From: Anthoceros angustus
Lineage: Eukaryota > Plantae > Anthocerotophyta
Length of the DNA stretch: 64,000 nucleotides
Reading direction: 5' to 3'
Assembly: GCA_010909165.1 (NCBI GenBank)
Contig: VJWM01000044.1
Location: forward strand, 496,001-560,000
Within the stretch, counting starts at the first letter, position 1. Every line of letters starts with the position of its first letter. The translations under genes and the position numbers were made by a program. Below, one piece after another: positions 1-64,000 of this stretch. Under the pieces are notes generated by a model. The model did not search any database. It was given only the letters and a program-made list of their open reading frames with translations, and was not told where the DNA came from.

Positions 1-504
1 ATGACTCTAAGGAAGACATCAAAAGTTCTTCTATCTTATCCACATATCTTTGAGTAGAAATTGAAGTTCACTAGACAAGGATCTACTATTCTTGGATGAT
101 GCTCTTTGTTTCTTGTTCTATTATGCTTGGTCTTTAGTAGGATCTGTGTGCCATGTGTTATGATACGTTCTTTATCCTACTATATAGTCCTTAGTAGGTT
201 CTTAGTATGATTAAATCATATAAAATATAAATATTTGACTTAATTATTTACCTTTAAAAAGTATATATCTACTTATATAAAATATATATCTTATATATAA
301 GATTTTTGATACTATATTTTAAAATATAGAGCCAAACGAATTGACCTTTTATGTTCAGCTGGAATGGGTAGTTTAATTCTTTACGAGAGGACGGGGTCTA
401 CATTCCATTCCAAGGGACTGGTGCAGGTTATACATAGGTGTATTTTGTTTGCCTGAAGGCCCGGAGCTGATATTCCGCGCTTGACCGATTTCGTGAATCG
501 TCCG

Positions 505-1903
505 ATGGAGTCGCTGCTGGCGAACTATGGCGAATCCGATGACGAGGAGATCGCAGAAGTACAGGCGGGTGTCGGCGCTGCTCAGACCGTCGCGGGAAGT
601 TCTGTGCGGCCCTCATTGCGGGGCTGGCTTCCCCCGCCTGTAGTTGGGGATGGATCTCGGCCGAGGATCAGCCAGGCGCTCCCTGCTGCAAGGAGTCTGT
701 ATGAAACCCCTGCAGGAGGTGCAGATTTTTCAGGTCCTGAGGAGATTGGGGTGCAGGAGAAGGTTTTGCCGTCAGCTGCTGGTAGTGGCGTCTCAAAGGC
801 TCCGGCTGGGAGGAAGGTTGGGGGAATTGGAGGTGGATTGTCTTCAATGTTGCCTCCTCCGAAGAAAGGCTCGGGATCACAGAAGCGGACCGTGGAATTC
901 AAACCCCCAGTGAATACCGCATTGATGTACCAGGATGACGAGGAAGAAGAGGCGAGGCCAGCGAAGAAGAGGGTGGTCTCCGCAGCAGGAGGGGGCAAAA
1001 TAGGGCTTACCGCAATTCTGCCTCCTCCGAAGCACACCCTTGGGGTAGGATCGGCCTTGGGAGGAGGTGCCGGTGCGGGGGGACGACGGACTGTCATGGA
1101 AACGCAACGCCGGGTTTCCGCCGAGCCTGCAAGTGCAGAAGCAGCCAGTGTTGTTGATGCTGCTACTCCACAGGCCTGCAAGGACTTTCCACATGATGTT
1201 GCATGCGGAGCAGGCCAGCAGCAAGAGTTTGCTCAAGACCAATATACGGTACGTTGTTTTCCAGTTTTAGCCCTAATGGAGTTGAGGAATCTGGTGGGAA
1301 CAGCTGTTGATATGCTTGTTTGTCTCTGTGAACAGGCAACCGTCTATCAGGACCAAGGAACAAGCTATCCTGCAGACTATTCTTGGCAAGATCAACCTAG
1401 CGGCGTCGAATACGATATGGCTGGTTACGGGCCACCTTCTGGAGAGGGTTCTGGACAGCTGTTGCCCGTAACTGCAGACGATGCATTGGCACGAGTTTTG
1501 CAGGCCGAGCGGAGAAGGGGAAGGCCTCCAACTGTCATCGAAGTAAAGCAAGCTGACTTGACCAAAGGGAAGATTCGGGAGGACCAAGTATCGAGCACTG
1601 GCATTGCATTTGGTCCAGCTTACAAGGTGCGTGGGTGTCGTATGTATGTATGTGCGAATTCTTTTCTGTTTCTAGAAGTTTAGAGGAGCGGAGGTTACTG
1701 GTAAGTGCGCCTTCTGAACCATGGAATCTCTTTTGATGCAGCCTGCTGCAGCTACCAAGGACAAACCTTCGAAACTTCACAGGAGAAAGCACCAAATCGG
1801 GTCACTGTATTATGATATGCGGCAGAAAGAGATGGAGCTCAATGACCGTAGGTCTAGAGGGCAGCTGACAAAAGCCGAGACACAAGCCAAGTATGGCTGG
1901 TAG
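505..1903 (+). CDS. PRCC: PRCC-like proline-rich protein (3 exons: 505-1248, 1336-1626, 1742-1903)
   Basis: N-terminal MESLLANYGESDDEE and LPPPK motifs. C-terminus KPSKLHRRKHQIGSL...KAETQAKYGW matches the PRCC C-terminal motif. GT-AG introns 1249-1335 and 1627-1741 keep the frame. Confidence 0.85.
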
Positions 1904-2273
1904 AGCACACATTTTGTTTATGGTAGGCGAAAGGACTTCAGCCTCTCAAGCTCGACGAGAGATGAAATAATACAATCCCGACATCTCCGATGCAACCAAC
2001 ATGTGTTATGTAAAATATGGGATGAAACAAATTGCCGGGCAACGACCATCCATGAAGTCGCAACGACTACGCATGACTTCATCCAGATGCAAGAGGTGAC
2101 TCTCCAGGCGGCAGTTCAAGAAAACTGAACCTGTGAACTCAAAGATTATTCCCTAATTTATGGTAAGATGCAGCTATACAGCTTGGAACACTGAATCCTA
2201 TCACGAGATACATCAAAAATTGAACCGAACTTCCACTTGAACGTCCTCCTTCCTCGTTCTCGTCTACTAGATC

Positions 2274-3554
2274 CTATGCCATGATCTTGGCTGACTTCAG
2301 GTACAAGCTGTCCATGACCTTGCTGATGTTAGATATGGTGTCCAAGGTTGCAGGGTATATCCCATCAGGCTTGATGTCGTCAAAAATAATGAGACAACCA
2401 GCTCCTTGATCCAGAGTCCCTGAAAACTTCTTGTCCAAAATCATCTGGGAGAGTTTCTTCTCAACAGCATCTACTGGGAGGCCAATAAGGTCAGAGATGT
2501 GAGAAATCTCCACCCTTGAAAAAGGCTCAATCAGACGGCAGAGGTTCTGCTCCAGCAGTGTGTCATACAGTGATGACAGATGACGATGCACAATGGGATC
2601 CTCTTCTAATTGATCCCTGTAGGCGTTCAAAGCCTCCTCAAAAGCCTTGAGAGAGCGTTTGGCATATGCCTCTGCCACTGCCGACATTGCATCAAGCTCC
2701 GGGCCATTGTATTTGAGACCGGCCTTGGACGAAATCAAGCCACCGACATCCTCAGCTTGATTGGTCATGATTTTGCATAGCAGCATGTACTTGAGCGCAA
2801 ACACCGCTCGAGAATCCTCTAGGGCATTGAAAGCCTCGAAGGCTTCGAAGAAGTAACTGAAGCCGGTCTTGTAATCTTTCTCCTCGGCGTGGAGAATCCC
2901 ACTCTGAAGATCAATAGTCCCCTGCTGCGCTGGCGGCACATAAATAGCATTGGCCGCCGTCCTGGCAGCCGTCAAAGCAGCTTTGGCCTTGGCCAAATTC
3001 CTCAAGGAGAAGTGCAGCTTGCTTTCCAGCAAGTCGATATCCACCAGCAACAATTTGTCATCCAGGCGCCGCACTTCCCTAACTAGGTTAGGCAACAGAG
3101 ACAAAACCTCCGAAAACTCCTTGCTCTCCATCAACAGAGCTGCCAGCCTCGCCTCCACTCTTTGCCGCAGGAAGGTCCTCTTCTCCACCCGAGTCCACTC
3201 CACCATCTCGCGGCATAGCGAAATTTGCAGCGCCGTGGTCCCCGGGATCTTAGCTACCGCATCAATGATACCTCTCACAATTTTGGCAGTCTTGGCCTTG
3301 GGAATGAGCAGGAAGAAGGGGCGCAGCTCCGTGAGCAGGCTCCTGAGATCCTCTCCCCTTCTCTCCGCTGCCAGCAGGTCAGACAGAGACGCAATTGCCA
3401 CCTCCTTCACCCGAATAGCTTCATTTGTGGCCGAAGGATGCTGAATGATCTGGTGAAACAGCTGAATGGCCTTGGCAGGATCGACTTCCCGAATCTCCTC
3501 CGCTTGCGCAAGCGACTCCGCGTTCGGCACCAACGACGAGGTGGATGCAGCCAT
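2274..3554 (-). CDS. RPN6: 26S proteasome lid subunit RPN6/PSMD11, intronless CDS
   Basis: Motifs IPKAKTAKIVR, EKRTFLRQR, ARTAANAIY, SGILHAEEKDYKT, and PCI domain LLEQNLCRLIEPFSRV...LSQMILDKKFSGTLDQG. First in-frame ATG at 3554. Confidence 0.96.
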   Translation of the reverse strand: MAASTSSLVPNAESLAQAEEIREVDPAKAIQLFHQIIQHPSATNEAIRVKEVAIASLSDLLAAERRGEDLRSLLTELRPFFLLIPKAKTAKIVRGIIDAVAKIPGTTALQISLCREMVEWTRVEKRTFLRQRVEARLAALLMESKEFSEVLSLLPNLVREVRRLDDKLLLVDIDLLESKLHFSLRNLAKAKAALTAARTAANAIYVPPAQQGTIDLQSGILHAEEKDYKTGFSYFFEAFEAFNALEDSRAVFALKYMLLCKIMTNQAEDVGGLISSKAGLKYNGPELDAMSAVAEAYAKRSLKAFEEALNAYRDQLEEDPIVHRHLSSLYDTLLEQNLCRLIEPFSRVEISHISDLIGLPVDAVEKKLSQMILDKKFSGTLDQGAGCLIIFDDIKPDGIYPATLDTISNISKVMDSLYLKSAKIMA

Positions 3555-4391
3555 GGCTGCCTTCGTTGCGCAGCTGGCGCTCGAACACAAAAAGACCAGC
3601 ACCTCTCTCTCGCGCCCACACCCTAATTAAAAAGCACCAGTGTGTACCGCGCCTAGGGTGCGGGGTCTCTTTTGCTTCGCTCCCTGACCAGGCAGATATG
3701 TACATACATAGCGTAAGCTGTATACAAGTGTACGTATTCATTAGTTAGCAATTATTCAAGTTATGTTAAGCCGTTGCCAGCTGTTTGTACTGTTTGTTCC
3801 ATAGCTGCCCGCGCGCGCATCGTGTGATCGGCCTCGGGATTTAGCAAGGCTCGCGACTCCGTGCCACGTGAGTCCAAATGTAGGGAAGGAATCCTGGTTC
3901 TGTCTTCACACTCTGGCAAGGAAGGATATTTTCGCTGACGGGAAAAAAGAATGGTCTCATCGTAATTGAAGCAAAGCATGGGATACATCATGCATCTACA
4001 CAGCCTGATGTATCCCAAGCTCCTTTCCACAAAGTATGGCAGCAGTCTGTCGCGTTTCCGTTGTGCAGGGGCAGAGTTAACCTTGGAGAACCAAACTATG
4101 TATCACAAGAGAGTCACAGGATTTATCGCAAGAGACCCTAAGTGAAGAGGTCTAGACCTCAGAATTGCATCGGAATTTGTCACACGGTCTCCTCTCACGA
4201 TAGACCTAAAACCTGAAGTAGATGGAACAACTGAGAGGTTGGAAGATGATACGAATTCAGGACTTGAAAAATACGCAGGCAGCAGCAGTGAAAGGAGGTG
4301 TAGTCTATATGAGCACAGAAGCATGCGTGGAACCGAACTGCAGATCAGACATACAGCTTGCAATAAGGAGAAGAAGAAAGCAGTTTAGGGG

Positions 4392-4560
4392 AGGCTATGA
4401 TACAGAGGTGCACAGAGTGCTGCCAAAGCTTGCAACAACAACAGCAAGAAGAATTCATGGAAGGCAGGCTATAATACAGAGGTGCACAGAGTGCTGCCAA
4501 AGCTTGCAACAACAACAGCAAGAAGAATTCATGGAAGGCACATAATACAATGTTGCAGCG
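4392..4560. repeat. ~74-bp tandem repeat, 2 copies plus a partial third
   Basis: atacagaggtgcacagagtgctgccaaagcttgcaacaacaacagcaagaagaattcatggaaggca occurs twice back to back, followed by taatacaa...agtgctgcca. Confidence 0.85.
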
Positions 4561-5316
4561 AGTGCTGCCATCTGCTCCAATGGTGTTCAGATTTGCCAAA
4601 TGAGGGAGACATCGTTGCACACGATCCGCTTGCATTCCTCAACATATCCGCTAGCTCCAGGATCACTAACGAAGGGGTCTGGTACGCGGACAAGACGGCG
4701 GCTGCGATGTGGAGGAGACTGCAAATATGCTTACATGTGCGGCCCCGACCACCCCGAGATTAGGCGGCTGGGCGGATGAGAAGCAGTGAGAAGGGAGCAT
4801 TGGCGCGGAGGAGGAGCAACGAGGTCGGGGCCTGGCAGAAGCTTGAGCGGCATGCCAGCCTTGGCGCGCGACCAGCTGGAGCTGGCATAGGCAGGGAGGG
4901 GAAGGGCGTGTAGCTCGGCCCACGGTTGTAACGTGGTCCACTACAGTTGCCTGGTTACGAGGAGAGGAGCACGGATCGGAGTAAAGGCAGAGGGGCCCCA
5001 TGGCAGACTCTGATCGCGGCCAGGGATGGTGCTGGAGTGGGGCGCACAATCGCTCACTCCGCGGACTCGGCTGCAGCAGGAGCAGCGACGGCGCGCGGCT
5101 GTGCCGGGGGCGGGGCTAGGGGTGGTGCAAGGGCTCGGGGGCCGGCGCACCGGGGCGCTGCTCTTCGCGCAGCTGGCGCTCAACCTGCTGCTCTTCGCAG
5201 GCTGGTGGCATTCTTTCTACTCCGTGCAGCCGGGGAGCGATCGGCAGGAGCTGGAGCAGCACGGTGAGGAGCGGGAGCAGCACGGTGAGGAGCGGCTCAT
5301 GAGCGTGGAGATCAGC

Positions 5317-6494
5317 ATGGCCCGCCCCGCCCGCAGTTCCTACTCTTCGGGGACTCCATCACGCAGCAGTCGTTCCGGCCGGGGGGCTGGGGCGCCGCCC
5401 TCGCGGATCGCTACTCCCGTAAGGTCTCCTCTCGTCCACCCTGCTGGCTCTGTCCGGATGCCGCGATTCCTGTGTCGTGCTTGCCCGTCTCACCATATGC
5501 TTGTGTTTGCGCAGGCGGATGTTGTTCTGCGCGGCTACAGCGGGTACAACACGCGCTGGGCCATGTACCTGCTTGACAGGATTTTCCCTCCTGTAAGACT
5601 GCAATTCGGTGTTCCTGTTGCTGCATTTGCAGGAAGGATGGGGAATGACGTGGAAAGTCTGTGGTGCAGAAATCCGAAGTCACACCTTCGCTAGTTACTG
5701 TATTCTTTGGTGCGAATGATGCAGCCTTGCCGGATAGAGGCAACCAGCACCAGCATGTGCCGGTGTCCGAGTACCAGGAGAACTTGCACCGGATTGTAGC
5801 GCACCTCAAGGTTGGGGGAGGAGGATCCTGCGTTGCGTCCATGGATCTGTCCAGCTTCCTGCGTTGGGCTTGACCGGATGCCTTTTTGATTCAGGGCCTT
5901 TCGGACTCGATGCTCATCGTGCTCATCACTCCCCCTCCCGTGGATGAGGAGGGGCGCCTCGCTCATGCCAGGTCTGTCTCCCTTCTTGTCATCTGCTACA
6001 CGAGGTCCTACCTAGGGTTCACGACTCGAGCTCACCCCTGCGCTGCACATGTGCTTCAGGGTCATGTATGGAGACAATGCCGTGGAGATTCCGGAGCGCA
6101 CGAATGAGATTGCAGGGCTGTATGCACGGGCCTGTCAAGCTGTGGCCAGAGATGAGAATGTTCCCGTCATCGATCTGTGGTCTGCGATTCAAGCAAAACA
6201 CAACTGGCAGGAGTTTTATCTTAGGTACTGCTTCTGGCCTCCTGCCTCCTCCTGCTTGCTTGCATCTTGCGTAGCTCAGTAGTCTCAAACAACACATTCT
6301 CTTCCTTCTGTACGTGCAGTGACGGCCTGCACTTGACAGCCGCCGGCAATTCCGTTGTGTTCGAGGAACTGGTGAAGGTCCTGGACAATCCCACTGAGGG
6401 TGCTTCTTTAGGCGCGGATTCCTTGCCTATGGATTATCCAGAGCACTCGCATGTGGACTCAAGTGATCCAGCCAAGACCTTCTCGGACTTGTAG
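5317..6494 (+). CDS. GDSL/SGNH hydrolase, IAH1/CPRD49-like, 6 exons; 5' end has a frame problem
   Basis: Spliced blocks PQFLLFGDSITQQSF..GGWGAALADRYSRK / ADVVLRGYSGYNTRWA / VTVFFGANDAA / VLITPPPVDE / VIDLWS / DGLHLT give SGNH blocks I, II, III and V. The ATG at 5317 is one base out of frame with block I. An upstream ORF from 5026 adds a hydrophobic segment. Confidence 0.85.
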
Positions 6495-7150
6495 GGCCAA
6501 GGGTATCGCTGTCTTCCAGCGGTACCTTTCGGAAGTGTATGTAGTGAGAAGCAAAGGTTCTGCAAGATGCCATCCTTTTATGTGGCAGCCCCTCGTGGGT
6601 GGATATTAAGTCGTTGTCGAACACTTTCCTCGGCACTCGGCCACAATATGTTCCCGTCTCCTGTGCTTTTCTCACCTGCCTAGGAGAGGATCTTGTCTCC
6701 TTTATGTAGTCTGGCACTAATCGGCACTTGTGTTCCGCAGACAGAGACGCGATCCTCTTCCTCCATCCTGGCGTCCCAATGGTCGGGCACGTCCATGCTG
6801 CTGGAAAGTACAACTTTCTTCTCCCTGTTCCCTTACATTCCATTTATGTCTGTGATATGCATTGCCCAAGCGATCTCACGGACACTGCTCGTTTCTGCTG
6901 TAACATTATTTTATTCAGCTATTTGATTGTTTATTCAGCCATTCGATTGTTTTTTCAGCCATTCGGTCTCCGAAATCAGCAAGTTTGCTACCTAGGTAGA
7001 CAAAGTAAAGGTATATTATTGCTAAGCTTGAATGCGTTATCTACTGAGGGACTGGCCGGTCTCTACCCCTCAAAGCACGAGATCTCTATTGTTGCAAGCT
7101 TCCTCCAATCCGCATGTCCGTAAACGTTTCCTGAACGTATCAAATTGCGT

Positions 7151-7890
7151 TCAAAACTGTCGTGTGTTCCGCAAACCCCTGGAAATGTGGATCCACTCCT
7201 CATCCTGCGCGGCCTCAATTGCCGATTTCTTCATCGGAGGAGGCTCTCTGCCCTCCCTGATAGCCTTCCTCCTCTCCGCTTTCCACGTCTCCTCTACTGC
7301 CTTACGGGCTTCTGCATCTTCGGCCTGTATCAAGCACAAAAAGGGACCCCAACTTCAGTGCGGGTAATCAACAACAAAGAAGGAATCCACGGTAGATTAT
7401 CCCAAACTCACCTCAACCACATCGCGAGCCGCATCCCGAAACAGCCCCTTCTGCATCAACTCCAGCTGACGCCAAGCAAACTTCCGGGCAGGCGGGGGAT
7501 CGAAGCTCGTCAGGCTGCCAGAAACAGGAACAGGAACATCACATACCTTCTTCCCGTAACACGCGAGAGAGGAATTGCCACAGCCGCGAAGGGGAGGGAA
7601 GCTCACTCTATCGCCGTGCAAACGGTGTTGGGGTGACGAGCGTAGTAGGATTCCACCAGCCGATCCTCAGGATAGCGTATCTTGGGAGGCCTCTTGGTCC
7701 GAGTCTGGCTCGCAGCCGGCGGGACGCTGCACCGTCATGCACACAGAGTGAGTCGGGTGCTTGCGGGCACCTGCAATCGCAACCACAGATCCCACCTCTC
7801 CACAGCGTCCAGCCATCGAGGCTTGGTCACGATGTCGCCTTTCATCAGAAGGCGCGTCTTGGTGAGCAGGTTCCCTTTCATGAACGACAT
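7151..7890 (-). CDS. Mitochondrial ribosomal protein mS23-like (4 exons), not shown whole in the ORF track
   Basis: Manual splicing gives MSFMKGNLLTKTRLLMKGDIVTKPRWLDAVE / VPPA...PPKIRYPEDRLVESYYARHP / LTSFDPPPARKFAWRQLELMQKG / AEDAEARK...KKSAIEAAQDEE. This resembles plant mS23 (MSFMxGDLLxKTR, PxWL, PED, FDPPPAR). Confidence 0.8.
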
Positions 7891-7969
7891 CGCGCCTGCT
7901 CAAGGCTCTCGACTCCGCGGTGGTCACAACATGTACAAGTGCGTCGACGCTAGAATAGCGGCAGTGTCA

Positions 7970-10900
7970 TCAGATCCAAGGTTGCCATCCCACCCATGTG
8001 CGGCCATAAACGTTAGGGTCGGTGGCCTGGTCCAGCAGACAGTCTACTTGTTCCTGCACAGACTCGCACCTCTCTTTGATGACACGAGCGCGTATGTTCC
8101 TACTGGGGGCTCCGCGGACGATGCCTTCCAGTGCAGGCATGTAGGGCTTGCCTGCATGGATGGAACTCCGAAGCTCAGCGACGGTGATTTCTGCAGGGTT
8201 CCACAGATCCAGCTTTCGATGGGCATGCTCGATCTTCAGCTCCACATGCTGCTGCTCATGACTCGGGCCTGCCTGGCCGTCCTCCCCCAGCTCTTGCAAA
8301 GCATCGGCGGGTGCAGCCCCCTTTCGAAGGGTAGCTGTGCGTGCGGCTTCTGTCCGCCAGTCGACCAGAGGCTCTTTCACAAAGATATCCAGGACAGCTC
8401 CTATTTCTTCCCTGCGGGCATGGAGTGCCGACATAGCTCGAACCATGTCATTCCGCAGTAGAGCTATAGCATCCAGAGGCCGAAGGTAGTCAAGCATTTG
8501 CCGGGTCAGCCTGAATGGTATCAGCTCTGGGACGGGCAGAAGAATGACTGCAGTGCCAAAGCTGTACCCGAAGTCGATTGGGACCAAGGACCCACATTCC
8601 ATGTCAATCAGCATGTTTCCAAGGTGCCTGTCCCCGACTCCCGCCACATAGCCATACACACTTACCACTGACAGGCTTCGAGCGAACTGAGACCGCATAG
8701 AGAGGTATGCCTCGGCACTTGTTGACAACTTCGACATCCCTTGTCTGAGGGCATCCCAGGGCATCTGGGAGTGCAGAACCGCCATTTCCTGGGCGACGTC
8801 TCTGTACTCTAGACTGGTATAGGAGTTGGCGTAGCATGCAGGAAGGTTCTGTGATCTTCCCTTTTGTGTGATCCAATCCACATACTGCTCGGTCAGACTC
8901 TGGAAGAGCATGTCACCCCGTTTGTTTTGCTGGTAGCCATCAGGAGACACGGCCTTCGAGCTCAACCCATCTTTTATTACATCCTGTAGCACTCTAGTAT
9001 GCTCCACAAACCGAAGCAGACCACAACGCCTGGACACTGCGATAACAGCAAAGGTGGGCACCGATAACGCTCTCCTGGAACATGCAGAGTCCCTCCGCAA
9101 TATGTCGTTCATCACTTCAAATAGTTGCTCTATCCTTTGATCTAGACGTAGATCTTCACCTCCCTTCACAACAAATTTGTACTCCTTTTCATCTGACCCT
9201 CTCATAGTAAGAATCTTGGGACGTTGCTTTGAGGACAAGGTCACTACCGTCTGTTCAAAACCAACCAGCTTTACGTGCCTTTCAGGGTCAGGCTTATGTA
9301 GTCCAGTATACTGTCCAGGAACTTCGATGGCATAATTTCCACGTACACCATCTGGACGAGACACACTACCTGCCTGAGTAAGTGTTTCCAGTCCTCCGTA
9401 CTGGTCGAACTGCGCCATCCATCTGGAAAGGGAAGCAAGACTCTGATTTCCAGCTGGCAGCATCTGCACAGCTTTCTGCAGGTTGGAAAAGACATCCTTC
9501 ATTGCAGCTGTGAATTCTGCCTCGTCCATTGCTAGCAGTTTTTCACCCTTCTCCCCAAAAGCTTTCAAGACTTGCTTGCAGTAGCTTTGAGCGAATTTGG
9601 TATTGTATTCTCCTGACAAACGAGTATCTTTCTTCATGTCCTGCAAGTCAAGAGAGTCTTCAAAGACCTGGCACAAAACCTCCTGTGCCTTCTTCCTGTC
9701 ACCAGTGATTAAACAGTACTTTATCTGAGAAAGACCATCTTGCAAACGTTGTTCCGGGAAAGTTAGATCCTCTAGAGCCCTGGCAAAACCCTCTTGAACT
9801 GGATGTCTCAGATAAAGCGCTAACTTTTCAGTCCTTCGCCTCCCAGTGCTCTTGAAGTCACCTTTGCTAACTTGAAATTGATGATACAATGCTTGAGGAT
9901 ACAACCTTGCCACATCTTCCAGGAGCTTCACAAAAACAGCTCCCACGTCTTCATCCATTGTAGCCAGCATCTGTGGTATCCAAGCAACAAAAAGCCATTT
10001 TGGAATATCCTCAGCAAAGCTCTGAAACTCCTGCATTGTCTGAGGGTACTGAGTAACCAGAGAAAGAAGTCTTGCCACACTCTGCTGGCCTTGCGAAGAA
10101 CTGTCCAGAGACACGGCTTTGCTCAGGTTTTCCACAATCAATCTGGGGTATACTGATGCAGATGGCAGGCCCATCCCACCACTTCCCTCTCTTAACACCT
10201 CCCTTATTTGGTCCCCCCATTTCAAATCCTTACTGGCTTTTAGCAGCTCATCACAAAAGGCCCCAAATCTGTATATGGCCTTTGCAGAGTTTCGTACTGA
10301 ACACTCAGCACTACCTGCACTCTTGAAATCTGCAAGCTTACCTACTAACTCGTTTAGAACTGCAAACGTAGACCCTAACCTGGATCCACCGTCATTGAGA
10401 GCAATTCTGTTAACCTTACTTTTCGGCAAACACTCCAGTAAAGACCATCCTATGTGGGACAAAATATTTGCCTCATTCAGTTTCAAACCGATCAACCACT
10501 TGGGGTCAATCGATGCTCCTCTTCTTTGTGCCGTGCGCTGGATGTATTGAAGCACCTGGAAACAAACTACACATAAGAATCTAAAACTTAATGAGAATTA
10601 GTGGCTCGACCATAGACGTCGTGTGACATGAGGGACGAACCTTCTCACGTAGTGCTACACCTTCCTTGACGTTAATACGCTGAGTCCTGTCGGCCTGGAG
10701 GTTTTGCAGCTTTACAAGTCTCTTGAAGGACTGGTAGTCATGGTCATCATTCCCTGTTTCAGCTTGTTTCAAAGCCTGATACTCCTGCATATATCCCTGC
10801 CACAGGATGAGCATGTTGAAAGTAGTCAGCAAACATAATTTGCTCCCAGTCCAACAGCACGTCTGCTGGTTTCTCACCTATTTGGAGAACATGCTCGAAA

Positions 10901-13900
10901 ATATGGCTTCTAGTAAGTAACGCAAAACGGAGCACTATTTTCTAGAGCTCGTTGTGTAACATTATGTGAAAACTTAAGGCAAATGAGTCAGTTCAAGATG
11001 TCACAAACCTTGGCAACTGTGTAAGCTCCAATGTCCGTAAGTCCTCTTGCCGCCTCAAGATAGATATGTGCTCTTTCAGCATCAAGTTGGGTAGCTAGGA
11101 ACAGTCCTGATTGACGTGGTGCATTGTCAGGGACACGTCTACTGAGCATACCCTGAATTTTGTTGAAAAATAAGAGGCGCCTTTTGACAACGTCATCCCA
11201 TGCGTCGACTCCACACATCTCAGCTGAAGGCCATCGGTTTCTCCATTTCATGAGCAGTCTGCCTCAAAAACACACGAGGTCGTTAGTAAGGTAACACAGA
11301 TGAGGCAGAGGAAGAGCAACAAACGCTGAAAAGGCTCGTACTGTTGAAGCTCATCTTGGCTCCCCCTTGTCAGGTACTCGATAAACTCCTCATGTTCAAC
11401 AATCTTCTGCAGCTGTTGCACCTGAAGATGTCGGCTCCCAACTGCCAAGGGGTGCAGCACCGTCCAATTCCTTCTGAAAATTTTGTAACACTCTGTCAAG
11501 TAGAGACGGGCACGATCAAATTGATCACTAGCAACTGCTAGATGCAGAAGCTCTATGCTGAAGTTTTCAAGCAGAAGGATCTCCCTTGATGGATTTTCCA
11601 GTGACTTTTGAACAAATTTCATCAGCTGTGAGTGATAGCTTGTCAGTTTTGCAGCTCCTCTTACAAACAACCCTAAGTATGGCTCCTTATACTTTGGGTC
11701 CCAAAACTTTTCAACTGTCTGATCATCAATTTCGTCTCCTATCTCATAGATCGATTCCTGCACCAAAGTTTGCCAGCTGTTTAACTCCACCAAGCATGCG
11801 CGACGTTGTCGATCCCATATATCAATCTCAGATTTTGAGATTTGACCACCACCCAATGCTGTCATAGCATCTGGAAAGCAACTCTAGTGAGGCAGCAAGC
11901 AAAAAAAGAACTCAAGTGAGACAACACTCCTCAGTACTCCTGAGAGCGTAACGACTTGCCTCACAGGGTAACAGATTCCAACAACAGCTGTAGGGGCCTT
12001 ACCAGTGTTGTTCTCCAACTGATCAACTTGGTCAAGATATGTATCGTAGAGAGCTAAAGCCCTGCTGTAATCACCTTCAAGCTGTGCTTCTAACGCATCT
12101 TTGGTTCTGTTCTGCTTGGCAATATGTTTTTGGTACAGTGCCAGGACTATGTCTGCCTCCCCAAGAGATTCATACAGATGAGCAAGCTCCAACCATGCCT
12201 CATCCACAGAGGGCAGAGAATGAAATACTTGCCCTACTATCCCCTTGTGTCGTTTGCTGTTTTGTACAGGGGCAGGTCCTCCGTCATAGCAGACCTGACT
12301 TTCGAGAAGCATTATGCCGGAATGAAAGTTATGCGACTTTGAGCTTGTACATCCTACAAGCTCTGGCCTTATCCAGATGCTCGGATCCTCCAGGCAAAGA
12401 GAGTGTAAGCAAGCAACAAATGAGATTCCATGACGCGTTTGTGCTAAAGCAGCTTCAATTCCGCGTTTCAACTGAGCCTTCAGTCCCTGCCCTGTATCTT
12501 GGATTTGATTTGCTGGAAGAGACAGAACTGCTGTACTTAATATTTTAAAGGTAAGCCTAGCAAATGTTGTGTCTCTCGCTGCCAAAGCTGCCAGCAGTTT
12601 TATGACGTCCTCATTTTTTATTTGAATGTCCGGTAATTCCCCTGCCATAACCACATGGTCATACGCATTACGTGATGAAATAAGGAAGCATAACTCTACC
12701 AAACAAGGGAGAATATCTCATAATATATAAAGGAAAGCATCCAGAGCAATGGCATGTTCCTACAGGTTCTCTTCCTGTGCTTCAGTCACATATGAGGCCA
12801 AGGACAGGACTATTGGGTTCCCAATTTATCCGCTTAGAATAGAATCAGCAATTTCGACTTATTTGATACTCACCACTACGATACTGACGCATCATATGCA
12901 CCTTGTTGCAGCGCTCTAATGTTTGTTGCTGGAGACGAGCTTCCCTCCGCCTATCTGCGTTCTGCTTACCCCGAATAGCACTTGCACGCACAATACTCGA
13001 ACGCTGGACCCTCTTCAAGTTTGCTGCTGAGTTCACCATTGCAACCGAGTCCTCTCCCTGCCCAGTTGGTGTTTGGGACAGTGCAAACAGGGAGCTCCCG
13101 GCAGTTTCCAGGGAGCCTGGAGACTCTGTCTGAGACAATGAAAATGATGGTGCTATTGTAGCTCGAATCATCCCTGGCTTCCTAGCTATTTGCAAACCGC
13201 CTCTTTCAGAAGACTCCGGGAGGCCATCTCTCTCTGTTGAGCTCAGAGACAATTGCGTGGCAGAGAAGAGAGGTGTCATTGGGAGGCTTCCACCTTGCCA
13301 GGAGGTATTGATTGTTTGCTCATGAAACTCACAATCAGAAAGAGGTGCGTCAAATATTGGCCGTGTGTAATCCACTGACTCCTTGCAAAGCTACAATATC
13401 ACAATAATCAACGGGTTAGTGCACAATGCTAGAGACATATTTTGGTTCTACTCAACCGAAAATATTCCAAGTCAGCTTCGGTCACATTCGCTGAAGGGCA
13501 GTCACTAATTTCTCACCTGCAAGAGAAGAGCATCTGTGTACTGGGCCCAATGTTCCTCAATTCCAGGGTCATACATTTTGCTCAGCAACTCTGTGAAACG
13601 CGCTGTCAGATCTGATGACAGTTTTGAATGCCAGAAACTTTGCACAAAGTACCTGATTGGATCTGCTCCGTCACAAAGTCCCCAAAGCAAGTAATGGAGA
13701 ACTGTCTGTTCATTCTTCATTCCCTTACTGTCATAGAGGAATATGAGCACATCATAGAACCTCTTCCGACAATCTGCATTCTCATGCTCTCTAAATGTTG
13801 CACAGAGGACTGGAAGCACCTTCTCCTGAATGAGTTCTATCCGCATATCCTGTAGCAACTGTAATAACAGATCCAGTGCCTTAAGCTGAGCGGTTTCATC

Positions 13901-16900
13901 TCTGTGAACAAAAAGATGGGAGAAAATTGGTGCAATTGTACTAGCCAGACTGCGGAAACACTGCGGATGTCTCAGAAGAATGTCGAGAGCAATTGTCTTA
14001 TGTGCCCCATGCAAACGGGGCAACAGATCAATAACCATACTCACATACTGCTCGAGAAAGACAGGGAAACGCAAGGTAGCTTTGTTCAGAATATTCAGAA
14101 ACCGATCAAAGTCAGATGACTTAAAATGAGAATGGAGTACTTTCTTTAAAGGAGATTCTAACATCTCGCCATCCCTGTTAGAATTTGTTTCATTTCGTTG
14201 CTTCATGGCCATTCCCAGGAGTTCTGCTGACGCCTCATAAATGTCCTTTGACCTGCTGCTCAGGTTGACAATCAAGGCCTGGTACATGTCTTCCTCTGTG
14301 CCTGCTGCTTGGGGATCAAAGAGGGGGAGCCCAGATGCCACAATGGTACCCAAAAGCTGTAGGCCAGCAGACCTTTGTATCAAGTTTGGCTTGTCATTGG
14401 TATTTGTGTTCCTCCCTCCAGCAACAATGTAGTCATAGACGATGGCAAAATCAATGTGGATGTGGTCCTTCCAGGTTCCCATGAAGAGCCGAATAATAGA
14501 TATATTTCCTCTAAGAACAGGTCTAGATTCATGCACTGCGATGCGCATCAAGTGATTTACCAAGTTAGACCCAACTGCAGCATCAGGGGGACTTGGAAGT
14601 TCCCACTGTAGCAGACAGACACACATTTCTCGAAGGATGTAGTGAAACCTCATCCCACCAGTTTTTGAGGGCTCACTGATGATGGCCATAACAAACGGAC
14701 GGAACCATTCTGCAGCATAAGGAGCAAAGACCGCACTGAACTTTGTCACCAGCTTCACAAGAAACAGACGAACATTGTTATGTGTGGCCAAACTGTTCAA
14801 CGATGAGTGTAATGCCCGCATCCACTCTGGCATCTGCTGACGGTTAGATCGATGGCATTCAAACTTTGTGATCAGCTGGTCTATCAACCTTGAAACAACT
14901 CCCATACATGGATGCCTGTCAAAGTCATCATCCAAGCTGTCCATCCCCATCACCACCTGATTGCTGGGGGCACCTGATTGCTGGGGCTCTCCTTCACTAC
15001 CGATTGCTGCAGCCGCACTTGACTCCGGACCATCATCCCTCCTGCTTTCTGCCAAAAACGTTCGTATGACTGCTGGTTCCTGGCTCAAGGTACCACCAAT
15101 AATGTACTGTGAGGACAGTGTTCCAGATATGCTCTCTGGCCCGTTTGCCCCATGTTTTCTTTTACTCTGCAAACCTCTCACAGCCTCGGATGACGCTTCC
15201 AGGGAACTGGTTTCAACAGGAAGATTATCGTACACCTTGCTGCAGTCCACTAAATGCTGCCATACTGAACCTAAGGGACCACCCTCTTTGAACAAGAACA
15301 CCGAGAAGAACTTCTCGTTTTCTTGTGTGCGAGATATAATTGCAGCCAAACAGTTATAAGCAGCAACATGAAGATCCCGCCAAAGAGGCACGTTCTTTTC
15401 CAAGGGATCATTTTTGGCTCGTGCATCCTCATTAGCAATTTTCATCAGTCTATTATTCGGAACAACAGGAGTAATTGTATCTCTTATGAGGGGGTCCTCA
15501 GCATTGATGAACAAGAGTTCCAAGATGTTGTAATAACAGATTCTGACAATCAGGTACTCTTCCTCCTTTTCAGCATCCACACTGTCTATGCTGTCAATCC
15601 GCTTGCCAAGCACATCTACAAAGGCCTGGATGTGTTCTGCATACCATCCTACAACCTGAAGAGGGGAACAGGTACGCACAAGAGGAGGAAACACAACTGT
15701 TGCAATGGCTCGTCTCAAAGACGGTGGTTGCCTTGTATCTGTTACTACACCATGGCACGAACTAAGAGCATCAACCTGTTTCCCATCTATGCCTGTTCCA
15801 AAGGCATGGAGTGCTTCTGACACTTTGTTTGCAGAAACTTTTGTGGGATACTGCAAAATTGGAAAGAGAACGTCCAGAAGCTCAAGGCTCTTGCTTGTAG
15901 AGATCGCATGCAGGATTCTGTCCAAAATATTTTCATACCTAGTTCTCTGATGAGACTGAGGAGGTATGTCCTTCTCACCAACCAGTAAATAGTCTGTAAC
16001 AATTCTGGTCAAGGACCTAGCTACTTGACGACCAAAGTCTTGGCCAATACTGTAAGAGAGAAAGAGAGGGGCAAGCACAAGACAGTCGCCTTTCAGGGTC
16101 AGTATGGAATCTCTCTCCGATGCACTCCCTTCTAGCTGCGATGCATTCAAAAAGGACAAAAAAGCATCCACAATAAACTGGGAAGATGGTGGTCCCAGCA
16201 CCACATTATGGTGACAGTCAAGAATCATGAGCTTTCTCATTATCTCAAGAAAAAATTGCTTCTCAGACAGTCCTGAAGACTGTGAACAGCAGGGTTCAAG
16301 ATAGCCGACTTGATTCACAAACTCCACCAAGAAGCTGTGCTTGGTAATATCCTCAGACGATTTCAAAACCTCATCTAAGAGTGCATCCAGAAGCATTCTC
16401 GATGTCATATTGGTAACAGCTGATTGGAGTATTTTAGGCAAAGAAACCTTGTAGGCAAATTTCACCTGCTGAATAATTGTCTTTCTGAAATTGACGTAGA
16501 AGATATTTCCTGCTGTCAATTTCCTATCTGATTGGGCTTGAACTATCCTGTCATCAAAGACCAGCTCCAATAGTCGTTGCACTCTGACACCCAGAATGCG
16601 TGATACTGTAAGCATATCCAATGCGAGAGGCTCCAGGGCAGGGGGGCAGTCTCTTTCCAGCTTAAAAACTGATAGCATGAGTTGCTCTCCAATTTTTTGT
16701 CTCTCAGCTTCGTCAAGAGATGAGGTCAAAATCCGCGCCCGATGCATCAGCTGGAGGCCTTTCAGCAGGTTTTTAAGGTCTGCCAAGCTTTCCTCTCTCT
16801 CTCCAGCAGCGTCAAGTGATAAGTGCCATGTTTCTCTTCTCATATATTGCCTCAGGCATTCTATTACGCCTGACTTCATAGTAGAAGGTCCATAACCCAT

Positions 16901-19900
16901 TAGTTGAATAGTAATGCTAGCCACCTCATCATCACTCTGAACCTCCAAAAATATGACACCAAGCTGCCTTGGTTTCACAAAAAGTAAAGCCAAGAAATGG
17001 TGGAAGTTGGGGTCGCCAGTTGGAATTATTGATTCTCCATTTGCCGACACATCAGATTCAGAAGAGAGAACTGGCTTCTTCACTTCTATTTCAAGCCTAC
17101 AAACTTCCAGACAAAACTGTAAAAAGTACTTCACTGAGGAAGATTTCAATCTCAAGTGAGAGTCTCTTTCTGCTGGGGTAAGAGCCTCAATAACATGATC
17201 ATCCTGTCCACTCAGCATGCATTCAAGATATCTGGGTATCTCGGCAAGAGTTCCCAAGCCCTGTAACCTTTCTCTACCCACCAACTTCTCTTGTAGGGCC
17301 CACGTAAGCCAATGCCACGACCTTGAAAGATCTCTGAGCCATGCTTCCACTTGAGGAATTGCCAGAAAAGATTCTGGACGCCTTTCAACTATGCCATATG
17401 AATCAAGCTTGACACGAGATTCATCTTGTAGAACAAACCAACTTGCTGCTGAGCCACCTGCAGAGCACAGAGGTTTGAAACAGGTGAATGATCCACAAAT
17501 TTCTGAACCAGAACCAGCGAAGAGATTAAAGGAGTGAGAGACAAGGACTGAGGCAGGGGACTCGAATCCTGTGACACTGTATTCTAGCTGATACCTGGAA
17601 GTGACAGGCAGATTGAAGAAAATAGACGCATGCACCTCAAACGACACTTCTCTTGTGGTCTCCCTGTCTCTAGAAATAACCATCCCAGGAAGTCATCAAT
17701 GGTTTGAAAAAGGAGCCTGTGCTTGTTCTTTTCTTGGAGAGACGCGAGTGATAGCTTGATCAACTTTTCCAGGTAACCAAGTGCCCTATTGAGCTGCTTC
17801 ACCGTTCCTGTTCGAGTAAATTCATGGTTAGCCAAGCTTGCAGCGAGCTCCACCATGACCATCAGGCACATTGTCCCAGACAGCAAACTTACCAATCTGC
17901 TCACTGTCACTTTCAGCAAGGCGCAGGCTTTTAACAGCATAAAAAGTAAACTCAAGAATATGCCGTCCAACAATGCTATTGTTTTGCCTCAGCACTGGAT
18001 ACATGTGCTGTGCAGCCATAGCAGCGCCCAGGCGGTGGTAGGCATTAGGATGGTCAAGGCGGTTGTATATGCGACGAAGCGTGGATGTAACATTCACAAA
18101 GTTGTCAACCTCCACAGGAGAATGGCGAACAGACCAATGCAAGAACTCCCCAAAACAGTTGGCACAAAATTCTCTGCACAACCGACGAAATGGTTGAGCT
18201 TGGATGTCACAACGAGTATCTAAACAGGATGCACAAGATGAAAGACAACCTCAGGGGTCCATGATGACACACCTAAGGGAGCCATTCTCAGCTTGAACTA
18301 GCCCATCTAGAATGCTGTCCAGAAGAGCCATTGTATCGGGGTTCTCTTTGTTGACATTGCTAGTCAGCCAGTGAATAAGCTGCTTACAGAACTCCTGAAA
18401 AATTTGTCGTGTAACCTAAACAATGAAATTTTTAAAGAGTCAGCGTAACCCAAACAATCACGATATTCAAGAGCCAGTGTGTTCCACACGGACTGCAAGC
18501 TATACTCTTGTCCGAATGCTAATTCAGTCCGGGCAAACCTTGCAATATCTTGAAAGGAACAGGCAGAGATGCATTACTGTTGCATCGAGTGAACTTATAC
18601 CAGATCCACATCTGTAGCCAGCTGCAGAATGCTAGGGAACACCCTTCTGTAGATCTTGTCAAATGGCACCTGCAGCAACCAAGCATGCTTCAATCCATCA
18701 AGGAGTATGTTTCAGAGCAATGCTGTCTAAATCATTCCATCTTCAACTGGACCACATTAGCAAAGGATGTAGATGGTCTTACTCTCTCTGAGTTTGCAGC
18801 TCTCGTTTGCAAGGGTCCCTTTGCTGCACTCCCTAGCATCAAGAGGCAAAGAGCATGAAGGAGTTCACATGCAGTGATCTTTGTTCTTCTGTCACTAGAG
18901 AAAAGTCCAAGTTCCACCACTCTTGGTAGTAAAGTATCTACAGGGCACGCACTCTGTCAGCAAACATGGGACACACTAGAAAGAAGATGCATGCGCTCTG
19001 ATTACTCTAAGCATGCACCGAGCGCCCATCAGCATCACAAGAATCTCTCCAGATCAGGGTACATGATATTTCTCCCTCAAGATCAGGGTCTGTTCTCCTA
19101 CCACCATTGATATCCTATTAACTTCTGAAGGGAGGTGGCTTACCAAGCCAAATATCAGGTTTTACATCCCTGAATGGAAGGACATACTTCACACGGTCAC
19201 CAGAGTCCCAAGAAAGTCCACCAGGTCCGGCAATTTGCAAATGATTGGAACCTGTTACCAGGTAATGCGCAAATCTGCCGATGCGGCCAAGAAATTGCTG
19301 AACCCTGACTTGAGTTTTCTGAAAAGGCTCTGGCTGCCAATCGATGACAAATCCTTGTAAGTACCAGCATGCAAAGTGAAACAACAAAATCACTGCACAC
19401 TTTCACCGAGAATGTTCGACCTCTATCCTCTGCTTAGCTGATCGTGCTGTTGTACTTCTGGTGCTCTTCAAAGAAGAACCTTGTCGTTTAGCTACATCAG
19501 GATCATCTAAAGAGGCTGATGATTCCACCTCAATTAGGTAGTCACCTAACCCGGGGACAATCCTGTGCAGGTAAGACTCAAGCTCTCTTGGTCGAAACAA
19601 CAGCTGCCTTTCCAGTGCATCCATAGCAACCATCGCCAGGGGGTTGTATGTGTTGCCATGTAAAGGAAGAATACAAATCTACCAGACTGTATACTGTCTG
19701 CAAGAGTGACTACCATGCACCAGACTCTTTCTTGCTGCGACAGACACCTTCACCACAAGCCCCACAGATCTGCTTAGACAAGCACATACAACACACAAAA
19801 CTAACTACAAAAGGCAAAGTAAAAGGATATCTTAGGCCGATTCTCAATGCATTGTGAAGTGGGCCAACCATGGAAGAGATCCCAATCAATTCAGGAGGTG

Positions 19901-22900
19901 CAGTTAGACACAGACGCAGGCATGCGGCTAACAATTCGAGTTTGTATCGTCTGCTAGCCACTATGACTTCCTGCAAGTACCGCCGAAATAATTCCTTGCA
20001 AAGCTGCCGGTCATTTGGCGGAGCAGGATACTTCAAAGCAGAACTTGAACTGAAAAAGCCCTCCTTATCAGCAACGCTTATAGTTACAGCTAGAAGCTTG
20101 TAGAAGCCGCTGATTAGCGGGTAATAACTAGAAAGCTCAATCAAGCACTGGCCGAAGGTGTAAGTCCATTTCACAAATAGAGGAGCATTGCACCTGTCAT
20201 CACAAACCACATTGTTAAGCCAGAGAACACAGTGTGGTCAGAGAACACTGACTGCCTGACTCGCCTGTACCTAGAGAGAAGGTCTTCAGTAAACTCCACC
20301 TACAGACAAACAGCCAGAATTGTTAATACCACTTGACTTGAGTGTACCTGATTAAGCAAGACTTGTCAGATTCCACTCAGTTGTGTCCCCAAAAACTGTA
20401 CAGTTAGACATCTACCAGTTTCAGATACTTTTGCATCTGAACAGCATCCTGTGGTTCTACTAGATCCATCTCTGCCTCTGGCTCCACATTCCCAGCTCCA
20501 GCTGCCTCTGGGGTGACACAATCAGAATAAAATCAGCAAGAGAAACACTACAAATTTGCCGGTCTTCCATATTTTGGTTCAAAATGAAATGAGGGACAAC
20601 AAAACGGATTCCTCAGCTCGCACCAAGACCTAATGTTAACCTAGTATCCAAGTCTACAGAGACACCAGCTGGGTACCCTTACTCCTTTGACAGGAATTGC
20701 GGTCAACAGCAGACCTGCCAAAACCAAAAACCAGACCTGATTCGCCCGCTTGAGATTCTATGCTTGTTGGCCTGACCCTGTACTTGATATTCAGCTCCAT
20801 CATCAATTTGATTATACTTCGCATCATAGAGTCAAAGACTAATTCACGCACATAGTCCCTGTTTAGACCAGGGTCTCTGATGCTTGAGACCACAAGTTCC
20901 TCCGCATCCTCTTCTGCATCCTCTTCTCTGTATTGCTCCGTTCTATCGGTCACTGGCAGTCCAACAGAATCGAAGTCCATTACATGTGCCCAGAGATCCA
21001 CATATTCCCGCCACAACTGATCACCAAACTCAACCGCTAGAGCTTCCCTAGGATCTGTGGCTCTTTCAAGCGAAGACCAAACTGCACACAAAGAACCAAC
21101 AATTACAAAAGAATGAAGGCAAAGAGAACTGGCAATGGAGGAGCTTCCACAGCTGATTGTATGCAGAGTTACTGACCAATATTGCTGAGGAATATTGTGA
21201 ATATCGCCCCTTTGGAATAAAGAGCACCAAACAGCCTTTGCAGGCTCAAATACACCGGTTTCTTTTGCTTCCGAAACAGACTAGGAAACTGGAAGAAGAT
21301 GCTCCCAGTAATCTGCAAGTAATAAGTTAGAGAAAAGGTCTAAAGCAAGCAAGATTTTTTGTTCCCACATTGTAGAAAAAATGAGGCCACTGTCTGAAAA
21401 ATGATCACCAACCTCTGCAATAAAGGAAACCATGGAGTCCTCTATATCATCCAGTTCAGCTATGATATCAGCAAAAGATCCTATCAATGTCACAGAATAT
21501 CCTAGAGAACCATCCTGACCATCCTTAGCTCTGCAGATTCGGATATGTCATGTCACCGTGGTCAGAACCAGATTCAAAGCGAACTAAGGATCCAGAACAT
21601 AATGAGTGAAAGGTGAAAGAATGCTTTCTCCCAGCTTCGTAGACAACAATTAACACACCAATGAACTGACAATCCCAAGATGACAGAGTTGGAAGGGTTG
21701 GCACCTGCGTGCAAAGGGTACAAGCCTGTGGAATGCTTGTTTCAGGCTCTCTCTCCCAGAGTACTTCACAATTGCAGGTGACAATTTCCCCAGTGCACGA
21801 ATTGCAACTGAAACAAGCTTGTGATGACTATCCTGAGACTGTAAGATCTCCAAGGTATCCTTCATAAAGCTCTGTCACCAATAACCAGGCAAGGAAGCAG
21901 GAAGCACCACGGCTATATGAAGAGCACCAGGAGGTTCCAAAATGAACTTCTCGACAATCAGACTTCGCATGCTGTAATTGGTCCATGGGAGGCTCTGGGC
22001 CAATACCTTGTATATCTGAAGCGGATTCTGAATCCGCCCATCACCAGATGCTAAAGAGCTCCCAACCTGCCATTAGAACATTCAGAGAGTGGCCCCAGTG
22101 GACCTTACAGTTTGTACTGCCATCGCTGCAAAATGAAAAACACCATGGCACATAGATGGAATGGACTAGACACATACGAAAGTATCATTCTTTGAGCCAC
22201 ATTTCAAGTAGCATACCAAGGGAGGCACTCTACCTCTGTAATAAATGCGTCAAATGCGAGGAGGGCTGCATCTCTTAGTCCTGCATTGTTATGCGTGCTG
22301 CAGAGGCAAACAACAAGTGATATAGGAACAGTATGTGCATGGATAGCTACAAAAAAACACAGCCACCGATATCAGGAACCAATCTAGTATCGCAAGGGAA
22401 CTTAATGGACTGATCAGCTTGCATTTTATTCACAAAGCACATGATTCCATACCAATAAGCCTGTAACCACCCCAAAATTGTGGTGCCGTGTTCCAAAAGA
22501 CGCAGGCGAAAGAGACCCGCATGCCGTGACAAAAGGTGAAGCGCAGCTGCTCTCACAGACAGCATAGCACCACTCAGTGCATACATCCACCATCGGCATG
22601 CACATAGCAGCTGATATCAAACTGACATGTACCTTTCACAACTTCATAGCGCTTCAAATCGTCTCGTACCAGCAGTAACTGCTGTAGGAAGCCGAAGATG
22701 AGCTTGGAATTCTCCACGGAGCCTGATTTCAGTTAAACGTTGATCAATTTGGAAGGACTCTCAGGCTGACCAGAAAGACTGTAGAGACCAAATCGAGACA
22801 ATGTTACACCAGAAACATGCCAGGGGCAATCAATGTCAAATCCGCAAGGCAGTGGTCATGCAATTCAACAGCATCCAGAAGCCTCGAGTAATAGAATCGT

Positions 22901-23861
22901 GTGAGTTATACTGCGATATTCACTCACCTCCTGCAGGCAAGTCATCAACAAACCATGTGAGAAGTGAGTCCAAACACTTGGTTGCCCCTGTGAGAAGGAC
23001 GTAGGCAGGATCCTTCATTTTAATACTCTCAGCGATATCCAGGCACAACTTCAAAACCTCTGCGACATTCCCCTGTGTGAAGGACTTCGGGAAGAACTCC
23101 ACCAGATAACCGAGAAGAACCAATATGTTGCTCTTCACTGTCCACAAACCGACACAAACAAGTGGCACCATCTGATATAAGCTCAGGCATTATAACGAGA
23201 CATGTCATGCACATGCACTGTCAAGCCAATTGAGCCACACAGTGAAAGGAGAAAATGAACCCATGGCATCCTACATGTATTAGAAGTTTTGGCTCTCCTG
23301 AACTCTTTCAAAAGCAGCTGTACAAGCGGATAATCGACAGTAAAGTCGACAGTCTCGGGCTTCAACAACCCCAATTCAAACAAAGCAATCAACAAAGTCA
23401 AGCACGCTGATTGCACGGACTTCGACTCGTCCCTTGCAAAAATGCTGAGACTCTTTTCCTGCAACACCCACGACATCCAATCCACGCCTCAGACCGCGTT
23501 CATCGCACGAGGCGAGCTGGGCAGCCATGGGATCGAACATCACCTTAATTACACGAGCATAAGGCATCGATTTCTCCCCAATCTCCCTGACAAAATCCGC
23601 CAGAAACTCCAACATAGACTCCCGCCCCTTCTGAGCCTCCCTGTCCTTGAGATGCATGAGGCACTCAACCAGGCTGAAGAGCCCATCCTCCTCCTCGAAA
23701 ATCACAGCGCACGCAAGCGCCACGTCCTTGGACGACCCCAGGTCCTTGCTCACGTCCCGCAGGTCCTCCACCAGAGGCTTGAAGTCCACGACAAAGCCCG
23801 TCCTGGACGTCTCAGCCTCGCGCCTCAAGGAGGCGATGCACTTGGCCAATTCCTTGTCCAT
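7970..23861 (-). CDS. PRKDC: DNA-dependent protein kinase catalytic subunit (PIKK family), multi-exon, ~16 kb
   Basis: Kinase motifs KQRPK, VKGGEDLRLDQRIEQLF, GVGDRHLGN, IDFGYSFG, LPVPELIPFRLT. FATC end [26 protein letters not shown] is DNA-PKcs-specific. Other DNA-PKcs-like blocks: HPNAYHRLGAAMA, DRRTKITACELLH, TPLFSATQ/MIRAT. Likely ATG 23861 (MDKELAK). Not all internal exon boundaries were resolved. Confidence 0.95.
19650..19830 (-). other. U12-type (minor spliceosome) AT-AC intron in DNA-PKcs
   Basis: Minus strand: exon ...GGC CTA AG | ATATCCTTTT ... TTCCTTTACatggcaacAC | A TAC AAC CCC CTG GCG ATG. Splicing joins ALRIGL-R-YNPLAMVAMDALE in frame. Confidence 0.88.
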
Positions 23862-24014
23862 CGCTACGCATGCTTCGCACCGCGGACCAGCTCGTCCCAA
23901 GCCTCGCCAGTGCTGAACTAGTCTGTTGTTCGATCTCCCGTTCCGTCCGCGACGACACGCATTTTTTACCCGCGCTCGCTCAAGCAGGAAAGCCTTTGGT
24001 TTTTTAGTTTCAGT

Positions 24015-27000
24015 TCATTGATCAGGCTCGGTGACGAGCTTCAGCTTGAGGCCCATGCTGAGCAGCTCCTGGTACAACAGTTTGCAGGCGTAAGGAATTT
24101 CCAGCTCCACTACGCTCTTGGGAGAGCGGCAGCACAGGCACATGGGCTGTTTTCCGATGCTCTTATGGTCCCTAGTGACCATGAGATGGCAGGTCTTGCA
24201 GTACAAGATTCTGTAGAAATCGGAGAGCACGAAGGTCCTCTCCCAGACCATCCGGGCGCCACCGTGGGCGATGAGGCAGTCACGCTCCATGGTCCCGAAC
24301 CGGACGCCTCCGAACTGGTCCCGTTGCTTCACGGGCTGGCGGGTGAGGGGATTTCGTCGCCCCTCTCCGCGGTATTTGATGGTCTCGGCCACCATGTGGT
24401 TCAGACGTTGGTAGAAGGCGGGGCTGATGGTGATGAGGGCTTCCATCTCGAGCCCCGTCTGGCCGTTATACATGGTCTCCTGGCCCAGCTTCTGGTAGCC
24501 TAGTCTGTGCAGCTCTGCTGCGATGGTCTGGCGGGTGAGGGGAGAGAAGGGCGTGGCATCGCTTCTGCCGAGGCAGTGGCTGGATTGGCGCGCAGGAACA
24601 GCCACCGCCTTGGCGTGCAGGAACTCCATGAGCTGGCCCAGAGTCTGCCTGCTGGGGAAGGCATGGGGGTTGATGATGATGTCCGGGACGATGCCGTCTT
24701 GGGTGAAGGGCATGTCCTCCTGGCGGAACACCTTGCTGATCACGCCCTTCTGCCCGTGTAGGCTGCTGAACTTGTCTCCGACTTCAGGGGCCCGCTGCTT
24801 CCTCATGCGCACTTTGGCGAGGTGGTAGCCGTCCTCTTGGGTGGTCTGGATCACCTGATCGATGCGCATGCCTTGGTGTGAGAGGCGAGCTTTGCTGTCT
24901 TTGCTGCTGATGTCGGTCATGTGGAGTTTGAAATTGCCCGCATCCTCTCCCCCTCTGCCGGCAATCACTTCGCCGAGGGACAGTCTGTGGTTCAGGGGCG
25001 GGAAGCCATCGCTCTCCAGGTGGTCGGAGCCGTCGGGCATCCTGCTGTGCTTGCCATACCCTTCCCCAATGAGCAGGGTGCACTTCTCCGTCCTGTAGTG
25101 CATTGAGCAGAAGAGCCCCCGATCTATGGCCGACTGGTTCATGATCATGGAGTCTTCCTGGTTGTATCCGAGGTAGCAAGCTATGGCCACGATTGCGTTC
25201 TGGCCGTTCGACAATTCATCCTTGCCCAGGCAGGCAGCAGCTCCTGTATTCACCAGCTGGCGTTGCGGGTAGAAGAGCGCATGCGCATTAGTGTCCGACC
25301 TTGCCCGCAAGTTGGTTGTGTAGTTGCCGATGGCCTGCTTGCTATGCTTCTGAGCTTGGTGAGTGTTCCTGGAGCTCTGGTTGTGATTCGCAAATGGAAT
25401 GCTGGAGGCTCCTACACCGAACAGCAGTAAGGGATGGAGCTCGCAGTGCGTGTATGAGCCTCGGTGCGGGTCCTTTTGCGCTGAGGCCAAATCCTCCATG
25501 TCGACAGCAATCAGCGCAGATTCCTCCTCCTCCACTCCCAGGAACTCCACAACGCCCTCCTGTAGGAGGTAGCTGAAGCCATGCTCAGGAGCACTATTCA
25601 GGTGAGCAATATGCTTTGCGTGGATCTTCAGCTTCTGATCTTCCACAATCAGCAACGGTCGCAATGTTCGGCCTGCATCTGCATATATCCTGACCTCCTG
25701 CATCTTGCCATCCTGAACGATCTCCAGCTCATTGAAACCCCTGACCCCCTGTTCGTGGCGTCGCAACTCCCGCACCTCGTGGACCAGGCTGTCAGGCTGG
25801 TGGTGGCAGCCTACCCAGCTCCCGTTCAGAAAAACCTTCCAAGATCTCCTAACTGTCTCGATGCTTGCCATGTTCAACGTTTCCATACCTAAATCCTCAA
25901 GGAAGCCATGGACGATATCCTTCGCAAAATCAGCAGACAAAAAGCTGGACAGAGCAAGCGTCTTCACCAACCCGGAGTTCTCACCCTCAGGATTTTCTAA
26001 AGGACAAACTCTAGACCAATGCGAGTAATTCAGATCACGCGCAGTCGGATCAGCATATCTTCCTTCAGCCCTCATTTTACGAAGCTGGGAGAGCACGCTC
26101 AACGGATTGGTCCGTGACAGATCCCCCACTACTCCAGTCATCTTGGCACTCCTGACACCGATAGCACTCCATTCCCCCGACGAAAATGCTCGTTGGAAGC
26201 CTAACGTGATCAGCTTGGAATCTGTCAGTGTGGTAAGCTTGTTCAAGCTTAAGCCCTTCTTGGAGCTCAAAGCCTTCTGTATCCGCCTCCTCAGTTCAGT
26301 CTTATATCGGCTCATTTGGTTCCGAAACTCCAGACTCATCAGATACCCAGCCAGATCCACACGCTTGTTCCTGAGGTCATCTTTGTCATCGACTTCATCC
26401 CGGCCCAGGTAACAGCAACACAGCCTGTACACCATGTACCCGAGCACAAACGCTTTTGCCTTGTTGCCGAGGCCCTCTTGATCAAAGAGCTTGCTCAAAG
26501 CATTCTGCGCACTGGCAACTTCATCAGGTCCCATCCCATCCTTCACCTTGGAGCCGATGAACTTCAACGAATCCAGCTCCCGTGCAGAGACGTTCACACT
26601 CCTGCTTTTAAGCTTCAAGAAGCGTGACACTTCTCGGTCTGCATGGCGTATGAAACCAAGAACCAGCTCCACCATCTCCGCATCATGTGCGTCATTAGGG
26701 ATGATAGCTTGGAGCACCTCCTTATCAGACGCAACACCAAGTGCTCGCATCCCGATTACCACCGGAACCTGGTCAGGCACATCTCTCAAACGCACAGTGC
26801 ACAATTGAGATCCACATGGATCCGAACCAGCAGCAGCCTTCAGAAACACAGCGTTCCTGTACATGGCATTAGACCCCGGGCACTCCCCGAGCGAGCATGC
26901 AATAAAGCCAGGCTTCTTGCGCATGCGCGCAACAGTGATGCGTTTCCTGAAAGCATGCTCCTGCGGAAACAGCACTTTCTCTGCCCCCTTGATGATAAAA

Positions 27001-27842
27001 TAGCCTCCCTCATCGAAGGCACAGTCCTCTTTGCCTGCCCTGGAGCTCTCCTCCTTCAGGTCCGCAAGATTACACCACGCTGACTTCACCATGACAGGAA
27101 GCTTGCCGAGCAGCACCATACCAAGGTCGCTGGATTCCAACAGGCTTTCTCCTCCGTCCTTGCAAGGCACGTAAATCTCAAGCCTCATGTGCACGAATAC
27201 GTCAGCAGCATATGTCAGGTTGCGCAGACGGGCTTCCCGCGGGTATACACTGTGCCTAACCTCCTCCTCCTCCTCACCATCAGGCTCACAATCCACCACC
27301 GACACCTTCCCCTTGGAGTCGCCAATTTTGCTCGTCCTCTGCTCTTTTCCTCTCCGCCGCTTCTTCCCCTCCACACCCTGCAGCCACTCGTCATCACTCT
27401 GTGAAAAGTCGGCTGCAGCTCCGGCCCCGTCCCCGTCCCCGTCCTGATGCTGATTACGTCCCACCGGCACCGTCGCACGGTCTTGGCTCACAGTCCTCCG
27501 CGGAACGCTGGGCTTGGACACACGGACTTCTCCGAACCTGACTCTGGCTTGCCTGGGGAAGCCGTCAATCCTCTCCGCAGCAGCACTGTGATCCGGCTCA
27601 ATTTCCAGCACCGGCGCTTCGTCGATGAGCGTTTGGAGCCCGTTCGAAATGAAGTCGTTGTAGGATTGAAGCTGGTGATGAAACAGTGGCTTTTCCTGGA
27701 GAAACGCTCGAACCACGGTCCAGCGCCACCTCTCCTCCTGGCTGGAGATGTCCGTGAGCTGCATGCCAACTGGTGGTGGCTTGTAGCCAGCACTTGCGCC
27801 GTCCAGTAGTTCGCAAGGAAATTCATGCGCGCCCATTTCCAT
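24015..27842 (-). CDS. NRPD2/NRPE2-like: RNA polymerase IV/V-type second-largest subunit, paralog A (divergent, intronless, ~1275 aa)
   Basis: RPB2-family motifs YPREARLRNLTY, GGYFIIKGAEK, metal-B GYNQEDS and a C-terminal Zn site. NRPD2-type diagnostics QKHSKQAIG, NPHAFPSRQT and PLTRQPV, versus Pol II NPHAIPSRMT. Confidence 0.88.
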   Translation of the reverse strand: MEMGAHEFPCELLDGASAGYKPPPVGMQLTDISSQEERWRWTVVRAFLQEKPLFHHQLQSYNDFISNGLQTLIDEAPVLEIEPDHSAAAERIDGFPRQARVRFGEVRVSKPSVPRRTVSQDRATVPVGRNQHQDGDGDGAGAAADFSQSDDEWLQGVEGKKRRRGKEQRTSKIGDSKGKVSVVDCEPDGEEEEEVRHSVYPREARLRNLTYAADVFVHMRLEIYVPCKDGGESLLESSDLGMVLLGKLPVMVKSAWCNLADLKEESSRAGKEDCAFDEGGYFIIKGAEKVLFPQEHAFRKRITVARMRKKPGFIACSLGECPGSNAMYRNAVFLKAAAGSDPCGSQLCTVRLRDVPDQVPVVIGMRALGVASDKEVLQAIIPNDAHDAEMVELVLGFIRHADREVSRFLKLKSRSVNVSARELDSLKFIGSKVKDGMGPDEVASAQNALSKLFDQEGLGNKAKAFVLGYMVYRLCCCYLGRDEVDDKDDLRNKRVDLAGYLMSLEFRNQMSRYKTELRRRIQKALSSKKGLSLNKLTTLTDSKLITLGFQRAFSSGEWSAIGVRSAKMTGVVGDLSRTNPLSVLSQLRKMRAEGRYADPTARDLNYSHWSRVCPLENPEGENSGLVKTLALSSFLSADFAKDIVHGFLEDLGMETLNMASIETVRRSWKVFLNGSWVGCHHQPDSLVHEVRELRRHEQGVRGFNELEIVQDGKMQEVRIYADAGRTLRPLLIVEDQKLKIHAKHIAHLNSAPEHGFSYLLQEGVVEFLGVEEEESALIAVDMEDLASAQKDPHRGSYTHCELHPLLLFGVGASSIPFANHNQSSRNTHQAQKHSKQAIGNYTTNLRARSDTNAHALFYPQRQLVNTGAAACLGKDELSNGQNAIVAIACYLGYNQEDSMIMNQSAIDRGLFCSMHYRTEKCTLLIGEGYGKHSRMPDGSDHLESDGFPPLNHRLSLGEVIAGRGGEDAGNFKLHMTDISSKDSKARLSHQGMRIDQVIQTTQEDGYHLAKVRMRKQRAPEVGDKFSSLHGQKGVISKVFRQEDMPFTQDGIVPDIIINPHAFPSRQTLGQLMEFLHAKAVAVPARQSSHCLGRSDATPFSPLTRQTIAAELHRLGYQKLGQETMYNGQTGLEMEALITISPAFYQRLNHMVAETIKYRGEGRRNPLTRQPVKQRDQFGGVRFGTMERDCLIAHGGARMVWERTFVLSDFYRILYCKTCHLMVTRDHKSIGKQPMCLCCRSPKSVVELEIPYACKLLYQELLSMGLKLKLVTEPDQ

Positions 27843-28289
27843 CCTTCGCTCATCAGTCCACAATCCTGGCGTCCACCCTTTACGCACCCCTGCGCTGCGA
27901 ATGGGACGTAAAACACGCCACAATACTTAAAGTCTCGTCTTGGAAATGGATGTAGGAAAGATGCTCTCTATCAGTGTGAGCCCAGCCGGGAAAAATTTGC
28001 GGCCCAGCCTGGCCGGCCAAATTTCTTCCATTGCGTCCCGGCAGGGAAGCCTGTCCGAGAGGGACACAGGACCCAGCCTGAAATTAGTACTAGTCCGAAA
28101 TTATTAGGAAACATTATCATCTTATAAATATCATATATATAAGGCTTTATAAGAGTTACTATAAACCAAGAAAGAAGACTTTATTCTAAAAAAGAGATGG
28201 AAAAACTTATCTATCCATGTCAAGAGGAATAGCCCCTCGATCACGCATTTCAAAACTACCAACCGCCTGAAGAACTTCGTAGTCAGGGA

Positions 28290-29230
28290 TGTGAAAAGGC
28301 CTATTGACCACCAGTATCAAAGAAGCTGCAACTCCCACGCTCGCTGTCGTTCTGTACACTGCATTGGCCAATGCCCTTTGTAGAGCGATAGAAACCCTCT
28401 GCCGGAAGAAAGCAACAATACAAGAAAGGGGGAGGCCAACCCCATTCTTGAGGCTGTGATAAGCCTTGGCGCAGGCCTTGACGAACCTAGAGAAATCCTT
28501 GCCTATGGCTCCGTGAGTCTCGATGGCAAGGGGGACGAAGGCGTGGCCTCTTGCATAGGAGAGTACTTGTGAACCTTAACCGTCGCGCATCCCTCCACCG
28601 CCCAACCCGGAGGGTTAAGGATAACATGTTTGCAGACACTATCCCGAGTGGGATCGATTATAACCACATCAGCAATCGAAACCTGATACCCGGGTCAAAA
28701 ATAGATCAGCCCTAAGTGAAACCTCGTTGAGCAGGTGTACCCTAAATGGAAGGAACCCACCTTTCCTAGCAATAGAGAACATGACATCTCAGCGATACGC
28801 TGCCCGATACGCTGCCCACCCACAGGACAACGAGCCAAGTGCGTCCCGGAGTCATCGAGAGGGCCCCTCAACTGCAAGTTGAAAGAGAGCAAGCCAAAGG
28901 ATGGACCAAGCCCAGACGAAAACGCATCGTGGTGAAAAAAGTTGCTGGTGCGATGCAGAACGCCCGAATACTAGGTCGAGCCACAAGTCAGGAACCTACC
29001 CCCTTCCCCGAGCAAGAGTGGAGACAAACCCGAGTGGGCCTAGGAATGGAGGAATCCTAGAGAAACCAACTGTGCCCGCCCGAACTGTTTTTCCACGAGG
29101 GCTTCAACCGCCTTTGTTTTGGAATCAAATGAAACGACACACATATAACTCAATACGAATCTAAATACGCTGCAATCGCTTGAAGCCCCCGGAGTCCAAC
29201 GGGAAGAGAAGAAAAAGAGGCATGGCAACC
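28290..29230 (-). mobile_element. Degenerate 3' remnant of a CRE/RLE-type non-LTR retrotransposon
   Basis: Minus-strand translation across stops and frameshifts: LHSCSGKGVGS*L..P...FFTTMRFRLGL..P...CS*G.LDDSGTHLARCPVGG (CCHC knuckle), ADVVIIDPT, GHAFVPLAIETHGAIG, SIALQRALANAV. This is the restriction-like endonuclease C-terminal module. Boundaries approximate. Confidence 0.75.
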
Positions 29231-29536
29231 TTCGCTTTGGAGAATAAAAGAGTCATGGCTAATCTTAACGAAGCCTATATGAGAAAAAATCCTCCAGATG
29301 TGAATGATGAATTAAGAAAAGGGATGGGCTAAAAAAGCCGCTAGCGAATGCCGAATTAAGAAACGGGAGCACAAAAATGGGGGCACATGGCATTAGGTAC
29401 TTGAAGTCTCGACTGTTCTCGGATTTGATGTCAAATGTAGCGTCTCGATTTACTTCGCAAGTTGCTAACTCTGACTTAGGACGCAGAGGAGATGTAAGTA
29501 GATTACTTTACTGCATCCTTGAGCAGAAGGGAAGCC

Positions 29537-31533
<1,997 letters not shown>

Positions 31534-33070
31534 CCGGGGTGTTACGACAGAGTATTTAGAAGGGCTGCTGCACATACATTTAGCTCGTTTCCCAAAAACG
31601 AAGCGGATGCATTCTCCGAGGCAGGACAAAATGTACATACACAAGTTCAAATAGTTCCAAGGCTAACACAACCAGATGTCTGGCTCCAGGGCTAACTGCA
31701 TAATCCCTATGAAGCAATTTTGAGGTGTGTTTTGGCCAGTGAAGGATAGGAAAATAGTAAGAATTTGTTCCGTTCTTATACCTAATCTTTTCATTCTCCG
31801 TATCTTATGACAATTACCTTTTGATACGATTTTTTTCTCTAATACATACACTAATTATTTATAGTTGATAAAATTCCAAGCAGAAAATTGAAAGCGAAAA
31901 GCTGGCCAAACACAGAAAGCCAAAGTATAACCCCCTTGAGGACATGAAAAAAGACTTTGTCAAAGCTTATATCCAGTTTCATATACTATTATCTCCGGTA
32001 TTGTACGATGCTGTATGACAGCATATATGTTGAATATTATATCGAGTGGATATTTTTGTATACTGAGATTTATTTGTGAACATTATATCGAATGGATATT
32101 TTTGTATACCAAGGCCTATTTGTGTATCGCTCTACGGCATCAGCCCGTCACGACCGATAGGAAGCCATGGCACTCATGTCACTGTTGTCAAGGCGAGGGT
32201 GAGAAACATATTACTTATCTATATATCGCAAACAATTATTTTGGTCTAGTACACATGTGGAATTAAAAAACTTCTTTGTACATGTCCTAGATAAACTCTG
32301 ACGTTATATCAAAATTTCTCATGTCCAAACTAATATTTACATCAAGGCACCTTCCCACAAATAAATGTATATGAGGTAACATGCAACTTTTTAAAGTTCA
32401 AAATTTTCTTATATAAAGTGATTTAAAATTTACTACCACTTTCATCATAAGTTTTGTATATTGAATTTATTATATATACATTAAATTATTATCCTTATAT
32501 TATACATATATTAGCTAGCAAGTATATGGTATAGCGGAACATGCGAATATTTGTACCTCTTTTCCCACTCTCAATTCTGGGACCTACGGTCGGGGAACGC
32601 GGGGAAGCAGCAACGATACCGTAACACGATGTTGGCGTTTCATAAGCGATTTCACATGGGGCGTGATTTCTGTAAGCTTTCTGTTGCCATGAGGAGTGAT
32701 GAGTTGCTGTCACGCTTCCAGTGCCGGCTCGGGCAGTGGAAGCTATACGGCGGCATATTAACGGCTGTCCGCCGCTTCCCGCGCTCCCCAAGCTTGCTCT
32801 CGAGCATTACAGAGTCGCCTGCTTGCGAGCAGCGTTGGGGAGCTTCAGTCACGCAATTGACTGTGTGCATGCCTGCTGTGGAGCGGAGGGAGTCGCCAAT
32901 TTTGCAAACGAGAGGTGTCGGTGGAGTTCTTCCTTTCTCTTCAATGTGCGTGCTCGGTTTGCGAGCTCAGGTGTTTTCTCCGCTGTGGCAGGCATTGGGC
33001 ATAGCGTCGGAAGTCGTCTGAAAGGAAGCTAATTGGAGCTCCCACATCGACTTGCCTCAAGATTGTCGGC

Positions 33071-36000
33071 ATGGAGGTTGATAGGGAGGATGATTTGGAG
33101 CAGAGCGACCTGTTGAACGAGGACGCGGAGATGAAAGATGCCGGGATAGGAGGCGGCGGTGAAGCTGGCTTGTTGTCAGGTCGGTGGGACTCGCCGCAGC
33201 TGCGAGGGGGACGGTGGTGTAGAATTGAGCTGAGCGAGTTTAGTTTGCGTGATGGCTGAAGCTTGTGGTTGAACAATTGTTGGCTTGTCTTGTCATGCAG
33301 AGGGGGAGGGGGGGGAGAGTGCGGACAAGGGGGCGTGCCCCGGACTTCCGAACATGGAGATGGATACCGGAGGAAGTCGAAGGGGGCTGAAGGATATTTC
33401 TGACGAGGTGCAGAGGATGGTTTGGACGATAGTGAAGGCGTTCTTCAAGGAAAAGACTCTGGTTGCGCACCAGGTTTCGGCGTTCAATGATTTCATGAAC
33501 TTCGGGTTGCAGAGACTGATCGACGAAGCTCCTGTTCATGAGATACCCCCGGATCACAGTCCCGCTGCAGTCCGTCATGACAACCTTCCGAAGCAAGCCC
33601 GGGTTAGGTTCGGGAAGGTGCATGTTGTGAAGCCGAACATTTCGATGAAGCCTCCCAAGCCGGTTGTCAATTTTGGAGTGCAGGATGCGGACAAGAAGGC
33701 TGCAGATGGTGACAAAGAGACGTGGGGAGTGGGAGAGAACGGTGGGGGAGGAAACGGTGAGGGAGGAGGGCAAGGGGCGGGCTGGGGCAATGGAGATGCA
33801 GCAGTTGATAATGGTTGGGGTGAACCCGCCCGTGAGGAAAATGGTTGGGGAGGTGCTGGTGGTGACACAGCCATGCCAGATGGCTGGGCTACCTCCGTGA
33901 AGGGACAGTGCAAGTCACCTGCTGGAGATGAAGCTGCAGCTTTATGGGGTGAAGCAGGAGATAATCAGACGAATGTTGGGGGAAGCGGTCAGAAAGGTGG
34001 ATGGGAGGAGACGAAGTGGGGTGACGACAGTGAGAAAGGATCTAACAAGGGGAAAGGTAATGGAGCATTTGATTTTGAAGGAGACGAGGTAAACTACGGT
34101 CTGAAAGCAGGGAAAGGGAAAGGGAAAGGGGTAGGGAAAGCTCATGAAGACGAAGGAGTAGACTATGGCAAAACTTGGTGTGGCGATGAGGGAATAGAGT
34201 ACGGCAGCATGGCTTCCAAAGGGGGCAAACTGCCTGCTGAGGACGATGAAGTTGCTTTTGGCATCAAGGCCTCTAAGGGCAAACTGCAAGCTGGAAAAGA
34301 AGGGGTGTGGAAACAGGCATGGAAGGGTGACAGTGATGGAAACAACGAAGAGGATCCCAAAGATCGAGGCAAGGGGGTCGGGAAAGCTAAAGGGAATGGC
34401 AAACTTGATGCAGAACAGCAGACAGTGAAACCTAAGGGAAGAACTAAAGGAACTGCTGCAGACAGAAAGAAAAAGGGGAAAGCTGTTGAAGGTGATCAGG
34501 CGGATGGAGGAGTACAGGATGCAACAGAGAAGAGAGGGAGTGGTGGAAAGAAGCGGAAGTCTCGAAAGGAGACCCACGCTGAGGCAGAGGAAGAAGATGT
34601 TCGCACTGTTCTTTACCCTAGGGAGGCTCGGCTGCGGAACTTAACATATGCTGCTGATGTCTATGTTGACATGACGGTTGAAATTTATGTGTCTCCTTCG
34701 GCTGGAACGACCTCCAAAGCTGGCAAGTCCGGGTCTGCAGATAAGTCATCCAGCTCCAAAGGCTTCTCTGAAGGCCGACCTGCAGAAGGGGAAGAGAGAA
34801 TTCTGGAAGTAAGGTCCCTCCCTCGTGAGCATCTGGGGAAGATACCTGTTATGGTGAAATCAGAATTTTGCAATCTTCACGGTCTGGATAGCAAGCGGGT
34901 AGCAAAGGAGGACGATGCTTATGACATTGGTGGGTACTTCATTATTAAAGGTGCAGAAAAGGTGTTTTTTGCACAGGAGCAGCCTTTTATACACCGCCTT
35001 ACGCTCTCTAGGAACAAAGACGGATTAACTGCGTCTTCTGGTGGAGGGTGCAAGGGAACTAACTTGGTGTTCAGAAACACTGTCTATCTGAGGAGAAAAG
35101 TACCTCAAAAAGGATCTGTGGAGGCAAGTGGACCTCTTGTATGCCAAGTTCGTTTGAGAAGGGTCGGAGATACCATCCCTTTGGTGATTGTGTTGCGAGC
35201 ACTTGGGGTCGTTGCAGACAGAGATGTGCTTAAGATTGTATGTGTTGATCTTGAGGATAGCAGCATGGTGGAGGTGGCACTCCCATTTATTCAAGATGCA
35301 GACAAGGAAATGACTGATTTCCTTGAAACTGAAGGGAAGAATCCTAGTAAGGCACGTGAGAAAAAAAATGCCTTGAAGTACATCTTCTCAAAGATGAAAA
35401 CCAAGCCAAAAGACTATCTTCAGGGTGTTACAGAAGTTCTGGGCTTACTTTTTCAGGAGCAGGTTATCAACTCGGAGGTCGTGCAAGAACAGAGATCTGC
35501 GCCGGAAACAGAGGCCCTAAATGACCATGCAAAGGCACTCCTGTTGGGGTACATGGCGCACAAACTTTGTTGCTGCTACTTGGGACGTTTGGACGTGGAT
35601 GACAGAGATAACTTCAGGAACAAACGTCTGGATTCAGCAGGTCACCTGCTAAGTCTGGAGTTCCGGAACCTTATGGTGAGGTTCAAGAACGAGATGAAGA
35701 GGAGGATTCAAAAGTCTTTTGCCAAAGCGAGCGTCAACTTCAGGCTAGATACCTCCATTTTCACCTTAGGTTTCCAGAGGGCCTTCTCTACAGGAAACTG
35801 GAGTGCTCGGGGTGACATGAACAGCAAGTGCACAGGAGTGATATCAGATCTGCCACGTGCAAATCCCATGAGTGCATATTGCCAGTTGAGAAAGACAAGG
35901 ACGCAGGTCAATTACATTGCAAAGGCAACAAATGCCAGGTACTTGAACTACTCACATTGGGGCCGAGTGTGTAGCTTGGAGACTCCTGATGGTGAGAACT

Positions 36001-37961
36001 GCGGCCTGGTGAAGAGTCTTGCACTGACGAGCTTTGTCAGTGTTGAATCGTCCGAAAAAATTGTTCATGACTTTCTCGCGGAAGTGGGAATGACAAAGGC
36101 CAACTCGGTCGGAACTGATTATGAGTTAATGCTGAAGTCAGATAAGGTTTTCCTTAATGGCAAGTGGGTTGGCTGTCATGCTGACCCGGACGGTCTTGTC
36201 AGGGGTATGCGCAACCTGCGCCGGCAGCAGTTCCTGAACAGTGAGGTGGAAATTGTTCAGGACAAAAAGATGAGGGAGGTTCGTATATATACAGATGCAG
36301 GCAGACCACTACGACCGTTGCTGATCGTAGAGGACCAAAGGCTTAGGTTGAATGTCAAGGACATAGAGCACCTGGAATCTGGCCCAGCCCATGGGCTCAC
36401 CTATCTCTTGGAGCGAGGGGTGCTGGAGTTCCTTGGGGTGGAGGAGGAAGAAGAGGCGCATATTGCAGCTGATACTGCTCAGTTGGAGGGTGCCCAGGGA
36501 AGTCCTGATGCCCTCGCTTTCACACATTGTGAGATCCATGCCCATCTAACGTATGGCCTAGGTGCCTCTGGAATCCCCTTCGCAAACTACAATCAATCTT
36601 CTCGAGATATGCAGCAGGCGCAGAAACATGGCAAGCAAGCCATTGGGAATTATGCCACTAATTTGCGAGCAAGATCAGACACTACTGCCCATGAGCTGTT
36701 CTATCCTCAAACTCAGTTAGTGAAAACGGGAGCCATCAGCTGCCTGCAGATGCCTGAGCTGGCGAATGGTCAAACCGCGATTGTGGCAATTGCGTGCTAC
36801 AGTGGATACAACCAGGAGGACTCCCTTATTATGAACCAGTCTTCCATAGATCGGGGACTATTTCGTTCCTTTCACTACAAGACCCACCGGAGCATATTGC
36901 GGAGAGGTACAGGTGAACAGTTTGGCAAGCCCGACCCCGAGAGCGCTACAGCTACCAAGAGCCCGCAGGCGTATGAAAAGCTGGATACGGATGGTTTTCC
37001 GTATGTAGGTGCAAGCTTGGCAGTCGGTGACATTGTGGTTGGAAAGTTGAGAGTAGACAGGAACGGCGTTGGGATGCCCACAGATGCGAGTGAGAAGGCC
37101 AAAGTCTCCAACAGAGGTCGGGTGGATCAGGTGATCCTGACTACTGAAGAGGATGGAACCTACATTGCCAAGGTGCGGGTGAGGCTACCTCGGGCCCCTC
37201 AGATCGGGGACAAGTTCAGCAGTATGCACGGGCAGAAGGGTGTGATCGGCATGATTTTGCCCCAAGAGGACATGCCTTTCACCAGAGAAGGCATCGTCCC
37301 TGACATCATCGTCAACCCGCACGCCTTCCCTACCAGGCAGACTCTTGGGCAGTTGATGGAGAATTTGCTGGGTAAAGTCGTGTCTTGTCCTGTTAAGGAG
37401 GGCAAGCGGAAGCTTATGAGGAGCGACGCCACTCCCTTTACAAGTCTGACGACAGATGCCATCACGGAGGAGCTCCACCAGTCAGGATACGGACGCTGGG
37501 CCAAGGAATGCATGTATAACGGATTGACTGGAGAGAAAATGGCGGCCCTGATCAACATTGGGCCAACATTCTACCAGAGGCTGACGCACATGGTGAGTGA
37601 CAAGGTGAAGTATCGAGGCAGAGGATTCGTGCACCCGCTCACTCGTCAGCCCGTGAAGGAGCGCGACAGGCACGGTGGGGTCAAGTTTGGAGAAATGGAG
37701 CGAGACTGTATGATCGCCCACGGCGCAGCCATGACTCTGCGAGAGAGAACCTTCGTCCTCTCCGATTTCTACAGGATCTACTACTGCAAGGGCTGCGAGG
37801 TTCTGGCAAGCATGGACAACTGCACCAAAATCCCCAGCTGCCGCATCTGCCGCCAAGTAAAGCACGTAGTTCAGCTGGAAATCCCCTACGCCTGCAAGCT
37901 TCTTCATCAGGAACTCCTGAGCATGGGCATCTGTGTAAGACTCATAACAGAGCCCTGTTAA
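33071..37961 (+). CDS. NRPD2/NRPE2-like: RNA polymerase IV/V-type second-largest subunit, paralog B (~1589 aa; exons 33071-33179 and 33301-37961)
   Basis: GYNQEDS, GDKFSSMHGQKG, NPHAFPTRQT, HPLTRQPV, GGVKFGEMERDC and RKTRTQVNY..K...ARY are NRPD2/E2-type. The upstream exon MEVDREDDLE... splices CAG|GTCGGT...GCAG|AG in phase 1 into the long ORF. Confidence 0.92.
33640..34610 (+). other. ~325-aa low-complexity insertion in paralog B with WG/GW motifs
   Basis: G/D/E/K/N-rich sequence between the conserved VKP and LYPREARLRN. It has 8 Trp flanked by Gly (TWG, GWG x3, GWA, LWG, GWE, KWG), four DE(G)[VI]x[YF]G repeats and a KKRKSRK basic cluster. Confidence 0.9.
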
Positions 37962-38051
37962 CCTCCAACTTCCCCTTACTCTCCAGCCTCCTACCGGCGA
38001 GCATGGTTGCACAAACAATACAAAAACAATTTTGAAATCTAGTGTGAAGAA

Positions 38052-38468
38052 TTAGGAACTTGGGTCCCCCTCTGCTCCTCCTCCGCCTCCGCCCTTCCCT
38101 TCCAGCCGCTTCCCGGCGAGGGCACTGCTGTCCGCCTCCAGGTTGTCCACGGACTTGGCGACTGCCTGCAGGTGGCTTTTGAAAGCGTGCACCCTCTTCG
38201 TCAGAGCCTCTACCTCTTCGCTGCACCTGTCCACAGTTCCCCTCACCAAGGCCACCCTTCCCAGAAGATTCTCCATCCTCTGGCCCACGAAGGTCTCAAG
38301 CTGCGTCACTCTGGCCTCCAGGTCCTGCAGGGGAGAGACCGCCCTGGCAGCAGAAGACAGTGCTTGCCCAGCGGGTGGAGTTCTCGGAGGAGACCCGCCC
38401 GGCACCGCAGAATCCATCCCACCAACAAGAAGAATGGGGAACAGAAGAAGCGCCAAAGCCCAGGGCAT
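38052..38468 (-). CDS. Small hypothetical protein with signal-peptide-like N-terminus and coiled coil
   Basis: 138-aa ATG-started ORF with hydrophobic WALALLLFPILLVGG and a heptad-like LQDLEARVTQLE...VEALTKRV...LQAVAKSVDNLE segment. Family not recognised. Confidence 0.55.
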   Translation of the reverse strand: MPWALALLLFPILLVGGMDSAVPGGSPPRTPPAGQALSSAARAVSPLQDLEARVTQLETFVGQRMENLLGRVALVRGTVDRCSEEVEALTKRVHAFKSHLQAVAKSVDNLEADSSALAGKRLEGKGGGGGGAEGDPSS

Positions 38469-38978
38469 CCAAAGCCCCGGCTGCCATGGCTATGCCTTTT
38501 CATAATAACACAACAGTGCAGTCGTGCAGTCTACAGTGGCATCCATGTGGGCGGCCTGAGGAATATGTGATATGGGAGCGAAGAAAGGATAAAATGAGAA
38601 AAATGGCTTGTAACGGAACCGGGGTCGCAGCTGCTGTTCCGACAGGAGGGGTCGCTGTTAGGGCCGCTGTTCCTTTCACCTGATTGCTCGATTGCTCTGC
38701 TCGGCAAGAGGAGAGCGCAGGAGTCCAGGTGCTGGACTGTAACCGGAAGCGGTTCCGGGTGGAGGTTCCGATTTGACCTCCTCCGCGTGAGGGGAACGAT
38801 CGGAGCGGTGCAGTGAAGTGGAGTGGGGGGATCCGGAGGTGAGGATTCTGGTGGGCGACGCGGATGAGGAGGGAAGCGTCCGCGCTGCTTCCAGCTGGGG
38901 TACCGTGGCGGAATTCGGGGTGGCGGGATGGGGAGGTGTGATGGCGGCTAGGTAGGTGGTAGGTGGGTGGTAGGCGGG

Positions 38979-40807
38979 ATGGCATCCGTGGAGAAGATGA
39001 CGGAGGGGGCCTCCATTGCGGCGAGTGTAGAGAAAGTGAGCGCCTTCACCTCGGCGAGCGTGCAGACCGGCCCGGGCCCGGGCCCCGCCGGCATTTTGGT
39101 GCACCAGGATGCCCCCCTGTCGCTCACGCATGTGGAGCTGGCGCTCCAGGAGACCAAGGAGCAGAGGGAGCACCGCATCCGCCAGCTCTTCGCCATCTTC
39201 GACACCAGCAAGTCGGGGTACCTGGACCACGGTCACATTGAGGATGTGTTCCGCACGCTCTCCATCCCCGCGCACAACAAGTACGCCAAGGAGCTGCTCA
39301 GCGTGTGCGATTCCAACCAGGACGGCAAGGTGGATTACGACGAGTTCCGCAAGTACATGGACAACAAGGAGCTGGAGCTGTACCGGATCTTCCAAGAGAT
39401 TGACTTGAGGCACAACGGCACAATTGAGCCGGATGAGCTGCGGGAGGCGCTCTTGAGAGCAGGTACATTTCTGCTTGCCCGCCCTTGGGTCTCGTGTTGC
39501 GTGTTTGAGCCAGGGGGTGCGCTTAGTTTACGCTCTCAGGCTGTGTGCAGGGATTCCCATCCAGGACGACCAGCTTGCCATGTTTGTGGACCATGTTGAC
39601 AAGGATAACAATGGGATCATCACCTTCGCGGAATGGAGGGACTTTTTGCTTTTGCTGCCCAATGTGAAAACGCTTTCCAACATATATCAGTACTGGGAGA
39701 AGATTTGTTTGGTTGATATTGGGGAACAAGCCGTCATTCCAGAGGGGATAAGTCGCCAACTGGATGCTTACAAGTATTTCTTTGCCGGTGGAGTTGCTGG
39801 TGCTGTTTCACGAACTGCAACAGCACCTTTGGACAGGCTCAAGGTTCTGCTGCAAGTGCAATCTCATGACCAAGGGCGTGGTGTGATGTCTGGGTTAGCC
39901 AAGATTTACAAGGATAGTGGCTTTGCGGGATTCTTCCGGGGGAATGGGCTCAATGTTTTTAAAGTAGCCCCCGAGTCGGCCATTAAGTTCTATGCCTATG
40001 AACTGCTCAAGGAGTATGTGGTCAAGGTGGACGGTAGTGGAACCAAAGAAGAAATTGGAACTTGGGGACGTTTCGTGGCAGGAGGAGCCGCTGGAGCGAT
40101 TGCTCAAACTGTAATCTACCCACTGGATGTAGTCAAGACCAGGCTTCAAACCTTTCGTGCCTCCGATGGCACAGCCCCGCCCCTGATGCGCTTGTCTCAT
40201 GATATTTGGGTTCATGAAGGTCCCAGAGCCATGTACAGGGGTCTTGTTCCATCTCTACTTGGCATGATACCGTATGCTGGAATAGACTTGGCTGCGTACG
40301 AGACATTCAAAGACTTGTCACGCCGATTTTTGCCCAAGGACACAGGTGATCCTCCCTCCTGCTGCTCTTTGCTTGGACATCGCTAAACTTGCACACCCCC
40401 TCTAACTGTTTCTAGTGGATTAATTGCAGAGCCAGGTCCTCTCGTGCAGCTCGCTTGCGGGACTGTTTCAGGAGCCCTTGGAGCAACATGCGTGTACCCT
40501 CTGCAGCTCGTCAGAACAAGGTGATAAGTCTAACCGCTGTGTCTCACTGTAAGATGTTTTCTCCCCTCGGCAGGCAGAGAAAACTTTGTCTGACTGACGT
40601 GCCTGCAGGTTGCAAGCCCAACCTATGAACTCTCCAAACCGGTACAAGGGTATGGGTGATTGCTTCCGGCGCACACTAAAGAAAGAGGGTCTACGGGGCT
40701 TCTACAACGGGCTTGCCCCAAATCTGCTGAAGGTCGCGCCTGCTGCAAGCATCACTTATCTTGTGTACGAGGCTATGAAGAAACAGTTCTCTCTGAATCC
40801 GAACTGA
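38979..40807 (+). CDS. Ca2+-regulated mitochondrial ATP-Mg/Pi carrier (APC/SLC25A24-like), 4 exons
   Basis: Four EF-hands ([36 protein letters not shown]) followed by carrier repeats [18 protein letters not shown] and [11 protein letters not shown]. Confidence 0.95.
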
Positions 40808-41009
40808 GCTAGCTGATGGATTGATTACCTATTAAAGTGAAGTTCGGGCTTCACAAAGCGCTCTGGGGCATTCGCGGGGATAATGTACATCACGCCCTCT
40901 CCGATCCTGGAAAGACTTCTCTTGCAATACTTAACGGAATGGACCGTATGAGTGCAAATGGGAGAGCAAAAGTTCTTCCTTTCGGTTGCCACCTTTACTA
41001 GGGCATCTA

Positions 41010-41562
41010 CAACACGTCACCCTCGGCGTCTCGGAGAAATACAGCATTTTGCAACAAGCACCCTTTCAGCGGTCGTACATGCTAGAAAAGAACCAAACGG
41101 GGTCTTCTGGACTCTGTGCTGCCCTTCTAGGTCTGTTTCCCTTGTTCACCTCCATCATCCACAACAGAAGGATTCGATGACCTCAAGAACGGCACGTCCT
41201 AAAAAGCTCACCAGCCGGACTCCTCGTAGAGCTCTACGAGGATCCTCATCACGTCACGTGGAAGGTGCAGCTACTTTCCTATCCCCATGTAGAGGCAGAC
41301 TTGAACCCAATAGCTTTCCTTCCACCCTAGTCGCTACCACGCCTCCATCTAAGTTTTCTTCAAACTCGCTGTCAAAATTGCTTTCCTCTATGTGCCTGAT
41401 TAGAGGAATTCTACCTCTAGGGCTCGCCAAGGCCTGCAACTGTACACCTTTTTCCACCTTCTTGATTGTCCGAGTCGGGACAATACCAGTCCTATCGGCT
41501 TCCGACCCTTTTGGAGTTGCTGCAGCATTCAGGACTTCACGGATAAGAGACACCCATTGCTC
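41010..41562 (-). pseudogene. Degraded 3' fragment of LAS1 (duplicated segment)
   Basis: SLIREVLNAAATPKGSEADRTG...RHIEESNFDSEFEENLDGG...VAAPST aligns with the LAS1 C-terminus at ~54200-54750, with indels and a stop. Confidence 0.88.
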
Positions 41563-41658
41563 CGTAGTTACGAATAGGTGTTCAGTACTTTATATCGAGA
41601 CGTTCACTTTTTATACGTAAAATATAAATTTAAATTTCTACATGAGAAGCACATAGAG

Positions 41659-42237
41659 AGTAACACCCCCTTTTCGGGGAGGTGGGGCAATCACGCAATT
41701 AGCGACAAAAACGTCACCAGACACTAGTACTAGGCCTCCAAGTAGCTCGCAGTCCTTCCACGGGATGACTCGTAGTCAGCACGTCTGCCGCTGCTGTTTA
41801 TTCCAACAAGAGTCAACAAGAATACATGAGAGATTAAAGAGCTCCCCATCTTTGCCTAAGCTAGGAGCTTAACTCTCTCCCCTCGATCTCCTCCTCAAAG
41901 ACGCCACACTCTAAGCTCCCAAGGCACAGAGGCACTCACCCCTATTCTCACAAGAGTGTAGTTCCCAAGTGCTAGGATCCTTCTAGACATGCTCACACTC
42001 CAGGCTCCCAAAGCCTCTAGGCACCATAGTCCTATCCTCACCCAATGCTAGGATCACAAGCTGTTTTTTCCTCTAGGGCTAGCCTCAATTCCTTTTATAG
42101 GGAGGCTTACATCATTCCCAAAGTAACTGCCTAAAACAGACTTTCTTCCTTAAGCCCTAAGCTAAGTCTTACCAGCACAATTACAACTTACTAAACTAGA
42201 TCCAGGGCTGCATGCCTCTCATGCAAGGCTTCTTACT
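41659..42237 (-). repeat. 3' LTR
   Basis: Direct repeat of 47354-47949; plus-strand ends AGTAACACCCC...TCTTACT. Confidence 0.93.
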
Positions 42238-45200
42238 TTCTCCCCCATTGGGAGAAGAATCATTGTCCTCAATGATAGCCAACGTATCGAGTGATCATCC
42301 AGGATCCTTTCTGAATATCCTCTAACGTTGCCGAAACTGGATCTGAGATCCCACGCAACTTTACCATATAATGTGGTATGATTCCATGTTTGGTAGGCAT
42401 GCTATTCTCTACAAGGAATTCCTCAATTTCCCGCAGTCCTTGATTATGCTGCATGAGAATACTGAACTTCTTCTTATTGATGTCCTCTTTCTCTTTGCGT
42501 GACACAAATGGTTTCAGTAGTAATACATGGAACACATCATGTACAAAAATCCAATCAGGTAGTTGTAACTTGTAAGTCACTTCTCCAATGCGCTTCAAAA
42601 CTACAAATGGACCACCATATCTTGGTCTTAACTTAAGAGTTAGTTCTTGAGGTAATGGAAAATGCTTCAATTTCACCCATACTTTATCCCCAACGTTGAA
42701 TAAAGTTTCTCTCCTGTGCCTATCAGCATATTTCTTCTTACGTGCTTGAGCCTTGGCTAAAATTCCTTTGGCAATCTCATGTCTAGCCTTCAAATGCTCA
42801 ATGAATCGGCGTGGATCTCTAGTGGCAGTGTCAAAAACTTCAGCATTTAGCATGGATACCACGTCCAGTGCTGAATTTCCTCCAATCTCAAAAGGACTAT
42901 ATCCCAAAGAGCTGTGTGCAGTGTTGTTATAACAAAATTCTGCATCATTTGGATGATCAGTCCAATCCCTCTTATCAATTTGCACATAATGTTTTAAGTA
43001 TTCTTCTTGGATTCGGTTGACTCGCTTAGTTGAGCCATCAGTATCTGGATGGTAAGCTGTGCTCATACATAATTCCACATTCAAGGTTCTCATCAAATGC
43101 TGCCAAAATTCTCTTGTGAACCTTGGATCCTTGTCACTAACAATCTGCATAGGCAAGCCATGGTACTTGTACACACACTTCTTAAACAAACTGCCTACCT
43201 CAGAAGCTGTCACTCGCTTCTTTGTAGGGATGAAATATGCTTCTTTGGTGAATCTATCCACCACTGTCAGAATAGCTGTACAACCATTACTGGGTGGCAA
43301 AGGCATGATGAAATCCATAAAGATACTTCATGGTCCACTAGGAATAGGTAGAGGTTGTAGCAAACCTCTTGGTTTAGCTTGCTCCACCTTATCCTGTTGA
43401 CAAACAGCACATGCCTTAACATAATCCACTGTATCCTGATACATTCCTGGCCAGTAAAACAGCTTCCTTAGCTTCTCATAAGTGGGATCAATTCCACGGT
43501 GACTTGCACTTGGCACATCATGACATTCAACAAGCAATTTGCTCTTCCCAAGAGATAATGTCTCATATCTTCAGACAATGAATGACAACAGTCATTTCCT
43601 TCTCGTAGGTGGGATACTTCAATTCATAATGATACAATTTCCTTGACTCAAAAGCTATCAGCTTATGATCTTGCATCAACACTCCACCTATGGCCACGTC
43701 TGAGGCATCGCTGTACACTTTCACATCCTTCTTGGGATTATACATTTCTAATACTAGAGTAGTACTCAATTTCATCTTCAAGTATTCAAATGCTGCTTGA
43801 CATTGAGCATCCCATTTCCAAGCTTTCGTCAAGAGGTCAGTTATGGGGCCTTAACTTAAGAGTTAATCCTTGAGGTAATGGAAAATGCTTCAATTTCACC
43901 CATACTTTATCCCCAACGTTGAATAAAGTTTCTCTCCTGATATTTCTTACGTGCTTGAGCCTTGGCTAAAATTCCTTTGGCAATCTCATGCCTAGCCTTC
44001 AAATGCTCAATGAATCGTGGATCTCTAGTGGCAGTGTCAAAAACTTCAGCATTTAGCATGGATACCACGTCCGTCTTGAATTCCTCCATCTCAAAAGGAC
44101 TACATCCAAAGAGTCAGCGTGTTGTTATAACAAAATTACGCATCATTTGGATGATCACCAATCCCTCGATCAATTTGCACATAATGCCTTAAGTATTCTT
44201 CTTGGATTCGGTTGACTCGCTAGTTGAGCCATCAGTATCCGGATGGTAAGCTGTGCTCATACATAATTCCACATTCAAGCATTTCATCAAATGCTGCCAA
44301 AATTCTCTTGTGAACCTTGGATCCTTGTCACTCACAATCTGCATAGGTAAGCCATGGTACTTGTATATATACTTCTTAAACAAGCCTACCTCGTGTCGCC
44401 ACCGCTTCTTTGTAGGGATGAAATGTGCTTGTTTGGTGAATCTATCCACCACGCCAATAGTCAGTAACCATTCGGGTGGCAAAGGCATGATGAAATCCAT
44501 AGAGATACTCTTCCAAGGTCCACTTGGAATAGGTAGAGGTTGTAGCAAACCTCTTGGTTTAGCTTGCTCCACCTTATCGCTGACAAACGACATGCCTTAA
44601 CATAATCCAGTATCCTCGATACATTCTCGCCAAGAAGCAGCTTCCTTAGCTTCTCATAAGTGGGATCAATTCCACGGTGACTTGCACTTGGCACATCATG
44701 ACATTCAACAAGCAATTTGCTCTTCCCAAGAGATAATGTCTCATATCTTCAGACAATGAATGACAACAGTCATTTCCTTCTCGTAGGTGGGATACTTCAA
44801 TTCATAATGATACAATTTCCTTGACTCAAAAGCTATCACATGATCTTGCATCAACACTCCACCCATGGCCACGCCCCGAGGCATCGCAGACACTTTCACA
44901 TCCTTCTTGGGATTATACATTTCTAATACTAGAGTAGTACTCAATTTCATCTTCAAGTATTCAAATGTCGCTTGACATTGAGCATCCCATTTCCAAGCTT
45001 TCGCCAAGAGGTCGCTTATGGGGCCTGTTAACTTAGCAAACATATGTACAAATCTCTTGTACATAGAAGTCAAACCCATGAACCATGAACCTCATGAATG
45101 TTTATAGGAGGTTACCAATCTTGAATGGCTCTCACCTTATCGGGATCCATTCTAATGCCATCAACGAGACAATGAATGACAATCATTTCCTTCTCGTAGG

Positions 45201-47353
45201 TGGGATACTTCAATTCATAATGATACAATTTCCTTGACTCAAAAGCTATCAGCTTATGATCTTGCATCAACACTCCACCTATGGCCACGCCCCGAGGCAT
45301 CAGACACTTTCACATCCTTCTTGGGATTATACATTTCTAATACTAGAGTAGTACTCAATTTCATCTTCAAGTATTCAAATGCTGCTTGACATTGAGCATC
45401 CCATTTCCAAGCTTTCGTCAAGAGGTCAGTTATGGGGCCTGTTAACTTAGCAAACATATGTACAAATCTCTTGTACATAGAAGTCAAACCCATGAAACTG
45501 CGAACCTCATGAATGTTTATAGGAGGTTACCAATCTTGAATGGCTCTCACCTTATCAGGATCCATTCTAATGCCATCAACAGAGACAATAAACCCTAAGA
45601 AAGCTACCTGTGTCTTGACAAAGTCACACTTCTTAATTGCCAAGAAGAAAGAATTCTCTCTTAGCTTTTGTAACACTTCACTTAAGTGTTCAGTATGTTC
45701 CTCCAAGGTATGGCTAAAGATTAATATGTCATCTAGATAGATTCCAACACACTTATCCACCAGCGATTCTGATCTGATAGTACCCCGTCATCAGATCTAG
45801 CTTGGTGAAATACTATGCACCTTCAACCTGTCAAATATATCATCCATTCTTGGCAAAGGATACGCATTCTTAACTGTAATTTGATTCAGAGCACTGTAAT
45901 CTAAACACATTCTTAGTCCTCCATTCTTTTTGCGTGTAAACAATACCAACGCACCAAAAGGAGACTTACAGACTCTGATATATCCCTTTGCTAGCAAGTT
46001 GGATAGTTATCGCTTGAGTTCCTCCAGCTCATCCTGCGACAATCTATATGGTGCTCTCGACGGAGGCGTACTCCCTGGCCTCAATTCAATCTCATAATCT
46101 ACTACTCTGCGAGACGGTAAAGGTGGTAGTTCATCAGGCATCAAATCCTTAAAATCATACAAGACAGTTTGTATTCCCTTCGGGATGTCTTCCTTTTTTG
46201 AGGATTCTTCCTCAAGACCATCCTCTAATCCCTGGAGCATAACTAGATAAAGGTTCTTCTTCTATCTTATGTCTTGCTTGAGCTCTCTTTTTGAAATCAA
46301 CTGTACTAAGCACTTCTCAAGCTTCTGACTAAGATTAGCAAAAAACCACCTTGTGCTTTCCATTCTTCAATCTAAGCCATTCATGTGAGTGAATTTAGCA
46401 CAGTCTTACAATGCCCTCATATGCAGGAGGTGGATAAGCTCCACATATTTTATAGTGGACTTAAGAGGTGGGCTCTGGATAGAATTCAAATGACAAAACC
46501 TCAAACGCTGCGAGAGGCTGTTGCAGCTGCAGATGCGATACCAGACACAAGTCGTGCCGAGGAAGCACCAGTGTCTTTTAGAGGAAGGTATCCAAGATCT
46601 TTTCAGGGAAGATCAAGAGGTAGAAGAAGAGCCACCAACACTGTGAATAGTAGAACAAATTATGGGTGGCGGAAAAGGTCCAACAATAACTCTACTTCTA
46701 ACCCATTCATCTTCCCACATATATACATAAGGGCTCCACCTTCCCTTAAAATAGTATCATCCCTGACATTAGATGACTCACCACATGCTGTCACAACAAC
46801 ATGTGGCCATTGGCGTCATTTAGGCTCGCAAAAAACTCCTGAATCCTAAGTCCTGGAGCTTGAGGATTGGCAGCTATTAGATTCAGTTAAGAATTCCTAG
46901 CATGCGGACAATCTTTCACAAAATGTCCCTGCTCTCCACAACTAAAGCACGCACCAAATTGAGGGCCTGTCGTCCTTTGGCTTCCATGGCTACGACCTCT
47001 ATTGGCTCCTCTGCCTCTACCAACATTTTCATTTATTCCACTATTCCTAGTGTTGGTGGCTCTTTCTCTACCTCTTGATCTTCCCTGAAAAGATCTTGGA
47101 TACCTTCCTCTAAAAGACACTAGTGCTTCCTCGGCACGACTTGTGTCAAGTATCGCATCTGCAGCTGCAACAGCCTCTCACAGCATTTGAGGTTTTGTCA
47201 TTTGAATTCTATTCATTTGAGGTTTTGTCATTTTAATAGCTGTATCTCTTTCTTCCGCTGTATTCTCTCTACTCTGCCTGGCTCTTCAGGATCGGCCATC
47301 TCTAGCTAGCGCCCTAGCTAAAAGATGCTTCAACCTTGAGCTCTGATACCACA

Positions 47354-47949
47354 AGTAACACCCCCTTTTTCGGGGAGGTGGGGCAGTCACGCAATTAGCG
47401 ACAAAAACATCACCAGACACTAGTACTAGGCCTCCAAGTAGCTCGCAGTCCTTCCACGGGATGACTCGTAGTCAGCACGTCTGCCGCTGCTGTTTATTCC
47501 AACAAGAGTCAACAAGAATACATGGGAGATTAAAGAGCTCCCCATCTTTGCCTAAGCTAGGAGCTTAACTCTCTCCCCTCGATCTCCTCCTCAAATAGCT
47601 CTCCTGCAGTACGCTCACACTCTAAGCTCCCAAGGCCTGTAGGCACCTCACCCCTATTCTCACAAGAGTGTAGTTCCCAAGTGCTAGGATCCTTCTAGAC
47701 ATGCTCACACTCCAGGCTCCCAAAGCCTCTAGGCACCATAGTCCTATCCTCACCCAATGCTAGGATCACAAGATGTTTTTTCCTCTAGGGCTAGCCTCAA
47801 CTCTTTTTATAGGGAGGCTTACATCATTCCCAAAGTAACTGCCTAAAGAAGACTTTCTTCTTTAAGCCCTAAGCTAAGTCTTACCACCACAATTACAACT
47901 TACTAAACTAGATCTAGTGCTGCATGCCTCTCATGCAAGGCGTCTTACT
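47354..47949 (-). repeat. 5' LTR (adjacent to PBS)
   Basis: Direct repeat of 41659-42237 with some indels; the PBS lies 2 nt inside it. Confidence 0.93.
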
Positions 47950-48175
47950 TAAAGGCTTTATACAAAATAAAAAAAAATGCAAAGATAGGAAGTCCATCTA
48001 TACCGTGGTGGGGGAAACAAATCACGAAAGAGCCCTTGGCCAAGGAAAATAGTTCTCCCAATTTTCTACCCTCAAGTTGCCCACCACCCCAATTGAATAA
48101 TAATTGAATATACTGCTAGGTAAATATAGAATGCTAATATAGAAAACCAATCAATGAGAATAACTCAATTTAATA

Positions 48176-48318
48176 GCTGTATCAATTATTACGATAACCT
48201 ACAACATGATTTATTTTCACCTTGCATGATAACATTTGCCCCTTGACCAGGGGCTGTATCAATTATTACGATAACCTACAACATGATTTATTTTCACCTT
48301 GCATGATAACATTTGCCC
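48176..48318. repeat. ~77-bp tandem duplication
   Basis: gctgtatcaattattacgataacctacaacatgatttattttcaccttgcatgataacatttgccc occurs twice. Confidence 0.9.
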
Positions 48319-48825
48319 GTTGGCAAGGGGCGGTATACGACAGACATAATAGGTTAACCACTAGGGAACAAAAGGCAAGGGAAATGATGGCTGGGCACAA
48401 GGGTTTTTGTGGGGAATGTTAGGTAAAGAAAAGAATGGCCAAGGCACATGGGTTTGGTTATTTCCGTGTGTCTAGACCACTTGGGTGTCTTTGGTCACGA
48501 AATTCTTTAATAATAATAATTTCTTGGTATTTTTAAATTTTAATTGATTTAACGAGTTTTATAATTTAATTAAAATAATCTATTATCATAAAAATATCTT
48601 ATGCAAATCACCAGATTAAGTAGAGAAATTTAAAACCTTAGAAATATTTTGATAGATCAACAACAAACATTGATAGAAGAAGAAGAAGAATTTTATTTAA
48701 GTCCACTAAGGACGGATTTCCGTCATGGGACTTGGTACTTAACAACTTGTACCATGGTGTGCCTAAGCTACTTGCACCAAGGGCATCCACTCCCTTTAAG
48801 CACCCTATCTAAGTACCGATCTAAG

Positions 48826-48972
48826 CTCAGGATACTTAATCACGACGTTCTTATAAATGTGTGTTGGCCTAAGCCATTTGGACACACATTTATAAGAACT
48901 CAGGATACTTAATCACGACGTTCTTATAAATGTGTGTTGGCCTAAGCCATTTGGACACACATTTATAAGAAC
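48826..48972. repeat. 73-bp tandem duplication, each unit with a perfect 18-bp hairpin
   Basis: gttcttataaatgtgtgt-17nt-acacacatttataagaac at 48847-48899 and 48920-48972. Confidence 0.9.
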
Positions 48973-49374
48973 AGCAACAGCTCCGAAACTGGAGAGGTAT
49001 CTACTCGTTTGCAAAAAGTACCAACTTATTTTATGGTACTTATCGGTACTGAAATGTATTAGGAGAAGTATGGATCTAAGAACGGTAGAAATAGTGTAGG
49101 GCAAGTCTTTGGCATCAGAATAAAGTGTATTCAGTGGTAGAAACCTAAAACCTAGCTTGGCTTGCGTGTCCCGTCTACGTAAATTCTTTTCATGTTCTCT
49201 TACGCCGGAACGAAAGGAAGTAGTTGGAGGTGTCGGCGCAGGTCTTCTGACCGGCAGCCTCGCGCACCTCCTTTTCACGCTCCGAGAGGTGCGCGCAGGG
49301 AGGAAAGGCTCCCTGCCGCCGCCTGCACTAGGCGGCGCCATTCCCCAGCTTGGCGGAGGTCGGAAATATGAAAA

Positions 49375-50185
49375 GGCAGAAGAAGAGGAGGAAAACCCAG
49401 TGAAAGCCAAGCTTCATCCTGTATGTATGTATGTAAAGGCCACACCTCCTCCTGTTTGTCAAGGCTAAGCCTCCTCCTGTGAAGGCGAAGGACAAGCCGG
49501 CGGTGGAGGCTAAGCCACCATTGAAGCCGGCGGTGGAGGCTAAGCCACCATTGAAGCCGGCGAAGGTGAGTTTCCAACAGGCAAAGAGCTCGGCCGGCGT
49601 GAAAGCTAGGGCCCTGTCCACGGAAGAACTGGCGGTCCCCAGCCAGAAGACGGGACGCGAGGCGAGCGTGGGCAACATCAGCACAACGCTCTGCGATACC
49701 TTCGGACAGGAGTTGAGCAGGAACGTGACGGCCTTCTTGAGCAATCAGGTGCAGCCCAGTCCGGGGATGCCGCGGCGCACAGCCTGGCCCAGCACGAGCC
49801 ACGAAAACAAGAAGCCCGAGAGCTGGGAAGCTGGAGGATGAAGGGAAAGGCAGTGACCGTGGCGGTCGCAAAGGGTCTCCCACCCGATGCGGGTGGCAGA
49901 CGACAATGGCAATTCTTGTGAGCGGCTGTGAGTCCTTTCTTGTGACCTCGCAGCCGACGGGAATGCCACTGGCAACCCCAAGGCCGCCTACGGGGAGCTC
50001 ACTAACGCCATCCTGCAGAGCCATTCAGCAGACTCTGGCTTGCACGGACGGCTCCATCATCGGCAGGGAGCTCGTCAAAACCGCTCGCCTGTACATCAAA
50101 CTTAACACACGACGAGAACGCAGACTTCATCTGCGAATACACTAGGACACACGACGAGAAAGCAAACTTTATCTGCAAAAGTGTG
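49375..50185 (+). pseudogene. 5'-truncated, frameshifted metacaspase copy (inverted duplicate of 61191-61880)
   Basis: KPAKVSFQQ..VKARALSTEEL..SQKTGR..SVGNI; [10 protein letters not shown]; [19 protein letters not shown]. No His/Cys catalytic p20 domain. Confidence 0.9.
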
Positions 50186-50826
50186 CGTAGCCTGAATTTC
50201 AGCACCAATTTCCTTCCCTGTGCAATATTCAACTGCGATCAGCGGATCTGTAAACTAAGTCACGTTTTGTGACTTGATCAAAGCTTGTCACATATTTCCT
50301 CTTCCTTGCAATAGGTGACAGTCACAGAAAAATAGGACGCCTCCACCTTCCTTTCCTGAGCTTCCCAGGTTCTGCAATGACAAGTTAGAATCAAAAGACA
50401 GAATAACAAGTGAAACCTTCATGGACCAAAAGATCAAATAACAGGTGAAACCTGAAGGTGGACGAGAGGCCGCGTCCAATGCAGGATATGACAGTCAGAG
50501 TGGTGCCACTGCCAAACTCGGTTTCCAAGGGCCACAGTAACATACAGGCACCAGAAGTGATACAACGCTGCCTTCCGAATTCGAATAGAAGATGCCGGTG
50601 AATTGCATCTATACTCCACTAGGGGTAAAATTTGTATATCCAGTATCAGCTGAAGCAAGACAAAGGGGATGGATGATGAGCAGCCTACAGGTAGAAGGGA
50701 TTGGACATCACAAGTCGATGCAAAAAGGAGGGAGGCAAATACAGCTGTTGGATGGAAGCAGCAGCAGCAGCCAGTGAAGCTAGATCTCACCTAAAAACAG
50801 CCAAGAGTTGGAGAGGTGGCCATCAA

Positions 50827-51654
50827 TCATCCCACAGCTCTCTGGTGGCCTGCGGATCGGTAGCACGCCCTCTTGGCAGCCCGAACGATATCCTCAATCT
50901 GCGGAACAGCAAGGCGCTCCAAGTTGGCAGCGTAGGGCATCGGGATGTCGGCCTCGGCAATCCGCTCCACGGGAGCGTCCAAGTACTCGAAGCTGTCGTC
51001 CACGACGGTAGCGCAGATCTCCGCACCGACGCCGTGCTGCGGCCATCCCTCCTCCACAGTCACCAGGCGGGAGGTCTTGCGCACGGAGGCGTTGATGGCG
51101 TGGCGGTCCAGCGGCCGGATGCTCCGCAAATTCAACACCTCGGCGCTGATGCCGTCCGTAGCCAGCTCCTCCGCGGCCTTGAGCGAAAAGCCTACCATCT
51201 TGGAAAAAGCCACAATGGTAACATCCGTGCCCTCTCGCTCCACCTTGGCCTGGCCGATGGCAAGCGTGAAGCTGGGATCCAGCGCCTGCTGCGACACCGG
51301 GAAGCTCTCCCCGTACAGAATCTCGTTCTCCAGAAACACCACGGGGTCGGGATCCCTGATGGCGGCCTTGGCCGCTCCCACCCCGATTCCTGTGAACCCC
51401 GCCTCCTTGATGGGAGTGTCCAGCACCCGTGCAGGCCCGAACTTCTGCAGCAGGCCCTTGGTGACCTTGTACGCCCCCTGGTACTCTCCCACCTCTTCTC
51501 CCATGACGAACACCGTGGGATCCGCCGCCATCTCCTCCTCCAGCGCCGTGTTGAGTGCATCTCTGACACTCATCTCCCCGCTCGCCGCCGCAAACCCCCT
51601 GCATTTCCCCGCGGCCGCCACTCTCCGCCCGACCGCCACAGCCGCCCGTCGCAT
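50827..51654 (-). pseudogene. PDH E1-beta duplicate with an in-frame 261-nt deletion
   Basis: Near-identical to 59260-60357 but reads GIGVGAA|KAAIRDPDP, lacking 87 codons (FYGLRP...EDARGLL). An extra base puts the first ATG out of frame. Confidence 0.9.
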
Positions 51655-52266
51655 TCGCCATTGCCATTGCCACTCAGCGCGCTCCGAGGGCCAGCCACGT
51701 GCCAAACACAAAGCCACCTGGTGTCGGCAAGCCACGTGTCAACAACAACGCCCGCTGAGTAATGTCTTACCTTCGCCAAGTTTCCCGTGGGCCTCCGATT
51801 CACCACCTCAACACTACCCTAGTATCCATCACCATCCCATACAACAGTAAACAGCACAAGTACAAACGCGATTCACCTGCTCAACACTGCCCCAATCACG
51901 ATATACACTCAACAATCGACTGCGCAAGTATAAAGGATCAAACTAAACTAGAACACAGCTCTAACGGCCTTTACATGGGGGAGTAGGTTACACTAATTAG
52001 GAATCTAACATAATATACTTAATATAGTGCTCTGAAAAAATGACAGAATTTATCTAGGTTCCTACCCGGTTTGACACTTGTAGGTACTCAAACCTAGGTC
52101 TTACATAAATTTTTTTTCTATTTTAAAATCTCTATCAAAATAACTAGAAGTAACTATAGTACAATTATAATATTATAAATCCTAGCTAGACAATGATGTA
52201 GATGGCCATTTCACAAAACTGCCGAGGGGATTCTTTTATGGGATAAGACTTGGCCCATGGTACATG

Positions 52267-52431
52267 AAAGTGTGTGATTGGCCTTATGCCTTATACCTTT
52301 CGAACCATGCTAGAGGATCTTCTCTTGCTCCAAGCTCTATATAAAAGTGTGTGATTGGCCTTAGGCCTTATACCTTTCGAACTACGCTAGAGAATTTTCT
52401 CTTGCTCCAAGCTCTATATAAAAGTGTGTGA
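52267..52431. repeat. ~77-bp tandem repeat (2 copies plus the start of a third)
   Basis: aaagtgtgtgattggcctta.gccttatacctttcgaac...ttctcttgctccaagctctatata is repeated. Confidence 0.88.
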
Positions 52432-53754
52432 CGTCCAAAGATCCATAGGAATTACGAAGTCCTTTCATAGCTTCAAAACCTTGCTCCACGTTTAACAGCT
52501 CAGCTCCTCTAGGCTAACATATATGTATGCCACAACTCTATGAATGATTGGAGTTACAAACCTCCTAACAAACCTGTGAATTGTTGAAATGCCTACCCCA
52601 AAGCTATCACCAATGAGAGCAATGTATCCCTTCTTACCAGGCATCTTAATACAGTTCCCACTTATAATTCAACAGACAGCATGACTCGGCCTGGGATAGA
52701 AGCAAAGCCATGAATAATAGTCCAAGATAAAGCTTCACGCACAAGGCTACAAAGGTAATGAAAAGCAGGCCAAGAGAATTTGAAAAACATTTGAAAACAT
52801 GCAAGGTCAAAAGACCTTGCTTCAGATCCGGAAAGCCACGACGACAGGCTCACTCCGTGTAGCCCATGGTCCACTCGGTGAGGCCGGCTTCCACATTTCT
52901 TTATGCCCGCAAGGGCTACAGGATACGGAGCCTTCGCGATATCGGCTGGTTCAATCTGTCTACGTAGAACCACCTGAAAGCCTACTCCTCCAAGTTTCAA
53001 ATCGTTTTGTAGGGTTAGACAATTCCGGACAGTGTGCTAAAATGGGTGCAATTAATCTGATTTTTTTAGGACATGTTCATACGTGTATCAAAACCGTAAC
53101 TGCAAAAAACCGGACATATTTACAGGGTACGAAAAACTGCATATGAAAGTGCAAAAACCAGCATCAACTCCCAAGAAACAAGCCCGATTTTGCAAAGCAT
53201 CGGCAAAACGATGGCCAACAGACTAGTCGGTGTCCAGACCGGACGCAGCTAAGGAACCAGAATGGCCGTCCGGACGTGTTCTTGCAACTATCAACTACAT
53301 CCGTCTGCAACACTCGAACAGGCGCAGTTTGCCAATCATCAAATCAACATGAAACGGGCAATCATCTACTCGCCCGACGTTGGGTGCACCTCGCCGCCCT
53401 CTCCTTACTGCTAACTGCTAAGGAGGCCACAATTTCAGGGCATCTTCGCAGTTCTGCGGGCCCTTCTGGGCCCTTCACACAGGTTAGCAACCTGCGCTTG
53501 CGAGTCTAGGTCCTCACACAACGCCAGCAAACAGGGAGCCTTGTCTGCCAGCGCTTTCTGATCTACTTCGAGACCAGCATTCAGTAGAATTCCGGGATTC
53601 TCTCCACCACCTCACCTGCTTCACGCCCTACTGCTGGCCTTCCGCACTTACAATGGAAGTCATCAATTTCTCGTCCATTTGCACAAGCCACATGAGTAGG
53701 AGCTTCTCCCGTCTAAGAAATGGAAGGAAAGGTGCCGTTTAAGTGCCAGCAAAC

Positions 53755-54005
53755 GGCAGGCAGCGAAAACTCTTCTCACTGACATGCGTGGAGGTTGCAA
53801 ACCCAAGCCTTGGCTCTCCACACCGGTACAAGAGCATCGGATTTGATTCCGGCGAACGCTAAAACAAGAGGGTCAGCGCGGCTTCCTTAAGGGTCTTGTC
53901 CCGAATCTGCTGAAAGTCGGGCTTGCTGCAAGCATCACCTACCTTGTGTCCGAGGCAACGGACAAGCAGTTCTCACTGAATAATGAGCAGCTGATGAGTT
54001 GATTA
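53755..54005 (+). pseudogene. Degraded copy of the last intron end and last exon of the ATP-Mg/Pi carrier
   Basis: aatctgctgaaagtcgggcttgctgcaagcatcacctaccttgtgtccgaggc aligns with 40721-40773. The acceptor is altered (tggag vs tgcag) and there are indels. Confidence 0.85.
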
Positions 54006-54165
54006 AGTCTCCAATGACGTGATGTTCACAACGACCCTTGGCGGATTCGCGGGGATGATGCACAAAATGTCCTCTCCAGGCGCCACATAGGGTTCAAGTG
54101 CAGTACGGAACGGGATGAACCGTATAACGCGCCAATGGAAGTGAAGGAGTCCTGTTAAGTTACGT

Positions 54166-57000
54166 CTACAGTACGTGGACAGACGCCCGCAATACTGCCA
54201 ACAGGTCGTCTCCACATGGCTGGAATGAACCATTTTGCAACAAGCACCCTTTCAGCGGTCTTGCTTGCTGGTCGAAAGAACCAGAGGGGTCTTCTGCTCT
54301 CTGCGCTGCCCTTGCCTCGAGACGTGACCAGTCATCACCACTCGTTTTTTGAGCTCCATCATCCACAGCAGAAGGCTTCGATGAGCTCAACAAAACTGCA
54401 CGTTCCACAAGCTCATCAGCCGGACTGCTTGTAGCTCTACGAGGGTCCTCGTCACCTGGAGTGGAAGGTGCAGCCACATCCCTATCGACATTTCGAGGCA
54501 AACTTGAACCCAATCGCTCTCCTACTCTATTTGCTGCTGAGCCTCCATCTAAGTTGCGTTCGAACTCGCAGTCAAAATTGCTTTCCTCTATGTGCCTGCC
54601 TCGAAGAATTGTACCTATAGCGCAAGGCCTCCACCCGTGCACCTTTTTCCACCTTCGTGATGACCCAGTCGGGACAGTACCAGTCTTCTCGGCTTCCGAC
54701 CCTTTTAGAGTTGCTGCAGCCTTCAAGACTTCACGGATAAGAGACACCTGCTGCTCCTTAGCCTCAGCTACTGTGACCTCAAGATCGGGTTGTGGGGCAG
54801 GTGCCATGAACTCGCTGGTTTTTATCAACCTCTCTGAACCAGGCGCAGGCTCATGGACTGCGGCTGACCTCATCAATACCACTGGTTGCCCTCTTGTTCC
54901 TTGCCTACAACCATTGCTCATTGCCTGGTCCGAGCCCTTCATATCTGTGCCAGGCAGCTCACCACTTCTGTGCTGCCCTGTGAAACTACTTTCAGAATCA
55001 ATCATGAAATCGACTGCACCAAGTTTAGCAAGAATTACAGCTCGTCGAAGCAATCTCCTGTCTCCAATCTGTTTCGCCAGAAGGGAGACAAGTCTCTCCA
55101 GCTGTTTGTTTGTGCCTATCTTCCGTAGACACTTGAACAGTAACTCCTTCAATACTCCATTAAATAGTGCACCTACAAGGGGAGGGCCCTCCGATGGACT
55201 CTGACCATTATCAACCTTACGAGCTTTAAGTGGAGGAAGCTCTGAATTCCTGGTCGATAGCTTCTCACCGAGAAGCCAGGCTCCCCAATCTAGTAAGCCA
55301 GAAACCACTGATGAAGACGAGCTGAGAAATTTATTTTCTGCAGCTGAGGGCTCTTGCTTGTGAAGCTGTGTCCTGGTAGCCGCAATTTGGCTTTCAACAG
55401 CAGACTCGCCGTCATGTGTCTTGTCCTCACACAGTCTGTCAATGATGCGCGTCAGTAACATGAGCGGCAACTCAGGCATGTGAGAGGCCAGCCTCCTGAT
55501 CGCATACTTCCACACTGCAGCTGCAGGGTCAGCCAATTGATCACGTTGTGGACTGCCCATACCATCCCGATGGTGAAGTCCACTATCATTAGTGGACGAC
55601 AAGGCACCATGAGATTGATTGTCCTCTTCCGCTACTCGCAATTGACCTATGAGCCCATCATCTACTATAATGGAGACCAGATCTGATCTAGCTGAGGAAC
55701 AAAGCTCCAGCAACTGGTCAAGCTGAAGATTCTGCTGCCGCTTCAAAGCTGTCAAAAATCAAATCACTGTCAACATCTGCTGTTCCACAACAGTCAGTGC
55801 AACCACATTCAAAATCACAGCTCTTCAAGCCACAGCAAACCTTTTCTAGTCTTCTTCAGCTCTTTCCGATCAAGGGGATCCTGCTCCTCCTGCTCGTCAG
55901 ATGTGGGTGGACAACTCTTGGCGCTTGCTGAGGTTAGGTGTAAAGCTTGGACGTACTCCATCAGTTTAAGCTTCAACTGTGTTCGCACGTCCTGTAACTT
56001 CTGTTCCTGGAATGACCAGTAGTGCGACTCCAACCAAGATAACATCTGCAAACTTGCATCAACAAAAAAAGTCATAAAAAACTCCCAAGCCAGTGACGGG
56101 TTGCATAGCAGATAAAAGGTGTTGCCAAATCACCTCTTTACTCCCGTCCCGGAGGAGTGAAATGGCAGGAAGCTCCATGTGTGCAGATTCTGAGAAACGA
56201 AAGCTGGTGTTAGGTCCTCAGCAACATCCACCGATGAAAAAAACCCAGATATGACGTCCGAATGTTCCATCGTGCGTGGAGTGCAGGAATACCATGCCGA
56301 ATGTCAACCAGCACACGAGGTAGGCCGACTTTCTCCGCTCGGGTAGCCACGGATGCAGAGTTACGCCTGTGAGCCTGGTCCACAATCCCGTTCACTAACC
56401 TGTCGCGGCAGCAGTCATCTGGAAGGGTTGATTCGGGCACACAATCCAGCACCCTCAGCCAAAACACAACGAACAGACGTTTGCATACCTCATGGTAGTC
56501 ATTGCGTACATCATCTGCAGCATCCCTTCCGGAAGAGCCAGGTGCGCTGGCAGCCCTGTTCTGCAACGCCCGCCATCAGCCAAGACTCATCTCAGACTTC
56601 CAGCTCGCAGACAATTCTGTCAATATTGCAACACGGAGACCACAGCCAACGGCCGCACCTGAATTCCGCATCTCGTTGATGCACGCCTATAATTTTCCCG
56701 CTGACCTCCACGGCCACAGGCACGTCGCCCCTGCTGTGCCATGCAGCAATCTGCGACCCGCCACGAGCACGAGCATGAGCACAAGGCTCCCTCCTCCAGA
56801 ATCCACAGCACACAGCGGCACCACTCCCTTCCTCACTCACTCACCCGATTCAATGCAGCGGAAACCCGAGCCGGACGGCCGGAGAAAAGGGCCGAGCGCA
56901 GGGCCCTCCACTCCTTCCAGCTCTGCCACGGCACACGCCTGAGCTCCGACTGCGCCCGCCCCCGCTTCCTGCTGCCTCCACCATCCCCTTCAGACGCCAT
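54166..57000 (-). CDS. LAS1: LAS1 HEPN endoribonuclease (pre-rRNA ITS2 processing), multi-exon
   Basis: Spliced MASEG...RRVPWQSWKEW / IAAWHSRGDVPVAVEV / MLQMMYAMTTMR-LVNGIVD / GLPRVLVDIRH-ESAH (HEPN R-H-x-x-x-H) / MELP / WLESHYW, then a long C-terminal exon. Confidence 0.9.
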
Positions 57001-57205
57001 GGATCCGTTTAGCGGACCAACCCCGCCCTTTCGCGGCTTTCCGTTAGGGCTCCGGCCGTGCTAACTGCTCCGCCCCGCCTTGTCACGCGCTCCAGGCCTC
57101 CATGGCCGCATCGCATGCTGGCGGGCGAGATGGTGGTGCGCGCCGCTGCCCCTGCCGCCGCGTCCTCCTCCTGCCAATGTGAGATATTGCGGCGCCTCCT
57201 ACGGC

Positions 57206-57565
57206 ATGGGCGCACCTCTGAGCCCCGCCCTGGGGTTCCTGACCAAGCTGAACAAGAAGGTGGAGGACCTGGGGCCGGCCATGGCGCTCATCAGTATGGG
57301 CACATCCGCCGGCTACTTCCTCTCATCCAGAGAACATTCCTGGCAGCTGGAGATCGCCAAACTGGAGGCTGAACTCCGCTACGAGAAGGAGCGCGCGCAA
57401 AAGGATCTGGCCCTCCTGATGAAGGACTTGGAGCGTGAAAGGGAGGCGCGCGAGGCTGCCGTTCAGAAGGCCCGGGCTGACACCTCCAACTACTTCCTTC
57501 GTTCCGGCGAATACGAGAACATGATGAAAAGAATTCACGGAGACGGGAAACCTAACCCAACCTAG
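57206..57565 (+). CDS. Small hypothetical coiled-coil protein (119 aa), head-to-head with LAS1
   Basis: GC3-rich ORF with a short hydrophobic stretch (AMALISMGTSAGYFL) followed by LEIAKLEAELRYEKERAQKDLALLMKDLEREREARE. Confidence 0.6.
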   Translation: MGAPLSPALGFLTKLNKKVEDLGPAMALISMGTSAGYFLSSREHSWQLEIAKLEAELRYEKERAQKDLALLMKDLEREREAREAAVQKARADTSNYFLRSGEYENMMKRIHGDGKPNPT

Positions 57566-57789
57566 GCAGATAGGCTAGGTTTCCAACACCAGATAGACTG
57601 TACATTTTTTGATGCCACATACCTGCCTAGACTATTTGTATACGTCCTTAGTGACCTTGTTTAGCATATTTTTGCCTTCTATACTTTATTCTTTAATATT
57701 GATAAAAATACTAGGTACCTATTATCAAACAGTTTCTCCTAGCACCGGGTCGGTTTTTCTCCGACGGTGGAGGCAGCTTTTCCGTGCAA

Positions 57790-58470
57790 AGGACGAACTG
57801 AAAATTCAGGTTGAAGAAAGGGAAGCACCTTCATGCCCAGATTAGGGAACGTGGACAGCAAGCTGACGTGTTTGTAGCAAGCAGTTCGGTGACCATGTAC
57901 GCGAAGTGTGGCAACTTGGAAGATGCCCAGAGTGTGTTTAACGGACTGTGTCAGAAAGACGTGTTGATGTGGGAAGAAGGGCCTCCTGGCCCAAACCCAC
58001 TTCTTCTGCACAGTTCTATTCAAGATGGTGTCATCGCTGGCCCTGATTCTGGTACATTTGTTTGCCTTCTGCAGGCAGGCACCTGCACCCGCAGTTTTTC
58101 GAAAGAGGACTGCTGGATAATGTAGTGTCAGGCAACTGCCTGGTGGACATGCATGCAGCGTGTGATGAATTGAAAGATGCACGCCAGGCTTTTGATAGCT
58201 TGGCCTCGAAGAATGGGGTGACATGGGCGACCCTGCTTGCCGGATATCCGCAGCAAGGGCTTGGACAGACGGCGCTTATTGTGCATGGAAAATGGAGGAG
58301 CAGGGCCTGACTTTTGGACAGCCATGTTGCTTCTGCTTGCCCTGTGCAAGTAAGGCAGCTGCACTCACAGATTGTTGAAAAGGCAGCTTCACTCACAGAT
58401 TGTTGAAAGACGACTGCTGGATAACGTAGTGTTGGGCAACTGACGGGTGGGCATGTATGCAAAGTGTGGG
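57790..58470 (+). pseudogene. PLS-class PPR gene remnant
   Basis: GKHLHAQI..DVFVASS.VTMYAKCGNLEDAQSVF; NVVSGNCLVDM.AAC..L.DARQAFD...VTWATLLAGY.Q.G; split across frames with stops. Confidence 0.8.
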
Positions 58471-59259
58471 AAAGCACATGACCGGCATTCCCTACTCTAC
58501 GGTGAAGCAAACCGTAAACAAGTGTGTCGGTTGTTTGCCCGCAGATCTCCCACCATCTTGTTGGCCCCGACGAACTTTGGCTCATAGATTAGGGAGGAGC
58601 TAGGGATGTGCCACAGGCTCAACCCGAAGTCAGACCAAACCCGCCTTTGCCCCTAACGGCTGATCAGTCCACCCCACCTAGGATCGTACAGAACCGCATT
58701 CCCCTGAACATCTCCTAACAGCCATCGGGTGAGAGCTTTCTTCAGAAATCACCGGACCTTGTTCACCACATGCTGGCACGAGACTTCGGAAGCACTGAGA
58801 GCCAGCATCGGAGCTCTGGCAAGGGCTTTCCCGTTGGGGTAAGCGGAGGGGGCATCGCTTTCTCCGGCAGCAGCTAACTCTGACTGGTCCTCTTCGCTCA
58901 CCCACTTGGAGGAATACCACCTTCCCTGTACTTCCTCCTCTTTCAGCAACCACATGGCCTTCCCACGATGCAGCGTCACCTTGTGCCTGGCGCTGGTTTG
59001 TGCAAACATCCAGAACGGAATGACTTGTGCCGAGTCTCACAAGAAACACGAATGCTGAAAAGAGAATATGCTGAAAAGTGAGTATTTATTTCTCTAAAAC
59101 AAAAGTGAATATTTAGGGGATGAGCGCGGGCCCGAATAAGAGGAAGCCAGCGGAAAGAAACCAGGTGGCGTTATTTTGGCCCGTGGCTTGCTCGCTTGCT
59201 TGCTGCTGCTGTTGTGGCTTAAAGAGCAGGACGCGGTGGGAGGAGCGGGCGCAGTGGCA

Positions 59260-60357
59260 ATGGCGATGAGGCGGGCGGCCATGGCCGTAGGGTGGAGAGC
59301 GGCGGCGGCGAGGGAATGCAGAGGGTTTGCTGCCGCGGCGAGCGGGGAGATGACGGTCAGGGATGCACTCAACTCGGCGCTTGAGGAGGAGATGGCGGCA
59401 GATCCCACCGTCTTCGTCATGGGAGAAGAGGTGGGAGAGTACCAGGGGGCGTACAAGATCACCAAGGGCCTGCTGCAGAAGTTCGGGCCTGCGAGGGTGC
59501 TGGACACTCCCATCACGGAGGCGGGGTTCACAGGAATCGGGGTGGGAGCGGCCTTCTACGGCCTGCGCCCTGTGGTGGAGTTCATGACCTTCAACTTCGC
59601 CATGCAGGCCATCGACCACATCATCAATTCCGCGGCCAAGACGAACTACATGTCGGGAGGGCAGATCCCGGTGCCGATCGTGTTCCGGGGGCCCAACGGG
59701 GCTGCGGCAGGGGTGGCCGCGCAGCACTCGCAGTGCTACGCTGCCTGGTATGGAGCCTGCCCGGGCCTGAAGGTGCTGGTGCCTTGGTCGGCGGAGGACG
59801 CTAGGGGCCTGCTCAAGGCCGCCATTAGGGATCCCGACCCCGTGGTGTTTCTGGAGAATGAGATTCTGTACGGGGAGAGCTTCCCGGTGTCGCAGCAGGT
59901 GCTGGATCCCAGCTTCACGCTTCCCATCGGCAAGGCCAAGGTGGAGCGAGAAGGCACGGATGTCACCATTGTGGCTTTCTCCAAGATGGTAGGCTTTTCG
60001 CTCAAGGCCGCGGAGGAGCTGGCTAAGGACGGCATCAGCGCCGAGGTGTTGAATTTGCGGAGCATCCGGCCGCTGGACCGCCACGCCATCAACGCCTCCG
60101 TGCGCAAGACCTCCCGCCTGGTGACTGTGGAGGAGGGATGGCCGCAGCACGGCGTCGGTGCGGAGATCTGCGCTACCGTCGTGGACGACAGCTTCGAGTA
60201 CTTGGACGCTCCCGTGGAGCGGATTGCCGGGGCCGACATCCCGATGCCCTACGCTGCCAACCTGGAGCGCCTTGCTGTTCCGCAGATTGAGGATATCGTT
60301 CGGGCTGCCAAGAGGGCGTGCTACCGATCCGCAGGCCACCAGAGAGCTGTGGGATGA
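59260..60357 (+). CDS. PDHB: Mitochondrial pyruvate dehydrogenase E1 beta subunit, intronless
   Basis: Arg/Ala-rich transit peptide, then [76 protein letters not shown]. Confidence 0.96.
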
Positions 60358-60964
60358 TTGATGGCCACCTTTCCGACTCTTGTTGTTTTTAGGTGAGATC
60401 AAGCTTCCGTGGCTGCTGCTGCTGCTGCTGATGCCATTCAATATGTATGCGGAGAATAAGGAGCTGTTGGTTGATTCACGGGGTAAAGGGAGCTCTCTTT
60501 CCCTCCCCATTTTTTGCAGAAGCTTTGATGTTCTCGTGATGTCCCAATTCCTTCCAGCTGTTGGCTGCTCTTCTGTCATCCGCTTTGTCCTGCTTCAGCT
60601 GATACTGGACAAACAAATTGTCAGTCCTATTGGAGTATGTCTGTAATTCACCGGCACCTTCTATTCGAATGCGGAAGCCAGCTTTGTATCATCCCTGCTG
60701 TCTATATGTTAATGTGGCCACTTGGAATCCGAGTTTCGCAGTGGCACCATTCTGACTGTCAAATCTTAGACGTGGCATTAGACGTGGTCTTGTGTCCATC
60801 TTGAGAATTTACTTCATATTTATTTTTGATCCACACATGTTCTCTCAGACTGTGAAGCTCAAGGAAGGAAGGATGTTACTCTGCCCTCCTCTTTTTCTGT
60901 CTATTGGAAGGAGGGCGTATGACGGGACAAGATTTGATCCAGTCACAAAACGTGACCACCTACG

Positions 60965-61137
60965 TAGTGCAGAATGCAGCTCGTCCCACTTAGTGCAGAA
61001 TGCAGCTTCTCCGACCTAGTGCAGAATGCAGCTTCTCCTACCTCGTGCAGAATGCAGCTTCCCCTACCTAGGGCAGAATGCAGCTCCTCCTACCTGGTGC
61101 AGAATGAAGCTCCTCCTACCTAGTGGAGAAAGCAGTT
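60965..61137. repeat. 26-bp minisatellite, ~7 copies
   Basis: Unit approximately agtgcagaatgcagct(t/c)ctcctacct, lying between the convergent PDHB and metacaspase genes. Confidence 0.9.
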
Positions 61138-61190
61138 CCGCTCAACGCAGCTGAATTTACTGCAGGAGGAAAAGAAGTGGATGCTAAATA

Positions 61191-62658
61191 TCAGGCTACA
61201 CTCTCGCAGATGAAGTACGAGTCTGCGTTGTCGTCGCTACAGTAGAGGCAGGGTTTCTGCGTGTGTCCTTGAATGTTGATGTACAGGCGGGCGGTTTTGA
61301 CGAGCTCCCTGTTGGTGATGGAGCCGTCCGTGCACGCCAGAGTCTGCAGGATGGCGTTAGTGAGCACCCCGTAAGCGTCCTTGGCGTTGCCAGTGGGATT
61401 CGCGTCGGCCGAGGTCTGGAAGGACTCGCAGCCGCTAACAAGAATGCCGTTGTCCTCTCTCACCCGATGCTCGGGAGGACCCTTGGAGTCCGCCACGGCG
61501 ACGTAGCCTTCCCCTTCATCGTCCAGCTTCTGCTTGAGGAACTGTTGGGCCAGGCTATCCTCTGCGGCATCCCCAGACTGGATCCGCTGCACCTGGTTGC
61601 TGACGAAGCCCTTCACGTTCCTGCTCGCCTCCTGCCCGAAGGTGTCGTAGAGCGTGGTGCGGATGTTCCCCACGCTCACATCGCGTCCCGTCTTCTGGCT
61701 AAGCAGGGCCGCCAGCTCTTCCGTGGACAGAGCCTTGGATTTCACACCGGGCAAGCTCTTTGTCTGTTGGAAATTCACCTTGGCCGGCTTCACCGGCGGC
61801 TTGGTTTTCACAGGCGGCTTGGCCTTTACAGGAGGAGGCTTGGCTCTCACAGGCTTCTCTTCCTCCTCTTCTTCTTCTTCCTCTTCCTCTTCCTCCTCTT
61901 CTTCTTCTTCCTCTTCCTCCTCTTCGTCTTCCCCTTCCTCCTCCTCTTCTTCTTCGTCTTCCCCTTCCTCCTCTTCCTCCTCCTCTTCTTCCTCTTCTGC
62001 TGCTGCTGCTGCCGCCGCTGCTTCTTCTTCTTCTTTGGCTTTCGCCGCCGCCGCCGCAGCAGCCGCGGCCGCCGCCTGCTCGTTGGTGTTGGACGAGTTG
62101 CCGATCTGCTCGAGAGCGTGATCGATGAGGCCGCCGCTGTGGCAAGAGTCGGACACGATGGTGATGGTGGCACCCGGGGGCACCTTGTTCACGATCGCCC
62201 TGAAGTCATCATCTGTCGAACACGCACTCCGAGTGAGTGAGAGAGCACCAAAGCGGCAGCTGCTGTCGCCAATGCCAATGGCCCAATTGGCATTCGCAGA
62301 CTGTACACAAACCTGACAAGAGATTGAAGTCACAGGGCACGATGCACTCGTCAAAGCCGGTGTCATCCTGCTCTCCGGCCTCAGGCGTGACCCGCGTTCC
62401 GTGTCCACTGAACTGGACGAACAAGGAATCCCCGGGCTGCACCCCGTCCACCAGCTGGTCCAGGGCCGCCCGGATGTTGGCCCCGGTGGGGAGCGGGTAA
62501 TTGGGGTCATTGTCCACCAGCAAGACGATGTTCTCCGGCGGGAACCCGAACCTCTTAATGAGGACCTCGGCGAATCGCCACACGTCGTTGGTGCAGCCCC
62601 GCAGCTCCGACTGCGTGCCGGGGTAGGTGCAGCCGATGAGAACCGCCTTCTTCACCAT
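61191..62658 (-). CDS. Type II metacaspase (2 exons, intron 62213-62312) with poly-Ala/poly-Glu linker
   Basis: No prodomain ([20 protein letters not shown]). Catalytic FSGHG and SDSCHSGG, linker ending KSKALS, p10 domain GILVSGC..QTSADA...Q.PCLYC. Confidence 0.95.
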
Positions 62659-64000
62659 TTTCGCGCAGCTTCGCACCTGGGCTCACCGATAATCTACGAC
62701 AGTGTCCAAGGGCTTTCAAGCTCCAGCACCGCGTTCTGCACGCCCCTTCTTATACAGCGCCATTGGCCCATCCCCTATCTGGCAATGTGCGCGCTGTCCC
62801 ACACTACGCGCTCCGCCTTTCTCTCTCTCCCTGCTGGATGCCCTCCCTATCTTTCCCGATTTGGGGACGCGCCGACGTGCAACTTGATGACCCAAATTCC
62901 TTGCTTCGACTGCACAGATCGCGCAAGTGGGATGCCAGAACCCTGGCAGCCAGCTGACCAGATACACCTCCAAGTACAGAGATGTGGAACTCCGCGTCCC
63001 CGGCCCTCTAACATTGTTATGCGCACGGGCTTGGAGCTGCAATCCACCATGTAACTATGTCCATACATAGTTACCGCGCCCGTTCCGGCGACCAAGAGCT
63101 CCCCCCATCCTGAATTCCAGAGCATCGTGCTGAGCACTCGAGATTCGAGAAATATCTTCTTCCCCGACCGGTGAAAGCTAGAGTAGCTTGTACACACATA
63201 TGTGCAGTCGTTTGTCTACCCCAGCTTTCACCGGTCGGGAAAGCTGCTAACGACAGGCCGTTCAACTGTAACATGGAAGACTCGGCCATCCAGTACGCAC
63301 AAAAAAGCGACGGAGGCGGCGGAGTTGCGGGAAGGGAATGTGCTGTCACGTGCTGTCGACTGTGATCTGCGGCCAGCCTTTACACATACCCAGCTAAGTA
63401 CACATGTGTGCCCATAAAACCCAGCGAGGTGTATGTTCGACACCATCTGCATTACGATGTGTTTTACAGGAAACATGACAATTCTCAGGGAAAGATATGT
63501 GGCCTTGGTCAAACTATGTACAGATTGCTTTCGGAACTTGAGTTGCTAGAAGAATTAATACAACTCAATGGGTTGCTGAGAGATCACGACAGCGTCACAG
63601 CAACGTGCTTGCGGTCACACGCGTATGCCTGGGCAAGTCAAGAGTCACATGAGATCCGGATGCAAACAAAGGGACATAATAACTGCAAAACCTTTGAAGC
63701 GTACATACAGTGCCCCAGTACCTCCGAGCTAAGACCCTTGACATGGATGTTTGAGAAAAGTTCGGCGGGATGAGGTTCCGGAATTTCCCGAGATGAAACA
63801 AGCACAATACCAAGAATAATCTTAGGAACAGAAGCAAACAACATGCTCAGATAGACCGAGGAACACAAGGATCAAACGTGGGCTCAAACCTTAACTAGAG
63901 CCACTGCACCATCTACCTTCTTCTTCGCTTCCTTCTCAACGTTCTGAGCAACATGCTGAAGAAGAAGTTAGGCTCTAGAAGTGGAAGTGTCACAAGACCA

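What the first reader, a model, noticed from the sequence alone, without database searches (positions are those of the whole stretch)
24015..37961. Divergently oriented pair of distinct, near-intronless Pol IV/V-type second subunits
Seen: two full-length, open NRPD2/E2-type genes about 5 kb apart around RPT2. They share derived features (EI.PDHS.AA.R.D..P.QARVRFG, LCCCYLGR, LNYSHW, RERTFVLSDFYRI, and an insertion at the same site) but are clearly diverged. Established: Arabidopsis Pol IV and Pol V share one functional second subunit, and NRPB2 genes are intron-rich. Inference: an old local duplication produced specialised subunits, which could give dedicated Pol IV versus Pol V subunits or an additional lineage-specific silencing polymerase.
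Basis: partly seen in the sequence, partly recalled or inferred. Interest (0 to 1): 0.8.

Follow-up and report, generated by a model that had tools for sequence, protein, structure and literature searches.

The report
Two diverged Pol IV/V subunit genes
A bryophyte-grade plant, probably a hornwort, carries two intact, intron-free, head-to-head genes for the second-largest subunit of the plant-only gene-silencing RNA polymerases. The copies split long ago and now differ clearly, a kind of duplication already known from grasses, violets, a moss and ferns.

Summary
Gene A (24015-27842, minus strand, 1275 aa) and gene B (33354-37961, plus strand, 1535 aa) are uninterrupted ORFs. Each has all seven Rpb2 domains. 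They are 51% identical, lie head-to-head 5.5 kb apart, and flank an intron-containing RPT2 gene.

In trees both fall inside the land-plant NRPD2/E2 clade (100/100). They form a tight clade (100/100) with one public protein, P0001. The duplication is therefore specific to this lineage and is not shared with liverworts, mosses or vascular plants. It is old: dS is saturated.

Divergence is asymmetric:
- A evolves about 1.3-1.7 times faster than B.
- A changes 6 of 98 universally invariant residues, including FGEMERD to FGTMERD and the D-K of HMVxDK.
- A still spares conserved columns about three-fold, as B does.
- B carries a predicted-disordered loop insertion (~320 aa between anchor motifs; pLDDT <50 over residues ~101-410) with eight G-flanked tryptophans (Ago-hook-like). 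A's insertion at the same site is about 90 aa and has none.

Both are probably functional, non-equivalent subunits. A Pol IV versus Pol V split, or an extra polymerase, is untested. Independent NRPD2/E2 duplications are already documented in maize, grasses (NRPF2), Viola, Physcomitrella and ferns, so this is a new member of a known kind. The scan also noted the GW insertion separately (s1-694384).

The parts
24015..27842 (-). Gene A: intronless NRPD2/E2-type second-largest polymerase subunit, 1275 aa plus stop. This is the faster-evolving copy and has no GW motifs.
   Evidence: ORF; seven Rpb2 Pfam domains; NRPD2/E2 clade 100/100; end branch 0.60 against 0.27 for B
27246..27503 (-). Gene A's protrusion-loop insertion (about residues 114-199). 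It is acidic and basic, contains KKRRRGK followed by EEEEE, has a single W, and has no GW/WG.
24279..24398 (-). Gene A's substitutions in universally conserved C-terminal motifs: HMVAET (canonical HMVxDK) and FGTMERD (canonical FGEMERD).
   Evidence: Invariant in all 41 other RPB2-family rows of the alignment
25149..25169 (-). Gene A's GYNQEDS motif (metal-B acidic pair), retained.
29531..31530 (+). RPT2 (26S proteasome regulatory subunit 4) gene with at least 5 introns, lying between the two polymerase genes. Exons were checked one by one by reference and were not joined.
33354..37961 (+). Gene B: intronless NRPD2/E2-type second-largest polymerase subunit, 1535 aa plus stop. This is the more conservative copy.
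   Evidence: ORF; seven Rpb2 domains; tree; deviates at 1 of 98 invariant columns
33642..34613 (+). Gene B's protrusion-loop insertion (residues 97-420). It is predicted disordered and ends in GGKKRKSRK followed by an acidic run.
   Evidence: AF2 pLDDT below 50 and no secondary structure over about residues 101-410, between confident strands
33708..34031 (+). GW/WG cluster in gene B: 8 tryptophans in 108 aa, each next to a glycine (Ago-hook-like).
   Evidence: No shuffle of the protein reaches 8 W per 108 aa (0 of 2000). Within the whole insertion, 8 of 11 W lie next to G, a count reached in 506 of 20000 shuffles.
36804..36824 (+). Gene B's GYNQEDS motif (metal-B acidic pair), retained.

Best explanation
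Shown: genes A and B are intact paralogous genes for the second-largest (RPB2-like) catalytic subunit of the plant-specific Pol IV/V class (NRPD2/E2). They arose by a local inverted duplication of a gene that had already lost its introns. The duplication happened within the lineage of this plant (probably a hornwort), after it separated from liverworts, mosses and vascular plants, and long enough ago for synonymous sites to saturate.

Shown: both copies have been kept under purifying selection, but they diverged asymmetrically. B stays close to the ancestral sequence. It carries a long disordered insertion in a surface loop of the protrusion domain, with a cluster of glycine-flanked tryptophans. 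A evolves about 1.3-1.7 times faster and is most changed in the fork and anchor/clamp domains. A has altered residues that are invariant in every other family member examined, and its short insertion has no such tryptophans.

Inferred: the two subunits are not interchangeable. The most likely arrangement is that each pairs preferentially with a different NRPD1/NRPE1-type largest subunit or with different cofactors. In that arrangement B would give its enzyme an Argonaute-docking surface near the cleft (a Pol V-like role), and A would serve an enzyme that does not need one (a Pol IV-like or other role).
For: - Integrity and family: uninterrupted ORFs of 1275 and 1535 codons with all seven Rpb2 domains. 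The best solved relative is Pol IV/V subunit 2, 8hil_B, at E 4.9e-210.
- Clade: NRPD2/E2 has 100/100 support, and A, B and P0001 form an exclusive clade at 100/100 with a stem of 0.5.
- Catalytic motifs kept in both: GYNQEDS, GDKFSS.HGQKG and the C-terminal CxxC...CxxC.
- Age and selection: dN 0.32, dS 2.2 or more, NG86 dN/dS about 0.15 or lower.
- Constraint on A: A-only changes hit 7% of invariant columns against 23% of variable ones. B shows the same roughly 3-fold depletion (3% against 10%).
- Asymmetry: by Tajima counts, A has 128 unique changes and B has 76 with the Diphasiastrum outgroup (chi2 13.3). A deviates at 6 of 98 invariant and 36 of 263 columns that are at least 90% conserved; B deviates at 1 and 19.
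- Where A diverges: in the fork domain, A-B identity is 0.61 against 0.85 for B-P0001. In the anchor/clamp domain it is 0.64 against 0.86.
- GW cluster: present in B and, more weakly, in P0001 (4 GW/WG dipeptides), and absent from A.
- Disorder: the B insertion is predicted disordered between confidently folded strands.
- Intron loss before duplication: A, B and the bulk of P0001's gene all lack the 6 introns of the M. paleacea gene.
- Precedent for paralog-specific assembly: maize and grass NRPD2/E2 and NRPF2.
Against: - There is no expression, proteomic or genetic evidence for either copy. Exact-sequence look-ups and a fragment search found no transcripts.
- No A-type or B-type ortholog from a named hornwort could be retrieved, so long-term retention of both copies across species is not shown.
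- The order of A, B and P0001 is unresolved. The ML tree gives (A,P0001) at 89/82, and the AU test gives p = 0.066 for (A,B) and 0.28 for (B,P0001).
- dS is saturated, so branch-specific dN/dS for A cannot be estimated.
- A's changes at invariant active-site-proximal motifs, and its higher GC3 (0.685 against 0.544), fit relaxed constraint or biased gene conversion as well as they fit specialisation.
- GW clusters predict Argonaute binding only by analogy.
- The largest-subunit genes of this genome were not seen.
Confidence: 0.6

Rival explanations
1. The copies are interchangeable isoforms. Both A and B assemble into both Pol IV-like and Pol V-like enzymes, as the single Arabidopsis NRPD2/E2 does. 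The pair would then be retained for dosage or for tissue- or stage-specific expression, not for different biochemical roles.
For: Both keep the full domain set and the metal-B and hybrid-binding motifs. The ancestral state in land plants is one subunit shared by both enzymes. Some documented duplicates are unequal in importance rather than clearly partitioned, as with maize 2a against 2b and 2c.
Against: Only 51-60% identity remains, and A has lineage-specific changes concentrated in the fork and anchor/clamp domains and at invariant motifs. A large GW-bearing insertion is present in only one copy. That is far more divergence than expression subfunctionalisation alone requires.
Confidence: 0.25
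2. Gene A is a decaying or catalytically compromised copy, like Arabidopsis NRPD2b. Its ORF would still be open only because relaxation is recent, or it would act as a non-catalytic or regulatory subunit.
For: A has the longest branch in its clade (0.60). It has replaced residues invariant in all 41 other rows (E to T in FGEMERD, D-K to E-T in HMVxDK, G to S in HWG). GC3 is shifted. No transcript was found.
Against: The 1275-codon ORF has no stop or frameshift although dS is 2.2 or more since the split. Its substitutions avoid conserved columns as strongly as B's do (7% against 23% for A, 3% against 10% for B). The metal-B site, the GDKFSS.HGQKG motif and the zinc-binding cysteines are intact. 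The absence of transcripts reflects a collection that holds almost no data from this lineage: only one relative, P0001, was found.
Confidence: 0.1
3. One copy, most likely A, belongs to an additional lineage-specific polymerase together with a co-duplicated largest subunit. This would be analogous to the proposed grass Pol VI (NRPF1 plus NRPF2).
For: The pattern matches what was used to name NRPF2: a lineage-specific duplication with one long-branch paralog. A's excess change lies in domains that contact the largest subunit.
Against: No largest-subunit genes were examined, so co-duplication is unknown. Positive selection cannot be tested because dS is saturated. Even the grass Pol VI remains controversial.
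Confidence: 0.08

Closest known systems
Maize NRP(D/E)2a, 2b and 2c, and grass NRPF2 (Sidorenko 2009; Stonaker 2009; Haag 2014; Trujillo 2018, bioRxiv 10.1101/272708)
   Same: These are lineage-specific duplications of the Pol IV/V second subunit. The paralogs are unequal, one sits on a longer branch, metal-binding residues are kept, and assembly into distinct polymerase subtypes has been proposed.
   Different: The grass copies stem from a whole-genome duplication, are far less diverged, contain introns, and have expression and IP-MS support. The pair here is a local inverted duplicate, has no introns, is about 51% identical, and has no experimental support. One copy also carries a GW-rich insertion not described for the grass proteins.
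Viola, Allexis and other eudicot NRPD2/E2-a and -b paralogs (Marcussen 2010, PMC2834690); Arabidopsis NRPD2a and the non-functional NRPD2b
   Same: NRPD2/E2 has duplicated independently and repeatedly, with outcomes ranging from sub- or neofunctionalisation to gene death.
   Different: Those duplicates are young, often homogenised by gene conversion, and lie in angiosperms. This pair is old, strongly diverged and in a bryophyte-grade lineage.
Liverwort NRPD2/E2-like proteins (Riccia fluitans with 3 copies, R. sorocarpa, Marchantia paleacea, Calypogeia fissa) and the Physcomitrella and fern duplicates (Huang 2015, PMC4476159)
   Same: They belong to the same clade. The liverwort proteins have a long insertion (about 150-300 aa) at exactly the same protrusion loop, ending in a basic NLS-like patch. 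Riccia has several paralogs.
   Different: The liverwort duplications are independent of this one, because the liverwort copies form a separate 100% clade. The M. paleacea gene has 6 introns. The liverwort insertions have few or no GW/WG motifs.
Ago-hook (GW/WG) platforms of the NRPE1 C-terminal domain and of SPT5L/KTF1
   Same: Both are disordered and rich in G, D, E and N, and hold clustered glycine-flanked tryptophans. The surrounding sequence evolves fast while the W-G motifs are kept (B compared with P0001).
   Different: The known platforms sit on the largest subunit's C-terminal tail or on an elongation factor, not inside the second subunit. Binding has not been tested here.

Membership tests
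NRPD2/E2 (second-largest subunit of plant Pol IV and Pol V) | Complete RPB2-type architecture (Rpb2 domains 1-7 in order) | tested here: met
   All seven Pfam domains are above cut-off in both A and B.
NRPD2/E2 (second-largest subunit of plant Pol IV and Pol V) | Phylogenetic placement in the land-plant NRPD2/E2 clade, separate from NRPB2 | tested here: met
   The clade has SH-aLRT 100 in the 44-row tree and 100/100 in the careful 21-row tree. The stem is 0.6-1.2 substitutions per site.
NRPD2/E2 (second-largest subunit of plant Pol IV and Pol V) | Metal-B acidic pair (NQEDS) and hybrid-binding lysines retained, as required for Pol IV/V function in Arabidopsis (Haag 2009, cited from my own knowledge) | tested here: met
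   GYNQEDS and GDKFSS.HGQKG are present in both copies.
NRPD2/E2 (second-largest subunit of plant Pol IV and Pol V) | Clade-specific sequence states (for example K instead of H in DK.K[YF]R, against DKIHSR in NRPB2) | tested here: met
   B has DKVKYR. A has ETIKYR, which keeps the K[YF]R part but has lost the D-K.
NRPD2/E2 (second-largest subunit of plant Pol IV and Pol V) | Physical assembly with NRPD1 and/or NRPE1, and a requirement for siRNA-directed DNA methylation | not testable with these tools
   This needs IP-MS and mutants. The largest-subunit genes are not in the window.
Paralog-specific polymerase subtypes (maize D2/E2 isoforms, grass NRPF2 type) | Lineage-specific duplication with asymmetric divergence of one paralog | tested here: met
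   A, B and P0001 form an exclusive clade. A's branch is 0.60 against 0.27 for B. Relative-rate chi2 reaches 13.3.
Paralog-specific polymerase subtypes (maize D2/E2 isoforms, grass NRPF2 type) | Positive selection after the duplication, or a co-duplicated partner subunit | tested here: inconclusive
   dS is saturated (2.2 or more, or undefined), so only an average dN/dS of 0.15 or lower is available. Partner genes were not seen.
Paralog-specific polymerase subtypes (maize D2/E2 isoforms, grass NRPF2 type) | Both paralogs expressed and found in distinct purified complexes | not testable with these tools
   No transcripts of either gene are in the searchable collections.
Ago-hook (GW/WG) Argonaute-binding platform | Several glycine-flanked tryptophans in an intrinsically disordered, G/S/D/E/N-rich segment | tested here: met
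   This holds for B only. There are 8 W in 108 aa, all next to G, and the segment is 31% G. No shuffle of the protein reaches this W density (0 of 2000). pLDDT is below 50 with no secondary structure. A has none.
Ago-hook (GW/WG) Argonaute-binding platform | Direct, tryptophan-dependent binding to an AGO PIWI domain | not testable with these tools
   No AGO of this genome was in hand, and no complex prediction was run.

The most novel reading that the evidence does not exclude
In this lineage the second-largest subunit, rather than (or as well as) the largest one, would decide which silencing polymerase is built. On this reading, paralog B brings an Argonaute-docking GW platform into the protrusion next to the cleft and so defines the Pol V-like, scaffold-transcribing enzyme. 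Paralog A lacks the platform and has a remodelled fork and clamp-anchor, and so defines the Pol IV-like, siRNA-precursor enzyme. The Pol IV/V functional split would then have been achieved a second time by a different subunit.
Probability: 0.2. Interest if true: 0.75.

Novelty: new member of a known kind. Interest (0 to 1): 0.4.

Why it matters
[quoted passage not shown] Cases where the second subunit itself has split bear on how new polymerases arise (maize isoforms, the disputed grass Pol VI).

This pair adds a deep, strongly diverged example from a bryophyte-grade lineage, where the RdDM machinery is poorly known. The two genes are intron-free and adjacent, so each can easily be cloned, tagged or deleted on its own.

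The GW-rich loop in one copy gives a concrete biochemical hypothesis: Argonaute recruitment through the second subunit. The same-site insertion in liverworts and in a lycophyte suggests that a long disordered protrusion loop was an early feature of NRPD2/E2, lost later in mosses and seed plants.

The basic phenomenon, an independent NRPD2/E2 duplication, is well precedented, so the surprise value for a specialist is moderate.

Tried and rejected
- Exact-sequence look-ups of both proteins in public assemblies found nothing.
- A word search with A's C-terminal 476 aa as a stand-alone query, meant to catch short transcript fragments of close kin, returned nothing above 50% identity. Expression, and orthologs in named hornworts, could therefore not be assessed.
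- The only close relative is P0001 (Logan run SRR33208241, organism unknown). Its position relative to A and B could not be resolved. The duplication therefore cannot be dated as before or after that species split.
- Pairwise YN00 failed, and NG86 dS is saturated or undefined. I made no branch-specific dN/dS claim.
- I tried to read NRPD2 copy number for Anthoceros angustus from Supplementary Data S3 of PMC7994812. The stored row has shifted or blank cells. A cluster of IDs (AANG 000862, 000863, 000865) sits in a polymerase column that cannot be identified with certainty. I drew no conclusion from it.
- Rejected: that these are NRPB2 (Pol II) genes, because of the tree.
- Rejected: that the pair is an assembly or haplotype duplicate, because identity is only 51% and the insertions differ.
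- Rejected: that the duplication is shared with the liverwort paralogs, because those form a separate 100% clade.
- Not run: the exhaustive protein-representative search. It was flagged as costly, the family assignment was not in doubt, and it draws on the same sparse hornwort data.
- Not run: complex prediction with an Argonaute, because no AGO of this genome was in hand.
- The RPT2 exons and the two parts of P0001's N-terminus were examined piece by piece by reference.


Full report
**What is there**

The stated interval holds two very long open reading frames: 24015-27923 on the minus strand (1302 codons) and 33285-37961 on the plus strand (1558 codons). The first methionines give MEMGAHEF... 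at 27842 (gene A, 1275 aa) and MEMDTGGS... at 33354 (gene B, 1535 aa). The closest relative begins METGFEDL, which supports these starts.

Each protein has Pfam Rpb2 domains 1 to 7 in order. Rpb2_6 scores E 4.9e-105 in A and 1.5e-114 in B. They align at 51% identity over 1220 residues, and at 59% over the N-terminal 85 residues on the other side of an insertion. At DNA level only the conserved coding blocks still pair, as inverted repeats of 70-77% identity. The flanks share nothing.

The 5' ends face each other, 5512 bp apart. Between them, on the plus strand, lies RPT2. Its first exon matches 26S proteasome regulatory subunit 4 (E 2e-84 to 3e-69). The OB, AAA and AAA-lid parts sit in separate reading-frame pieces, which means at least five introns within 2 kb. 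I checked these exons one at a time by reference and did not join them. This genome therefore does put introns in ordinary genes, yet the two polymerase coding regions of 3.8 and 4.6 kb have none.

**Which family**

The best solved relative is the Pol IV/V second subunit (8hil_B, E 4.9e-210), almost tied with Pol II RPB2, so I used a tree. With 44 RPB2-family proteins (LG+C20 PMSF), all NRPD2/E2-type proteins form a clade with support 100 on a stem of 1.2 substitutions per site. These include angiosperms, gymnosperms, a fern, lycophytes, a moss and liverworts. A and B lie inside this clade. A careful 21-row analysis gives 100/100.

A and B also share clade-specific states. One example is K instead of H in DK.K[YF]R, where NRPB2 has DKIHSR.

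Earlier notes of this scan call it a probable hornwort, which I did not verify. My tree shows only that the pair belongs to none of the liverwort, moss, lycophyte, fern or seed-plant subclades.

**When and how they duplicated**

A and B group exclusively with one public protein, P0001 (100/100, stem 0.5). P0001 comes from a 5.1-kb Logan contig of run SRR33208241, organism unknown. Liverwort paralogs (three in Riccia fluitans) and conifer pairs form their own clades, so those duplications are independent.

Inside the trio the order is unresolved. The ML tree joins A with P0001 (89/82) over a branch of 0.038. The AU test gives p = 0.066 for (A,B) and p = 0.28 for (B,P0001). By identity, P0001 is nearer to B (67-68%) than to A (58%).

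The split is old: dN 0.32 and NG86 dS 2.2 for A-B, and dS is larger or undefined for the pairs with P0001.

The Marchantia paleacea NRPD2/E2-like gene has 7 exons, and its NRPB2 has at least 21. P0001's gene has one 72-nt GT..AG intron with an in-frame stop near its 5' end and is otherwise uninterrupted. The called protein is therefore N-terminally truncated.

**Are both copies alive?**

Both keep GYNQEDS (the metal-B pair), GDKFSS.HGQKG and the C-terminal CxxC...CxxC. With dS above 2, an unconstrained 1275-codon frame would not have stayed open.

Substitutions unique to A hit 7% of columns that are at least 95% conserved in the rest of the family, against 23% of variable columns. B shows the same depletion (3% against 10%). 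A is therefore faster everywhere by about two-fold, not indifferent to constraint. This argues against a dead gene, but it cannot exclude recent relaxation.

No transcript evidence could be obtained. Exact look-ups and a fragment search were blank, and the collections hold essentially nothing from this lineage.

**How they differ**

Divergence is asymmetric, and A is the faster copy:
- End branch 0.60 against 0.27 for B.
- Tajima counts of 128 against 76 (Diphasiastrum outgroup, chi2 13.3) and 114 against 75 (Ginkgo outgroup, chi2 8.0).
- A departs from 6 of 98 columns that are invariant in all 41 other rows, and from 36 of 263 that are at least 90% conserved. B departs from 1 and 19.
- A's changes include FGEMERD to FGTMERD, HMVxDK to HMVAET and HWG to HWS.

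From memory, the DDK(M/I)HAR and GEME blocks belong to the most conserved, active-site-proximal and clamp-anchoring regions of all beta-like subunits. I did not verify residue equivalence to yeast or E. coli here.

By domain, A stands out most in two places:

| Domain | A-B identity | B-P0001 identity |
|---|---|---|
| Fork | 0.61 | 0.85 |
| Anchor/clamp | 0.64 | 0.86 |

A also has a higher GC3 (0.685 against 0.544).

**The insertion**

Both proteins are interrupted at the loop between FG.V.V.KP and YPxEARLRNLTY. The gap at that loop varies widely:

| Protein(s) | Gap length |
|---|---|
| Canonical RPB2, moss and seed-plant NRPD2 | 13-16 aa |
| Diphasiastrum | 41 aa |
| Gene A | about 90 aa |
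| Liverworts | 150-300 aa |
| P0001 | about 250 aa |
| Gene B | about 320 aa |

All long versions end in a basic KKRK-like patch followed by an acidic run.

In B, residues 119-226 hold 8 tryptophans, each next to a glycine: TWG, GWG three times, GWA, LWG, GWE and KWG. The stretch is 31% glycine. No shuffle of the protein reaches that density (0 of 2000). Within the whole insertion, 8 of 11 W lie next to G, a count reached in 506 of 20000 shuffles. P0001 has four GW/WG dipeptides at the same place. A has none, and the liverworts have almost none.

An AlphaFold model of B residues 1-620, built on a 21-sequence alignment, gives pLDDT 81-93 for the flanking strands. It gives below 50 with no secondary structure for about residues 101-410. 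This is the composition of the Ago-hook platforms known from the NRPE1 tail and from SPT5L, but here it lies inside the second subunit. The scan's note s1-694384 flagged the same stretch. I confirmed the counts, but binding remains an inference.

**Interpretation**

The supported statement is that this lineage keeps two old, non-equivalent NRPD2/E2 paralogs made by a local inverted duplication of an intronless gene.

- Maize uses three isoforms in polymerase subtypes.
- Grasses have NRPF2 on a long branch beside NRPF1.
- Viola paralogs show signs of sub- and neofunctionalisation.

That step rests on no direct evidence here. My preferred mechanism is that B supplies an Argonaute-docking loop to a Pol V-like enzyme, and A serves an enzyme without it. 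I hold that mechanism at about 20%. I hold 'both functional and not interchangeable' at about 60%.

The rivals are interchangeable isoforms (about 25%), a decaying or non-catalytic A (about 10%) and a separate extra polymerase (about 8%).

**Novelty**

Independent NRPD2/E2 duplications are documented in eudicots, maize and grasses, Physcomitrella and ferns. Papers that mention hornwort NRPD2 report only its presence. I found no description of a hornwort pair, nor of a GW platform in a second subunit, but the library is incomplete.

I class the pair as a new member of a known kind. The GW-bearing insertion is the feature that could raise it to a new variant if binding is shown.

Noticed in passing
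window 7970-17683 (minus strand): Large ORFs encode DNA-PKcs CC1-2, CC3 and CC5 regions, plus a PI3K-like kinase with FATC. Together they look like a DNA-PKcs (PRKDC) gene with few introns. DNA-PKcs in non-angiosperm green plants is already reviewed ('Lost in the bloom', PMC10419180).
   Followed up: partly
window 2274-3602 (minus strand) and 29531-31530 (plus strand): Two 26S proteasome regulatory-particle genes lie within 30 kb. RPN6 is a single 442-codon ORF, apparently intronless. RPT2 has at least 5 introns.
   Followed up: partly
window 42269-43318 (minus strand); 39475-40386 (plus strand): A Ty3/chromovirus-type integrase remnant (rve plus SH3_Tf2-1) lies downstream of gene B. An EF-hand mitochondrial carrier ORF lies just after gene B.
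   Followed up: no
L001:375-446 (Logan SRR33208241 contig): The closest relative's contig has a 72-nt GT..AG intron with an in-frame stop in the 5' coding region. The database protein P0001 therefore starts at an internal Met and lacks about 135 N-terminal residues. The contig is genomic DNA or unspliced RNA.
   Followed up: yes
P0003, P0004, P0006, P0007, P0019 (liverworts) and P0021 (Diphasiastrum); L002: Liverwort NRPD2/E2-like proteins have a 150-300 aa insertion at exactly the same protrusion loop, ending in a basic NLS-like patch. A lycophyte has a 41-aa Lys-rich one. Moss and seed-plant proteins have the canonical 13-16 aa. This suggests an early, later-lost disordered loop in NRPD2/E2. 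The M. paleacea gene has 7 exons, against at least 21 for its NRPB2.
   Followed up: partly
P0005/P0008 (Cryptomeria SUGI_0299990 and SUGI_0300040); P0012/P0239 (Taxus KI387_002146 and KI387_002161): Conifers also have pairs of NRPD2/E2-like genes with neighbouring locus tags on one chromosome. Local duplication of this gene therefore looks recurrent.
   Followed up: no
window 34080-34320 (gene B, about residues 243-320): The Lys/Gly-rich second half of B's insertion holds four degenerate repeats of D-E-x-[VI]-x-[YF]-G-x-K (GDEVNYGLK, DEGVDYGK, DEGIEYGS, DDEVAFGIK). Single look-alike copies occur in P0001 (RDEVDFGL) and in A (DDEWLQGV). This may be a conserved short linear motif of unknown role.
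   Followed up: no
window 34716-34820 and about 35470-35530 (gene B): B has two further insertions that A lacks. One is Ser/Gly/Lys-rich, about 30 aa, after EIYVSPS, and the model gives it low confidence. The other is about 17 aa, in the lobe region.
   Followed up: no
window 32031-32122: A 46-nt AT-rich tandem duplication (85% identity) lies in the RPT2-gene B intergenic region.
   Followed up: no

What the first reader, a model, noticed from the sequence alone, without database searches (positions are those of the whole stretch)
33640..34610. Putative Argonaute-hook (WG/GW) platform inserted in a polymerase SECOND subunit
Seen: a ~325-aa disordered-looking insertion where RPB2-family proteins have only a short loop (between VxKP and LxPxEARLRN). 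It carries 8 WG/GW motifs in G/D/N/E context within ~100 aa (ETWGVG, GAGWGNG, DNGWGE, ENGWGGAG, DGWA, ALWGE, KGGWEETKWGDD). Established: such repeats are the AGO4-binding platform on the Pol V largest-subunit CTD (NRPE1) and on SPT5L/KTF1. I know of no such platform on NRPD2/E2. Inference: this lineage may recruit Argonaute through the second subunit, a different RdDM polymerase architecture, with paralog A as the hook-less counterpart.
Basis: partly seen in the sequence, partly recalled or inferred. Interest (0 to 1): 0.9.

Follow-up and report, generated by a model that had tools for sequence, protein, structure and literature searches.

The report
Argonaute-hook loop in hornwort polymerase subunit
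A gene-silencing RNA polymerase subunit in a probable hornwort carries a long, floppy, expressed loop studded with glycine-tryptophan motifs of the kind that dock Argonaute proteins, in a subunit where no such dock has been reported, although binding itself is untested.

Summary
Observation confirmed. Gene B (33071-37961, +) is an intact Pol IV/V second subunit (NRPD/E2) of a probable hornwort. A hairpin loop that is 13 aa in Pol II and most NRPD/E2 is 327 aa here. The loop is exonic: RNA contigs spliced at the 5' intron run into it, relatives' indels in it are in frame (12, 18, +24 nt), and AlphaFold leaves it disordered. Its first 128 aa hold 8 WG/GW and score 82.8 on a re-implemented published AGO-hook score (Arabidopsis SDE3 74.5; best other RPB2 homolog 25). 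A relative only 66% identical in the core keeps a homologous insert with 3 hooks and a W-x-x-T-x-W-G motif. Paralog A has an 89-aa hook-less loop. Qualifiers: liverwort NRPD/E2 proteins also carry 157-282-aa inserts at this site, with tryptophans but almost no GW, so the site is an expansion hot spot. AGO binding, polymerase assignment and the state of this genome's NRPE1 hooks were untestable. Best reading (0.6): an extra Argonaute dock on the upstream-DNA face of Pol V, doing part of the job of angiosperm-only SPT5L. No paper reporting it was found; the scan had noted only the gene pair.

The parts
32915..32991 (+). 5'-UTR intron of gene B (GT..AG, 77 nt), inferred
   Evidence: X1, X19 and X21 contigs stop matching at 32990 and continue with letters from 32883-32912
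33071..33179 (+). first coding exon of gene B (ATG 33071)
   Evidence: in frame with exon 2; joined to it in spliced contigs
33180..33300 (+). phase-1 intron, 121 nt, GT..AG
   Evidence: skipped in X19 and X21, no depth in X1 in bin 33202-33285, frame-breaking indels of 1, 1 and 4 nt in X3
33301..37961 (+). second coding exon of gene B: NRPD/E2-type second subunit, 1589 aa in all
   Evidence: Pfam Rpb2_1 to Rpb2_7; best PDB matches 8hil_B and 7eu0_B, Pol IV/V subunit 2; tree
33636..34616 (+). 327-aa disordered insert at the tip of the two-strand hairpin between VxKP and PxEARLRN (residues 149-475)
   Evidence: alignment; pLDDT 28-42 over the insert, strands on both sides
33684..34067 (+). WG/GW platform, residues 165-292, 8 hooks, net charge -12
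   Evidence: dos score 82.8; composition; coordinates
34068..34616 (+). second half of the insert: four degenerate DE-x-V/I-x-Y/F-G repeats, GKGKG runs, three non-GW Trp, basic KKRKSRK (possible nuclear localisation signal, 34548-34568) and an acidic end
   Evidence: sequence; DEVxY/FG and GGKKRKSR are shared with L001; function inferred only
36804..36824 (+). metal B site GYNQEDS, intact
24015..27842 (-). paralog A: intronless NRPD/E2-type gene, 1275 aa, 55% identical to B, long branch, catalytic motifs intact
27243..27509 (-). 89-aa loop of paralog A at the same site, one Trp, no WG/GW

Best explanation
Gene B encodes an active Pol IV/V second subunit whose protrusion-side hairpin has grown into a 327-aa disordered arm. 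The first 128 aa of the arm are an Argonaute-hook platform: Gly-flanked tryptophans spaced mostly 10-20 residues apart dock in the Trp pockets of siRNA-loaded AGO4-clade proteins. That tethers them next to the upstream DNA behind the transcribing enzyme, most likely Pol V, in addition to whatever hooks NRPE1 and SPT6L supply, and in a lineage without SPT5L/KTF1. Shown: identity of the subunit, exonic status, frame constraint, disorder, composition, partial Trp conservation. Inferred: position in the holoenzyme (from my knowledge of Pol II numbering and cited structures), AGO binding, use in Pol V, role in methylation.
For: dos score 82.8 with 8 hooks against at most 25.1 in 129 long RPB2-family homologs and 23.2 elsewhere in six frames of the window; published values are NRPE1 170.3, SDE3 74.5, NERD 59.9 (PMC2910046). 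Trp 6.2% against 6.3% in the reference set, no F/H/Y/I, rank correlation 0.85. The insert of relative L001/P0001 (core identity 66%) is homologous (z 4.5, 0 of 300 shuffles), has 5 Trp and 3 hooks in its first half, and keeps W-x-x-T-x-W-G, which aligns even with Trp masked in 3 of 5 gap settings. 11 of 16 Trp touch Gly in the two hornwort-clade inserts, against 1 of 20 in seven liverwort inserts. Spliced RNA contigs contain the hooks and indels are in frame. The host protein belongs to the complex that recruits AGO4; the protrusion flanks upstream DNA in Pol V and the known hooks point upstream (PMC10229537). SPT5L is angiosperm-restricted. Hooks are gained repeatedly by members of otherwise hook-less families.
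Against: No binding data. The dos score also passes unrelated glycine-rich proteins, and the companion ics score could not be computed. Ser is only 4% against 15% in the reference. The relative has only 3 hooks, score 17.5, GW adjacency p 0.09. Liverworts fill the same site with Trp-bearing, GW-poor sequence, so Trp there need not serve AGO. Trp codons could not be read in the close relatives because the substitution table was cut at 33720. A. agrestis has almost no CHH methylation in vegetative tissue.
Confidence: 0.6

Rival explanations
1. The arm is functional but is not an AGO dock. It is a general aromatic-sticker disordered region (condensate formation, nuclear import, or binding of another Trp-reading partner), equivalent to the GW-poor inserts of liverworts; the GW pairs follow from high Gly content.
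For: Liverwort inserts at the same site keep conserved non-GW Trp motifs, such as a Trp followed by L/F and A/V near the start, WADQ, and W followed within a few residues by DL and are well conserved among themselves. The hornwort insert also has non-GW Trp, Y/F-G repeats and a basic cluster. With 22% Gly, 4.3 of 11 Trp would touch Gly by chance. GW182-type Trp motifs can bind non-AGO partners.
Against: All 8 Trp of the N-terminal cluster touch Gly (p 0.005) while the 3 later Trp do not; composition matches AGO platforms; hornwort and liverwort inserts are not clearly homologous (z at most 2.6).
Confidence: 0.22
2. The insert is tolerated, near-neutral expansion of a surface loop that lost its constraint when NRPD/E2 diverged from NRPB2; short Gly/Trp units multiplied by slippage.
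For: The loop is 13 aa in all NRPB2 but variable in NRPD/E2: 15-21 aa in mosses and angiosperms, 40-41 in Tasmannia and Diphasiastrum, 89 in A, 157-327 in liverworts and B. Short tandem repeats sit in it and relatives differ by in-frame indels. Paralog A does without it.
Against: Trp is costly and rare in disordered loops (p 2e-4); Trp motifs survive in a relative whose core is only 66% identical; in organism B the stretch 33721-34224 differs by about 5%, like the downstream coding part, against about 9% plus indels in the intron.
Confidence: 0.15
3. The segment is an unrecognised intron, an assembly artefact or part of a pseudogene.
For: No single RNA contig spans the whole insert, and X1 has holes at 33727-33798 and 34095-34157. 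Contigs drop minor isoforms.
Against: Open frame for 981 nt; a spliced X21 contig runs from exon 1 to 33860 and an X19 contig from 33804 to 34983; no joint skips the insert; present in DNA of organism B with in-frame indels; homologous insert in L001.
Confidence: 0.03

Closest known systems
[quoted passage not shown]
   Same: Orthologous clade, all Rpb2 domains, SMHGQKG signature, intact metal B site.
   Different: 13-21-aa hairpin replaced by a 327-aa arm with 8 WG/GW; nearly intronless; second, hook-less paralog 5 kb away.
NRPE1 C-terminal AGO-binding platform (El-Shami 2007 as cited in PMC4476159, PMC10533338)
   Same: Disordered, G/N/D/K-rich, repeated WG/GW/GWG, poorly conserved around the Trp, on a core subunit of the RdDM polymerase.
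   Different: On the second subunit; an internal loop anchored at both ends, not a tail; 8 hooks against 19 in Arabidopsis NRPE1; no DeCL domain.
SPT5L/KTF1 and SPT6L hooks (PMC10229537, PMC10991848)
   Same: Extra hooks in the Pol V elongation complex on the upstream side; SPT5 bridges to the Rpb2 protrusion.
   Different: Those are separate elongation factors with C-terminal tails; SPT5L is angiosperm-only; here the hook is built into the enzyme.
Grass NRPE1/NRPF1 and NRPD/E2 versus NRPF2 paralogs; maize NRP(D/E)2a,b,c (10.1101/272708, PMC10533338)
   Same: Retained polymerase paralogs, one on a long branch, differing in hook content.
   Different: In grasses the hook difference is on the largest subunit; no second-subunit paralog is reported to carry hooks.
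Liverwort NRPD/E2 inserts (Marchantia paleacea KAG6555414.1, M. polymorpha MPTK1_5g21260, Calypogeia, Riccia)
   Same: Long disordered insert at the same site, Trp in the first half, GKGK runs, basic cluster near the end.
   Different: Only 1 of 20 Trp touches Gly; no clear sequence homology to the hornwort insert; not described in papers found.

Membership tests
NRPD/E2 second subunit | Full Rpb2 domain set | tested here: met
   seven Pfam domains
NRPD/E2 second subunit | Groups with land-plant NRPD/E2, apart from NRPB2 | tested here: met
   SH-aLRT 100 for the NRPD/E2 side, quick trees; best PDB hits are Pol IV/V subunit 2
NRPD/E2 second subunit | Metal B site and GDKFSSMHGQKG intact | tested here: met
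NRPD/E2 second subunit | Assembles with NRPD1 or NRPE1 | not testable with these tools
   needs affinity purification
WG/GW Argonaute-hook platform | Repeated WG/GW/GWG above chance | tested here: met
   8 in 99 aa; p 0.005 for adjacency, p 2e-4 for Trp density
WG/GW Argonaute-hook platform | Compositional bias (dos score of PMC2910046) | tested here: met
   82.8 by my re-implementation, threshold 6.99; note that ordinary single motifs also pass that threshold in my run
WG/GW Argonaute-hook platform | ics score below 2.14 | not tested
   reference table not retrieved; rank correlation of composition 0.85 used instead
WG/GW Argonaute-hook platform | Intrinsically disordered and exposed | tested here: met
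   pLDDT below 50 over nearly the whole insert, no secondary structure; few aligned rows there, so low pLDDT is partly expected
WG/GW Argonaute-hook platform | Present in the mature mRNA, in frame | tested here: met
WG/GW Argonaute-hook platform | Trp conserved in orthologs while flanks vary | tested here: inconclusive
   one distant relative keeps 2-4 aligned Trp and 3 hooks; close relatives' codons not readable
WG/GW Argonaute-hook platform | Trp-dependent binding to AGO | not testable with these tools
   needs pull-down
Pol V-specific second subunit (B) versus Pol IV-specific (A) | Paralogs partition between NRPE1 and NRPD1 complexes | not testable with these tools
   only the hook asymmetry and A's long branch point that way

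The most novel reading that the evidence does not exclude
Hornworts split their second subunit into a Pol V form (B) that carries the main Argonaute platform and a hook-less Pol IV form (A), with the NRPE1 tail hooks reduced or lost, so that AGO recruitment moved from the largest to the second subunit.
Probability: 0.12. Interest if true: 0.85.

Novelty: new variant of a known kind. Interest (0 to 1): 0.66.

Why it matters
In textbook RdDM the second subunit is shared and hook-less, and AGO4 is recruited by NRPE1 and SPT5L. A hook built into the second subunit would show that the Argonaute dock can arise at a new site of the polymerase core, offers a way for lineages without SPT5L to raise AGO valency, and gives a sequence marker that may separate Pol IV from Pol V in bryophytes, where the two are hard to tell apart by phylogeny. 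It is directly testable in transformable Anthoceros agrestis, if organisms C or D are that species or it has the same insert. The liverwort inserts at the same site give a natural GW-poor control.

Tried and rejected
Intron or artefact reading: rejected. HMMER search of 1.84 billion representatives with the insert and flanks gave only flank matches and no further insert homolog; the Atlas and Pfam gave nothing for the insert. No ortholog of paralog A was found. Gymnosperm N-terminal extensions were checked and are not hook platforms. Common origin of hornwort and liverwort inserts: not resolved (pairwise z at most 2.6; AU p 0.35 for a hornwort plus liverwort clade). Order of the A/B/L001 split: unresolved (AU p 0.40 and 0.08). 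The careful tree did not finish, so quick trees are quoted. Ten paper searches found no report of a second-subunit hook, nor of Mp5g21260; subscription papers are not covered. A paper placing this exact hairpin in the Pol II structure was not found. This genome's NRPE1, AGO4 and SPT6L could not be fetched: there is no eukaryote genome search, and the scan's notes do not mention them.

Full report
Gene and organism. The window holds two RPB2-family genes: B (ORF 33285-37961, +) and A (24015-27842, -), each with all seven Rpb2 Pfam domains and 55% identical to each other. The best solved-structure matches of B are Pol IV/V subunit 2 chains (8hil_B E 1e-238, 7eu0_B), ahead of Pol II. In quick maximum-likelihood trees B, A and one Logan protein (P0001, locus L001, run SRR33208241) form a clade with SH-aLRT 100 inside NRPD/E2, separate from liverwort, moss, lycophyte, fern and seed-plant sequences. 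By elimination this is a hornwort; earlier notes of the scan say the same, but I did not confirm the species. Metal B (GYNQEDS), GDKFSSMHGQKG and the C-terminal zinc motif are intact in B, and in A with SLHGQKG.

Gene model. B starts at ATG 33071, has a 121-nt phase-1 intron (33180-33300) and then one exon to 37961, 1589 aa. Contigs of runs X19 and X21 (two related organisms) skip exactly this GT..AG intron; X1 (same organism label as the best DNA holder) has no depth in it and, like X19 and X21, shows a further 5'-UTR splice (32915-32991), so these runs are spliced RNA. All database searches used the single-exon ORF by reference; the joined two-exon model was used only in local scripts for numbering, alignment and trees.

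The insert. Between VxKP and PxEARLRN every NRPB2 has 13 aa, as do gymnosperm, fern and Amborella NRPD/E2; other angiosperms and mosses have about 13-21, Tasmannia 40, Diphasiastrum 41. B has 327 (33636-34616), L001 250, A 89. AlphaFold models the flanks as two strands and the insert as unstructured, pLDDT about 30-40; the folded part matches Pol II second subunits over their N-terminal 410-423 residues. From my knowledge of Pol II numbering this hairpin is yeast Rpb2 about 101-113, in the protrusion region; the protrusion lies where upstream DNA leaves the enzyme and is contacted by SPT5 (PMC7111264), and restrains upstream DNA in Pol V (PMC10229537). The exact placement is inference, not measured here.

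It is exonic and coding. The frame is open over the whole insert while the other five frames have 2-30 stops. An X21 contig spliced at the 5' intron continues to 33860, through the first four hooks; an X19 contig runs from 33804 through the right border to 34983; X1 contigs cover 33365-33726, 33799-34094 and 34158 onward with no differences; no joint skips the insert. Relatives' indels inside it are 12, 18 and a net +24 nt, against 1, 1 and 4 nt in the intron. In organism B DNA the intron has 11 substitutions in 121 nt, the stretch 33721-34224 about 26 in 504, and 34196-35450 63 in 1255. No single RNA contig spans everything, and contigs cannot exclude minor isoforms. The substitution list was cut at 33720, so Trp codons of the close relatives could not be read.

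The hooks. Eight of eleven Trp touch a Gly, all within residues 178-276, spaced 20, 11, 10, 13, 20, 19 and 5. Adjacency has shuffle p 0.005 in that segment; Trp density has p 2e-4 against liverwort inserts. Re-implementing the dos score of PMC2910046 delimits one domain, residues 165-292, score 82.8; the next best is 23.2 in six frames of the window and 25.1 among 129 long homologs. Published values: NRPE1 170.3, SDE3 74.5, NERD 59.9, but also 64-130 for unrelated glycine-rich proteins, so the score is necessary, not sufficient. Composition tracks the reference set (Trp 6.2 against 6.3%, rank correlation 0.85) except for low Ser. The rest of the insert has degenerate DE-x-V/I-x-Y/F-G repeats, GKGKG runs and a KKRKSRK cluster.

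Conservation. L001 is 66% identical to B in the core, has a candidate phase-1 intron in the same 5' position and a homologous insert (z 4.5) with 5 Trp in its first half, 3 of them hooks. W-x-x-T-x-W-G aligns with B even with Trp masked in 3 of 5 gap settings; DEVxY/FG and GGKKRKSR are also shared. Its own score is modest (17.5; adjacency p 0.09). Whether L001 is the ortholog of B is not resolved by the core tree, though its insert resembles B and not A.

All seven liverwort NRPD/E2 proteins retrieved have 157-282 aa at the same site, as does M. polymorpha MPTK1_5g21260. They contain Trp, but only 1 of 20 touches Gly, against 11 of 16 in B and L001 (Fisher p 7e-5, which ignores relatedness and Gly content). 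Homology between the two insert types is not established. The site is thus an expansion hot spot of NRPD/E2, and the GW character is particular to the hornwort B type.

Mechanism. Most likely (0.6) the arm tethers siRNA-loaded AGO4-clade proteins to the upstream face of the elongating polymerase, where the NRPE1 and KTF1 hooks also point. SPT5L/KTF1 is reported only in angiosperms, AGO4/6/9 and both NRPD1 and NRPE1 types are reported for hornworts or earlier lineages, and hooks in the Pol V complex are multiple and redundant, so an added hook is more probable than a relocated one. Rivals: a functional non-AGO disordered arm like that of liverworts (0.22), near-neutral loop growth (0.15), artefact (0.03). 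Paralog A lacks hooks, sits on a branch twice as long and has no ortholog in the databases; its expression was not tested, and a Pol IV role is a guess by analogy with maize and grass paralogs. CHH methylation is nearly absent in A. agrestis vegetative tissue (PMC10952607), so any role may be limited to reproductive or sporophyte stages.

Novelty. Ten literature searches found hooks on NRPE1, SPT5L, SPT6L, NERD and SDE3, and none on a second subunit; the review PMC10533338 names only NRPE1 and SPT5L in the Pol V complex. The library lacks many subscription papers. I file this as a new variant of a known kind: known subunit, known motif, new combination, binding untested. Interest 0.66.

Noticed in passing
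P0010, P0012, P0018-P0020, P0022, P0023, P0298 (liverwort NRPD/E2): Liverwort second subunits carry a 157-282-aa Trp-bearing, GW-poor insert at the same hairpin, conserved between Marchantia and Riccia; each Riccia species shows 2-3 paralogs. Not found in the papers searched.
   Followed up: partly
P0007, P0008, P0011, P0013-P0016 (gymnosperm NRPD/E2): Long N-terminal extensions (about 130-210 aa before the first conserved motif), without a WG/GW platform.
   Followed up: partly
P0006 (Diphasiastrum), P0029 (Tasmannia): Smaller expansions of the same loop (41 aa with KDKAAGTS-like repeats; 40 aa acidic), showing repeated independent growth.
   Followed up: partly
window 24015-27842 (-): Paralog A is intronless, on a long branch, and has AETIKY where B has SDKVKY after the HMV motif; a non-LTR-retroelement-like remnant seems to lie upstream at about 28200-29000 (recognised by eye).
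   Followed up: partly
window 29519-31533 (+): A 26S proteasome ATPase (RPT2-like) gene lies between paralogs A and B, so they are not directly head to head (recognised from the ORF, not searched).
   Followed up: no
window 38052-38468 (-): A 138-aa coiled-coil ORF ends 91 nt after B's stop on the opposite strand; the X1 contig that starts at 34158 is 4416 nt long and, if colinear, would reach across it, suggesting overlapping 3' ends.
   Followed up: no
window 49000-62600: A duplicated block: two pyruvate dehydrogenase E1-beta-like ORFs (50827-51735 -, with internal deletions; 59176-60357 +), two metacaspase-like genes, and a second, broken copy of the 54166-55755 ORF near 40950-41620 (recognised from ORFs).
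   Followed up: no
window 7970-23900 (-) and 2274-3602 (-): A long DNA-PKcs-like kinase gene and an RPN6-like proteasome gene (recognised from ORFs); Ty3-like retroelement remnants at 42200-46900.
   Followed up: no
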